NCBI GenBank assembly: GCA_002269645.1
Contig: NIVC01000694.1
Coordinates: 372,001-436,000, forward strand
Direction of reading: 5' to 3'
Length of the DNA stretch: 64,000 bases
DNA from: Macrostomum lignano
Taxonomy: Eukaryota
The notes beneath the pieces were generated by a model. The model was not told the DNA's origin. It saw nothing but the letters and a program-made list of their open reading frames with translations, and ran no database searches. The translations under genes were made by a program, and so were the position numbers. Positions 1 through 64,000 of the stretch are shown one piece after another. Numbering within the stretch: the stretch's first letter is position 1; each line of letters opens with the position of its first letter.

Positions 1-1827
1 GTCAGCTACAAGGAAGGCGGCTTCACCGTGGCCTTCGAGGGCAGCGAGACTCTGCAGATCAAGGACAACTTCAGCCTGGCCAACAAGGTCATCCCGGCCG
101 TCATCAACGGCGATTCCGTCTGCATGCAGATGATGTCCCGCAGCTTCGATGAGCGCGTGACCCTGCAGTACATGGGCACCAAGGTGAGTGAGCTGTGTGA
201 GTCGGTCTGCAGTGCATGGGCACCAAGGTGAGTGAGCTGTGTGAGTCAGTCTGCAGTACATGGGCACCAAGGTGAGTGAGCTGTGTGAGTCGGTCTGCAG
301 TGCATGGGCACCAAGGTGAGTGAGCTGTGTGAGTCGGTCTGCAGTGCATGGGCACCAAGGTGAGTGAGCTGTGTGAGTCGGTCTGCAGTGCATGGGCACC
401 AAGGTGAGTGAGCTGTGTGAGTCGGTCTGCAGTACATGGGCACCAATGTGAGTGAGCTGTGTGAGTCAGTCTGCAGTGCATGGGCACCAATGTGAGTGAG
501 CTGTGTGAGTCAGTCTGCAGTACATGGGCACCAATGTGAGTGAGCTGTGTGAGTCAGTCTGCAGTACATGGGCACCAAGGTGAGTGAGCTGTGTGAGTCA
601 GTCTGCAGTACATGGGCACCAATGTGAGTGAGCTGTGTGAGTCAGTCTGCAGTGCATGGGCACCAATGTGAGTGAGCTGTGTGAGTCAGTCTGCAGTGCA
701 TGGGCACCAAGGTGAGTGAGCTGTGTGAGTCAGTCTGCAGTGCATGGGCACCAATGTGAGTGAGCTGTGTGAGTCGGTCTGCAGTACATGGGCACCAATG
801 TGAGTGAGCTGTGTGAGTCGGTCTGCAGTGCATGGGCAACAAGGTGAGTCGCTATGCAAAACTCGCACCTCCTGCAGTGCACCACGATAGTCCGCACGGC
901 TCGCGCCTACGATCTGTCGAAATTCATGCCGGTGCGCTCAGACAAGGACACCAGCACCACCATCAAGGCGCCCATGCCTGGCCTGGTGAAGTCCGTCGGC
1001 GTCACGGTGGGCCAGACGGTGGCCGAGGGCCAGGAGATTTGCGTGCTGGAGGCCATGAAGATGCAGAACAGCCTGAGCTGCGCCATCGCTGGGAAGGTGA
1101 GTTTTGCCACTGGATTTTCTTTCCTTTCAGCCGGTCTCAAATCCGGTCTCACATCCAGTCTCATATCCAGTCTCACATCCAGTCTCACATCGAGCCTCAC
1201 AGTCTCATGGCCAGTCAAAATCAGTCTCATGGCCAGTCAACAATCAGTCTCATGGCCAGTCAACAATCAGTCTCATGGCCAGTCTAACAATCAGTCTCAT
1301 GGCCAGTCTAACAATCAGTCTCATGGCCAGTCTAACAATCAGTCTCATGGCCAGTCTAACAATCAGTCTCATGGCCAGTCTAACAATCAGTCTCATGGCC
1401 AGTCTAACAATCAGTCTCATGGCCAGTCAACAATCAGTCTCATGGCCAGTCTAACAATCAGTCTCATGGCCAGTCTAACAATCAGTCTCATGGCCAGTCT
1501 AACAATCAGTCTCATGGCCAGTCAACAATCAGTCTCATGGCCAGTCAACAATCAGTCTCATGGCCAGTCTAACAGTCAGTCTCATGGCCAGTCAACAATC
1601 AGTCTCATGGCCAGTCTAACAATCAGTCTCATGGCCAGTCTAACAATCAGTCTCATGGCCAGTCTAACAATCAGTCTCATGGCCAGTCTCAGTCGGTCTC
1701 AGCCAGGCTCACAGCTAGTCTCACAATTGGTCTCTCCTCCCGCCCGCAGGTGAAAGCCGTCCACTTCAAAGCCGGAGAGACGGTGAACGAAGAGGACGTG
1801 ATCGTAGAGCTGGAGCCGCTGGCCTGA
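1..1827 (+). CDS. PCCA: Propionyl-CoA carboxylase alpha chain, 3' part (exons 1-183, 878-1096, 1750-1827)
   Basis: Spliced reading ...TLQYMGTK|CTTIVRTARAYDLSKFMP...APMPGLV...GQEICVLEAMKMQNSL...GK|VKAVHFKAGETVNEEDVIVELEPLA*. It contains the biotin-attachment EAMKM motif and is colinear with the PCCA C-terminus. GT-AG phase-0 introns at 184-877 and 1097-1749. Confidence 0.95.
163..850 (+). repeat. 44-bp minisatellite spanning a PCCA exon/donor junction (~15.5 copies)
   Basis: Unit CTGCAGT(A/G)CATGGGCACCAA(G/T)GTGAGTGAGCTGTGTGAGTC(G/A)GT. AAGGTGAG recurs at 181, 225, ... and 841 (offset 15 x 44). Confidence 0.95.
1197..1690 (+). repeat. 23/24-bp intronic minisatellite
   Basis: Unit AGTCTCATGGCCAGTC(T)AACAATC inside the last PCCA intron, preceded by short CCAGTCTCACAT-type repeats. 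Confidence 0.9.
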
Positions 1828-2643
1828 TGAAGCGAGCTGGTCTTTGATAAACTTGTAGCTTGGCTCATTTTGAACATTTTCTTAGATTTGGCTGGAGAAC
1901 AATGACTCCATAATCTGTAGTAGACTGTCCGTTGTGTAGCCCGCCATAGAATTTGGTATTAGTGCAAACTCAGACATTAAGAAATCTCTTGTGTAGCCCT
2001 GTGTTAGCCCCGCGCTCACCCTTATTTAGCGAGCGCCCAAGCGTCTCAGTTCCAGTGAGCGGCCTCAGCAGATGCCGAGTTTTCATTTCCCCGTGCTCAA
2101 CGCGTGTCCTCTTGCCAGCCAGGCCGCTTTCTGGAACCTCCGCAGTCCGCGCTGTCTCCGTTTAGAATTTGAAGATTTCCAGATCAATTCAATAGCTGCG
2201 TTTTCTTCTCACTCTACTGTTAGTAATGGAGAATGTCTGACCAATATTATTAAAGCCTCCTATGAGAAGGCCGAGATATTAAACCAATACTCCGTTTTTG
2301 TTGTTTTCTTTCACTTTGAGTCCGCCTCGCGTTTTGTAGTAGCGTAGATTTTGTTGCACGAGTTCGCCGCCCTCTTTGTCTCGCTTTCCGTTAGATTTTT
2401 TAGTCTTATTATTATTATTTCTAGAGAATCAGCAAGATCCACCGGCCCTTCCACTCGCAGCTTGTTGCACAGAGCCGACTGACTACCGATAGTAGACATT
2501 TTCGATAGCTGTTTTCTAAATTTAAATATACATTGATTTGTACTCTGGCTGCCTGATCGCTCGTCTCAGCATTAGAATCAGTGGTGCTGGCTTTGGCTTT
2601 TTGCTTTTTGCCTGCGCGCAGGAAGTTCAGCATAGGCAAGCAG

Positions 2644-3429
2644 ATGTTGCATTCGGAGACTGCACCAGTTAGACATGCTGTGAGCACACGGAAACGCATC
2701 TGTTATTTGTTTCAGGGCAGCAATCAAAGTCTGCTTGTGGCGGCTGCTGCTGTGGCATCCGCCGGCCTGGCCGCCATCTTAAATGAGATGCAGGCGATGC
2801 GCGGCGAAATGCGAGCGAATCGCGCCGACCTCGCCGCCATCTTAGATGAGGTGCGGGCCGACCGGGCCGAAAATCGCGCCGACCTCGCCGCCATCTTAGA
2901 TGAGGTGCGGGCCGACCGGGCCGAAAATCGCGCCGACCTCGCCGCCATCTTAGATGAGGTGCGGGCCGACCGGGCCGAAAATCGCGCCGACCTCGCCGCC
3001 ATCTTAGATGAGGTGCGGGCCGACCGGGCCGAAAATCGCGCCGACCTCGCCGCCATCTTAGATGAGGTGCGGGCCGACCGGGCCGAAAATCGCGCCGACC
3101 TCGCCGCCATCTTAGATGAGGTGCGGGCCGACCGGGCCGAAAATCGCGCCGACCTCGCCGCCATCTTAGATGAGGTGCGGGCCGACCGGGCCGAAAATCG
3201 CGCCGACCTCGCCGCCATCTTAGATGAGGTGCGGGCCGACCGGGCCGAAAATCGCGCCGACCTCGCCGCCATCTTAGATGAGGTGCGGGCCGACCGGGCC
3301 GAAAATCGCGCCGACCTCGCCGCCATCTTAAATGAAATGCGGTCAATGCGCGGCGAAATTCTGGACCGCATTGATATGGTACGTGCTCGAAGGTTGCGCA
3401 GGAGGCGCAGAGTCGCCCGCGCTGCATGA
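2644..3429 (+). CDS. Unknown coiled-coil repeat protein, copy 1 (18-aa RADLAAILDEVRADRAEN repeats)
   Basis: Open frame with nine perfect 54-bp units (2821-3306), an Ala-rich hydrophobic N-terminus and an Arg-rich C-terminus. Probable 36-nt intron at 2680-2715. Paralogues at 10.6 and 41.0 kb. Confidence 0.55.
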   Translation: MLHSETAPVRHAVSTRKRICYLFQGSNQSLLVAAAAVASAGLAAILNEMQAMRGEMRANRADLAAILDEVRADRAENRADLAAILDEVRADRAENRADLAAILDEVRADRAENRADLAAILDEVRADRAENRADLAAILDEVRADRAENRADLAAILDEVRADRAENRADLAAILDEVRADRAENRADLAAILDEVRADRAENRADLAAILDEVRADRAENRADLAAILNEMRSMRGEILDRIDMVRARRLRRRRRVARAA

Positions 3430-4724
3430 TGCCGTGTCGCGGCTGTGGAAGCAGCTCAGGAGGACCTGCGGAAGGCCAAGTGCAGGTGAGAATCGCACGC
3501 AAATATTCATTTCAGGTCAGCTGCCGTCAGTGCAAATGGCTCCAGCTGTTTCTTGGCGTGTTTTGAAATATTCGTCCGAATGTGCAAAATGTGTCATATT
3601 ATAATGTGCATGCAGTACATGTGCATAATGAACTGCATGATTGCCCACCCCGCCGCCGGCATTTGAAATGCACTTCTGCCTTCCAATGCGTCAACGTCCT
3701 CCGTTTCTATAATAATACAGTTGATATGGTTACTATATTAATAGTTGATATGTTTACTTAATATGTTATTCACAGCATTTTGAAGCATCAAGCAGGCCCA
3801 CTTGTTCCTCATTTTCAGGTCCTAAAAAGCTGCTTCCCAGCCTTGTTGCATGAGGCTGTCTTGCTCTCGACAGATTTTACACACTTCTCGTTTAGTTTGG
3901 TGGAGGTGCTGAAGTTTGAGCAGATCATTTTAACAAAGGGGACTCAACTGCTCTTGTCGAGCAATTTTGGCCCGTTTTATATTATAGCCGTCACTGAATC
4001 CGCACAATTTGCTCTCCAAGTCTATCCGGACTGCTTACCGCCCTTTCAACAGATGTCCGCTGGTAGCATCACCACTGTGAGCGAGTTCAGCGATGGCGGA
4101 TCAAGCGATGGCGGGGTCAACGGCGCAGACGGCGGGGTCAACGGCGCAGGAAACGGCGGTTTGGCCTTGGAGCCGGTGAGTCATCTTAGCACTGTTGCTG
4201 GAAGTTACCCTCGCTTCGAGTCAGCATCACCTGTTTGCATAATTTGCTTTCTATTGCAGATGCAGCAAATGTTTTGAGTCGCTGCCACCGCTCGGCGTTA
4301 TTCGATGCTCGTCGCGCTTTCCGCCGGAGAATTTTTTGCATTTCATGCTGCAGAATAACTTTAACGCTTACTGTCTCTCTATCGGCTATTTGAAGACTCG
4401 TTTGCATTTTGTAACTCGCTAGTGCTAGCCTTGATGGCTGTTTTCTAAGTGTGAATATATATTGATTTATGCTCTGGCTGTCTGATTGTTCGTGTCAGCA
4501 TTCGAATTAAAATGCTTGCTTTGCCGTCTTGTCATTTGCATCTGCCGGTAATTGAGCTCAGTAGCAACAAGCGAATGCACTTAGTGACTCAAAATATGCA
4601 GATTTTTCGACAACAATGGCTTATTTCGTAGAGACAAAGTGAACTCATTTTTACACAAATTTATGCTGTTTAGGCGCTCGATTAGCTGCGAGAAGACACT
4701 GCAGAGCCGAGATTGTTGCTCGCA

Positions 4725-5009
4725 GCGACTGAGCACTCCAGCAACTGCCGCTGAGCACTCCAGAAACAGCGGCTGAGCACTCCAGCAACTGCGACTGAGC
4801 ACTCCAGCAACTGCGGCTGAGCACTCCAACAACAGCGGTTGAGCACTCCAGCAACTGCGGCTAAGCACTGCAGCAACAGCGGCTGAGCACTCCAGCAACT
4901 GCGGCTGAGCACTCCAGCAACTGCGGCTGAGCACTCCAGCAACTGCGGCTAAGCACTGCAGCAACAGCGGCTGAGCACTCCAGCAGCAGCGGCTGAGCAC
5001 TCCAGCAAC
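4725..5009 (+). repeat. 22-bp minisatellite ending at the TRAPPC2L start codon
   Basis: Unit GCGGCTGAGCACTCCAGCAAC(T/A), ~13 copies. The last unit runs directly into ATG 5010. Confidence 0.9.
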
Positions 5010-5450
5010 ATGGCAGTCTGCGTCGCCGTGGTCGGCCGCGACAACCAGCCGCTGTACCTGCGCACCCTGCCGCACGAGAACGCGCTTCAGTACCACTACC
5101 TGGTGCACACCAGCCTGGACATCATCCAGGAGCGGGTGGCCAGCGCCGCCCAGACTGCCGGCCAGGCCAAGGCCGGCCACCACGACCCCTGGGACCAGTA
5201 CCTGGGCCTGCTGCACTTCCGCGAGGACTTCCGGGTCTACGGCTACGTCACCAACACCCGGGTGAAGCTGGTGCTGGTGGTGGAGGCCGCCAACCCGGCG
5301 CTGCAAAAAGATGCGGATGTGCGCGCCGTGTTCAAGCGGCTGCAGGCGGCCTACATCCGGCTGGTCTGCTCCGCCTTCTACACGCCTGGCGAGCAGATCG
5401 TCTCCCGGCTGTTTAATGACGAGGTGGCGAACATCATGAGCCCCGATTGA
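5010..5450 (+). CDS. TRAPPC2L: Trafficking protein particle complex subunit 2-like (sedlin family), intronless
   Basis: MAVCVAVVGRDNQPLYLR...HYLVHTSLDII...YLGLL...EDFRVYGYVTNTRVKLVLVV...FYTPGEQI matches the recognisable TRAPPC2L pattern over its full length (146 aa). Confidence 0.93.
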   Translation: MAVCVAVVGRDNQPLYLRTLPHENALQYHYLVHTSLDIIQERVASAAQTAGQAKAGHHDPWDQYLGLLHFREDFRVYGYVTNTRVKLVLVVEAANPALQKDADVRAVFKRLQAAYIRLVCSAFYTPGEQIVSRLFNDEVANIMSPD

Positions 5451-6720
5451 ACTACTGTCAGTAGTATCATGAGCCCCGATTGAACTACTGTCAGTAGCAT
5501 CATGAGCCCCGATTGAACTACTGTCAGTAGCATCATGAGCCCCGACTGAACTACTATCAGTAGCATCATGAGCCCCGATTGAACTACTGTCAGTAGCATC
5601 ATGAGCCCCGATTGAACTACTGTCAGTAGCATCATGAGCCCCGACTGAACTACTGTCAGTAGCATCATGAGCCCCGACTGAACTACTATCAGTAGCATCA
5701 TGAGCCCCGATTGAACTACTGTCAGTAGCATCATGAGCCCCGATTGAACTACTGTCAGTAGTATCATGAGCCCCGATTGAACTACTGTCAGTAGCATCAT
5801 GAGCCCCGATTGAACTACTGTCAGTAGCATCATGAGCCCCGACTGAACTACTGTCAGTAGCATCATGAGCCCCGACTGAACTACTATCAGTAGTATCATG
5901 AGCCCCGATTGAACTACTATCAGTAGTATCATGAGCCCCGATTGAACTACTGTCAGTAGCATCATGAGCCCCGACTGAACTACTATCAGTAGTATCATGA
6001 GCCCCGACTGAACTACTATCAGTAGCATCATGAGCCCCGACTGAACTACTATCAGTAGTATCATGAGCCCCGATTGAACTACTGTCAGTAGCATCATGAG
6101 CCCCGATTGAACTACCATCAGTAGTATCATGAGCCCCGATTGAACTACTGTCAGTAGCATCATGAGCCCCGACTGAACTACCATCAGTAGTATCATGAGC
6201 CCCGATTGAACTACTGTCAGTAGCATCATGAGCCCCGATTGAACTACCATCAGTAGTATCATGAGCCCCGAATGAACTACTGTCAGTAGCATCATGAGCC
6301 CCGATTGAACTACTGTCTGTAGCATCATGAGCCCCGATTGAACTACTGTCAGTAGCATCATGAGCCCCGATTGAACTACTGTCAGTAGCATCATGAGCCC
6401 TGATTGAACTACTGTCAGTAGCATCATGAGCCCCGACTGAACTACTATCAGTAGTATCATGAGCCCCGATTGAACTACTGTCAGTAGCATCATGAGCCCC
6501 GATTGAACTACTGTCAGTAGCATCATGAGCCCCGACTGAACTACTATCAGTAGTATCATGAGCCCCGATTGAACTACTGTCAGTAGCATCATGAGCCCCG
6601 ATTGAACTACTGTCAGTAGCATCATGAGCCCCGACTGAACTACTATCAGTAGTATCATGAGCCCCGATTGAACTACTATCAGTAGTATCATGAGTCCCGA
6701 CTGAACTACTGTCAGTAGCA
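5433..6720 (+). repeat. 33-bp minisatellite containing the TRAPPC2L stop codon (~39 copies)
   Basis: Unit ATCATGAGCCCCGA(T/C)TGAACTACT(G/A)TCAGTAG(C/T). The first unit is the last five codons plus TGA of the gene. Confidence 0.95.
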
Positions 6721-7569
6721 TTATTGTTTTGTTGAGTCTGAATGACCTACTGGTAGTAGTATTGGCTAGCCACTTTTGTTACATTCTTCGGTTCCATTTT
6801 CATAGTTGTTATTTAATTTAGTCATAATGATTAACTGTACCTCTGCTAATCTGCTTTGTACAGCGCTATGAAATGCAAATATTACTGCTTTCTATTCTTG
6901 ATTCTCGCTAAACCGGATAAATAACTCAGCGCACTAAAATGATTGCGGTTGTTACCAAGACAATTTTTTTTGATGACGCACTAAATTCCTATAGTTACAT
7001 GCTATTGCTGGCTAGATCGCATGGAGGAAGTGAAGCAAAAGTGAAGGCGAGCGTTCTTTGAATCTGAAACTCAATCACAAGGACTACATAGTAACACAAG
7101 GACTGTAACAATATGTGTAACAGATATGATAAAATAGATTCATAAGACCAAAGAGTCGAGCTGTGCATTTTTTATGATTTTTAGGTACAGGAAAATGTAC
7201 GTAGAATAAATAATTAACATAGAATCCTTTTTTCTGAAGGAAAAGCGTTATGAATATCATATATAGCATTTTCCAAGCCAATTGAGCCTATGAGCAAGCA
7301 GTTTAATCATTATTGGGAGAATCAAGCTATTGAAGACTTGTTGTCCATTGTCTATGGTCCAAAAGGGGTCTATGGAGCAACCAGTTTGAGAGTCTGGGCG
7401 CGCTATTAATCCTTTCCACAGTTGCGCAAGCCTGAGACCATAGAAAAAACAGATTTCATTAGACAAACAGATATATCAGACGAAGAATTTAGCGAGCAGA
7501 GCAGTGAAGAAAGTTTTGCTACAGCCCATGCAAGATGCAGTGGATGAGCAGAATCCTGCAGGGCGAGAA

Positions 7570-7715
7570 CCCTATCGCAAGATAAGCAACGAAAGGTACG
7601 ACCTGATTGTCGCTGCCATGGAGAGAGGTGATAGTGCTGAGCACATTTCGCGATGGCTGGACGTACAGAGAAAAACAGTGTATTCTATCAGGCGTTGCTT
7701 TGAAATCACGGGACC
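7570..7715 (+). mobile_element. Possible Tc1-like transposase N-terminal HTH remnant
   Basis: ISNERYDLIVAAMERGDSAEHISRWLDVQRKTVYSIRRCFEITG resembles Tc1 paired-type HTH. No catalytic domain or TIRs were found. Confidence 0.4.
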
Positions 7716-8735
7716 GCGCACGACGGTGGAGATCGAGCATGGACCATTGTTTTGCCTTTGCCTGTTTTGATTGGTTTCTCTGAAATCAAATTGTTAATGT
7801 CAATCGTTTTTTGATATGCCATCATCTATTTGCAGACGTTATTTCAGTGAAGTTATTCGTGAAGGATATACGAGCACTGTTAAAAGGATTAATAGCGCGC
7901 CCAGATTCTCAAATTGCTTGCTCCCAGGCTCAGTTGGCTTGGAAAAAGCTATAATAGAGCTACGAGCGTATAAGAAAAGCACAACATATCAAAACATTGG
8001 GTCTGCCTCCTATCGAAAGCAATATCAATTTTTGTGCTTAAAAATCAAAACTTCCTATCTCCATTGTGTATTTTTTGGAAAAGCTGCCTCCTAAAATTTT
8101 CCAAGAAACGAAGTTTTGTTGTCCTGCGAGTACTTAAGTAGTCCTTCCTCAAACAGTGCTGGCCTGTCTCCTGAATTTCACGCTTTTGCACACTTGCCTG
8201 CATGCTGCTAATTTTCTTACTATAGTCTCAGTAATGCATAAAACTCGCTTCCACTACATGGATCATGGATCCACAGATGAAGTAAAAGGATTCAAAGTAC
8301 TTTAAGAGACTAAAAACAAGCTAAATTACAGTGTGTTTTCAAGTTAATGGCACACTAAATGGGCTTTTATCACAGTGTGTAAATGTGATTACTGAGACAA
8401 CACACTCAACAGCTCAACATGCAGTTCCAAGCCTGTGGATTCGAATTTTGATTTTTTCACTATTTAACCCAGTCATTAATACCACGGAATTGTCAAGCTT
8501 AAGCTTCATCTAATCAAGTAAAATAGGTTTCATTTTGATCTGCGAGTCTAGTTGTATATTTGTAGTCACGGTAAACAAGATCAGGGGCAGCAGTTGCCCT
8601 CTTATACAAAGTAACCTGTTGGAGACCACTGTACGCGAACATGGGATTCGAAGTAACATTCTAGAATCTTCTAATGATAAACTACTTTATATAAACAGGT
8701 AAATTACTATTTTAACAAAATAGTCGACAGTCGAA

Positions 8736-8970
8736 ACAGCGCAGAAGGCGAGGTCAACGGCGCAGAAGGCGAGGTCAACGGCGCAGAAGGCGAGATCAAC
8801 GGCGCAGGCGAGGTCAACGGCGCAGATTGCGAGGTCAACGGCGCAGGCGAGGTCAACGGCGCAGATTGCGAGGTCAACGGCGCAGAAGGCGAGGTCAACG
8901 GCGCAGAAGGCGAGGTCAACGGCGCAGAAGGCGTGGTCAACGGCGCAGGAGATGGGGTCAACGGCGCAGG
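8736..8970. repeat. 21/18-bp minisatellite (AACGGCGCAGAAGGCGAGGTC)
   Basis: Tandem units of 21 and 18 nt. A longer copy lies at 39092-39440 and a short relative at ~4110-4155. Confidence 0.9.
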
Positions 8971-10632
8971 AGGCTGTAGATCTTCCGGTGGTGACTTTTG
9001 ATTCAGCATCGCAGCGAGTTCCCCTCTGGCATGGCACCCAGCGTTTTGCGGTAGGACAGCCCGAATCTGCCAGCTGAACGCGGGACTGCCGTGCAGATGC
9101 CGCTGGTCTGCGCGCACGATTTGCAGCCCCGCTGCCGAGTGTCCTGAAAATGAAGTGAGGAGGCGGAATCGCAGCTGACAACATGAAAACAGATGTCAAA
9201 AGCATCAGTGCTCAAATAAGGCCATATTCCGTTTAATTAAAGTATTGTACAAATGTTCATTCATCAGTCGTGCGATTTGATGTCATTTGAGTCATTTATG
9301 TTGATGAGATGATTTAGGGAAATTTCACACTAGAAGTGCGCAGTTTTGCCTGGGCTGGCCTGGTTCTGTTTGGTTCGAGTTGGGAGGTCTGGCCTGTCCC
9401 CGGCTGGTTTGCGTCGCTTTTTGTCCCTCGCTGCAGTCGGTCTCTGTGGCCCAGACACTATTATTAGTATTAACAAGATATCAGACCAGATATTATTATT
9501 ATTATAAGCTCAGAGGCGCTACTCAATCACAGCAGAGAGCTTAGCACAAGTGACCACCTGTGGTAACTGCATACAAGGTACGGTGTTACGTAAGCCTATT
9601 CAGCTCCAACACTGCAATCTGCTTAGGCGAATCTGCTTGACTTGCAAGCTCTGGCGGTGAATGTGCTGTCCCACTAGGCTTACTTTTTTAGCAGTTTAAG
9701 TAATTAAAATGAGGAAGAAAGCGTGCGGTGCGGTGCCTACAATCCTGCACGCTGTTTTGAGTGAGAACCTGCTTAGCATTGCTTGTGATAGAGATATACG
9801 AGTAGAGATACTGACAGTTGCTGCTGACTCGTGTTTTGCTTTCAATTAATTGTAATTGAACTGAAAGCGTATCAAAAAGCACGCTCTATTTCTACCATAT
9901 TTACGACCGTAGTAGACCTTAATTTCTGTTGCCTGATATACAAAGACATTGTGGATGCAGCCTGACTGTGCCGTTTACCAGTCTTAATAACAATTATTTC
10001 ACTTTACAACTTTATAGTTTAGAGACGTGTTCAGTTTTTTGTGCGTTTATAGTTTAGCGTGTGTACCTGTACAGATTTGAAGAGTGTGTGCAAATACAGG
10101 GTTGAGTGTGTACGTGTACAGGGTTGACTGTGTACACGCACACATCCGGAAGCTGCATCAGCATCTACGCGCCGAGGCGAGGAAAGCGTAATGCTTCATT
10201 CCGTATGACTGGAGGCGATGGCGCAGAAAGGAGCACTGGAGCCATCACGTCCTCTTTTCTGATTGATTTCCTGAGAAGCTCTGCGCATCAGCCTTGACCA
10301 AAATCAGCGATGTCAACGGATTAGTTGCCTCTACCACTCTCAGTCCCTGTTGCGCCCCTTCACCAGAACCCACTATCAAAGCGCGCTCCCCAGGTTCTAG
10401 GTGCGCCCGCTACACAAGAACCAGCATCGACCTGCAAGGAAGTTGCCGATACAGTCGCCGTCGGGATGTTCAACGGTTTCGTGTGATCCCGTTTTATAGG
10501 ATGTCGGCCTTCAAACAAAGGCTGGCTCCGTAGCAGCTCTGAGAGACTTGCGCCCGATTGAGCAGCAGCCGGACTCGGTTGTGAAATTAAGAAGGCCCTA
10601 AGACCCTCTGGAACATTTTCTTAACTTGAACT

Positions 10633-11467
10633 TTGCAAATCCGACATGCCGTGAACATATGGAAATGCATGTTATTTATCTCAGGACAGCAATCAAAGTC
10701 TGCTTGTGGCGGCTGCTGCTGTGGCATCCACTGCGTCCGCGGTTTCCGCTGCATGGGCCTTGGCGGAAATTCGAGCCGACTGGGCCGAAAATCACGCGGC
10801 CTTGGCCGAGAATCGTGCCGTCTTGGCCGAAAATCGAGCCGGCTTGGCCGCCATCTTAGATGAGGTGCGGGCCGACCGGGCCGAAAATCGCGCAGTCTTG
10901 GCCGAGAATCGCGCAGCCTTGGCCGAAAATCGCGCAGCCTTGGCCGAAAATCACGCGGCCTTGGCCGAGAATCGTGCCGTCTTGGCCGAAAATCGAGCCG
11001 GCTTGGCCGCCATCTTAGATGAGGTGCGGGCCGACCGGGCCGAAAATCGCGCAGTCTTGGCCGAGAATCGCGCAGCCTTGGCCGAAAATCGCGCAGCCTT
11101 GGCCGAAAATCGAGCCGGCTTGGCCGCCATCTTAGATGAGGTGCGGGCCGACCGGGCCGAAAATCGCGCAGTCTTGGCCGAGAATCGCGCAGCCTTGGCC
11201 GAAAATCGCGCAGCCTTGGCCGAAAATCGAGCCGGCTTGGCCGCCATCTTAGATGAGGTGCGGGCCGACCGGGCCGAAAATCGCGCAGCCTTGGCCGAAA
11301 ATCGCGCAGCCTTGGCCGAAAATCGCGCAGCCTTGGCCGCCATCCAAAATGAGATGCGGGCGATGCACCGTGAAATGCGGGCGATGCGCGGCGACATTCT
11401 AAACCGCATTAATATGCTACATGCTCAAAGGTTGCGCACGAGGCGCAGAGTCGCCCGCGCTGCATGA
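10633..11467 (+). CDS. Unknown coiled-coil repeat protein, copy 2 (AALAENR heptads plus AILDEVRADRAENR units)
   Basis: ORF 10706-11467 is homologous to copy 1. A 34-nt GT-AG intron at 10651-10684 restores the shared RHA|(G/D)SNQSLLV junction. Start codon unresolved. Confidence 0.55.
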
Positions 11468-13339
11468 TGCCGTGTCACGGCTGTGGCAGCAGCTCAGGAG
11501 AGAACCTGCTGAAGGCCAAGTGCAGGTGAGAATCGCACAAGGTCAGCTGCTGCTAGTGCAAATGGCTCCAACTGTCTCTTGGCGTGTTCAAGAGCCCGAA
11601 TGTGTAATATGTCATATTATAATGTGCATTATGTACTACATGACCGCCCTATCCACCGCCGTTAGTTTTATTAATACAGTTTACTCGTATAATAATATTA
11701 CAAAGCGAGTTCAAGCATCTAGAATTTTATTAATCAGGATTTTTTTAAACTGCACTGCTAGCCGCAATTAATTTGGAGCTGCTATTCAATAATTATGCCT
11801 GCCTGCGGCATGCCGCGCCAGTAGGTGCAGCAACCACGGCAGCTACAGGCTTTTCAGAAGGCGCTGAGACCCCCATACAGCATGTAATGCATCAGTGTTA
11901 TTGAAATAGACTGGCTGTGCATCATTTACTATATTAACGTGTTTGCGTGCGTGTGCATGTGCAGGTTTGCCCTCGGAGCTGCTGTGGAATCAATACGCCT
12001 ACCAGGGGCTTGCTGAGGACCATTCTCGGCGATGGTTTTACATTCGCCGAGCAAGGTTGGCTAAGTATTCGGTCGAATTCATCCATTCTTGAACGGAGAC
12101 TTCTCGATCACCATGCAATCCAACACACCTACAGTGGAATTGTCGATCCTGCCAGCGTTGTCTGGATGGACGAGCTGGGTCCCCCCAAGGTGTTGACTCT
12201 CGCCAGGAAGACCCGAACATGGACCAGGTTCTATAATTCCAAGTCCCGGTTGCGCCCCTTCACCAGAACAAATTATCAAAGCGCGCTTCCCAGGTTGCCT
12301 TTGTCTTTATCTTTGGAGCTCTCAGCTTTTTTGCTACAAGAACCGGCATCGACCTGCAAGTGCGACGAAGTTGGCGATACAGTCGCCGAGACCTTTAACG
12401 GTTTAGTTGCGTGATCGTGTTTTGACGGATATCGACCCGCAAGTTTAGTTTATTCTGACCGCACAAAATCGAAGCTCAATAGAGACGTAGCGCTCGATGG
12501 AGCTGGACTCTTGCAGGCTGCCTCAGCAGGTTTCTATTTCTTGCTGACGAGAGCTTTGGGACCGAGTCGGCGGCAGAGAAGTCCCGCTGCTCCCGCCGCA
12601 GCTAAATCTTGAACCAGTCCATTTGTGGACTGCCTGCTGTGTGACTCGGCATACGATCAGACTGGCTGTTGTGACTTTGAACTCTGCAAGCATGTGTCTG
12701 CAGCAATCTCTTTACTCCATTGTTCAGCGTGAGCCCTGTGGTTGATAGGTTAATGAACTCATGTCTTCCCAAAGTAGCTTGTAGGTAGGCTAGCCAGAAA
12801 ATTTTAGGAGTCTCCGTTAGAGAGTGCAAAATAATAAGAAATGCTAGGTCTCCATCCCTCGCCTCGTGCACCTAACCCCGCACGCTTGGCTACTGTGAGT
12901 AGATAGTGTCGCAAGTCTTTTTAGGGCTGTCGTAATGCTGGATGTGCCCGATAAAGCACTGCAGACTAAGCCAACTAATTGAATCATGTTACAATTTCAG
13001 AGTTCTTTTTCAAAAATTATTAAAAATAATATATAGTATGTCTATTATTATTTAAGTTAATGATCACTATTTGATGAAAGTTATGATGAGGCATAATGGT
13101 AGCAAAGTGCAAAGCAAAAAAGTCCGCTGCAGTTTTCCTAGATGCAGAGGCAGCCTTTGATACCGCCTGACATGACAAGCTCACTGAGGACAAGCTTACT
13201 GACATGTAGCTCAGACACTGCATGCTCACTGATGGCTTTCTATCAAAGCTCACCGAATCCTGACAGACTGTCTGAGAGACAGACAGATTCAGGTTCGAGT
13301 CCAGGGGTCTCAGCGATTCCCACACCATGCAGTCTGGCG

Positions 13340-13900
13340 TCTCTCAGGGAGGCATCCTGAGCCCTCTCCTGCACCGCTTCTACGTCAGCTCAATGCCAAC
13401 TTAACTTGCGCAGTTAATTTGCAGACGACACGGCCGTCTGGGCCTCAGCTGACACCTTTGTAGGGCTCCGAACATTCCTTTCAGAGCTATCTCAGACGTT
13501 TCAGACCATCAGACTGAATGCTGGGAAGAGCAAAGCAATCGCTTTCAACTACAAACCCACCAGGCGCATGGACTTGCGACCCAAACAATATCTGGGAGAC
13601 GGACGGAGGTTCCGTACAGCCAGGAGATAAAATTTGCCCAAGCCTCTGTCTGAGCAAACAACGCAAGACACCATGACAGATACCAGCAGAGCCATTGTAA
13701 TGCCGCTATACAGAATTGCTAAAATGACAAAGCTGAGTAGTGCTCACTATCCTCAGTGTACACAGCCTACGGAGAAAACATCAAATCAAACTGCAAGGAT
13801 TCCCAATCCAAGGTAGGCTGACGGGCAGTCTCCCAGACCATAGAAAACTGAGCATGCTGCCTGAGCCAGAGATCGGTTCATCAGCAAAAGGGACCGGATT
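13340..13900 (+). mobile_element. Degenerate non-LTR reverse transcriptase remnant (duplicated at ~43560-44130)
   Basis: Frameshifted reading GGILSPLLH..YV...FADDTAVWASAD...LNAGKSKAI, which are RT motifs of the QG..LSP.L and (Y/F)ADD type. Confidence 0.6.
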
Positions 13901-15321
13901 CCATGACCTGTGATCTCCCTGCGCACTTTTACACTCTTTGTAAGAGTCTTACAAATATTGCTTAAAACTTTTTACACCCCTTCTATACTACTTATACAGT
14001 TGTATTCAAATATGCGGTATTGCATTTCATTTCATATTTTACTTAATAGCCTATTTTTTACTCTTCATTACCTTTTTATAAGAATCCCTTCTTTGTGCAG
14101 ATTTCCCTGTTCCCTTCTATCCCTTCCATATTTTTATTCCCAAATGTGTGCGAAATTACTGCTGCTAACTATTAAAAAATAGTTTTATTTAATTTAATTT
14201 CATGTTTTTCGATCTAAATAAAAAATTAAATAAGCAGCAGAGCTCCTCAGAACTGATCCACGCCGGTTTTTACGGCACTTCGCTTGAACAAAAAAGTTTT
14301 TATCAGGCAATTTAGGGTGTCTTTTCTGGAGATTTCTGCTCATCAGCCAGTGGCCAAACTAAAGTCCGGACACGCCAGCCGCAATTTTTAGAAATTATGT
14401 TTGAAAATGAACAATGAAATTTTGGGAATTTGGCTTATCACGTGTAAATGTTCTTGGTCTAAACGAGCGCCATTTAAATGAAATGAATTTTCACAACAGA
14501 ACTCACCATTTTCCTGCAGGAACAGCCAGCCAGGTAATTGGATTCCCGAGCACTCTGCCTCAGGCTACTTTGGTGCTTTTGTCTGACTTGTCGAATCGAT
14601 CTTGCACGCTGACCTCAGCATTTTACAACTTACATCGTGGTTTGTGGTGCCACATTGAATAATCCGTTCCAGAACACATAGTATGCAAAAACTGTTTCCG
14701 ATACTAGACTAGAAATCACAGTCAGAGCCTGGGCCCTCCTCCTGACCGCCCTCCTTATAGTCAGCAGTTGATTATGTCAAAGATACAGAATTGGGGGAGG
14801 CGGCAATGTACTCATACCAGCGTACATTCCAGAGATAAGCGCAAGATCGTTCCACGGCGGCTACCGCAAAGGGGTGTAGAAATGCTAGAAAAATCGATAT
14901 TTCCTTATACTGACGATAAGCAGGTCGCGCACACCGTGCACACGGCTACATGGAGACACCAAATGTTAACACTTGAACAGCTTTAACGAATCTGACCAAT
15001 CACGAGAGGCGGCCGTTGTAAAAGCTTAGGAGTTTATTTTATAAATATCATGGGTGACACGAGGCTAAACTAGACATTATATTTGAGTTTGCGTATGTAC
15101 TTCGGCTTACTAGTAAAAGTAAAATGTAATGAATAATTCATGTGCAACCGTACGAGTATAAGCCAGTCGAAAGTAATGAGTCATCAGTCTTATAGTCCAT
15201 AAACTTATTATTTTTAAATGATTATTATTAAATGAAGCAACAGGTGCAGCCCTAGTGCCTTAGAGAGACAAACTATCCAGTTCTCTTCTTACGAGACGTC
15301 GTCTCCTCCCCAGTCATCAGC

Positions 15322-16610
15322 TCATCTGAAGCTATACAGCACTGACTGCAGCGCTTGAATGTCCTCCTCCAGCCTTACGATTATGTATTTCACCTTGTCG
15401 AGAATGTACTTTATTTCGTGTGCCATAGCAGACAACTTTCTGCACCGATCTCGTATGTCGGCGACCCTCCGAAGTTTTGCATTAGCGTCCCTGATCGCTG
15501 TCGCCATGGATAAACTTGCAGTTGCATGGAGGGTTGCGAGCCCGACACCTCCAGCAAGCCAGGCTGACAGCTCCAGGCCGACAGATACTAAAATAACTGG
15601 ATGAGCCAGTCAGGCATATATACGAGCGTACTTAGTGAAACTGCTTTCTACTTTCAGTTCAGTAGCAAAGAAGAATACATAAGCAATTTTATAAAATAAA
15701 GGCAACAGCTGAAATTACTTTGATAAGTTCAGAAGCCCAAGCTTGCAGGCGTAAACAACTTGCTATGAATGGTTGGTTCAGCAATCATGTACATTAGCCA
15801 GTCTACTAAAATGTACACGGCAGCCTTAGGCTGGAATTCCGATAAAGGCAATCAAATTTGGTTGGGCGGGGGAGTGTGGAAAGGCGCGGTTGGAGGGTTT
15901 AATTAAGCTGGAGGGTAAGAGCCAATAAATGAGCCTTGACTTTTAAAAATACATTTAAAAGCTTCTGTTAAACTTACTACTGAACTGAAAGTAGCGTACA
16001 TTTACTGAGTGGCCCATCTACGTTCTAGTATCTTTATCCGTGCCTTGTGTCCTTGTTCCGCGCTCTGGCCGCTTCAACTTCTCCGCCTTCTGTGTGAGCT
16101 TCTCGTGGAGCATTTTTAAGACCCGATGAGACTTAGCTCGTATTCAGTCCATCAGTGAATCTATTGAGTCGCTTGCAGCACTCCCTGAGACTTTCTATTG
16201 TATGCTGCATTATTTGACGGAATTCTTCTGTTGCTTCATGAACATGCTCTTGCGCAGCTTGCTTTTTGCTAGACTATTGTATGGCAAAAAATTGCTAGTC
16301 TTTAGCAATTCCAGTAGTGGCTTGCAGCTTTTATTATTTTGTTGTCAAAAGCGCTTCATTATTATTGCCTTGATTCAAAATTACAGTCATTTGAAAACAT
16401 ACACATGTACTCTTGATAGTATGCTTGTGCATAGTATGCATGAGGGATTCGGGTTATTACGAGCTGTAGTATGGGTGCACGGATTTTTGCCCCTTGTTGC
16501 TGCATATTTGCAATGCAGACTACATAATTGCTGACCATGACAGGTAGATAAACTTTAAAGCCAAGGTGGGCTTGTTCGTATCGTAATGCAGAATATGCAA
16601 GCTCAGCCAT
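15322..16610 (-). pseudogene. APOL/alpha-PFT-like family, A-type pseudogene
   Basis: Starts MAELAY like 58477-59436 and ends ...RLEEDIQALQSVLYSFR*. It has stops and frameshifts, and a ~430-bp insert at ~15600-16035 carrying an 18-bp inverted pair (CTACTTTCAGTTCAGTAG / CTACTGAACTGAAAGTAG). Confidence 0.7.
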
Positions 16611-17293
16611 GGGTCTCTACCAGTTGCTTGGCGAAAGCACAGACAAGCATAGGAATAAATATTTCAACCCGTTGAGTGAGTTGAGTGAGGCTTGAACACA
16701 ATGGAGTTCGCGTACTAAATATTTATTCGCATGGTTGGCCAGTCATTCAAGCCTTGAATTGTCTCGAGGCTAGGCGCAGCGTCTGAGCAGCAGAGATATT
16801 TAGAGACAAAGAAGAAAGTTACAAAAAGTTGAGCAGCAGTAAGTGTGCTCAGGGTGTACTTAATCAAAACTGAACTTCCATTTTGCTTCGGCTGGGCCGT
16901 TGAATACAGGCTTTCACGTACAGAGTTGCAAGCTACTCCGATGCACACGGTCTCGAACTTCTCCCTGTCTAAGCGCTCAGTGCACAATAAGTTTATTTAT
17001 TCGTCTGAGATTAAAAAGACAGAGGGTGAGCAATGCGCCTTGTCTCACTTCCATTGGTCGGATCCGGGGCTTTTGCACAGGAGCTCCGCGCCTGCCTGGC
17101 AAAATGGAGCTTGGGGAGCTTATGGGTTCGCTGCGTGCGGCTTCTGGGGGCAGGGCCATAGGTAAAGTTTGTTTTATTTTTTTTTATTTTATTGCCAATG
17201 CATTTCGACCCTTATAGGTCATCTTCAGGGTGGTAATGAAAATTAATCAAAGCAGTTAAACAAATACTTATCAAAATTCAACGGGAGCACCCC

Positions 17294-17570
17294 AACTGCC
17301 AGCCGGAAAACTGCCAGCCGACAATTGCCAGCCGACAACTGCCAGCCGACAACTGCCAGTCGACAACTGCCAACCGACAACTGCCAGTCGACAACTGCCA
17401 GCCGACAACTGCCAGCCGACAATTGCCAGCCGAGAAAACTGCCAGCCGGAAAACTGCCAGCCGACAACTGCCAGCCGAGAAAACTGCCAGCCGGAAAACT
17501 GCCAGCCGACAACTGCCAGCCGAGAAAACTGCCAGCCGAGAAAACTGCCAGCCGACAACTGCCAGCCGAC
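17294..17570 (+). repeat. ~14-15-bp minisatellite (AACTGCCAGCCGAC-type)
   Basis: Tandem TGCCAGCCGA cores, contiguous with the left arm of the adjacent foldback element. Confidence 0.85.
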
Positions 17571-18088
17571 AAGTTCTAGCAAATTGAGTCTACTGTAGCC
17601 TACTTATTAGCTAAGTATGAGTAAAAAGCACGAAACTGTTTGGCTAGCAAAAGGCTTGTGGGTAGCCTTAAATGTCGCCCTTCCCTTCCCTAAAATTTTC
17701 AGATTTCCATTAGAAGTATATATGTGAAGGAGAAGGCATTCTGTAATGCCTATTGTAAATATTTCTGTATTGAAAGTTCATTTACTTTATTATTTAATTT
17801 GCGATTGCGATTTCTATATGACGCAATCCTAGATAAGTCTATTAAATTACTTTACTTAAATAAAGCTTTCAAAGAAAGAGTAAAGGCTACCTAAAATACG
17901 AAATTTGAATGCCTTCTCCTTCACATATATACTTCTAATGGAAATCTGAAAATTTTAGGGAAGGGAAGGGCGACATTTAAGGCTACCCACAAGCCTTTTG
18001 CTAGCCAAACAGTTTCGTGCTTTTTACTCATACTTAGCTAATAAGTAGGCTACAGTAGATTCAATTAGCTAGAACTTGTCGGCTGGCA
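17560..18088. mobile_element. Foldback/MITE-like element with ~182-bp inverted arms
   Basis: 17560-17741 is the near-perfect reverse complement of 17907-18088, separated by a 165-bp AT-rich spacer. It is absent at the paralogous position near 56.0 kb. Confidence 0.8.
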
Positions 18089-18128
18089 TAATGTTACGGG
18101 ACATATTGTATATACATAAATATTCCAC

Positions 18129-19193
18129 CTATTTGATGCCGTGAATCCTCATCTTGTTCTTCAACTCGGCGATCTCTGCCTGCTGCAGAGCGATGCGGTC
18201 GTCCTTCTCCAGGTCTTTGCGAAAGAATTCCAGTGCGGTCTGCAGCGCTTCGATCGCCTTCTTGTCCAGCTGGATGGTTTCGGCTTTGTCTCCGCTGCTC
18301 TTCAGCTGCTTGGCGATGACTTCCAGTTTGTTTGAGTTGACACTGAAGTCTCTGGCCAGCTCATGCATCGCCTTCACATTCAACACTTTTTCCTTGGCCT
18401 CCTCAGTGATCGCCCCGGCTTCTTTAACGGCGCAGGCGGCTTGAACATGGCAGGCCTTCATGTTGACTGCGGTGTTCTTAGTCACTACACCGGCTCCAAC
18501 GCCGCAGGCTGTGCCAGCAACGGTGCCAGCGGCAATCCAGGCGGCGCCGCCGGTGAAGAAGCCGAGGGCCGTGAGCCCGATCGCTCCGATCGCCAGTCCA
18601 GCAATTTTTTTTGCTCCCCGTTTTTTCGTTCTGTTCACTTCTTCATCCAGCTCAGCCGCTTTTTTTTCCAGCTCAGCCGCTTTTTCTTTCAGCTCAGTAG
18701 CTTCTTCATCCAGCACAGCCGCTTTCTTCTCCAGCTCATCTGCTTTCTTCTTCAGCTCGTCAGTGAGTTTCATGGCGATTTGCTGTGCTTTGAACAAGAG
18801 GCCGATGAAGTCATCGAATGCGGCTGAGAAGTCGCTCGCCATTCTATGAGTAGAGATGAGCATCTCACAGAACTCCCTGACTACTTCTGGGGGAATGTTG
18901 ATCGTGATTTTTGTTCGCACGAATCTCTCGAACACTTGGATTTCTTTCCCGAAGTTCTGGAGCCAGACTTCCAGCTTGGATCCGGAGCTCCACACTTTTT
19001 CTAGTTCCAGCTTCAGTTCCTTCAGCAGTGGCTCATCAGCCAGGTCGAGTTGCTCCACCTCGCTTGCGTGCTTCTTCGTTTGCTCGATAACTCTGTACAG
19101 CTCGGTTCTATCGTCTTGAAGCGACTTCATCGTCTTGACAGCCTTGCTGATGCCGCTCAGGACGTCGCCAATCTCTCCCAGCTTCTCAGCCAT
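18129..19193 (-). CDS. APOL/alpha-pore-former-like helical protein, B-type (354 aa)
   Basis: Intact single-exon ORF: long coiled coil, a ~40-aa Gly/Ala hydrophobic stretch (AGLAIGAIGLTALGFFTGGAAWIAAG...), then a coiled coil ending KMRIHGIK. The ORF is supported by paralogues; the family call is inference. Confidence 0.75.
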   Translation of the reverse strand: MAEKLGEIGDVLSGISKAVKTMKSLQDDRTELYRVIEQTKKHASEVEQLDLADEPLLKELKLELEKVWSSGSKLEVWLQNFGKEIQVFERFVRTKITINIPPEVVREFCEMLISTHRMASDFSAAFDDFIGLLFKAQQIAMKLTDELKKKADELEKKAAVLDEEATELKEKAAELEKKAAELDEEVNRTKKRGAKKIAGLAIGAIGLTALGFFTGGAAWIAAGTVAGTACGVGAGVVTKNTAVNMKACHVQAACAVKEAGAITEEAKEKVLNVKAMHELARDFSVNSNKLEVIAKQLKSSGDKAETIQLDKKAIEALQTALEFFRKDLEKDDRIALQQAEIAELKNKMRIHGIK

Positions 19194-19779
19194 GACTCTT
19201 CGAATAGTTTATGTTTATTGCTTTTGTTTGGAAGTGCTTCACGATTGTCTTTTCTTAAGCTATACGCGTTTTTTAGCGTATGCAAATTTCGGTTTCTGAA
19301 AAAACGTATTTAAGACTATGGAGTGAGCAGCTCGCGCTTGATTTTCAAAAAAAAAGTTTTGGCACCCAAATAAATAGAAAATGAGAATGAGCTGAAACAC
19401 GTGCTCACGTGGTTGTTAGTACCTTGTTAAAGATACAGCCATTTTCGCTTTACTATTTAATGAATTATCTCTTGCATTTTACCCTGTACTTAAGCATATT
19501 CGGCATAGTGCAAGTCAGCCCTGCCCTGATACCCTTATTCGCGAGCATCTCACAATGGCGTACGATGGTTCATAATTGCAATGAATTATGCGCGTGAAAA
19601 GAACGTGCTTTGCCTTACCTTGAGATTCTCACAGTTGCAGGTGTGCATATTAAGAAACCGAACTTCCCTTTCTAAAAGCTCAATGTATAGCTCGGTGCCG
19701 CATCACCGCGGTCTGCAAGTCTACAAATCTGCTATGACCAGCTTTGCAGAATCTTGCAATTGAAATAGTAGTTAATGAC

Positions 19780-19847
<68 letters not shown>

Positions 19848-19879
19848 GTAGTAGTAGTATAGTAGTAGTTGTAGTAGTA

Positions 19880-19954
<75 letters not shown>

Positions 19955-19955
19955 C

Positions 19956-20037
<82 letters not shown>
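19780..20037. repeat. (AGT)n microsatellite, interrupted
   Basis: Directly visible. Paralogue at 57576-58044. Confidence 0.97.
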
Positions 20038-20296
20038 TTCATTAACTAACTCGTGAAATCTATTCATCAACTTTGCATTCACATTCATATGATTCCTTGT
20101 TTTTTTTCAAAGTATATAACAGCACTCAATTTATTTTTAATAAGCTTTCAATTTGATTCCATTTCACTCTAATCTAATTTGAAGTTTGATTCTTACTCGC
20201 AAATTTTAAAAAACGTAAATTCATATTCGTACTTTGGGGGTCGGGACTATCAAAACTGTTTAATCTGGCAAATATCTTTAAATCTCTTAATAGGAC

Positions 20297-20675
20297 TACT
20301 ACGTAATGCGTAGATAAGTGTTGATTTTTAGGCAGATTTGACGCTAAAAACGCAAATTATACTACTATCTTAAAAATTAAGTAAGTAGTATATAAAAACG
20401 CTATCCTAAGCGTTATATACACGGCAATATGTAGTCGTATATGTGCATTAATCCATGTACTCATATATGTACATTAATCCCATGTACATTAATCCCTATC
20501 TATCTCAAATGTCCATGTCTTTCCCCAATTCTATATGTACGCAGTACATACATGTGCATTAATCCACTTCTACATGTACAATGTCATCCCCAGACGGCCC
20601 GCGCACGCACACCAAGATTACAACTCGAAACCCTACTACATGTACAGTTGTACAATCTCATCCAAATGAGTCAAC
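20297..20675 (+). repeat. Left terminal inverted repeat (~379 bp)
   Basis: Begins TACTACGTAATGCGTAGATAAGTG. It is the imperfect reverse complement of 38321-38716. Confidence 0.9.
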
Positions 20676-20903
20676 ACCCAAGTTTCACAAAGCACGTTAT
20701 ATGCACATTACCATTTATATGTCAATTATTCAAAACCTACATGTAGCTGATTACACTATATACTACCTTTAGTAGAGTTACAAGTCAAGATTCTATTGAA
20801 AAAGACTGTATTTATATAGTTTCACATTGGAAAAGCGTATATTTTCATTTCAATAATTGAAACAGAGAGCAATAACAGCAAGGAGACAACAGCAAGTTGA
20901 GAC

Positions 20904-21365
20904 TTAATTATAGCCTGTACTACCAAACCCTCCTGCACCGCGAATTGAGTGGCTGTGGGAGGCCTCCTCTTCACCATTCCCTCTATAGAGATCCCTTACA
21001 ACTACGGGAGTAATCAATACACGCTCCAAAACTAATTGAGCGATACGGTAGCCCCGAGTTATGAACCAGTCCGCACTGCCATGATTAAATATCACCACAG
21101 TCAATTCTCCAGTATATATAGTCAGGGTCAATCATGCCGGCGCCCACTTGTATAGACTTGCGCAACGCAGCCCAGACCGGCCGGCAATCCGAGCGTAGGT
21201 CCCATCAGGCGGCTGGATTGAAATTCCGAGAGGCACCTGCGCAACCGACCCGGCCCGGATAAAAGCATCCTCAGAGGCAAAGAGATCGTAGCCAACAGAA
21301 CCGATCGTCTGGCGAGCCGGCGGGCGGGCGCCTTCAGTCAGCAGCGACACCTTTAAAGCAGCCAT
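20904..21365 (-). pseudogene. dut: dUTPase (trimeric type) with two frameshifts
   Basis: Motifs GYDL, GRSGL, (repaired) GAGMIDPDYTGEL, RIAQLV and RGAGGFGSTG. A 1-nt deletion after SGL and a 4-nt TA slippage after DPDY break the frame. Confidence 0.9.
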
Positions 21366-21700
21366 GATGACGTAGCTGGAATTGGTGAGTTTGCGGTTAT
21401 AATCAGTCACAGTGTTTACACACAGAATGTTTTATAGTTTATTTTTTTCATTCATTCTAAATAGCATTACTCGAAAAAATGGTAAAAATCTCAACACAGT
21501 ATTTAAAACTAATGAACGAGGTGCATATGGATAACGCATGTGTGCATACACAACATTTAATGATATAGCAAGTTGAGATATAATACGAGGTGCATGAAAA
21601 TTAGATTGAGTGCAGACACGACAGTTGATAAAAACAAGCTATGTACAAGGTGCATGAAAATAAAAATGCGTGCAGACACAACATTAAATTGTCAACAATA

Positions 21701-22641
21701 TTAACAAAGCCCCGAGCCGGGGAAAAAAGTGCCTAATTCCGCGGCTATCTCCTCGTGGAGCTCCGCCTCGTACACTTCTCTCTCCCTTCTCGCGGCGTAA
21801 TAAGCCCGCTCATCAGAGGGGCTGCCAAAACAATAGTCCGCTAGCTAGAAAAGGGAATGGGTGGAAAAGTTTTCCGATATAATGCATTGAAATTTTGAAT
21901 CGGCAATTAGTTTTTAGTTGCAAAATGAAAAGTTTTCGAGTAAAATGCATTTATAGTAAAATCTGCAATTATTTACCATGTCCAAGTCGGGCTCGCGGCG
22001 CCATTGCCGCAAAAATTCTTGGTATGCGGCCTCTTCGTCGTCAGCAGCAGCAGCAGCAGCCTTTTCACTTGCAGCAACGTCAGTACTGTGCTGCTGTTGC
22101 AGCCCCATCCGAGGGGCTAAATTGATGCCCAATCGGCAGCGGCTCGTCTTCTTCTTCTTATTCTTCATTTGCCGCGGTTGCTGATTCAGACTGCTGCTGC
22201 TGCCTTCAATAGTCGCGGCGGCGGCGGCGGCGGCGGTGGCGACTGCGGCATGTTCACAGGGGCTGGCCCCCAGCAGTCCACAGCCATTACCGGGCTGGCA
22301 ACATTCATTGCCGCAGTAGCCACCACCGCACCAACCTTGAAAGTCGTCAATGCTGCTGCTGCTGTCGCCACTGATGCTGCTGTTGGTGCTGCTGCTGCAG
22401 CCGTTGCCGCTACTACTGTTGCTGCTGCTGTTGTTGTCAGACTTGCACGCCAGACTTAAAACCGGTCGGGCGGTAGAGCGAAGCGGCGGGTTCCGGCCTA
22501 CTCGACCGCCCCCAACCCCGCACCACAGGATTGAGGGGCTCTACCGCCGCAACGCAGTGCTACAGCCACCGCAACTAACTGCGACGGCTCGTCTTCTTTT
22601 ACACTGCCACTGCTGCGGCTGCGGTTGCTGTTTCTGTTCAT
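21701..22641 (-). CDS. Orphan spliced gene of the TIR element (low-complexity N-terminus, acidic C-terminus)
   Basis: TATAAAAA at ~22715 and ATG at 22641. A phase-0 GT-AG intron at 21976-21845 joins ...QEFLRQWRREPDLDM|LADYCFGSPSDERAYYAARREREVYEAELHEEIAAELGTFFPGSGLC*. The 5' structure is unresolved (in-frame stop near 22500). Confidence 0.5.
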
Positions 22642-23090
22642 TGTGTGCCGTGGGAGTTGATCGCAAATTTTCAATTTGAAAAGATTTTCAGTCGCGCAGG
22701 GGTCTCGTTTTTATAGTGATTTTGCGAGGTCTCTCATTGGCTCCGCCAGCCTGCAAGCAAGCAAGCAAGCAGGCAAGCAAGTCTGCCCAAACCCCAGCCC
22801 AGCCCCGCCAGCGAGTTAGTCAGTCTGACTCAACAACAGCAATCTATAGCTATCTGTTTTAATAATAAAATTTTCAAAGTCTCGGTTATTTTCAATTTCA
22901 AAACAAATGAAATAAGACCATTTTAATTCCAGAGATGTTATTTGTCAATTCCAGTTTATTCAAAAAGATGGTTTTCACATTATTAGAGTTGATATAACCA
23001 CAGAAACAGATTCCCACAAGTAAAAATTATACAATTGAGAGTTAATCAACATCAACAGCACTGAAAATGGCCTCGAAACACTCAGCTGCG

Positions 23091-23278
23091 CCGCGGGGCG
23101 GCTGCGGCAGCCTAGATGCGGCGGAAAAAAACAATTCAGGCCAGGCATGGGCTATAACTACGTGGTCATCGCTAACCGCGACAAGCGATGCCTCATCAGG
23201 GCGCTAGTGGTGGCCAAGGCTTTCGCGGACATGCAGGCCAAGGCCATTACTAAGCGGACTTGGCGAACGATAAAGGCC
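23091..23278 (+). pseudogene. Isolated diverged fragment of a pPolB N-terminal exon
   Basis: Homologous to 33393-33584 (RGGCGSLDAA...NYVVIAN.DKRCLIRALVVAKAFAD..AKAITK.TWRTIKA), with mostly synonymous differences. Confidence 0.8.
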
Positions 23279-23427
23279 ATGTCAAAGTTATTATACAAAC
23301 CATATATTCCCACAAAAGCAATGATTATACAACCCACACACATTACGAATATGAATATTCCCACACAAAAAGCAATGATTATACAGCCCACACAAAAGAG
23401 TTTTTTTAGAAATTGTCTTAATCATTT

Positions 23428-26400
23428 TCACTCGACACACATTGTGGGGAGCTGCTGCAGTTTGGCCTTGTCGCTGCTGTAGATTAGCTTAATTCGCTTG
23501 TTCTGCTCCTTGATCACAGCAGCCCAGGCAGCAAAGGCCGGCTCGTGGGGCCCAATCTGATGGGCCGGGGTCTTGAAAAGCTGTTCATCAGTCAGGCCGG
23601 CAGCCCAGCTCTCGAGTTCAGTCGAGTCCGGGGGATACGAGTGCCACCACTTGTAGCTGCTGCCGTCAATCGTTGAAAGCTTCTTCACCTGCGGCTGCAT
23701 TTCAATCGGTGGCGGGGTGTTGGCACTGCGGCGGCGGCTGCCCTCGCCGTCACCATCATTCTTCTTCTTCTTCTTCCGACACCCCACAACGCTGCCCTGG
23801 CAGCTGGGGGGAGGGCGCTCACAGGCGCCCCAACCTGCGCTGCGCAGGAGCAGGAGCACGTCCACTGGATGGTCAAGGATGTCTCCTGTTCGGAGTCTGG
23901 CGCGGAGCGCATCCCCGCGTGGGCATTGCCGCAGGATGTGGTCCTCCGTGTCCGGAAGTTCACAATCCCGGCACCGCGGGTCGTCGGTGATGCCAAGGCA
24001 GTGACGCGTGGCCTGTGCCAGGCTGGAGCATCCGGCCCGCAGTTGATTGATGGCCACCGCCTCGCTCCGGCTGAGATTGTTCGGGGGTCGCTTCCATGAT
24101 GGACCAACGAGTTGACGGTCCAGCGCAACGCGCGCTCTTCGGATTGCTGCTTTGGCCGCCTGAAGCGATATTGGCCCATTCTGTTGGTCATTATTTCTGG
24201 CGCTGTTGGCTAGCCTGTCGGCCCGCTCATTGCCGCCGATGCCGCAGTGCGCGGGCACCCAGACGAGTTCGCAGGTGCGACTGGACGCGGCCAGCAGGGC
24301 GAGCAGGTCCCAGCAGCTACGGCCATTGCCGGTGTCTTGCTGACCAGGACCGGCCTCGAGCGCACTCAGGGCTGACCGGGAGTCAGTATGGAGGCGAATA
24401 GTGGTGCCGTGACAAGCTGGCAGCTCATTGACGTATCTGAGGCCGGCTAGGATGGCCACCATTTCGGCCTGGAAGCTGCTGGCGATACGGCCGGCCGGGG
24501 CTGCGACGGTGCTGCACCAAAGGCGCGTGGTGGCCACAGCCGCGCCCAACGCGTTGTTGATACCACCACTGGCCGATCCATCGGTCCATAGCTCAATATT
24601 CACCGGCGCCATGGCCGCCAGTAGGTGCTGAGCCCGTTCCTTCTTAATGCTGGCGGGGAGCCATCGGTTGCAGGTCTCTCCCAACTCAAGGTGGAAGCTG
24701 ACGGCTCCTCCGCCGTCGGCGAGGATCATCCGGTTAACCCACGGCTGCACCAGATCCCTGGCCAAGTCATCGAGGCCGGGGCACAGTTCCTGGCTGAAGC
24801 GGCGCCAGCATCCATGGTGGGGCCGCTGGTACTCCACCTTCAGCAGGGCGCGGCCGCCTTTGGCGGGGTCCGTTTGCCTGGCGTTGGTGGCATCCTCCGC
24901 CTGCAGTCGCCTCTCGCTTTCAAAGGCTCGGTTGCGGAGGCGGGGCTCGCTCTGCCTCGAGGCCGAGGTTGTCGCCGGTATGTCTGGGGCGAGTCTGAGA
25001 ATACGTTCTCTGAGACAGGCGGCACGTTCCAGGGCTATGTTGTTGAAAGGTGGCAGGTCGGCGACGGCGAGGAGGCTGGTCACGCGAGTGGGTAGGAGAC
25101 AGCCCGTAATGATTCGGGCGCAGGCGTTCTGCTGCTGCTCAATCAGCATCTTGGTGCTCGGAGCAGCGCTGGCCGCCCAGATCCCACATCCGTACTCGGC
25201 CACAGCTCTGACCGTCGTCATATAGGCGGTCCTGCGCACGGTCTGCGACGCGCCGGCGCGTCTAGACGCCAGGTTGCCGAGCGCTCTCCGGCGCTGAGTC
25301 ATCCGACGACGCACAGAGTTCACATGGGGCAGAAACGTCAGCTGGTCGTCCAGGGTGAGCCCCAGGAAAGTCGGGTTTTTGCAGTAGCTGAGTGTCTCAC
25401 CAGCCAGGGTGAGGGAGACTGTGAGCTTGCCATTGACCTCCGCTGGTGATAGCGTGAATGTGGTGTAACAGCATTTGTTGGTGCTAAGCATCACTTTCCA
25501 TTCCTGGCACCAGGCCGCGACCGCGTCCAAGGCAGGCTGGAGCATGGCCCCACAACCTTTGAGGGTGCGGTGAGTGGCGAGGAGCGCCGAGTCGTCGGCA
25601 AAGAGGCTCGTGCCGCAGTCCGGTGCCGCTCTCGCGATGACTGTCGGGAGGTCATTCACATAGATGCACCAGAGCATAGGAGCTAGGACGGAGCCCTGCG
25701 GCAGGCCCTCGCCGAACGCGCGCAGCCGGCTGTAGGTGCCTTCGTAGCGAACGCATGCGTGCCGGTCTGAGAGGAAGGCGTGGGTCCAGGCAATGGCATG
25801 CGCGTCTATCTCAATACGATCCATTTTAACCGTAAGGCCGTCTCGCCAGACTTTGTCATAGGCCGCCTTGAAGTCCATCTGGGCCAGGATGCTTCGGTGC
25901 GGTGGCTGATGTTCGAGTCCGTCGAAAACATCCTGACAGACACGGGCTAATTGTTCCTCCGTGCTACGTCCTTTTCGGAAGCCAGCTTGCGTTGCACTTA
26001 GAAGGCCCTTGGATTCCAGATCGTAGGTAAGCCGTGCCAGGACCATGCGCTCAGCGCATTTCGCTATGCAACTGGTAAGCGACACCGGCCTGTACGACTC
26101 CGGGACAGACGCGTCCTTATTTTTCTTGAGGACAGGCACGATGATAGCCCTGCGCCAGGCGCGAGGGATTTGTTTGGTCCTCCACGTCCGGTTGATGAGG
26201 TCCAGGAGCCGCTGGTCGGTCTTGGGGGGCAGTCTCTTGAGCATGTCGTTGCAGACGCCGTCGGGCCCGGCAGCTTTTCGGCTTTTGAGTTTCTTAAGAG
26301 CCATGCGGAGCTCGCACATGGAGAACAAGGAAGGTGGTTGGTGGGCCTTCCTGCGTGCTTCAATGGCTTGGTTCCTGATAGCGCTGTCACTCTTTCGTCT

Positions 26401-28737
26401 TGGTACCCGCGACACGGCCGCGTACATTTGGCAGAAAACGACCGCTTTCTCCTTACGGGTCCTCGCCGGTCTCAGCTTAGCACCATTCTTGTCGCGTCTG
26501 ATGAGATCAACGTTGCCTCGGGCAGGCGCGGTGTCGCCACGGCTGGCTCGAAGAAGGCCAAACAGGTCGCTGTCCGCTGTAAGGTTGCTGGCGCGCTCTT
26601 CAAGAAAGCGCTGGCGCTCGCGTCTGATGGTGGCGCCGGCCTGGTGCCTTGCCCGGTTGTAGGCCGTCAGATTGGCAGTAGTCGGATCGTGTTCAGCGCG
26701 CTCTCTGGCCTCCACGCAGGCGGCTCTAGCCGAATCGCACTCGGCGTTCCAAAAGGGGGTGCGCCTGCAGGCGGGGCTACCTCTGGGGATGGCTATGGCT
26801 GCCGCCGCGAGGATGTCGGCGCAGAGAGCCTCATGTTCGATGTCAGCAGAGGGCCAGGCTTGAGGTCCTTGGATCGTTTCCAGGTGCGCCCTGAAGCAGC
26901 CCCAGTCAGCTTTACGGAAGCTCCAGCGAGTGCAGCCATGCTGGGGGGGGGGGCGTTTGTCGGCGGCGAGGGGGAATGAGATGGGCAGATGATCGCTGCC
27001 GATGTCTTTCTCAGTTCTCCAGCCATCGCTGATATAGTTCGCGAGCTGTCCGCCACTGATCGTGATGTCCGGCGCACTGCGCGAGCCAGTTGCTGGGCTA
27101 GTGCGCGTGTGCTGGCCATTGTTGCAGATATGGAGGCCTTTGTTGGAACACCATTCTTCAATGGCGTGGCCCCTCGCATCCTCTTCCATCCACCTGTCCC
27201 AGCAGCCGTGCGCGTTGAAGTCTCCTCCAAGCACCACATTGCCGCGAGACGGTAAGCTGTAGAAGTCAGGGGCCCAGGCTTCTTGGCGTTGCGAGCTAGT
27301 TGGGGGCGCGTAGACGTTGACAAGAGTGATGGAGGCCTGGCCCTTCGCGAAGATGGTGATGGACGCCGTATCAAGCTTATCGTCCAGTCTTTGGTGGTCT
27401 CGCTCTTCGCTATACCTGACGTCGGAGCGCACGAGGATGATCACTCCCCCCCTGCTGGTATGTTTTTTTTGCCTTTTTGGTTTTTTTCCCGGCTAGGGAG
27501 GTGGCGCTCCCGCACGCCGGGGCTCCCGTGTCTTCAGTGGGCCGCTCAGGTATGTTTGGCACAGCAGTTCCTGGTTCAGGCCAGGTTTTGTCTCGCTCGG
27601 TGCACGCGGAGCGGCGGCCCCGGCAGCCTGTGCACCACGTTTGGCGGTCTTCTGGGTATCTCTTGCGGCAGGTGGGTCGATGGATGCGGCGGTTGTCCGT
27701 GGCACGAGCCGTCGGGCCCCTGCTGCCACGGCCATTTTCATCAGTTTGAGAGGCCGCGGGGGCACCGCTAGCCCCGTCCGCCGCTGCCGCCGCAATGTCA
27801 GTTTCCTCTGGAGCGTATGGGATGCCGTCCGTCCGAGCAGCCACGCAGTAGCCGCTTGGAGGGTGGTACTCTTCGCCTTCCATGAGCTTAGTCTCCTGTA
27901 GCATGACGACCGCCGGGCGGTTTTTGGCGAGCCAGTTGGCCAGCTCCGTGGAGCGCGATTTCAGCCCGTTGACATTTAGCTGAAGTGCGCGGAGCTCTTG
28001 GTCCAGCTCTGCTTCTTCCTGCCCGCGGTGTCTGCCGCGGCGCTTGCGTCCCGCCCGGCGTTGCTTACGAGAGCCGGTCACGGTGGCGGCGCTGTTGCCG
28101 CCTCGCAGCCTTAGGATCCGCTCCAGGTTGCCGTCCTCTTTAACTGCGCAGGTTTGTCGGTAGGGGAAAACGTTAGTCACTCCTGGGGGGACTGCTTCGG
28201 TCTTCGGCAGTACGGACCCCAGGTCCAGGGGCACGACGTGGACGTCTTCTCCAAGCCCCCGTCACCATCATTGCTGTTGTTGCTGCTGTTGAACCACGAT
28301 GATGGCTCCGAAGCCGTCTTGGGCGGCGGCGGCGGCGGCGACTGCGAGGCAAACAGCGAATCAACGTCAGCATCCATCAGAGCAGTCCACAATTCAGGGG
28401 TGAACTTGATCGAATATTTCCAGCGCTCGCCCTCATCGTACCCAGCCGGGTTGATGCGATGCAGCCAAATCTGGCTGTTTTTCACTTCCAGAATCTTGCG
28501 GCCGCTCTCACCCAGTTGAAACCGCTTATGACGAGAGTCGAGGACCCGCAGAGACTCAATAATCGGCCACGCCCGCTTGAGATGCTGCCACTCAATGCGA
28601 GTCAGAAATACACCGGGGAAACCGTGCTTGTAGTTGCCGTTCTTGTCAGTGTAGAAACGCCGAATCTCAATCAGTTCTCGATCAGTATCGAATGTGGGCT
28701 TGCGCACCACATAATTGTCAACAAGTGGAATAGACAT
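23428..28737 (-). pseudogene. Tandem PC4-like ssDNA-binding protein (265 aa reconstructed), interrupted by a LINE
   Basis: LIEIRRFYTDKNGNYKHGFPGVFLTRIEWQHLK matches the PC4 core (LIDIREYW.D.EGEMKPG.KGISL..EQW..LK), followed by a second degenerate repeat. Removing LINE 23761-28258 and one TSD joins 28737-28259 to 23746-23428 in frame (NDGDG|EGSRRR). Confidence 0.75.
23761..28258 (-). mobile_element. Non-LTR retrotransposon, I/Ingi-like (APE-RT-RNase H-CCHC), single ORF with one frameshift
   Basis: APE (LQLNVNGL, LQETKL, GDFNAH, SDHLP), RT (QGSVLAP, FADD), RNase H (WTDGS, WVPAHCGI.GNERAD) and C-x2-C...H...C. (GAA)n tail and a 14-bp TSD CCGTCACCATCATT at 23747-23760 and 28259-28272. One +1 G in a G7 run near 27447. 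Confidence 0.93.
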
Positions 28738-28831
28738 TTTGACAGAGTTTCACGGAGATAGATAGAGCTGATGCTGAGGTGTCGGAGCGAGCGAGCGCGA
28801 GAGAATTCTGAAAAATCTCTCAGCAGCGTGG

Positions 28832-29119
28832 TCCTTTATATACCCGAGAAAGCGGCTTTACTCTGAGGAGGTGAGGCTGCGGTCTTCATTTTTCGTTCCT
28901 ACACCACTACCGGTTGGTTAGATGCACACACATCCAATTACAATCCATATGAGAACGAAAATAATGGGGTATTTTCAGACCCCATCTTTTCTATACCAAG
29001 TTGGGGTCTGAGTGTACAATTGTACACTAATTTGCAAATGCAGTACAGGGGAAAGAGAAATAATGCACACGCGCTCTCTGCTTTTGCAGCATCCCCTTCC
29101 TGCAGGGGTATATAAAGGA
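28832..29119. promoter_or_regulatory. Divergent promoter pair with identical GGGTATATAAAGGA TATA elements
   Basis: 28832-28845 (minus strand, upstream of PC4 ATG 28737) and 29106-29119 (plus strand, upstream of ATG 29201) are exact 14-bp inverted copies. Confidence 0.65.
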
Positions 29120-29284
29120 GATTGTAGGAGCATCACCAGTCACAGCCGCTTCCGCAGCATCAGCATCAGCCACAATCACACCAGCAGCAGCAGCAGAAGC
29201 ATGGCATCAAAACGTTCAGCCGCTGAAGCCGCCATTTCAGCCTTGTGGGGGCGAGCAGGCCCCTCACAACAATAGCAGCAGCAA

Positions 29285-32230
29285 AAAGCGGATTGGAAGA
29301 CCTGATGTCTATCTGCCGGGTCAACTGGGCCAGGAAATGGGACGACCTGCGGAGAACTGATGTTGGATCGCTTAGATGGAAACTGGCCACGACCCCTGTG
29401 AGACAAAGACTCAACAAGAAAGGATGGAGAGTTCAGGCGATGAGTATCCTTGAAGAGGCCCAAGCGATGGAAGTTAACAGGGAGCCGGGAGTGATGAACC
29501 CACCGCCCTGGAGTACTTGGAGGGAAACGGTGTTCAACTTAGCGGCGGGCAGATTTGAGTCAACGGAAGACGACCTACCCGGGTACGCAAAAAGTATCCG
29601 GACACTTGCATGTGTTGCAGAGAAGGACAGATAAATATGCACGTGTTGTACCCAAAATCAATGAATTTTCACATCGCAATTTAATGCAACAAATTGTCGT
29701 AGCTTGTTTTTCAGCAAAGTGGCCAATGCAACAGGTCGGTCTATTTTCACCTGGAAAGGTGATAATGGCTTAATTAAAGGTAGATGACGTAAATCGCGAA
29801 ATTTCAAGCTCGTGTTCGATTTAACAACGTAAAAACGAATTTTTTCTAAAATGCGAACAAGAGAAACGTAACGCGGGCAGTGAGCAACAAAAGTGAAACT
29901 TAATTTAAAGAAGCGGTCGCTTTTTCTAACAGAGTTCAAGATCGTCAGACTTCCTCGAATCAATCACCTGGCCCACTTGCTGAAATGTGCTGCTCAAATG
30001 GTTCCAACAAGCGGCTCTGCATGCCAGACTCGATTTAATCCACGATTGGAGAACCTCCTTGGGCAATCACCTTCTCAAGACGACCACGAAACGCTTTGCA
30101 GCATCTCACCAGATATTCCGGAGTCAGCTCTGATTCCCAAGCCTCATGAATGGCAGATCTCAGCGAGTCCAGGGACGTGTGGAAGCTTCTGCAGGCCCGC
30201 TTGTCAACCTGGTTCCAGATCGAAAATCCAGGGGATTTAGATCCGGTGAGTAGGCTGGCCAGTCCTCCTTCAGCCAGACGCGCTTGCGCCCGAAGTGAGC
30301 GCTGAGCCAGGCCTGCACGTCATTGCGAGTGTGTGCTGGAGCCGAGTCCTGCTGGAAGCGAGAGTTCCAGCCATCTGCAAAACTGCCATCCGGCCGCACC
30401 CTGTCAGGATAGTTACTGCGAATCCAGTGCAGCACTTTCTGGAGCACATCAAGGTACCCGTCTCCATTCAGTCGGTACCCCTTGTCAAAAAATATTGGCT
30501 GCATTTTCTTGCCATCAAAAGCGACGAGGCCGAAGACCATGATGGTTGCCGGGTGCTTCATCTGTGGCGAGTTGAAGGCGTCCCGCTCCTCACTGCTCCT
30601 GGCCAGCACGCGCGAAGAGCTGTGATTCCGGTAGGGTGTCTGCGTGAAGTTCTTTTCATCCGTGAAGAAGATGACTTCAACTCCGGGAGAGGTCTTGAGG
30701 TCATTCAGGAGCCTCCGTGACCGTTGAACCCGAAGCCCCAGCTGATCCGCGTTCAGCATGGGGATCTCCCTCTGCACGAAGCTCCTGACGCCCATCTCCC
30801 GAAATGCATTGCGGACATTGCTCTCATGCACTCCTTCCTCTCGGGCAATTTGCCTCATCGTCTTCGTTGGGTCTTCTGCCCGCTTGGCTTCGAGGTTGGC
30901 CATGAAGTCTGGTGTCCGGACTGTCCGCGGCCGTCCCGATTTCTCCTTCGGTTCCAGGCTGTCGCCAGAATCCAGCAGCTTCTTCCAATCACCGACGGTG
31001 CTCTTCCCTACTGATTACTTCTCAGCACACATTCGCACGCTCATTCCAGAAGTCAAGTCGGTAGCGACACGCTTCTTGAGATCCAAGGAATAGCTTGCCA
31101 TTTTGTGACAACTTGGGGTGGCAAATCCGCGGATTGAAAACGAAGCTTTCGAAATAAAAGGATGAACAGCATGAGTCCATTTTGCATATCAGGGTTAAAA
31201 TTCCAGGCAGAAGTTGGGCCATAGACATATTATACAAATGATGCTTTAAATTCTCGGAGTATGTCAAACTCTCGGAAAGCAAAGCCAACAAGATTTTGTC
31301 CGGATACCTTTTGCGCAAAAAAGCGTAAAGGTAATTCTCGCAAAGGACATCGAAGAGAAAGCTACCCTTGATGCTGATGTGGTTCTCTACACTGACGGTT
31401 CCGTTAGAATTGACAAATTCGGGGGCGGGGGCGTCCTGGTCAAATGGAGCAAAGGGCCAGACACGGAAGAAAAACACATGGTGCCAGCTGGGAAGTGGTG
31501 TTCCTCGTGCACGGCGGAGCTGACGGCGCTGGAAGAGGCCTGCAGCTGGCTCTGCAGGCAGGAAAGAAGCTGGCAGAAGGCGGCTATACTCACTGACAGC
31601 GCGAGCGCCCTGAAGGGTATTTTTGGAAACAGCAAACACCCGCGCGCAGGTGAGATCAGATGGAAGCTGGAAGCGCTGAAGGAGAGAGGTAAGATTGTCG
31701 AGCTTGCCTGGATCCCAGCGCACTGCGGGCTGCCAGGAAATGAGGAGGCTGACAAAGCGGCTGCGGCAGCCTGCGAGGAGGACCAGCAAGAGGCGAGGGT
31801 GGACAAGAACGCTGTGCGGCAGGCGATCAAGGCGGCAGAAGCAGAGAGAGCTAAAAAAGCTGGATGGGCGCACCCGCGCTGCGAAAAGACCTACAGCGGC
31901 AACCGAACTACCATTAAGAAGACCACCTTTGAAAGCAGAGGAGACGCCACCAGCTTCAGGAGAGCTAGAACTGGCCACTCGCTCGAACTGGCGGGCTACC
32001 AAAAAAGACTGGGCAAAGAAACGGACGGCATCTGTAGAGGCTGCGGGCTTGAGGAGGAAAGCATCGAGCATGTCAGTGACTGCCCAGCCACCTACTGGAA
32101 AAGACAGGAGTTCGGCATCCAGACTCTTGGTGACTGGTGGACGGAGGAGAAGGCGGCGCACGCCTTCTGGAAGTGGTGGAAGAGGAATGGCATAGGCACA
32201 GCTTGATCCGGCAACAACAACAACAACAAC
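29285..32230 (+). mobile_element. 5'-truncated non-LTR retrotransposon (post-RT region plus RNase H plus CCHC), split by a Tc1/mariner
   Basis: ...NPPPWSTW... at 29.5 kb continues after the transposon into VVLYTDGS, AELTAL, ILTDS, WIPAHCGLPGNEEAD and CRGC...EHVSDC. (CAA)n tail after stop 32206. Confidence 0.85.
29586..31315 (-). mobile_element. Tc1/mariner (maT-like DDxD) transposon, decayed
   Basis: ~19-bp TIRs CGCAAAAAGTATCCGGACA / TGTCCGGATACCTTTTGCG flanked by TA and CA. Transposase 31101-30035 has FTDEK, QQDSAPAH and WPAYSPDLNPLDF, one stop (~31017) and one frameshift (~30220). Confidence 0.88.
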
Positions 32231-32385
32231 AGCAGCAGCAGCAGCAGCAGCAGCAACAGCAACAACAGCATCAGCCTCCGGCCGCAAAGAGGGGACGCCC
32301 GCTAGGTGAGTCTCTGCGTGTGTAAAACTATGCTTTTAGCATTTGCAAAATCTGAATTCAGAAAAATAGGGCTGTATAATTGCTT

Positions 32386-32850
32386 CAGCATTTGTGTGAT
32401 TTGCAAATTTTTTCGCTAGTTGAAATATGGGCTTTCTTTGAAACCACTGCTTTCCATCTTTAGCATTCATTATGGCTTAAAATTTCTGTAATTGCTTTTC
32501 AGCTTTAGCATTTGTGTGATTTGCAAACTTCACGCTTGTTGAAATATGGGCTTTCTTTGAAACCACTGCTTTCCATCTTTAGTATTCATTATGGCTTAAA
32601 ATTTCTGTAATTGCTTTTCAGCTTTAGCATTTGTGTGATTTGCAAACTTCACGCTTGTTGAAATATGGGCTTTCTTTGAAACCACTGCTTTCCATCTTTA
32701 GCATTCATTATGGCTTAAAATTTCTGTAATTGCTTTTCAGCTTTAGCATTTGTGTGATTTGCAAACTTCACGCTTGTTGAAATATGGGCTTTCTTTGAAA
32801 CCACTGCTTTTCATCTTTAGCATTCATTTTGGCTTAAAATTTCTGAATTT
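32386..32850 (+). repeat. 119-bp tandem repeat (~4 copies) in the first pPolB intron
   Basis: GCATTTGTGTGATT recurs at 32388, 32508, 32627 and 32746. Confidence 0.9.
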
Positions 32851-35800
32851 CCTCTTGACATAGATGTTGAAGTAAAGGGAGGAAACTGGAAACAGGAAAC
32901 TGAATTTACTGGAACTGGTTATTTCTGTACTCTGCGCGGACCTACACACCAATGATTTTGTTACGGCCAAGCTGACTGCCGATAATATGCTACTCACTAT
33001 TAACGTGCCGCCCGTCCGCCGCAGCCGCTTCACAGCAGAGTTGGTATTTAAACATACGCTCGTATCAACAAGGTTCTGCAGTCGGACTCCAGTGTCTTGG
33101 GCAACAACTACCTCTTCCTGCCTAGGTTGTTTTTGAACCAAATCACAAAGGAACGTTACTGACGAAACAATTAAGAATGTAGAATGCAAAGCCTATAATT
33201 GTCAGAAAACAAGAAAACCTAGAATACTCATGGTAAGCAGTGCTTACCATATCCGGCAAGAACGGATACTACCAATTTAGCCATAGAATTTAATTTACTC
33301 TGGTCGGCAGAAAGTTGAGTTGGGCCATGGTAAGCACTGCTTACCATCAGTCTTCTCGTGGTTTTAAATTGTTTTTGCTCAAGGCCTGGGTCCCGCGGGG
33401 CGGCTGTGGCAGCCTAGATGCGGCGGAGCGCCACATCCAGGCACGCCATTCAATGGGGCGCAACTACGTGGTCATCGCCAACAGCGATAAGCGGTGCCTC
33501 ATCCGGGCGCTGGTGGTGGCCAAGGCCTTTGCCGATCTGGAGGCCAAGGCCATCACCAAGCAGACTTGGCGGACCATCAAAGCCGACTCCCCACTGCAGA
33601 CGAAGCTGACTGGGGAACTACAAATTGCCGCCAATCCGTATTCGGTGAGTAAAAATTATCTTGCACATTTTAATTTGCATTTTTATTAATATACAAATGT
33701 TATAGTCTTTATCAACCATTGCACAGGACGGGCCTTTCGGGGTTGACGTGCTCCCCCAACTGCTCGCGGTCCTGAACGCCCAGTCGCCAGGCCGGGATTT
33801 CGGCGTTCGTGTGTACAGCGCGGAGGAGGGCAATACATGTGTGTACACCCTGCCTGGCAGCACAGTGCTCAATCTACACCTAATTGGCGAGCACTTTAAC
33901 GCGGTGTGCAAGGTGCCGCCATTTTTCGGTGCCCGTTACTATTGTGACCGCTGCCAGCAGCCGTACGACTGCAACTCTGCAGGGCACAAGTGCGCCAACA
34001 CCTGCCCTCAATGCAAAGTGCCCGGCGCCAATTGCAAGAGCCTGCGGTGCGACTACAAACGATGCCCAGACTGCGGATTGAAATGTTACAATCCGCAGTG
34101 TTTTGAGAACCACCGCCAGAAAAACCGGGCCGGCAGGTCTCGCTGTAGCTCCACCCGCGTCTGCCCCAAATGCGGGTATTTGGAGGAGTTAAAAGCCGGC
34201 CAGAAGGAGCCGGATCACAAGTGTGGGCATGTCAAGTGCCCACTGTGTAAACAGTATGACGAGGCCGGCTCGCATTTGTGCTTCGTCAAGGCTCCCAAAG
34301 TGAAAGCATCGACTATGCCGTACGTGTTCTACGATACGGAAACATACACGGATGATGAGAAGCAGCATCACGTGCACCTGGTGACTGCCGTCACGTGCTG
34401 CGAGACCTGCTCCGGCCGGGCATTTCCACGCGAGACTTGCAGCCTCTGCAATGGCCTGCATAGCACTGCCAACTGTCTGACTGGCCGCGATCTGGGGGAG
34501 GAATTCTCCAATTGCGTCAGCCACTCAGACTGCGCCTGCCAAATGGCTGACTTTGTGGCTGTGGGCTCGGCCTCGCTGAATCCTTTTTTCGCCTGGCTAA
34601 GCACCACATTCCGAGGCGGCGCCATTGTTGTCGCGCATAATGCATCAGGCTATGATGCGTTTCTACTGCTTGGCGCTCTGCTCAACGGCCTGGCCAAGAA
34701 GCGGCCCCAAGTGTTGTTCCAGGGCAGCCGGCTAATGAGCATGACGGTTGACAAATTGGTGTTTAAAGATTCTCTAAACTTTATACCAATCCCGCTTGCG
34801 CAATTCCCTAAAGCTCTGGGGCTCGAGGACACAAAGCTGGCCAAGGGGACCTTTCCCCACCAGTTCAACAAGCCGGCTCATTGGAACTACGTTGGCCCCT
34901 ACCCGACTATTGATTATTATGGCGGCAAGGCAAACAAGGACTACGGCTCCATCTGTGCTTGGCTGGCCTCGTGACAGGGCGAGTTGTTCAACTTTAATCA
35001 GGAATATCTCGATTATTGTTTGAGCGACACGGTGCTGCTTCGCGAGGGCTGCATCAAGTACAGGGCAATAATTGGTGAAATTTGCGACGGCCTGGAACCG
35101 TTTGTACAGGCCAATACGATTGCCAGTTTGGCAATGGCTGTTTTCACCACCCGGTTTATGGAGCCCAACTCGGTCGGCGTGATTGCCCGGCAGGCTGACC
35201 AGCAGCCGTTCAAGGCGCGCAAGTGGCTGGCCTATTTGAATGCCACCGAATTTGGCGGGCGACTGCGCACCTGCGACTCGACTGACGGCGGCGAGGCTGT
35301 CATTCTCGGCCGCAAGGTGGACGGCTTCGATGAGGCTAGCAACACTGTTTTGCAGTTTCATGGCTGTTTCTACCATGGCTGCGAGCAGTGTATGCCCGAT
35401 CAGGATGCTGTCCACCCACTCAAGCGGCAGCCTCTGAGCCATATAAGCCACGAGACTGAGTGGTTCACTCGCGAGTTGGAGCGGCACAATTACAGTGTTC
35501 GTGTCATTTGGGAGCACGAATACACTGTATTGGCAACGCAGGCAGATTTTATCGCCGCAACTGCCCATCTGCGCGCTCCGCTCAAGATGGAGGATGCGCT
35601 CTACGGCGGCCGCGTAGAGTGTTTTATCCCGCATGCTGTGGCCAGCGAGACTGAGACTCTCAAAATCGGGATGTGGTGAGTAGTGATACTACTAATGTAG
35701 TAGAATATTTTGCAAAAAATACAGTTTATGAAAAATAATGCTTTATTTCAACTGGCAAGTCTCTCTGTACCCGACGGTGCAGTCGAAAGACCCGTACCCG

Positions 35801-37313
35801 ATTGGCCACCCGGTGAACCACCCGACGCCGCAAGTGCTCGATTCTGACGCGCTGGCCAGCTACTTTGGCATTGCCAAAGTGACAGTGCTGCCGCCGTCAA
35901 ACTTGCATATTCCGCTGCTGCCCTACAGGGTGCAAAAGAAGCTCTTTTTTGGGCTTTGCCGCACCTGTATGGAGCAGCAGCAGCAGTGCAGCGGTTGCCA
36001 CCACTCATACGAGGAACGGGCGCTGACTGGCACCTGGGCCATGCCGGAGCTGCGAAAGGCGTTCCAGTTGGGCTACCGGCTGCAGGTGGTGCACGCGCTG
36101 GCCTACTGGACAGAGCAGCGGACCGGCCTGTTCAGTGACTACGTCGGCGCCTTCCTCAAATTGAAGGCCGAGTCGAGCGGCTCCCCCGGCATGTCGGATG
36201 AAGACAAGGCCGCCTACATTGCCGATTTTTACGCAAAGGAGGGCCTCACGCTGGACAAGGTCGAGCCCAACCCAGGACTTCGCTTTGTAGCGAAAATCTT
36301 TTTGAATTCGTAAGTATTCATAAATTGTTTTTTAAACGATTTCTTCTACTAAAAGTAACCAATCTTTTCACAACACAGGCTCTGGGGCAAATTTTGTCAG
36401 CGTGATGACCTCACATCGACCGAAATTGTGTCCAGTTACGAGGACTGGCTCGCCCGGCTGACCGACCCCAACCTCAAATTCAAGGCCTGCGAACCGATTG
36501 GCAGCGAGTTTATGCTGCTGGAGTACCGGCACCGCTACTTTAATCAGCGGCCTTTCCGCTACTCCAACGTGCCAATCGGTGTTTTTACAACCACGCAGGC
36601 CCGGCTGTGCCTGTACGAGGCATTGGAGGGGCTCGGCGAACGGGCCATTTACTGCGACACTGACTCGTAAGTATTGCTCTTACATGTAAATAGTTAGCAT
36701 GTGGAACTAATTATCTCGTTTTTCTCTCTCCCCCACACAGGGTCGTTTACCGGCATTCCGAGGGCCAATGGGAGCCGCCCCATGGCACAAGCCTCGGAAT
36801 GTGGACCGACGAAGTGCCTGCAGGCAGCCGGATGACCGACTTTGTAAGTGGGGGGCCCAAGCTCTACACTTACATTGTCGAGGATGCGGCCGGTGTCCGG
36901 AGCCAGGTCTTGAAATGCAAGGGCATTCGCCTGACTCCGGAGATACGGGAGCGCGGCGACGACCTGCGCAACGCCCTGCTACACGGCGGCTCTCTGCAGC
37001 TGCCGCAGTTTCAGTTCAGGCGCGACAAGGCGTCTTGCACCATCCATACAATCAATATGGACAAGACGTTTCAGCGCGTCCTGACGAAACGTGTGTACGG
37101 GGCCTGCAGCCGGCCTTATGGCTATAAATAATGTGGTCCTTGCGACTAACTAATAAATGTCTTGTTAAATTTGACTGAGTAAAATCTATTTATTGTTGTA
37201 CATATTTTGCATGTGTTGTACTCGCGACTCCCAGGACGGGGCACCTACGAGGGTCCGAGTACGCGGGCCCGTGCTGGCCTGCGTCAGGGCGCGAGTGTCC
37301 GCACGGGACCCTA

Positions 37314-37544
<231 letters not shown>

Positions 37545-38320
37545 TTACTTTGCTGGCAGTTGTTGCTCCGGGCTCAGGAAGAAGGCCTTTACTTTGTATT
37601 TTTCTTTATTCAACGAGGGGACTTGTATAGCTTGGGCTGTTTACTGGCTGTAGATATAGCTCCGTTGTAGAACCACGTGCCGAGGGGGCAGTCGAGGCGC
37701 GCACCGCTCCAACCCGCCGCGAGCGATGTTAAATAGCACACGCCCGCGGAGGGGGGGGAGGGCCACGTGCTCTCAACACCACCACCCCACCAACCCCCCA
37801 GCCAACCCCTCCCCCCCGGGGGACGGCCACCAAGCCCGCCGCCGGCTCAGCCAATCACTACGCGACTGGCTGGCCGCGGCCAATCGCCACGCAGGGCGAG
37901 CAAAACCTGCCAAGGCTAAAGCCTCTGACGCACAAAAAAGGGGGGAAAACAAACTGCCAACACCTAATTGAGGGCTGACTCAGCCCGCCGGGCTAGGTGC
38001 ATTGGCACCGCAAAAGTGCACAACACAACACATGTTAAATTAGTGAAGAGTTACAGACTACTATACAAATGTACATAAAGCATTTTTGTATTGTATGCGG
38101 CGAAATTGCCAATGTAAAAATCTATTGTACATATTTTGCGTGTCAAACTTGTTTAAAATCATTTATGAAGAGAAAATTATTGAAAAACAATGTAAAATTT
38201 TCTGTATATTCTATTTGCTTGTAATGTTGTACATAAATTATTTCCTGTAATATGCTACTGATTTAATGTAAATATATCTTCTTTGAAAATAGTTTATATA
38301 CGATGTGAGCTGTACAATTA

Positions 38321-38716
38321 GTTGACTCATTTGGATGAGATTGTACAACTGTACATGTAGTAGGGTTTCGAGTTGTAATCTTGGTGCGCGTGCGCGGGCC
38401 GTCTGGGGATTAATTAATGTATGCCACTGTACATGTAGAAGTGGATTAATGCACATGTATGTACGAGCTCGTACTGCGTATAGAATTGGGGATAGACATG
38501 GACAATTGAGATAGATAGGGATTAATGTACATGGAATTAATGTACATATATGAGTACATGGATTAATGTACATATACGACTACATATTGCCATGTATATA
38601 ACGCTTAATTAGCGTTTTTATATACTACTTACTTCATTTTTCAGATAGTAGTATAATTTGCGTTTTTAGCGTCAAATCTGCCTAAAAATCAACACTTATC
38701 TACGCATTACGTAGTA
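38321..38716 (-). repeat. Right terminal inverted repeat (~396 bp)
   Basis: Ends ...CACTTATCTACGCATTACGTAGTA. It is the reverse complement of 20297-20675 with substitutions and small indels. Confidence 0.9.
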
Positions 38717-39091
38717 GGACTTACTAAGCATTACGGGAAATATCATTCAGCAACATCGAAAAGTCGCAACCACATAAGATTCCGTCGCCTGTGGTCGCCA
38801 CTTTTGAGAGTGCAGGTAAAGTCTCTCAATCTTTGCGAGTATCGCAACTCAGCTACGCCGCGGCAGACTTGAGTTGAGGAATGAAGTTGGGGAGCGATGT
38901 GCGAAGGTTGGACGGATTAAAGCTACCCCGATCAGTTTTCTCGTGTCTTTTATTTCAGAATAGTCCAAGAGAAATTATTGCTCACTGGCGCATAGAGTGG
39001 TGACTGAGTGGAGTGCTGAGTGTAAACTCGGGCTCTTCGCCTACGGGCACAATGCACTGCGGGCAAATCTGGGCGGGCAGTTCGTCTGCGG

Positions 39092-39440
39092 TCAACGGCG
39101 CAGAAGTTGGGGTCAACGGCGTAGGAGGCGAGGTCAACGGCGTAGGAGACGAGGTCAACGGCGCTGAAGGCGAGGTCAACAGCGCAGAAGGCGAGGTCAA
39201 CGGCACAGAAGGCGAGGTCAACAGCGCAGAAGGCGAGGTCAACAGCGCAGAAGGCGAGGTCAACGGCGCAGAAGGCGAGGTCAGCAGCGCAGAAGGCGAG
39301 TTCAACGGCGCAGAAGGCGAGGTCAACGGCGCAGGAGGCGAGTTCAACGGCGCAGGAGACGGGGTCAACGGCGCAGGAGATGGGGTCAACGGCGCAAGAG
39401 ATGGGGTCAACGGCGCAGGAGATGGGGTCAACGGCGTAGG
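39092..39440. repeat. 21-bp minisatellite (VNGAEGE-type units), paralogue of 8736-8970
   Basis: About 16 tandem 21-nt units. Confidence 0.9.
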
Positions 39441-41024
39441 AGGCTGCAGATCTTCCGGTGATGAGGCGACTTTTGATTCAGCATCGCAGCGAGTTCCCCT
39501 CTGGCATGGCACCCAGCGTTTTGCGGTAGGACAGCCCGGATCTGCCAGCTGAACGCGGGACTGCCATGCAGATGCCGCTGGTCTGCGCGCACGATTTGCA
39601 GCCCCGCTGCCGAGTGTCCTGAAAATGAAGTGAGGAGGCGGAATCGCAGCTACACAACATGTACATGCGAAAGGATGTCAAAAGCACACATTCTGTCTGA
39701 TCAAATGACTTGTATACATGATTTATTGAAAATTTCACGCTACAAGTGCGCAGTTTTGCCTGGTCTGGCCTGGTTCTGTTTGTTTCGAGTTGGGAGGTCT
39801 GGCCTGTCCCGGCTTGGTTGTGTTGCTTTTTTTGTCTTTTGTTGAGTCGGGGCTGACGTTTCTCTGTGGCCCAAACACATTATTATTGTTATTAACCAGA
39901 TACCAGACCAGATATTAGTATTATTATTATTATTATTATAAGCTCAGAGGCGCTACTTAATCACAGCAGAGAGCTTAGCACAAGTGACCACCTGTGGTAA
40001 CTGCCTACAAGGTACGGTGTTACGTAAGCCTATTCAGCTCCAACATGTGCTGTCCCACTAGGTCCATTTTTTAGCAGTTTAAGTAATTAAAATGAAAAAG
40101 AGTGTGCGGTATCTACAATCCTGCACGCTGTTTTGAGTGAGAACCTGCTCAGCATTGCTTGTGATAGAGATATACGAGTAGAGATACTGACAGTTGCTGC
40201 TGACTCGTGTTTTGCTTTCAATTAATTGCAATTGAACCGAAAGCGTATCAAAAAGCACGCTCTCTTTCTACCATCTTTACGACAGTAGATACTACGAAGT
40301 AATTTCTGTTGCCTGATATACGAAGACATTGTGGATGCAGCCTGACTGTGCCGTTTACCAGTCTTAATAACAATTATTTCACTTTACAACTTTATAGTTT
40401 AGAGACGTGTTCAGTTTTTTGTGCGTTTATAGTTTAGCGTGTGTACCTGTACAGATTTGAGGAGTGTGTGCATATACAGGGTTGAGTGTGTACGTGTACA
40501 GGGTTGACTGTGTACACGTACACATCCGGAAGCTGCATCAGCATCTACGAGCCGAGGCGAGGAAAGCGTAATGCTTCATTCCGTATGACTGGAGGCGATG
40601 GCGCAGAAAGGAGCACTGGAGCCATCACGTCCTCTTTTCTGATTGCTTTCCTGAGAAGCTCTGCGCATCAGCCTTGACCAAAATCAGAGATCTCAACGGA
40701 TTAGTTGCCTCTACCACTCCCAGTCCCTGTTGCGCCCCTTCACCAGAACCCACTATCAAAGCGCGCTCCCCAGGTTCTAGGCGCTCCCGCTACACAAGAA
40801 CCAGCATCGACCTGCAAGGAAGTTGCCGATATAGTCGCCGTCGAGATGTTCAACGGTTTCGTGTGATCCCGTTTTATAGGATGTCGGACTGCAAACAACG
40901 ACAGGCTCCGTAGCAGCTCTGAGACTTTGCGCCCGATTAAGCAGCAGCCGGACTCGGCTGTAAAATTTAGAAGGCGCCGAGACCTCTCTGAAACAGTTTC
41001 CTAACTTTACAAATCCGACATGCC

Positions 41025-41620
41025 GTGAACATATGGAAACACATCTGTTATTTATTTCAGGGCAGCAATCAAAGTCTGCTTGTGGCGGCTGCTGCTGTGG
41101 CATCCGCTGCGTCCGCGGTTTCCGCTGCATGGGCCTTGGCGGAAATTCGCGCAGACCGGGCCGAAAATCGCGCCGATCGAGCCGAGAATCGCGCCGCCTT
41201 GGCCGAGAATCGCACCGGCCTGGCCGCCATTTTAGATGAGCTGCGGGCGATGCGCGGCGAAATGCGGGCAATGCGCGACGAAATGCGAGCGATGCGCGGC
41301 GAAATTCTGGACCGCATTGATATGGTACGTGCTTTGATATGGCCGAGAATCGCGTGACCTTGGGTACCATTCTAATGCGGTACGAAGACGACATGCGGGC
41401 GAGTCGAGATGATGCCTTAGTCGCATATCCTAAATGATAAGCAGGCCGACCAAGCCGAGAATCGCGCAGCCTTGGCCGCCATCCAAAATGAGATGCAGGC
41501 CGACCGGGCCGAGAATCGCGCAGCCTTGGCCACCATCCAAAATGAGATGCGGGCGATGCACCATGAAATGCGGGCGATGCGCGGCGATATTCTAAACATG
41601 TATTATACGGCATAATAATA
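41025..41620 (+). pseudogene. Coiled-coil repeat family, copy 3 (rearranged)
   Basis: Same 36-nt intron (41025-41060) and SNQSLLVAAAA start. The repeat region is shortened and broken by a stop at 41355 and by rearranged pieces. Confidence 0.6.
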
Positions 41621-44600
41621 CATACGGCATGTATTAATATGCTACATGCTCAAAGGTTACGCAGGAGGCGCAGAGTCGCCCGCGCTGCATGATGCCGTGT
41701 CACGGCTGTGGAAGCAGCTCAGGAGAGAACTTGCTGAAGGCCAAGTGCAGGTGAGAATCGCACAAGGTCAGCTGCTGCTAGTGCAAATGGCTTCATCTGT
41801 CTCTTGGCGTGTTCAAGAGCCCGAATGTGTAATATGTCATATTATAATGTGCATTATGTACTACATGACCGCCCTATCCACCGCCGTTAGTTTTATTAAT
41901 ACAGTTTACTCGTATAATAATATTACAAAGCGAGTTCAAGCATCTAGAATTTTATTAATCAGGATTTTTTTAAATTGCACTGCTAGCCGCAATTAATTTG
42001 GAGCTGCTATTCCATCATTATGCCTGCCTGCGGCATGCCGCGCCAGTAGGTGCAGCAACCACGGCAGCTACAGGCTTTTCAGAAGGCGCTGAGACCCCCA
42101 TACAGCATGTAGTGCATCAGTGTTATTGAAATAGACTGGCTGTGCATCATTTACTATATTAACGTGTTTGCGTGCGTGTGCATGTGCAGGTTTGCCCTCG
42201 GAGCTGCTGTGGAATCAATACGCCTACCAGGGGCTTGCTGAGGACCATTCTCGGCGATGGTTTTACATTCGCCGAGCAAGAAGGTTGGCCAAGTATTCGG
42301 TCGAATTCATCCATTCTTGGACGGAGACTTCTCGATCACCATGCAATCCACCACACCTACAGTGGAATTGTCGATCCTGCCAGCGTTGTCTGGATGGACG
42401 AGCTGGGTCCCCCCAAGGTGTTGACTCTCGCCAGGAAGACCCGAACATGGACCAGGTTCTATAATTCCAAGTCCCGGTTGCGCCCCTTCACCAGAACAAA
42501 TTATCAAAGCGCGCTTCCCAGGTTGCCTTTGTCTTTATCTTTGGAGCTCTCAGCTTTTTTGCTACAAGAACCGGCATCGACCTGCAAGTGCGACGAAGTT
42601 GGCGATACAGTCGCCGAGACCTTTAACGGTTTAGTTGCGTGATCGTGTTTTGACGGATTTCGACCCGTAAGTTTAGTTTATTCTGACCGCACAAAATCGA
42701 AGCTCAATAGAGACGTAGCGCTCGATGGAGCTGGACTCTTGCAGGCTGCCTCAGCAGGTTCCTATTTCTTGCTGACGAGAGCTTTGGGACCGAGTCAGCG
42801 GCAGAGAAGTCCCGCTGCTCCCGCCGCAGCTAAATCTTGAACCAGTCCATTTGTGGACTGCCTGCTGTGTGACTCGGCATACGATCAGACTGGCTGTTGT
42901 GACTTTGAACTCTGCAAGCATGTGTCTGCAGCAATCTCTTTACTCCATTGTTCAGCGTGAGCCCTGTGGTTGATAGGTTAATGAACTCATGTCTTCCCAA
43001 AGTAGCTTGTAGGTAGGCTAGCCAGAAAATTTTAGGAGTCTCCGTTAGAGTGCAAAAGAATAAGAAATGCTAGGTCTCCATCCTTCGCTTCGTGCACCTA
43101 ACCCCGCACGCTTGACTACTGTGAGTAGATAGTATCGCAAGTCTTTTTAGGGCTGTCGTAATGCTGGATGTGCCCGATAAAGCACTGCAGACTAAGCCAA
43201 CTAATTGAATCATGTTACAATGTCAGAGTTTTTTTCAAAAATTATTAAAAATAATATATAGTATGTCTATTATTATTTAAGTTAATGATCACTATTTGAT
43301 GAAAGTTATGATGAGGCATAATGGTAGCAAAGTGCAAAGCAAAAAAGTCCGCTGCAGTTTTCCTAGATGCAGAGGCAGCCTTTGATACCGCCTGACATGA
43401 CAAGCTCACTGAGGACAAGCTTACTGACAAGCTTACTGACATGTAGCTCAGACACTGCATGCTCACTGATGGCTTTCTATCAATGCTCATGCTCACCCGA
43501 ATTCTGTCAGAGTCAGACTATCTGAGAGATAGACAGATTCAGGCTCGGGTCCAGGTTCGGCATCCTGAGCCCTCTCCTGCACCTCTTCTACGCCAGCTCA
43601 ATGCCGACTCCCGACAATCCGAGCGTCAAGCGCAGTTAATTCGCAGACGACACGGCCGTCTGGGCCTCAGCTGACACCTTTGTAGGGCTCCGAACATTCC
43701 TTTCAGAGCTATCTCAGACGTTTCAGACCATCAGACTGAATGCTGGGAAGAGCAAAGCAATCGCTTTCAACTACAAACCCACCAGGCGCATGGACTTGCG
43801 ACCCAAACAATATCTGGGAGACGGACGGAGGTTCCGTACAGCCAGGAGATAAAATTTGCCCAAGCCTCTGTCTGAGCAAACAACGCAAGACACCATACCA
43901 TGACAGATACCAGCAGAGCCATTGTAATGCCGCTATGCAGAATTGTTAAAATGACAAAGCTGAGTAATGCTCACTACCCTCAGAATGGTGTACACAGCCT
44001 ACGGAGAAAACATCAGATCAAACTGCAAGGGGGATTCCCAATCCAAGGTAGGCTGACGGGCAGTCTCCCTGAAAACTGAGCATGCTGCCTGAGCCAGAGA
44101 TCGGTTGATCAGCAAAAGGGACCGGATTCCATGACCTGTGATCTCCCTGCGCACTTTTAAACTCTTTGTAAGAGTCTTACAAATATTGCTTAAAACTTTT
44201 TACACCCCTTCTATACTACTTATACAGTTGTATTCAAATATGCGGTATTGCATTTCATTTCATATTTTACTTATTAGCGTATTTTTTACTCTTCATTACC
44301 TTTTTATAAGAATCCCTTCTTTGTGCAGATTTCCCTGTTCCCTTCTATCCCTTCCATATTTTTATTCCCAAATGTGTGCGAAATTACTGCTGCTAAGTAC
44401 TGAAGAATACTTTTACTTAATTTAATTTCATGTTTTTCGATTAAATAAAAAATTAAATAAGCAGCAGAGCTCCTCAGAACTGATCCACGCCGGTTTTTAT
44501 GGCACTTCGTTTTAACAAAGTTTTTATCAGGCAATTTAGGGTGTCTTTTCTGGAGATTTCTGCTCATCAGCCAGTGGCCAAACTAAAGTCCGGACACGCC

Positions 44601-45514
44601 AGCCGCAATTTTTAGAAATTATGTTTGAAAATGAACAATGAAATTTTGGGAATTTGGCTTATCACGTGTAAATGTTCTTGGTCTAAACGAGCGCCATTTA
44701 AATGAAATGAATGTTCGCAACAGAACTCACCATTTTCCTGCAGGAACAGCCAGCCAGGTAATTGGATTCCCGAGCACTCCAGGTTTGGTGATTTTGTCCG
44801 ACTTGTCGAATCGATCTTGCACGCTGACTCAGCATTTTAGAATTTACATTGTAGTTTGTGGTGCCACATTGAATAATCCGTTCCAGAACACATAGTATGC
44901 AAAACGGCGTTTCCGATACTAGACTAGAAATCACAGTCAGAGCCGGGGCCCTCCCAACCGCCCTCCTTATGGTAAGCAGTTGATTATCTCAAAGATACAG
45001 AATAGGGGGCAGGCGGCAATGTACTCATCATACTAGCGTACATTCCAGAGATAAGCACGAGGTCGCTTCACAGCGGCTACCGCAGAGGGGGTGTGGAAAT
45101 GAGAGAAAAATCGATATTTCATTTTATTTAAGATAAGCAGGTCGCACACCGCGCACACAGCTAGAGAGACACCGAAAGTTAACACTTGAACAGCTTTTAT
45201 GAATCTGACCAATCACGAGAGGCGGCAGTTGTAAAAGCTAAGGGATTCATTTAAAAAATATATTATGGGCTATACACGAGGGTTAACTACTAAACGTTAT
45301 ATTTGATAATTTGAGTTTACATATGTACTTCGACTTACTAGTAAAAGTAAAATGTAATGAATAATTCATGTGCAACCGGAGCCAGTAGAAAGTATAATGA
45401 ATCAGCAGTCTTATAGTAGTGCGTAAACTTAATATTTTTAATGATTATTTTTATATGAAACAGCAGGTGCAGCCCAAGTGCTCTTCTTCCGAGATGTCGT
45501 CTCCTCTCTTCAGC

Positions 45515-46305
45515 TCATCTGAAGCTATACAGCACTGACTGCAGCGCTTGAATGTCTTCCTCCAGCCGTACGATTATGCATGTGGCCTTGTCGAGAATGT
45601 ACTTTAGTTCATGTCCCATAACAGACAACTTCTGCAGCGAACTCGCATGTCCGCGACTTGCTGTCGTGTTGCATTTGCGTCCCTGATTGCTGTCGCCATG
45701 GATAAACTGCCGGCAGAGCTTGCGACAGCGGCGGCGGCAATTAGGGCAGCTCCTCCAGTTAGTAAACTAAGGGTTGCGATCCCGACACCGGTAGTAGCCA
45801 GGCCGACAGCTCCAGCCGCTCCCTGTGTCCTTGTTCTGCGCTCTTGCCGCTCCAGCTCCTCCGCCTTTTGTGTGAGCCTCTCGTCGAGCACTTCTACGAT
45901 CCGACGAGAATTATTCAGTCTATCAGTGAAACTACTGAGCCGCTTGCAGCACTCCCTGAGGCTTCCTACTGTATGCTGGATTATTTGACGGAATTCTTCT
46001 GTGGCTTCATGGGTATGCACTTGAGCAGCAAAATACTTCCTAGCAGAATTAATCAAGCTTTCTACTTCTAAATGACGATGCCACAGATTCAGATCGCATG
46101 CAATGTCGCGCATCTTCTGCAGTCCCTGTCTCAGTTCCTGCTTCATCTCCTCGGAGAGCACCTCATCATTCAGCTGTATTTCCTGTACCTGTGTGACCAG
46201 CCGAATAACCATCTCAGTAAGCCAGCAAAGCTCTTTTTTCAGGTGTTGTAGAGACTTGAACATGCTGAAAATGTCCGGCAGGTGAGGAGGAGAAGGCCTA
46301 TCCAT
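45515..46305 (-). pseudogene. APOL/alpha-PFT-like family, A-type with a 3' frameshift
   Basis: MDRPSP...LTQKAEELERQERRTRTQGAAGAVGLATTGVGIATLSLLTGGAALIAAAA... A 1-nt deletion near 45631 separates it from the conserved ...RLEEDIQALQSVLYSFR* end. Confidence 0.65.
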
Positions 46306-46763
46306 GGTTTGAATCTCGTTGCGCAAATGCGCTTTGTTAATTTGTGATGGCTCGAATAAACTGAATATCCAAAGTTGTAACTCGAGTGTATAGTTGAGAA
46401 AGAAATATTCGTCCAGCAAATTGTCTGTGCAGCCGATAGACGAGCGTTTTTGAAGTGAGAAAGCATTGGCGGCACAGTTTAGCAACAGCTTGGCCTGAGT
46501 GTGCTCACATAAACTGAACTTCCACTTTGCTTCAGCTGTACAAATTCATTGCAGGGTTGCGAGTTACAGCAGGCTACTCCACTGTACGCAGTGTGTTCTG
46601 AACTTCTCCCTGTCTGTGTTCGTTTCACGTTCATTTTGTTTATTTGTTCGAGTTTCACACCGGCGGCAAACTGCACGGAGTGAGGTGCAGTTACTGTCAA
46701 CGATGTCTCACTAGTTTCTATTGTATGGGAAAGATGCAGACCAGGGTATCGTATACAAGATTG

Positions 46764-49700
46764 TGTTGTGTCTTTTGTTTGTTTAATGATAAATCAAATG
46801 AACAAGTCTTGAACTTAAATTAACTAGCCGATCTTCGGCTCTTGCTTTTTATTTATTTATTTTTCTGCAAGCCTAACTTGCTCTCATTACGCGTAGAAGC
46901 GTACGGTGTGCTGGAACCATTTTGTCTATGGTTCGACTTGGCTTGGCTTATAGCCACAGCATCTCCCCCTTTTATAAAAATAACTTGAAAAGTTTAAGTC
47001 CCAAACTTGAGTGATCAAGGAAGTCTCAAAATAGTCACTCCTTGTAATTCACTCTTGGCTTTTGTTCCAGCCGCGTACTGCGCCGTGGCAATTCTGGTAT
47101 AGCTGGCTTAGACGGATGGTCCACTCGGACTGACTCAGTCTCAGAATCAATTTGCAGTTCCGAAATATCATCGTCATCGTGCACATGCTTTCCACCAGGG
47201 TTGCCATCGTTTTCACGCATCATTGGGTTTCCCATGCTGACATCCTTGTTCGAATCCAATTGATCGTCTCCCTGAGACTTCGGATCTGAGCTTGTTCGTT
47301 GAAGTTGATCTCTGTGCACTTTCTGGAATCTTCCGTCTTCTAGCTTGACAATCGCGGTATTCCTTCCCAATGGATTGATCAGCCTGGCCTCGTGTGTTGA
47401 CTTCTCTGTCTTGTACACTACTGTCTCACCAGGACTCCATGCAGCTACTGAAATCAACGGTACACGCAGTTTCCTTCCCATCAGTAACTCTGCTGGTGAT
47501 GTGCCACCTTTGCCCGCTGATGCACGGTAGAATAGAAGGTACCTGTCGATTGCGGCTTGGGAAAATCCATTTGCAGTGACAGCTTCTTTTATTGTACGAA
47601 CAAATCGCTCAGCCAGACCGTTGCTAGCTGGGTGGTATGCTGGGGTCGTTACATGATCGCACCCGATTTGAGTCAACCAACCACGTGTCTCTTGGCTAAC
47701 AAAGCTTGATCCATTGTCGGACACCAGGACTCTCGGTACCCCTAGCTGGGAGAATGTTCTTCTCAACCTCGAGATCACCGTAGCAGATGTCATGTCCCGT
47801 GTCACGTGCACCTCTGGATAGTTCGAATGAGAATCAACCATGACGAGCAAATATTGTCCTTCTATCGGACCCGCAAAGTCGATGTGAATTCTATCCCAGG
47901 GGCCTTGTGGTGCTTGCCATGAAGTTCGGAAATTCCGATTTAGAGGCTTCGCTTTCTTGCATGTCAGACAACAACCAACTACACGCTCCACAGCCTTATC
48001 GACACCTGGCCACCAGAAGTACTCGCGCAATAGAGACTTAGTGCGTGCCATGCCTAGGTGTACACCGTGAGCTGCGTTCACTGCTTTATCTCGAAGTGCA
48101 ACTGGTAACACTATCTTGGACCCACGAAGCACCAAGTCTCCCTCAGTTGTTAGTTCTCCAGCCAGTGGTTTGTAGCTACGCATCTCACTGTTCGAGAACT
48201 GTCCAGTTTGAATTGCCTCTCTGAGATTTCGCAGTTCGTGGCACTTCCTGGACCAAAACCGAATATCGGTCAGCTTGAGCAGATGACTTTCTGAAAGATG
48301 AATTGCACCAATCGCGTGAGTTGGAGCCTCCGTCGAAGCGTTTACAAGCCTAGATAGTGCATCAGATCGCATCTCCGCCGACTTCCGATATGTTATGCTG
48401 TAGTTGTAGCCGGACAATAAAATAGCCCATCTTTGCAGGCGCGCCGAAACCCTTTCTGGTAGCTGACTGGAGGGTCCGAACACGAAGGTCAGAGGGCGGT
48501 GGTCAGTTACTAGTGAGAATTCTCTGCCACAAAGGAACCGGTGACACCGCCGAATGCCCCAGACAATCGTTAATGCTTCGCGTTCGATCTGCGAATATCT
48601 CTTCTCCGCCGGTGACAACAACTTGCTAATGAAGATTGTGGGCCTGCCTTCCTGAGAGAGCACACCACCAATGGCCACCTGCGAAGCGTCACATTCGATC
48701 TCCACTGGTTTCTTCGGATCGTACGAATGCAGCATAGACTCAGCTGACAGTGCCATCTTGACCTTATTGAAGGCTTGTTCGTGCTTGTCTGCCCAAGTGA
48801 ACTCGGCTCCTCTGCGTCTAAGCTGTGACAGGGGCTCAATGAGTTCTGCGAGGTTGCGAATAAATTTACCGAAGAAATTAACGAGGCCAAGAAACGATTC
48901 CAATTCCGGTAGATTTTTCGGGGCTGACATCTCCCTTAACGCGCGCACCTTCTCTTCATCTGGCTTCACTGTCCCTGACTCGAGAATGTGACCCAGAAAG
49001 CGGACCCGAGTCTGCATTATCTGACATTTTTCCTCGTTTACTGTCAAGTTGTGCTTGGCCAACCGTGCTCTAACTTCAGCTTCTCTGTCTCTGAGGTCTT
49101 CTTTGGTCTCACCGCCAATGAGAATATCATCGACATATGCTACTGCTCCAGAAATTCCTTGAATAACTTCCACGATATAACGTTGGAAAATACTGGGGGC
49201 AGTCTTTAATCCGAAGACAAGGCGGTTGTATCTGAAGTTCCCGAATGGTGTAGACATCACGGTGATATCCTTGGAAGAGTCGTCTAGGTGCACCTGGTTA
49301 TATGCCTTCTCAAGATCCAAAATCGTGTAGTATTTGCAATTTGTCACTGCTGCGAATGCTTCTTCAACTGTCGGCAACGGGTAGCTATCCTGCTGTAGCT
49401 GTGGATTGACTGTCGTCTTATAGTCGACACAGATCCTGAGACCGCCATTGGGTTTTTGCACAGTCACAATGGGTGACGCCCACTGCGAAAAGCTAACTTG
49501 CTCGATAACTCCGTCAGTCACAAGCTTGTCGATCTCGCATTTCAGACGCTCGCGCAATGCAAATGGCACAGGCCTCGCTTTGATGTACTTGGGCACTGCG
49601 CCATCGACTAATCGTAAGCTTGCCTTGAATGGAGCTGAATCCTTCATCTCTGTATGTCCAATTGAGACGCATTCCGGATTGAATTTGATGACATCTCGTC

Positions 49701-51149
49701 CGAGCAATGCAAAGTTGCGGTTTGAGCGTACTACTTGAAACGTAATCTTGATGTTTCTTCCTTTCCATTCCGTGACGACAGGCAATGAGCCCAATTGGTC
49801 GAATTTGTGTCCGTCGGTGTAGCCCACCAAAGTCGAGGTGCTACCTCGCAACTTCGGCTTTCCAAATTTATACCACAGCTTGCTGGACAGAACTGAAACC
49901 GAAGCTCCTGTGTCAATCTGACAGATTATGGATTGCATTTTGCCTTCTACTTGACATGCCAGCTTCACTGTAGAGCACGACGCTTCTCTGCCAGTGTCAG
50001 TGTGCAAAATGTCTCTTTGTGCAGAATCCTCAGCCACAAAGTTCTGTTGACTGGATACGCTTGACCGACATGCCTTTTGAAAGTGGTTTGGCTTACCGCA
50101 TCTCTTGCAGGTTTTTCCCATAGCCGGACATGCTGCCTTTGGATGCTGGTTGCCACCACAACGAGGGCACTTCTTGTCTCCTCTGGGGGCCATCGGCTTT
50201 GACAGTGTTGGTTTTGAGCGGCCAATTTTCATGACCGTACCTTCTGCTTTTGATGCCGTCGCTGACTGCATTATATGCGTGTCCTTCAGTGACGCATACG
50301 CCTCGGCTTCCGCCACAGCAGCCTTGAAGGTTAGCTCCTCAAAATCTCGGATTAGCAGCTTTGCTATGATGACCTTGTCATTCAGTCCGCAGATGAATTG
50401 GTCCCGGAGCCGTTCCTCCTTGTTGCTAAATGCACATTTATCCGACGCTTTGAGCAGCCTCTCAGCGAATGCTCGAATGCCCTCTTTTGCGTCCTTCTTG
50501 GCATTTTGAAAGGCGTACCGTTCAGACAGGACATATGTTTTAGGCACCAGGATCTCCTTCAGCGCCTTTTTGAGCTCTTCGAAAGACATTGTGCTCGGTA
50601 ATGTAGGAGCCAGATGATCCGCCAGCGTGTCGTACAGACCAGAAGACAGACGCATGAGCAAAATCTGCGCCTTTTCTTCCTCTCCCCATTTGCAGAGATT
50701 GGCCGTAACTGTGAAGCGTTCCATCCATCGTGGAAACGACTTTCCTTCCTCGAGCTTCTCAATGTCGATCATGTTGAGCATGTTGTTTCCGATCATTGGC
50801 TGGTGGAATTGTGCAGTTTGGCCGATTCCTTCTAGACTCGCAGGATGTGGCACTTTGCCATCCTTAGTAACCGTCTTTGCTGCAGACTTCACTGGCAATG
50901 CCATTTTCTCAGCTGCCGGTGTTGGTGGTGCCATCCTGCTTGCGATGCCACTGTTGTGTCTTTTGTTTGTTTAATGATAAATCAAATGAACAAGTCTTGA
51001 ACTTAAATTAACTAGCCGATCTTCGGCTCTTGCTTTTTATTTATTTATTTTTCTGCAAGCCTAACTTGCTCTCATTACGCGTAGAAGCGTACGGTGTGCT
51101 GGAACCATTTTGTCTATGGTTCGACTTGGCTTGGCTTATAGCCACAGCA
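46764..51149 (-). mobile_element. Ty3/Gypsy LTR retrotransposon (Mag-like), intact
   Basis: 198-bp TG...CA LTRs at 46764-46961 and 50952-51149 that look identical, 5-bp TSD GATTG, PBS-like TGGCATCGC and PPT AGGGGGAGA. Confidence 0.97.
47035..50934 (-). CDS. Gag-Pol polyprotein (1299 aa)
   Basis: Two CX2CX4HX4C knuckles, protease DTGA, RT YVDD, RNase H (CDAS, EREAL, TDHRPL) and integrase (HH-CC region, HIDFAGP, SDNG, NGLAER) in Gypsy order. Confidence 0.97.
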   Translation of the reverse strand: MAPPTPAAEKMALPVKSAAKTVTKDGKVPHPASLEGIGQTAQFHQPMIGNNMLNMIDIEKLEEGKSFPRWMERFTVTANLCKWGEEEKAQILLMRLSSGLYDTLADHLAPTLPSTMSFEELKKALKEILVPKTYVLSERYAFQNAKKDAKEGIRAFAERLLKASDKCAFSNKEERLRDQFICGLNDKVIIAKLLIRDFEELTFKAAVAEAEAYASLKDTHIMQSATASKAEGTVMKIGRSKPTLSKPMAPRGDKKCPRCGGNQHPKAACPAMGKTCKRCGKPNHFQKACRSSVSSQQNFVAEDSAQRDILHTDTGREASCSTVKLACQVEGKMQSIICQIDTGASVSVLSSKLWYKFGKPKLRGSTSTLVGYTDGHKFDQLGSLPVVTEWKGRNIKITFQVVRSNRNFALLGRDVIKFNPECVSIGHTEMKDSAPFKASLRLVDGAVPKYIKARPVPFALRERLKCEIDKLVTDGVIEQVSFSQWASPIVTVQKPNGGLRICVDYKTTVNPQLQQDSYPLPTVEEAFAAVTNCKYYTILDLEKAYNQVHLDDSSKDITVMSTPFGNFRYNRLVFGLKTAPSIFQRYIVEVIQGISGAVAYVDDILIGGETKEDLRDREAEVRARLAKHNLTVNEEKCQIMQTRVRFLGHILESGTVKPDEEKVRALREMSAPKNLPELESFLGLVNFFGKFIRNLAELIEPLSQLRRRGAEFTWADKHEQAFNKVKMALSAESMLHSYDPKKPVEIECDASQVAIGGVLSQEGRPTIFISKLLSPAEKRYSQIEREALTIVWGIRRCHRFLCGREFSLVTDHRPLTFVFGPSSQLPERVSARLQRWAILLSGYNYSITYRKSAEMRSDALSRLVNASTEAPTHAIGAIHLSESHLLKLTDIRFWSRKCHELRNLREAIQTGQFSNSEMRSYKPLAGELTTEGDLVLRGSKIVLPVALRDKAVNAAHGVHLGMARTKSLLREYFWWPGVDKAVERVVGCCLTCKKAKPLNRNFRTSWQAPQGPWDRIHIDFAGPIEGQYLLVMVDSHSNYPEVHVTRDMTSATVISRLRRTFSQLGVPRVLVSDNGSSFVSQETRGWLTQIGCDHVTTPAYHPASNGLAERFVRTIKEAVTANGFSQAAIDRYLLFYRASAGKGGTSPAELLMGRKLRVPLISVAAWSPGETVVYKTEKSTHEARLINPLGRNTAIVKLEDGRFQKVHRDQLQRTSSDPKSQGDDQLDSNKDVSMGNPMMRENDGNPGGKHVHDDDDISELQIDSETESVRVDHPSKPAIPELPRRSTRLEQKPRVNYKE

Positions 51150-51540
51150 GATTGGAAACTCAGAGTCAGAGTAGTCGTAAAAGGCTCGGTTAGCATTAAG
51201 CTCGTATCTTACTGGAACTTTCAAGGTTTGAGTGATCAACTGAGAAACAGATAAGGGATGGGCAAAGAAAGGATTGACAAAGAATGAAAAGGGAACATGA
51301 AGTGGAGAAAAGAAAGTGAGAGTAGATTGTGAGCCGCATCGTCCTGCGGTATTTCAGCTTTGCCTTATGGTCGAGGACAAACTAAACAAGTTGTCCACAG
51401 CGAATATTCGCATGGGGGAAAGATGACAATTTTTAATTAGTTGAATTGTAATTTGTATAGACTAGCGTCGAAAATATAAAAAAAACGATTTTTAAGCTAC
51501 TCGCGCGCAGTGCATCGGCGCTGTAGAAACTTTACTGTGA

Positions 51541-53757
51541 TGTAACCACGCTCTGGTCGCGGGATAGGGCATGGGAACTTTTTCGAAAGTGCCTCCTATC
51601 CCGTGCACCCCCTGCACAGAGCTGTCGAGACTCGGCCAGGTCTCCGACCAGGCCTGGAGACTCCCGCTCTGCTGCACCCCTCCTACTGCCTTGGTTCCGT
51701 CTCCCCTGCCGCCACACCTGCCTTTCCGGAGCTCCCTGTCCCTCTCTGTACCCTCCCCTCTACCTTATCTCCCCTGCACTCCACCCTATTCTTCTTGTAC
51801 TTTCCCTATCTCCCCTCTTTTTGTCTCCCTCTGCACTCTTTTCCTGCGCTGTCCCCTCTTTCCCTGTGTCTACTTCCAGTATTTTGTGTGCTCACCGTCT
51901 CCCCATCCCCTCCCAAACTCCCAAACGGTGACGCAAGTCGTGTGACCCCTTCTTCCCCCGATGACTCATCGATGACTCATCCCCCTCTCTTGCGCAACCT
52001 TTTCTCATGCCATTGTTCTCCTCCCCAAATTTCTCATGCGACACCCACCCCACCTCCGCTTCTATTGTTCTCGTTTTTGCTTCTTTTGTTCTCTCGACCC
52101 CCACCAATTATCACATTTTCTCCGATTTTCTCTTTCTTTTGTTCTCGTTTTCGCACCTAATTATCACCTTTTCCCCAATGTTTACTTTTCCATTGTTCTC
52201 AGTTCTCCCCAATTATCCCCGTTTTCCTATTCCTTTGTTCTCGACCCCAGCCCTATTGTTCTCAATGTTTGCTTGCGCAACACTTTCGCGACCACCCGCT
52301 GCGCCAATTATCCTCCCACCCCACCTCCGGATTGCGCAATTTCCCTATTTCTCATGTTGCTATGCCGGTCTCATGCTTCTCATTATGACTCATTCTGACG
52401 TCATTCTGCCGGCAGCCAATCAGAGAGAGGGAGCCATGGTAACGACCTTGGGGAGGAGGCTGTGAAGTCTATAAAAGGAAGCGATTTCGGCATGAGAATC
52501 CTCAACTTCTGGTTTCGTGCCGGGACTTGTTCGGCTCCTCGTCCTCTTTGGACTTGCAGTCAGACATTGGTCTGACTTTCCCGTCTACAAGACGAACCTC
52601 TGCCGGTCCGCGGTCTGTTACCGCCAAGTCATCTTCAGCTCCCCAAGTGAGCTCGCCTATCGGCCAGCGGTCTGAAACCGCCCAGCACCATCAGCATCGC
52701 CTGATCTACATCAGCGCCTCGTCGCTTCAGCGCATCGCCGCTTCACTGTCTGCCTGACTGCAGCTACAGCCGCCCTCGGTCACTCCGCCTCTCTCTCTCT
52801 GTGCAGCTGCCGGTAAGTTCCTGTTACTAATTTGTGCTCTAATTGCCTTTGCTTATCCGGGGTTTGCCTATTTTCCATTGTCTGATTAGAGAGCTGAGCC
52901 AATTGTGATACCGTAACTTTTTGCTGTATTTTACTCAATAGTGAAGCCGCCTAATTGCCTGATTATTTGCCTAAGGGCCTAATTATTAACTATTAACTAA
53001 CCTCATCATTATTCACTCTTTCACCATCATTTCACTCATGGCTTGCTAAGCCTTTCTCCCGGGGTGGCAAAGCATAAGGAAGTTTGGGTAAGCTAATGGC
53101 CTCTCCCCGTGCAAAGCCCGCCTGTGAGTGCGTGCTGCGGGGCCGCGTGTGCGTGCAGTAGAGGGATTAGCGAGTCTTGGCACAGAATGGCCGTAGGAAG
53201 GTTGCAACCCCATGCTGACGCGTCCCTTCGCCCTGAGCAATCTAAACTAGAGACAGTACATGTTCGTCTCATACTACTCTTAGTAATCAAAGTCGCAAGT
53301 CAGCCTCGCTCACAGCCACAAAGGATCCCCTGCTGAGAAATCCTCCAGATTGAGCCCAGAGTTCCCGATCATGCCCCAAGCAGAGTCCCTGTACTCGGCT
53401 GCATGCGTCTCCCCTGTTAGCCTAAATCTCCTGGTAACCATCCCAGGCGGGGCTCTAGCCTCGAGAAGTCTGGTAGAAAGATCCAGGTGCGCCAGGTCAC
53501 ATAGAGTGGTGGCAGCCACTCGGTCATACTATGACCGAGTGACCAACTATTGCACCTTGGCTACAGGTGGGGTCCGTGTGGGTCCTTGGCCCTCTGGTCA
53601 CGAAGCGCTACTAAAGCTATCAATCATGTGGGCGGGACAGTCTGGTGCTGGAGGTCCGTCAGGTCATTGCCCGGTCATAGGCAGCCTACGGTCATTGCCC
53701 CCTCTAGCCAAGCGTTCGTCTCTCAATAGGAGCGGACCGGCGACAAGGGCGGTTACA
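51541..53757 (+). mobile_element. Possible solo LTR or LTR-derived element
   Basis: Termini TGTAACC...GGTTACA, internal CCAAT (~52415) and TATAAAAG (~52470), and a GTAAGT donor at ~52812. No matching TSD was seen. Confidence 0.35.
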
Positions 53758-54479
53758 TCAACTGCATAAATTTAGGTTTGAAATCAAGTCTGAGTATTAA
53801 ATCCTATCTCATCTGTTCAGTGTCACGGGTAGGCGCTACATCTGCTACCTCTTGCACAGAGATTAGTCTATAAAAAGTGTTTGCAGTCTGCTGTGCATTT
53901 CTTTTGCCGCTTCTTTGTGGGGCATTGCTGAAGTTTGCTGCAAAACTATTCATAAGAAAAAATTCTAAGACGCATTGTGGTGCCCCACTTCGCCCTACTG
54001 TGCTGGAGCAGCCATTGTATTTGGAGGGTAATCTGAATGCAAAAAACTGAAGTTCCCTCAACCTTCAACTGCACCTGCACAAAATTGCAAAGAAACTCCA
54101 GTGTACTCTGATAGGTGCGCACTCCAGTCACTCTGCAGAGTCTCTCAACTCTCTTTCAAGCAGCTCTTTAGTTTTTGCTCTGCTGTGAAGTTCCTCTGGT
54201 CTATCGGGTAAAAAGAAAACTGAAGTAAAAAGTAAAGTTCAAGCAATTTTTTCTTGTTTAACTTTCTATTTTCCAGATTTTTCAATGCGTATCAGCTGCA
54301 ATGCCAGCAGATATTGACAGCTCGTAGGGCCCCAGTCTCTCACCTGGGTTGGAGCAATCTATCGATGAAGTATTACATTTTAAAATATTGCCATCTCTCC
54401 AATGTATCCGCATTGTGTAAGAATAAGAAAAAGAAACCAAGTGCGGCACTTACTATCGCTATATAGCGAGTCAGCATAC

Positions 54480-54705
54480 GCGAGAACTTGTCTTCGCTCA
54501 GAATAAACATACTCTTGACATATACGCGCATGTGCATAGTGTGCATGAGGGATTCAGGTAATTGGTACGGGTGCGTACGGATTTTTGCTCCTTGTTTCTG
54601 CGTATTTGCTATGCAGACTAATTGCTGACCATGACAGCTAACTTAAATTTGACTTGCAAGATAGGTCTATTTGTTTCACAATGCAGAATATACAAGCTCA
54701 GCCAT
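54480..54705 (-). pseudogene. 5' remnant of an A-type APOL-like gene
   Basis: ATGGCTGAGCTTG start and upstream region homologous to 16.4-17.2 kb and 59.4-60.0 kb; stops follow early. Confidence 0.55.
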
Positions 54706-56051
54706 GGCTCTCTACATGCTTGGCGATAGCAGAGACCAGTATAAGAATTGATATTTCAACAATTTGAGTGAAGCAGAAGACTGGAACACAATGGAGAGTT
54801 CAAGTGTACAAAATAAATATTTAGATGCACGGTTGGCCAGTCATTTAAGCCTTGAATTGTCTAGAGGGGTGAGGCACAGCGTCTGTGCAGCAGACATATT
54901 TAGAGAGAGAAGATAGATAAAGTGTTGAGCAATAGTAAGTGTGCTCAGAGTGTATAGTCAATCAAAACTGAACTTCCCTTTTTGCCTCGGCTGCGCCATT
55001 GAATGCAAGCTTTCACTTTCATAGTTGTGAGCTACTCCAATGCACACAGGATGGTCTTCGAACTTCTCCCTGTCTAAGTGTTCGCTCAGTGTACAAAAGT
55101 TTATTTAACCGTCTGAGATTCAAAAACAGAGGGTGAGCACGCGCCTTGTCTCACTTCCATTGATCGGATCCGGGGCTTTTGCATAGAAGCACTGCGCCTG
55201 CCTGGCAAAATGGAGCTTGGGAGCTTGGGGGACCGCTGCGGCTTCTGGGATCAGGGCCATAGGGAAGTGAGAGGATAGGGAAGAAGGAAAAGAACTGAGT
55301 GGGAGAAAAGGGAAAGTTATACTCGTAGAGTCTAGGTTAAGTATCACTGAGTATCATTCAGTGTCATCTTTAAATAACTTGAGTATATTTAAGTATCATA
55401 AAGTATTCAGTATCCAGTATTACTAAGTAATCCAGCTAAAATCCAGGCACTTATTAAAAACTTGTGCCGAGAACGTTAGCATTAAGAGGAATTGTTGAAG
55501 CTGATTAAATAGTCGGTCATATAAAAATTAGACACAGAAGTAACTTTTTTTACACACGAAAGAATTTAGCTCGTATTACTTAAAAATGGGTGGGATAGGA
55601 TAGAATAAATAGTGCAATGATGTACCATTTTAAGTAGTCAAAAAGTAAATTGACGGCTTCATGGAAACAGGGTCAAATATAAAATGAAAAATAAAAATAA
55701 GTTACGATTTAACTGCTAAGTACACAGCCAAAAAGGGAAAATAAATAATTAAATGAATATATTTTAAATATTAAGTATAAATGTTGCGGAACATATTGTA
55801 TTTGTATAAATATTCTGTTGTGGATCAAACCTTGCAGTTAACACTTGTATTTTATCGTTCGAAATAAGATATAGGCATAGCAACTCTTACAGAAAGAAAA
55901 GGAAAGCTTTAGCAGCTTTGGTTAGGAGTTGAGGTTATAGATAAGTAAGAGGTTATAGATAGCTCGTAAAGTAAAGAAAGTAAAGAATCAAGTCTATCAT
56001 TGAAAGAATAAATAACGGTCAAGCTATTCTTCAGGGCACAACATATTCCGT

Positions 56052-56969
56052 CTATTTGATTCCGTACATCCTCATCTTAGCCTCCATCTCAGCCATCCTT
56101 GCCCTCTGTTCATCGAGCTCCTGCTGCTGCAGAGCGATGCGGTCGTCCTTCTCCAGGTCTTTTCGATAGAATTCCAGTGCGGTCTGCAGCGCTTCGATCG
56201 CCTTCTTGTCCAGCTGGATGGTTTCGGCTTTGTCTCCGCTGCTCTTCAGCCTCTTGGCGATAACTTCCAGTTGGTTTGAGTCGTCTCTGAAGCCTCTGGC
56301 CAGCTCACGCATCGCCTTCACATCGACCACTGTGTTCCTGGCCACCACACCGGCTCCAACGCCGCAGGCTGTGCCAGCAGCGGCACCAGCTGCAATCCAG
56401 GCGAGTCCGCCGGTGAAGAAGCCGAGAGCCGCGAGCCCGATCCCTCCAATCGCCAGGCCGGCAGTCTTTGCCGCTCCCCTGTTTCTCGTGCTGTTCGCTT
56501 CCTTCTCCAGCTCATCCGCTTTCTGCTTCAGCTTATCAGTGAGTTTCGTGGCGATTTGCTGTGCTTTGAGCAAGTGGCCGATGAATTCATCGAATGCGGC
56601 TGAGAAGTCGCTCGCCATTCTATGAGTAGAGATGAGCATCTCACAGAACTCCCTGACTACTTCTGGAGGGACGCTGCTCTTGATTTTTGTACTCACGAAT
56701 CTCTCGAACACTTGGATTTCTTTCCCGAAGTTCTGGAGCCAGACTTCCAGCTTGGATCCGGAGCTCCGCACTTTTTCCAGCTGCAGCTTCAGTTCCTTCA
56801 GCAGCGGCTCATTGGGCAGGTCGAGTTGATCCACCTCGCTTGCGTGCTTCTTCGTTTGCTCGATAACTCTGTACAGCTCGGTTCTATCGTCTTGGAGCAA
56901 CTTCATCGTTTTGACAGCCTTGCTGATGCCGCTCAGGACGTCGCCGATCTCTCCCAGCTTCTCAGCCAT
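56052..56969 (-). CDS. APOL/alpha-pore-former-like helical protein, B-type (305 aa)
   Basis: Intact paralogue of 18129-19193 with in-frame indels in the coiled-coil segments and a retained GxxxG-rich hydrophobic stretch. Confidence 0.75.
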   Translation of the reverse strand: MAEKLGEIGDVLSGISKAVKTMKLLQDDRTELYRVIEQTKKHASEVDQLDLPNEPLLKELKLQLEKVRSSGSKLEVWLQNFGKEIQVFERFVSTKIKSSVPPEVVREFCEMLISTHRMASDFSAAFDEFIGHLLKAQQIATKLTDKLKQKADELEKEANSTRNRGAAKTAGLAIGGIGLAALGFFTGGLAWIAAGAAAGTACGVGAGVVARNTVVDVKAMRELARGFRDDSNQLEVIAKRLKSSGDKAETIQLDKKAIEALQTALEFYRKDLEKDDRIALQQQELDEQRARMAEMEAKMRMYGIK

Positions 56970-57575
56970 GACTCTTCGAATAGTTTATGTATTGCTTTTG
57001 TTTGGAACTGCTTCACGATTGTCTTTTCTTAAGCTATACGCGTTTTTTAGCGTATGCAAATTTCGGTTTCTGGAAAAGTATTTAAGATTATAGAGTGAGC
57101 AGCTCGCGCTTGATTTTCCAAAAAAAGTTTTGGCACCCAAATAAATAGAAAATGAGAATGGGCTGAAACACATGCTCACGTAGTTGTTGGTACCTTGTTA
57201 AAGATACAGCCATTTATGCATTTTTCAGTACACTATTTAATGAATTATCTCTTGCATTTTACCCTCCACTTGAGCATATTTGTCATAGTGCAAGTCAGCT
57301 CTGCCCTGGTACCCTGATTCGCGAGCATCTCAACAATGGCGTACGATAATTCCAATGAATTATGTGCTCAAAACGCACGTGTTTTGCCTTACCTTGAGAT
57401 TCTCGCAGCTGGAGGCAAAACGCTCTTGCAGTTGCAGGTGTGCATATTAATTAAACCGAACTTCCCTTTCTAATAAGCTCAATGCACAGCTCGGTGCCGC
57501 AGCACCAGTCTGCAAGTCTGCAATCTGCTATGACAAGCTTTGCAGAATCTCGCTCTTGAAAGCGTGGTTCATGGC

Positions 57576-58044
<469 letters not shown>

Positions 58045-58476
58045 CTCTCCGGGGCAACCCGAGACCGAAATCGAAGCAAGATCAGACATTGGTATTTCAC
58101 TTTCTGTGTCGTTAAAATGTTGGTGTCCAAATCTTGGCACGGACATGTGATTTTTAAACAATCATTTTCGAATTAAACTTCGTATAATACACCTTCAAAA
58201 GTACCACTCATATTTGAAATACTATTTAATTGTACTCAGTATAGCTGTAAAGCATGGTAATAAAAGCAGTATACTAACATACTCACATAAGCTGCAATAC
58301 CAGCTCAATGATTGAAGTACCACTTCGAGAAAAATTACATTTGTTTTGTCTGGTGTAAATAGTAAATCGAAAATAAAACTACTCTGAGTTCTGCCTGCTT
58401 TTGCCTAAATGAAACCAAAGAAACATTACAATGAATTTTAAGTTAGTTATTTAATGAAAAGATAAGAAAATTTTAT

Positions 58477-59436
58477 CTATTTAATGCCGTGCATCCTCAT
58501 CTTGGCCTCCAACTCAGCAATCCTTGCATCCATTGCATCGCGCTGCTCCTGCTGCCGCCGAGCGATGCGGCCGTCCTGGTCCAGAAGTAGAAATCCAGCT
58601 CCACTTGCTTCACCACCGCTTTCATCCGGGCTTTCATCCCTGCTGAGCAGCTCCAACAGTGTCTGCAGCGCCTCGATGTCCTCGTCTAGTCGGATGCGTC
58701 CGGCCTTGTCGAGAATGCTCTCAATATTCCTTGCTATAACAGCTAGTTTCATTGAGCAATTTCGCATGTTCTCAACCTGCCGTTGTTTTGTTTTTGCGTT
58801 AGCGACAGTGGTTGCAGCAACGGCACCGGCAGCGACACTAGAGGTGGCTCCAGCGGTAGCGGCGGCAGCTGCGGCTGCAGCGGCCACCAGGGCAGCTCCT
58901 CCAGTAAATAAACTGACGGCCGCGAGCCCGGCTCCTCCAACAGCCAGACCGGCTGCTCCTGCCGCCCCTCGGATTCTCGTCTGGTGCTTTTGCCGCTTGA
59001 GCTCCTCCGCCTTCTGTGTGAGCCTCTCACAGAGCTTCTTTGCGAGCCGATGCGAGTCATTCAGTCCGTCGTTGAATCTTCCAAGAGCTTCACGCGAGTC
59101 TCTGAGACTCCGAATTGATTGCTGCACCTTTTCACAAAACTCTCTCTTTGCTTCACGAGTAAACTCGCTAGAGACGGGAAACAGTCGTTGAAAATGGTTG
59201 AACAATTCTTTTACTTCCGAGTACCGACACCACGACATGAGCTCGTATCCAATATCGCATACGCTCTGCAGTGCCCGTCTCAGTTTCTCTGACTTCGGCT
59301 CATCAGTCAGTCTTATTTCTTCCATTTGTGTGGCCAGGTGATTCGTCTCCTCGATAAGACAGTGCAGCTCATAACTGCATCCATTAGATGTTGACGTCCT
59401 GAAAATTCGCGATGCAAAATATGCAAGCTCAGCCAT
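58477..59436 (-). CDS. APOL/alpha-pore-former-like helical protein, A-type (319 aa)
   Basis: Intact ORF with LTQKAEELKRQ, GAAGAAGLAVGGAGLAAVSLFTGGAALVAAA..., DIEALQTLLE and a KMRMHGIK end shared with the B-type. Confidence 0.75.
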   Translation of the reverse strand: MAELAYFASRIFRTSTSNGCSYELHCLIEETNHLATQMEEIRLTDEPKSEKLRRALQSVCDIGYELMSWCRYSEVKELFNHFQRLFPVSSEFTREAKREFCEKVQQSIRSLRDSREALGRFNDGLNDSHRLAKKLCERLTQKAEELKRQKHQTRIRGAAGAAGLAVGGAGLAAVSLFTGGAALVAAAAAAAAATAGATSSVAAGAVAATTVANAKTKQRQVENMRNCSMKLAVIARNIESILDKAGRIRLDEDIEALQTLLELLSRDESPDESGGEASGAGFLLLDQDGRIARRQQEQRDAMDARIAELEAKMRMHGIK

Positions 59437-60084
59437 GGTTTTCTACACTTTCTGCTTGGCGAAAGCACAGACAAGCATATGAATTAATCCTTCAACCCGT
59501 TGAGTGAAGCAGAGGATGGAACACAAATGGAGTTCAAGTGTACTAATTTAGCCGCATCGTTGGCCAGTCATTTAAGCCTTGAATTGTCTTGAGGCGGGGC
59601 TCAGCGTCTGAGCAGCAGACATGAGAGAGATAGCTAAAATCGATTAAGCAGCAGTAAGTGTTGCTCAGAGTGTACTCAATAAAACAGAACTTCCATTTTT
59701 GCCTCGGCTAGGCCATTGAATGCAAGCTTTCGAGTACATACTGGTAGTTGTGAGCTACTCCTATGCACAGTACGTTCTCGAACTTCTCCCTGTCTAAGTG
59801 TTCGCTCAGTGCAAAATAAGTTTATTTATCCGTCTGAGATTTAGCAAATAGAGGGTGAGCACGCACATTGTCTCACTTCAATGAGCAAATCCAGGGCTTT
59901 TGCATAGAAGCTCTGCGCCTGCCTGGCAGCATGAGGCTTGCGGGGCTTGGGGGACCGCTGAGTGCGGCTTCTGGGGCGATACGGAAGTGGAGGATAGGGG
60001 AGAAGGATAATAACTGGGAGGGGAGAAAAGGGACAGGGTGTAGAGACAGGCGAAAATTATGGAGACGAGCTCGTCCCGGTTGAA

Positions 60085-60470
60085 TATCACTGAGTATCTC
60101 TGAGTGTCATTGAGTATCATTGAGTATCATTGAGTATCATTGAGTATCGTTGAGTGTCACTGAGTGTCACTGAGTGTCATTGAGTATCATTGAGTATCAT
60201 TTAGTATCATTGAGTATCGTTGAGTGTCACTGAGTGTCACTGAGTGTCATTGAGTATCATTGAGTATCATTTAGTATCATTGAGTATCGTTGAGTGTCAC
60301 TGAGTGTCACTGAGTGTCATTGAGTATCATTGAGCATCATTGGCTATCATTAAGTATTATTGCGCAGTGGAATTGATCATTGAATGATATCGAGTATCAT
60401 TGAGTATCATTGAGTATCATTTAGTATCTTTGAGTGTCATTGAGTATCGTTGAGTATCATTGAGTATCGT
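60085..60470. repeat. 10-bp minisatellite (TGAGTATCAT)
   Basis: Tandem TGAGT(A/G)TCA(T/C) units. A weaker relative lies at ~55345-55410. Confidence 0.9.
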
Positions 60471-60820
60471 TGGGCATCATTCAGCCTTGAGATCGCTAAC
60501 TCGAATGTGTCCTTAGGCCAGTAGGCTTAATAATCAATTCTAACACCTCCTTACATCTTACTTTTTGCTCATGAAAATTCTGCATCTAGCGGCTCATCTT
60601 AAGTCATTACTACTAAGCACTACAAATTAAACTCACAATACTACTAATACTAACACTACAGTTTGTACTAGTCTGCAGTTGCTAAACCAGTAAAGTCTAA
60701 ATCAAGACAATGAAATCGTTAAATAAATAAAATAATTGTTCGGTAGAGATTCCGTCTATTGGGGTTGGTGAGTTGGTTAGGTTCAATTGACTTTAATCAT
60801 GTTGCATTGATCATTGAAGC

Positions 60821-60970
60821 GTGATCAGTGACAATGAAGAAAAAAAACTCTGGGAACCTGTGCTGGGCAACAGTTCTCCAATGCAGCTTCTTCGCAAATG
60901 CGTAAGTGGGTTGCACTTCGCTCTCCGCGGCGTAAAAGAGCACAGCAATCTAGACATTGGGCAATTTAGA
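60821..60970 (+). mobile_element. Crypton-type tyrosine recombinase (DUF3504-like) fragment
   Basis: EEKKLWEPVLGNSSPMQLLRKCVSGLHFALRGVKEHSNL matches the EE..LW...LG...P..LL......GLHFALRG..EH..L pattern. Confidence 0.6.
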
Positions 60971-61189
60971 AATCAGGAGAGAAATGGTAGGCGTAACAAC
61001 AACAAACAACAAAATACGCAATTAGCGTCACAGGGCGCGCTTCAAGGCCAGGTCGCGAACGAACGCCACACCACCGGCCGAATCCGGGGCGCCGGCGTCA
61101 GCCAGCAGGCAGTCGACGAAACGCAGAGTGCGCGCCTGCCCCGCCGGTAGGGTGCCTGCAGCGTTAGCAGCTGTTGCCAGCTGTTGGAT

Positions 61190-61625
61190 CTGGTAAATCT
61201 CTTTAAATCTCTTTATTAGGACTTGCTAAGCATTACGGGAAATATCACTCAGCAACATCGAAAAGTCGCAATCACATAAGATTCCGTCTGTGGTCGCCAC
61301 TTTTGAGAGTGCAGGTAAAGTCTCTCAATCTTTGCGAGTGTCGCAACTCAGCTACGCCGCGGCAGACTTGAGTTGAGGAATGAAGTGGAGCAGCGATGTG
61401 AGAGGGTTGGGCGGATTAAAGCTACCCCGATCACTTTTCTCATGTCTTTTATTTCAGAATAAAAGTCCAAGTCCAAGAGAAATTGCTCACTGGCGCATAG
61501 AATTGTCGACTTTTTCAAAGTTGCTGAGTGTATTTTAACGATATATTATAGAATATTCATCAGCGAGAAAAACTTTTCGCTTACGGGCACAATGCACTGC
61601 GGCAAATCTGGGCGGCCAGTTCGTC
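61190..61625 (+). repeat. Uninterrupted copy of the repeat that hosts the Polinton-like element
   Basis: ...AAATCTCTTTATTAGGACTTGCTAAGCATTACGGG... joins the left flank (~20262-20296) to the right flank (38717-~39075). Confidence 0.85.
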
Positions 61626-63574
61626 CTGTCTGCGGCCAATTCTCATGGACCCGTTCTCTCTGGACCTCTCTGTCCAATTCAATCTTGTTATTCTTATCTT
61701 TTTCTCCCTAGCTGCCTTCTGATTGGCTCCTCAATCTCGCCTCTTTCCTTAGCCGCGCATTCCACCCCTCCGTTTATTATTAGGACTGTCGCGTTGTTTA
61801 GGAGTTCAACTAAGTAAGCACGATGATTTGGTAAAATAAACGATGTCTCTGTTTCGATATATTATTAGTCATAAACGATGCTAACAAAATCGATACAAAA
61901 AATAATTATTGGCGGGGGTGGCGGGGCGCACGTGGACTAAATGGGGTGGTGTGCACACTAGATGTACGCAATCAATAACTCAATAATAGTCATTTAATTA
62001 GTCATTTAGCGCAAGTACAGCGGCAGGCTCAAACGCTGCCTCATGGACTCAACCCTCCCCTCCAATTCAATGTCATAAATACCAATTTGGGCCCGGCGCC
62101 CCACCTTATTTCTCTACACTGACCGCTTTACACAGCCTATCGCTTAATCATTTGCTTAGCTCAATTCGGTTAGTTGCGAAGCTCGGCCATAGACTATGAT
62201 TTTAGCGCCCTGTATTGAGAATTTTTATTTTAGCAGCTTTCGCAATCTCCCCAGTTTAGCCTATGATCTGTGGGCTCAGTTGCAGTGCAGTTCATTCTGA
62301 GCGCCTTTCCCCAGCTTGTATTCAGCAGAGGCGAGCGAGCAGCGAGCAAATCTGAGGCTTTGTTTTTTTTTAGCAAAGGACCTGACTGGGTAAGTTCAAC
62401 TTCTGACAGATTCTGCTATGCCTAATAGGAGCTATATGGAATATTTGTTCGCAAAGAGATTCCATAGGGACCTATTTTATTGCATAGCATAGCTTTAAAG
62501 TAGAGACTTGACGTACAGTTTAGATGGCAATGCTTTACAGTTTTTGTTCTATGTTATATAAAAGCAATATAGATTAAGAGAACTCTGTCATCGTGACAGC
62601 CTATCTGTCATGTCATTCTTTATTTCGACTTCTTGCTTTTTCAATTTAAATTTGCTGTAGCAGCAGCAGCAGCAGTCTAATGCTCTCTATTTACTGTTTG
62701 TTGAGTCTCCGAGATCTCAAACATAAGGTTAGAAATCAAATGTTTTACTTGATGGCAAGTGGCCCAAAACTACGCTTGAGAAGTTTTGTGGGACTTCTTC
62801 AAGTTTATGTTGATAAAATAGTTGCAATTTTGATAGGATCATAAATTTGTCTCTATAAGGGTTTTTGATGGTGCTGATTTCAAATTTGAGATCCATTTTT
62901 TGGTAGCTTTAACCCAATTATATGTAGCTTAAAACCAACCACCGGGGCATGGGGAATGGGGGTTTTAGGGTGGGGAGATTCTTCATGGGGATTGATTTTA
63001 TCAACATAAACTTGAATAGAGACATGGAGACCTATTCAAGATTGTGTTGATTTATTCCCATCCTAATAGGGGGGGGGGTCGTAGCTTAAAACCGACCACC
63101 GGGGCATGGGGAATGGGGGGTTTTAGAGTGGGGAGATTCTTCATGGGGATTGATTTTATCAACATAAACTTGAATAGAGGGCATGGAGACCTACTCAAAA
63201 ATGTGTTGATGAATTCCGCCGTATTACAACAAATAGCATATAAGAAAAAGACTTAAATGAAACACTCACCTTTATTAAATGCATCTTATATGTTGATCCT
63301 CAATTGACAAATTAGACAAACGGACACCGGGGTTCAATAAATAGCTTAGTATATAGATAACTTATACTCTAAGATACAATTTATAGTAACATATTTTGGC
63401 AACAGCAACACTCAATTTCAGAGGCAAACTAGCAATCTTCGCCCCCCGTTGGGGGACATCTGTATAGAATCTCTGTTCTCTACAAGTAACAAAAAGATAG
63501 CGAAATAAAGCCTTCACAAAGAAAACAGACAAAATACTCAAATGAAGTGCAATGCAAAAAGAAATCATCGCAAG

Positions 63575-63690
63575 ACAGCAAGCATCCCCCACATAGCAAG
63601 CATCCCCCAGATTGCAAGCATCCCCCGAATAGCAAGCATCCCCCAGATAGCAAGCATCCCCCAGATAGCAAGCATCCCCCAGATAGCAAG
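63575..63690. repeat. 18-bp minisatellite (AGCAAGCATCCCCCAGAT)
   Basis: About 6 tandem units. A separate ~150-bp direct duplication lies at ~62925-63210. Confidence 0.85.
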
Positions 63691-64000
63691 AATAAGCCGA
63701 ATAAGCAAGGGACAAATTGAAACGGTTTTCCTAAATTTTTCTATTGTTACATATTAAATATGTTTGTACTCACAAAAGTATTGCTATTATCTCTGCGATT
63801 CTTGGTTGCTATTATCTCTTTGTGATTTTTATTAGAATTATATAGCATAAAAATTACGCATTTCATGCACATTTGTACAAAGCAATGTAACATCCGTAAG
63901 AATGCAGTATTAGTATTTAAACAAAGATAAATAGACTTGCCACACAGAAAGTAAGGTTTATCTGTGAAGAAATAAAAATGATAAGTTAAGGCATTTTTAA

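Follow-up and report, generated by a model that had tools for sequence, protein, structure and literature searches.

A small Polinton-related element of Macrostomum lignano with introns in its DNA polymerase gene

Can a protein-primed DNA polymerase of Polinton type carry spliceosomal introns, and do such introns belong to a mobile element or to a host gene? The question is raised by a stretch of 64,000 nucleotides of the Macrostomum lignano genome (contig NIVC01000694.1, positions 372,001–436,000; hereafter the window), in which the initial annotation proposed five introns in a decaying polymerase gene, three of them inside catalytic motifs. Four of the five are real.

The element in the window

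The window contains a decayed copy of a mobile element of roughly 9–10 kb. As first proposed, its termini are intact and an empty homologous site exists. The element spans positions 20298–38715, with a left terminal inverted repeat (TIR; 20298–20675, forward strand) that starts with 5′-ACTACG and matches the right TIR (38321–38715, reverse strand, ending with CGTAGT-3′) at 92% over 398 nt; this terminus is common to 11 sisters. The same 6-mer stands on both flanks (20292–20297 and 38716–38721) as a target site duplication (TSD), and occurs once (61218–61223) in a paralogous empty site (61181–61625, forward strand) that matches the two flanks at 82–86%. The left arm (20676–23427), without a recognised gene, matches sister C1263 at 80–84% and includes a duplicated piece of polymerase exon (23091–23278; 77–84% to the polymerase gene of sisters). 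A PC4-like gene (23428–28740, reverse strand; PF02229, E 4e-6) follows, head-to-head with the polymerase and interrupted by a LINE with EN, RT and RNase H domains (about 23761–28258), both sides of which are contiguous in C1263.

The polymerase gene, on the forward strand, encodes a protein-primed family B enzyme, with PF03175 matching three exon pieces and motifs colinear with those of homologues. Its predicted leader exon (29201–32305), 127–160 nt long and of phase 1 in nine uninterrupted sisters, is split in the window by ~3 kb of inserted mobile DNA, where Pfam recognises a DDE/HTH transposase-like frame (30163–31014) and an RNase H fragment (31250–32203). Beyond the 5′ part of intron 1, which contains three 119-bp repeats (32306–32890), lies the damaged remainder of the next exon (32918–33644); it matches sisters at 77–81% in 32918–33109 and at 90–92% from 33363, with unrelated DNA in its interior (about 33110–33362). 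The following exon (33727–35675; PF03175) comprises a Cys-rich region, the exonuclease and what we take, from homologue names and a sequence motif, to be a VSR-like insert. In the window copy this exon has one stop and a 1-nt frameshift, and its length is 1949 nt where sisters with an open frame have 1950. The remaining exons run from motif A to motif B (35759–36309; PF03175, E 2.6e-11), from motif B to motif C (36379–36666; open in 15 of 16 copies of this family, family 1) and through 129 codons up to the stop (36741–37131).

Introns of the polymerase gene

The four introns have the boundaries originally assigned to them and are common to 19–20 of 20 loci. They measure 82 nt (33645–33726, predicted, phase 0, 24% GC), 83 nt (35676–35758, motif A, phase 0, 27% GC), 69 nt (36310–36378, motif B, phase 2, 26% GC) and 74 nt (36667–36740, motif C, phase 2, 38% GC), between exons of 56–60% GC, and their donors are GTGAGT or GTAAGT. 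The first is found in 19/19 covered loci and the motif A intron in 20/20. Across 21 copies and four introns, 82 of 84 donors read GTRAGT and 83 of 84 acceptors YAG; the branch-point motif YTRAY is irregularly present in the four copies checked. The non-canonical motif A acceptor noticed in the window copy is indeed there and is peculiar to it and to locus L019, the other 18 of the 20 loci having a canonical AG. Self-splicing introns of groups I and II can be discarded, with no Rfam match at E≤0.1 in 32200–38800 and intron lengths of only 67–258 nt.

The fifth intron (32306–32863, 558 nt) survives in part. Its donor is common to sisters, but the proposed acceptor is wrong, the region around 32863 being intronic in these copies, and the intron as drawn is rejected. 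In sisters the next predicted acceptor lies ~1 kb downstream of the intron-1 donor and is followed by a 51-nt mini-exon and an intron of 69–79 nt; all three are missing from the window copy, which has lost the true acceptor. The native gene would thus contain six introns, as predicted from the sisters.

A second family (family 2), with a protein 69% identical, has introns at equal positions, the one at 33645–33726 and the motif A intron included, present at the same phase in 5/5 copies and different in sequence. Indels are about ten times as frequent in the introns as in the exons, with 18 per kb versus 1.9 in family 1 and 33 versus 0 in family 2. Compared with outside homologues, the protein is colinear across motif B in 12/12, without an extra residue, and around motif C the match is exact in 8/12 and 1–2 residues off in 4/12.

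Splicing was sought in RNA-like data. The motif B and motif C introns are precisely removed in transcripts of the family, as exact GT–AG skips of 77 nt and 81 nt, respectively, in runs X1, X5 and X6, with none of either in run X12. The first three runs represent three studies whose RNA nature is a guess (‘RNA?’), and X12 is unlabelled; the contigs were placed on sister L049 at 85% likeness, so that the junctions speak for the family and not for the window copy. The expected spliced junctions were recovered in part: these two introns are the only ones among the junctions listed, and absent coverage or unlisted joints were not counted as evidence. A further RNA-like contig ends at the motif A donor with 173 letters left, an indirect sign.

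The claim that the introns belonged to the mobile element holds, since they are carried by 10 of 11 sister elements with their own distinct 6-bp TSDs, which are the intron-sharing copies at other sites that had been called for, and since their positions are common to the second family. That they predate the insertion in the window follows from the same sisters, from family 2 and from the two junctions spliced in family transcripts.

The 11-residue windows that hold the introns of motifs A, B and C rank among the 1.5%, 0.2% and 3.9% most conserved, respectively, as computed from pairwise profiles over 40 homologues, and this clustering is significant in a Fisher test that was post hoc (p 0.002 with five introns, about 0.001 for 3/6). 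It is tempting to see here a regulated splicing gate on replication, perhaps restricted to the germline by analogy with P elements, whose splicing is germline-only. Spliceosomal introns in general show no such preference (PMC2814812), and retention of the motif B or motif C intron yields stop codons in 21/21 copies. However, spliced forms occur in all three RNA-like studies, and the notion that any retention destroys a motif fails for motif A: in family 1 this intron has no in-frame stop in 15/16 copies and a length that is a multiple of three in 11/16, so that its retention would often give an in-frame insertion. This is not the case in family 2, and hence no outcome of retention is conserved. 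A regulated gate thus appears unlikely, and the introns would most simply represent an obligatory processing step. Neither a switch nor the proposed role in escaping silencing gained support from the tests made.

The element family and its propagation

Native copies are 8.8–10.4 kb long, with AC...GT ends (ACTAC...GTAGT), distinct 6-bp TSDs, a polymerase gene and often a PC4-like gene. End-to-end reading covered 11 family-1 elements of 188 candidates and four family-2 elements of about 40; TSDs flank 10 of the 11 family-1 sisters, the window copy and all four family-2 elements with ends compared. The polymerase is under purifying selection (median dN/dS 0.12, 0.07 and 0.11). Neither integrase nor capsid, ATPase or protease genes were detected in 14 small elements by tblastn (E≤0.05), in which only PC4 matched. 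The queries were 10 core proteins of two complete families, a Gypsy integrase and the 12 frames of a third family, 11 of them without a match, and a positive control recovered cross-family homologues at 24–27% identity. The ATPase profile PF04665 gave no matches although ATPase-like frames exist, which marks this search as insensitive. In the left arms of two family-2 elements, a frame of 330 codons has no Pfam match, and a 205-aa part of it has only atlas matches below 0.9. The 2–4 kb left arm may conceivably hide an integrase that is very divergent or interrupted by many introns. The initial picture of a lineage of spliceosome-dependent virus-like elements thus stands for mobility and splicing but not for its viral side: without integrase and virion genes, the element is a reduced derivative.

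The same ends are shared by palindromic, apparently non-coding derivatives with their own TSDs, which shows that no integrase in cis is required for movement of these ends. The two TIRs resemble each other more within copies (0.93) than between copies (0.84). TIR elements without a listed polymerase, of which 4 were read from about 13 contigs, turned out to be palindromes or copies filled with insertions, and none was a gene-bearing partner.

The same genome holds many complete Polintons whose integrase frames are open; in it, two query integrases have at least 121 and at least 117 matches. The small element, with its polymerase kept and no integrase or capsid gene found, probably replicates with its own polymerase and integrates via the integrase of these complete Polintons; it would be self-copying and would borrow the insertion enzyme from full-size relatives. 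Excision and protein-primed copying would start from the TIRs, integration would occur in trans, and introns may have been gained once the lineage had become a nuclear, vertically kept satellite. The helper likely acts in trans, and no complete family with matching ACTAC ends is found among the three compared, which start with 5′-AGTAG, whereas small elements start with 5′-ACTAC.

This mismatch of ends and lack of a matching helper would suit insertion by another transposase, by the element's own VSR-like nuclease insert or by host repair. Yet the ends were compared in three complete families while the genome has several more, AC-type ends occur in one fish Maverick family, and an exact 6-bp TSD at unrelated targets is a Maverick signature (both PMC8097293), so that insertion without a Polinton integrase seems improbable. 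Less probable still is an origin of the segments as private insertions or mobile introners, or of the gene as a host gene that was domesticated and then multiplied by duplication. In dinoflagellates, polinton-like elements are indeed invaded by introners (PMC12166617), but here the positions persist across families at a dS of about 2.5 with different intron sequences, Rfam gives no match, TSDs differ from element to element and there is an empty site; common positions and distinct TSDs refute this origin. Hardly credible, finally, is a bipartite Polinton whose other segment would be the PC4–integrase–capsid element at C106, which also has PC4, was missed by two polymerase queries and showed no polymerase in its first 8.1 kb: it is 12.1 kb long with unmatched AGTAGT ends, and relatives (C114, C1196, C754, C201 and C2466) encode a polymerase of their own, in long open frames 4–9 kb from the integrase, which refutes the idea for this family.

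Comparison with known elements

The nearest known systems are Polintons/Mavericks. Like these (adintovirus-like, pPolB2-type with VSR insert), the small element has a PF03175 polymerase, TIRs of a few hundred bp and a 6-bp TSD (PMC8097293); the VSR insert of pPolB2-type polymerases has been described (PMC10748475). It differs in size (9–10 kb versus 12.7–24.6 kb), in end motif (ACTAC...GTAGT versus AG...CT) and in having none of their integrase, capsid, ATPase and protease genes detected, although Polintons are defined as encoding a retroviral-like integrase (PMC5499653). Maverick core genes, moreover, are reported as intronless (PMC8097293; 10.1101/2022.07.12.499685), unlike its polymerase. 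Reduced forms are known: nine virion-less Polintons without MCP also lack protease and ATPase (PMC4028283), and 10 C. elegans loci combine pPolB1 with a TIR and no integrase (10.1101/2024.01.15.575659). The passages concerned present these neither as spliced nor as mobile families in their own right; the two small-element families, unlike those, show fresh TSDs and purifying selection without integrase. Introns in polinton-like DNA also occur as intron-generating elements of dinoflagellate polinton-like viruses (PMC12166617), but these are young, mobile and in full-length viruses, whereas the introns described here are old, conserved in position and divergent in sequence between families.

No description of a spliced, integrase-less, polymerase-only Polinton was found in the papers searched. 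Maverick descriptions and screens expect intronless core genes and an integrase. According to one survey, introns are absent from endogenous viruses (PMC10120064), and a Maverick survey notes that the gene modeller calls large insertions in degraded copies ‘introns’ (PMC8097293). Such elements would be taken for dead fragments, despite transcription, splicing, selection and many insertion sites at the family level.

In satellites and MITE-like non-autonomous transposons the insertion enzyme is supplied in trans. In contrast to these, the small element retains a selected replicative polymerase, and it would therefore be autonomous for copying and dependent for insertion only. A bolder proposal, which we regard as possible but doubtful, is a distinct satellite class of polymerase-only mini-Polintons: they would copy themselves as linear DNA, parasitise the integrase and perhaps the capsids of complete Polintons in the same genome, give rise to defective snap-back palindromes and, through the introns in all three catalytic motifs, subject replication to a checkpoint set by the host spliceosome. 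In this one genome the reduced lineage alone is seen to have introns, with none in the polymerase of complete Polintons, so that a connection between losing the virion stage and gaining introns becomes testable. The clustering of the introns in catalytic motifs is open to comparison across hosts.

An apparent intron in the canonical polymerase at C1293 was rejected, the gap being two frameshifts, and a candidate third intron-bearing family at C211 consists of decayed fragments only. No introns are evident in 16 loci of metagenome relatives; motifs A and C lie in one open frame in six of these, and nine re-examined loci look decayed. Outside relatives of the polymerase share 30–37% identity, and in a quick tree its nearest proteins are P0040, P0044, P0048 and an Exaiptasia protein (support 0.985).

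Introns of the polymerase gene

The decayed Polinton-like element of the window carries a protein-primed DNA polymerase (pPolB) gene in which four short introns lie where the initial annotation placed them, one upstream (33645–33726) and one in each of the catalytic motifs A (35676–35758), B (36310–36378) and C (36667–36740). As described there, they are AT-rich (24–38% GC, versus 56–60% in the flanking exons) and start with GTGAGT or GTAAGT. When the window exons, joined with an X at every junction, were aligned to 12 outside polymerases, zero additional residues were found at the motif B junction in 12/12 and at the motif C junction in 8/12, and 0–4 at the motif A junction in 10/12. For a fifth intron of 558 nt (32306–32863), the donor at 32306 is common to the sister loci, but the intron as drawn does not stand. 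In nine parsable sisters, the 5′ part of the gene consists of a long intron, a predicted 51-nt mini-exon, a 69–79-nt intron and the next exon; the stretch with the predicted mini-exon and the following short intron is missing from the window copy, and its leader exon is interrupted by ∼3 kb of foreign mobile DNA. At the damaged exon, a 30-bp inverted repeat (33221–33356), in DNA without likeness to the sisters, is possibly a small inserted element.

The proposal that these introns are part of the mobile element is borne out by its relatives in the Macrostomum lignano genome. Of 188 candidates from a DNA search, 40 were scored and yielded 67 matches. Each of the 20 loci taken (two pairs of which may each represent one insertion assembled twice) has introns in motifs A, B and C, and the upstream intron is present in all 19 covered loci, with a non-canonical motif A acceptor restricted to two of the 20. 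A second family (family 2; family 1 being the window element and its closest sisters), detected by protein search at 69% identity with ∼40 close copies, has, in 5/5 copies read, four introns that agree in position and phase and differ in sequence, as well as a matching leader exon, a 45-nt mini-exon and a short intron. Over 21 copies and four introns, donors are GTRAGT in 82/84 cases and acceptors YAG in 83/84, and indels are ∼10 times more frequent in introns than in exons of the intron-bearing copies. Some of these junctions are already spliced out in automatic gene models.

The polymerase is spliced and under selection. Contigs from four sequencing runs were placed on one sister (L049) at 85% likeness, which gives evidence at the level of the family, not of the window copy. 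Among the joints listed, GT–AG skips of 81 and 77 nt, corresponding to the base to the motif C and motif B introns of this sister, occur in runs X1, X5 and X6, which represent three studies and are presumed to be RNA, and are absent from the unlabelled run X12, probably DNA. Splicing of the family transcripts is thereby confirmed for these two introns. One X6 contig breaks off at the donor of the motif A intron, leaving 173 letters unplaced, and another two bases before the upstream acceptor, leaving 100, which would be compatible with splicing; one X5 contig continues five bases into the upstream intron. Median exon dN/dS is 0.12 in family 1 (91/120 pairs usable), 0.07 in family 2 (10 pairs) and 0.11 between families (20 cross pairs, dS ∼2.5), and frames are unbroken across all five downstream long exons in four of nine family-1 copies checked.

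When windows are ranked by conservation, the introns of motifs A, B and C fall within the top 1.5, 0.2 and 3.9%, respectively, and two upstream positions tested fall outside the most conserved ones (Fisher p 0.002, in a post hoc test). A preference for conserved sites is unusual among spliceosomal introns, according to PMC2814812. The earlier claim that any retention destroys an active-site motif is sustained for motifs B and C, where truncation is predicted in 21/21 copies, but not for motif A, where retention in family 1 is often predicted to do no more than lengthen the motif.

Structure and gene content of the small elements

The terminal inverted repeats (TIRs), target site duplication (TSD) and empty homologue reported initially were all recovered. 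The window element spans 20298–38715. Its TIRs are 92% identical, its TSD measures 6 bp, and the empty paralogous site is at 61218–61223. Window 8735–20037 and 39199–57834 form a segmental duplication of 85–97% identity, the second copy of which contains a Gypsy pol frame (47035–50970). Among 11 family-1 sisters read end to end, 10 have a 6-bp TSD, every one distinct; six measure 9.5–9.7 kb, one 10.4 kb and four are longer owing to insertions. Four family-2 elements of 8.8–9.5 kb have their own TSDs, and all elements read in both families share the ends 5′-ACTAC...GTAGT-3′.

In the small elements, 2.2–4.2 kb separate the left end from the start of the polymerase, and the longest Met-started frame upstream of it has 137–336 codons. 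The integrase, capsid, penton, ATPase and protease of three complete families have no match in 14 of these elements, in a search whose control recovered cross-family homologues at 24–27% identity. A PC4-like gene stands head-to-head with the polymerase in family 2 and some family-1 copies. Left arms vary by subfamily, PC4 being found in the window and on contig C1263 and missing in the majority of the family-1 copies read, a pattern suggestive of arm exchange; two family-2 copies (L093:9383–10000 and its neighbour; contigs C307 and C1713) have there a ∼330-codon frame without a Pfam match.

Entries labelled M. lignano in protein databases reach 98% identity, and outside relatives are at 30–37%. 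A quick tree built from one exon (34 sequences) places the two families together, adjoining an Exaiptasia protein and three others.

Complete Polintons and known relatives

Complete Polintons are plentiful in the same genome, with 73 capsid matches and at least 121 and at least 117 matches for two Polinton integrases (1565 and 2603 first-look candidates genome-wide). Their polymerase frames reach 1478 codons, and an intron suspected in the polymerase on contig C1293 was ruled out, the break being due to frameshifts. A decayed element on contig C234 combines the same polymerase type with capsid and integrase and has continuous motifs A, B and C. Introns were not seen in any of 16 metagenome relatives. 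Among the elements examined, introns are limited to the reduced lineage. One complete-type family of ∼12.1 kb has a TATA-binding-protein-like frame (L131:4522–4998; PF00352, E 2.6e-16) and also a PC4-like gene, two transcription-factor folds.

The intron-split polymerase element is real and well supported. The genes of intact vertebrate Mavericks are described as intronless (PMC8097293), and in a nematode Maverick introns are found in the cargo and are absent from the core genes (10.1101/2022.07.12.499685). The nearest reports are introners carried by polinton-like viruses of dinoflagellates (PMC12166617), cryptophyte elements with group I introns (PMC12220804), Polintons without capsid (PMC4028283) and Caenorhabditis elegans remnants without integrase (10.1101/2024.01.15.575659). 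Among the papers searched, none describes a spliced polymerase in a Polinton or the reduced form, and passages of PMC8502044, 10.1101/2025.02.07.637071 and 10.64898/2026.10.13.758929 add nothing to this.

Mobility and palindromic derivatives

The small elements have inserted repeatedly, with 6-bp TSDs and no integrase detected in cis. A bipartite Polinton, with the PC4–integrase–capsid element of contig C106 as second segment, was considered; that element has differing ends, a length of 12.1 kb and relatives with their own polymerase, and the two-segment idea is therefore rejected. The element is a spliced mini-element that retains its polymerase and likely borrows an integrase. It would work as a Polinton replicon and differs from a Polinton in being without integrase and virion genes. 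Its polymerase would copy excised linear DNA beginning at the TIRs, in the manner put forward for Mavericks (PMC8097293), and a Polinton integrase supplied in trans would insert the product. Palindromic derivatives, together with a TIR identity of 0.93 within copies versus 0.84 between copies, agree with TIR-based copying. The chief gap in the trans-integration reading is the mismatch between the ACTAC ends and the 5′-AGTAG start of the three complete families with ends read; one fish Maverick family is known to have AC-type ends (PMC8097293).

Four additional TIR pairs were read, of which three delimit apparently non-coding palindromes with TSDs. On contigs C903, C3637 and C362 (L123–L125), nearly the whole element is a palindrome whose arms of 2.6–4.6 kb are 99.9% identical. 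These elements, which have the ends of family 1, a 6-bp TSD and short frames only, resemble snap-back defective genomes. The C362 palindrome lies within a tandem array and its repeat extends into the flank, so that an assembly artefact is possible there. Another palindrome of 3.9 kb (L130:1–3861; 103 candidates genome-wide), 66–70% like the family-2 TIR and with its centre flanked by CA repeats, adjoins the left end of a complete Polinton. Finally, copies of families 1 and 2, nested and inverted, occur in clusters (C157:54000–116000, C471 and C513), which may be insertion hot spots or piRNA-cluster-like regions.
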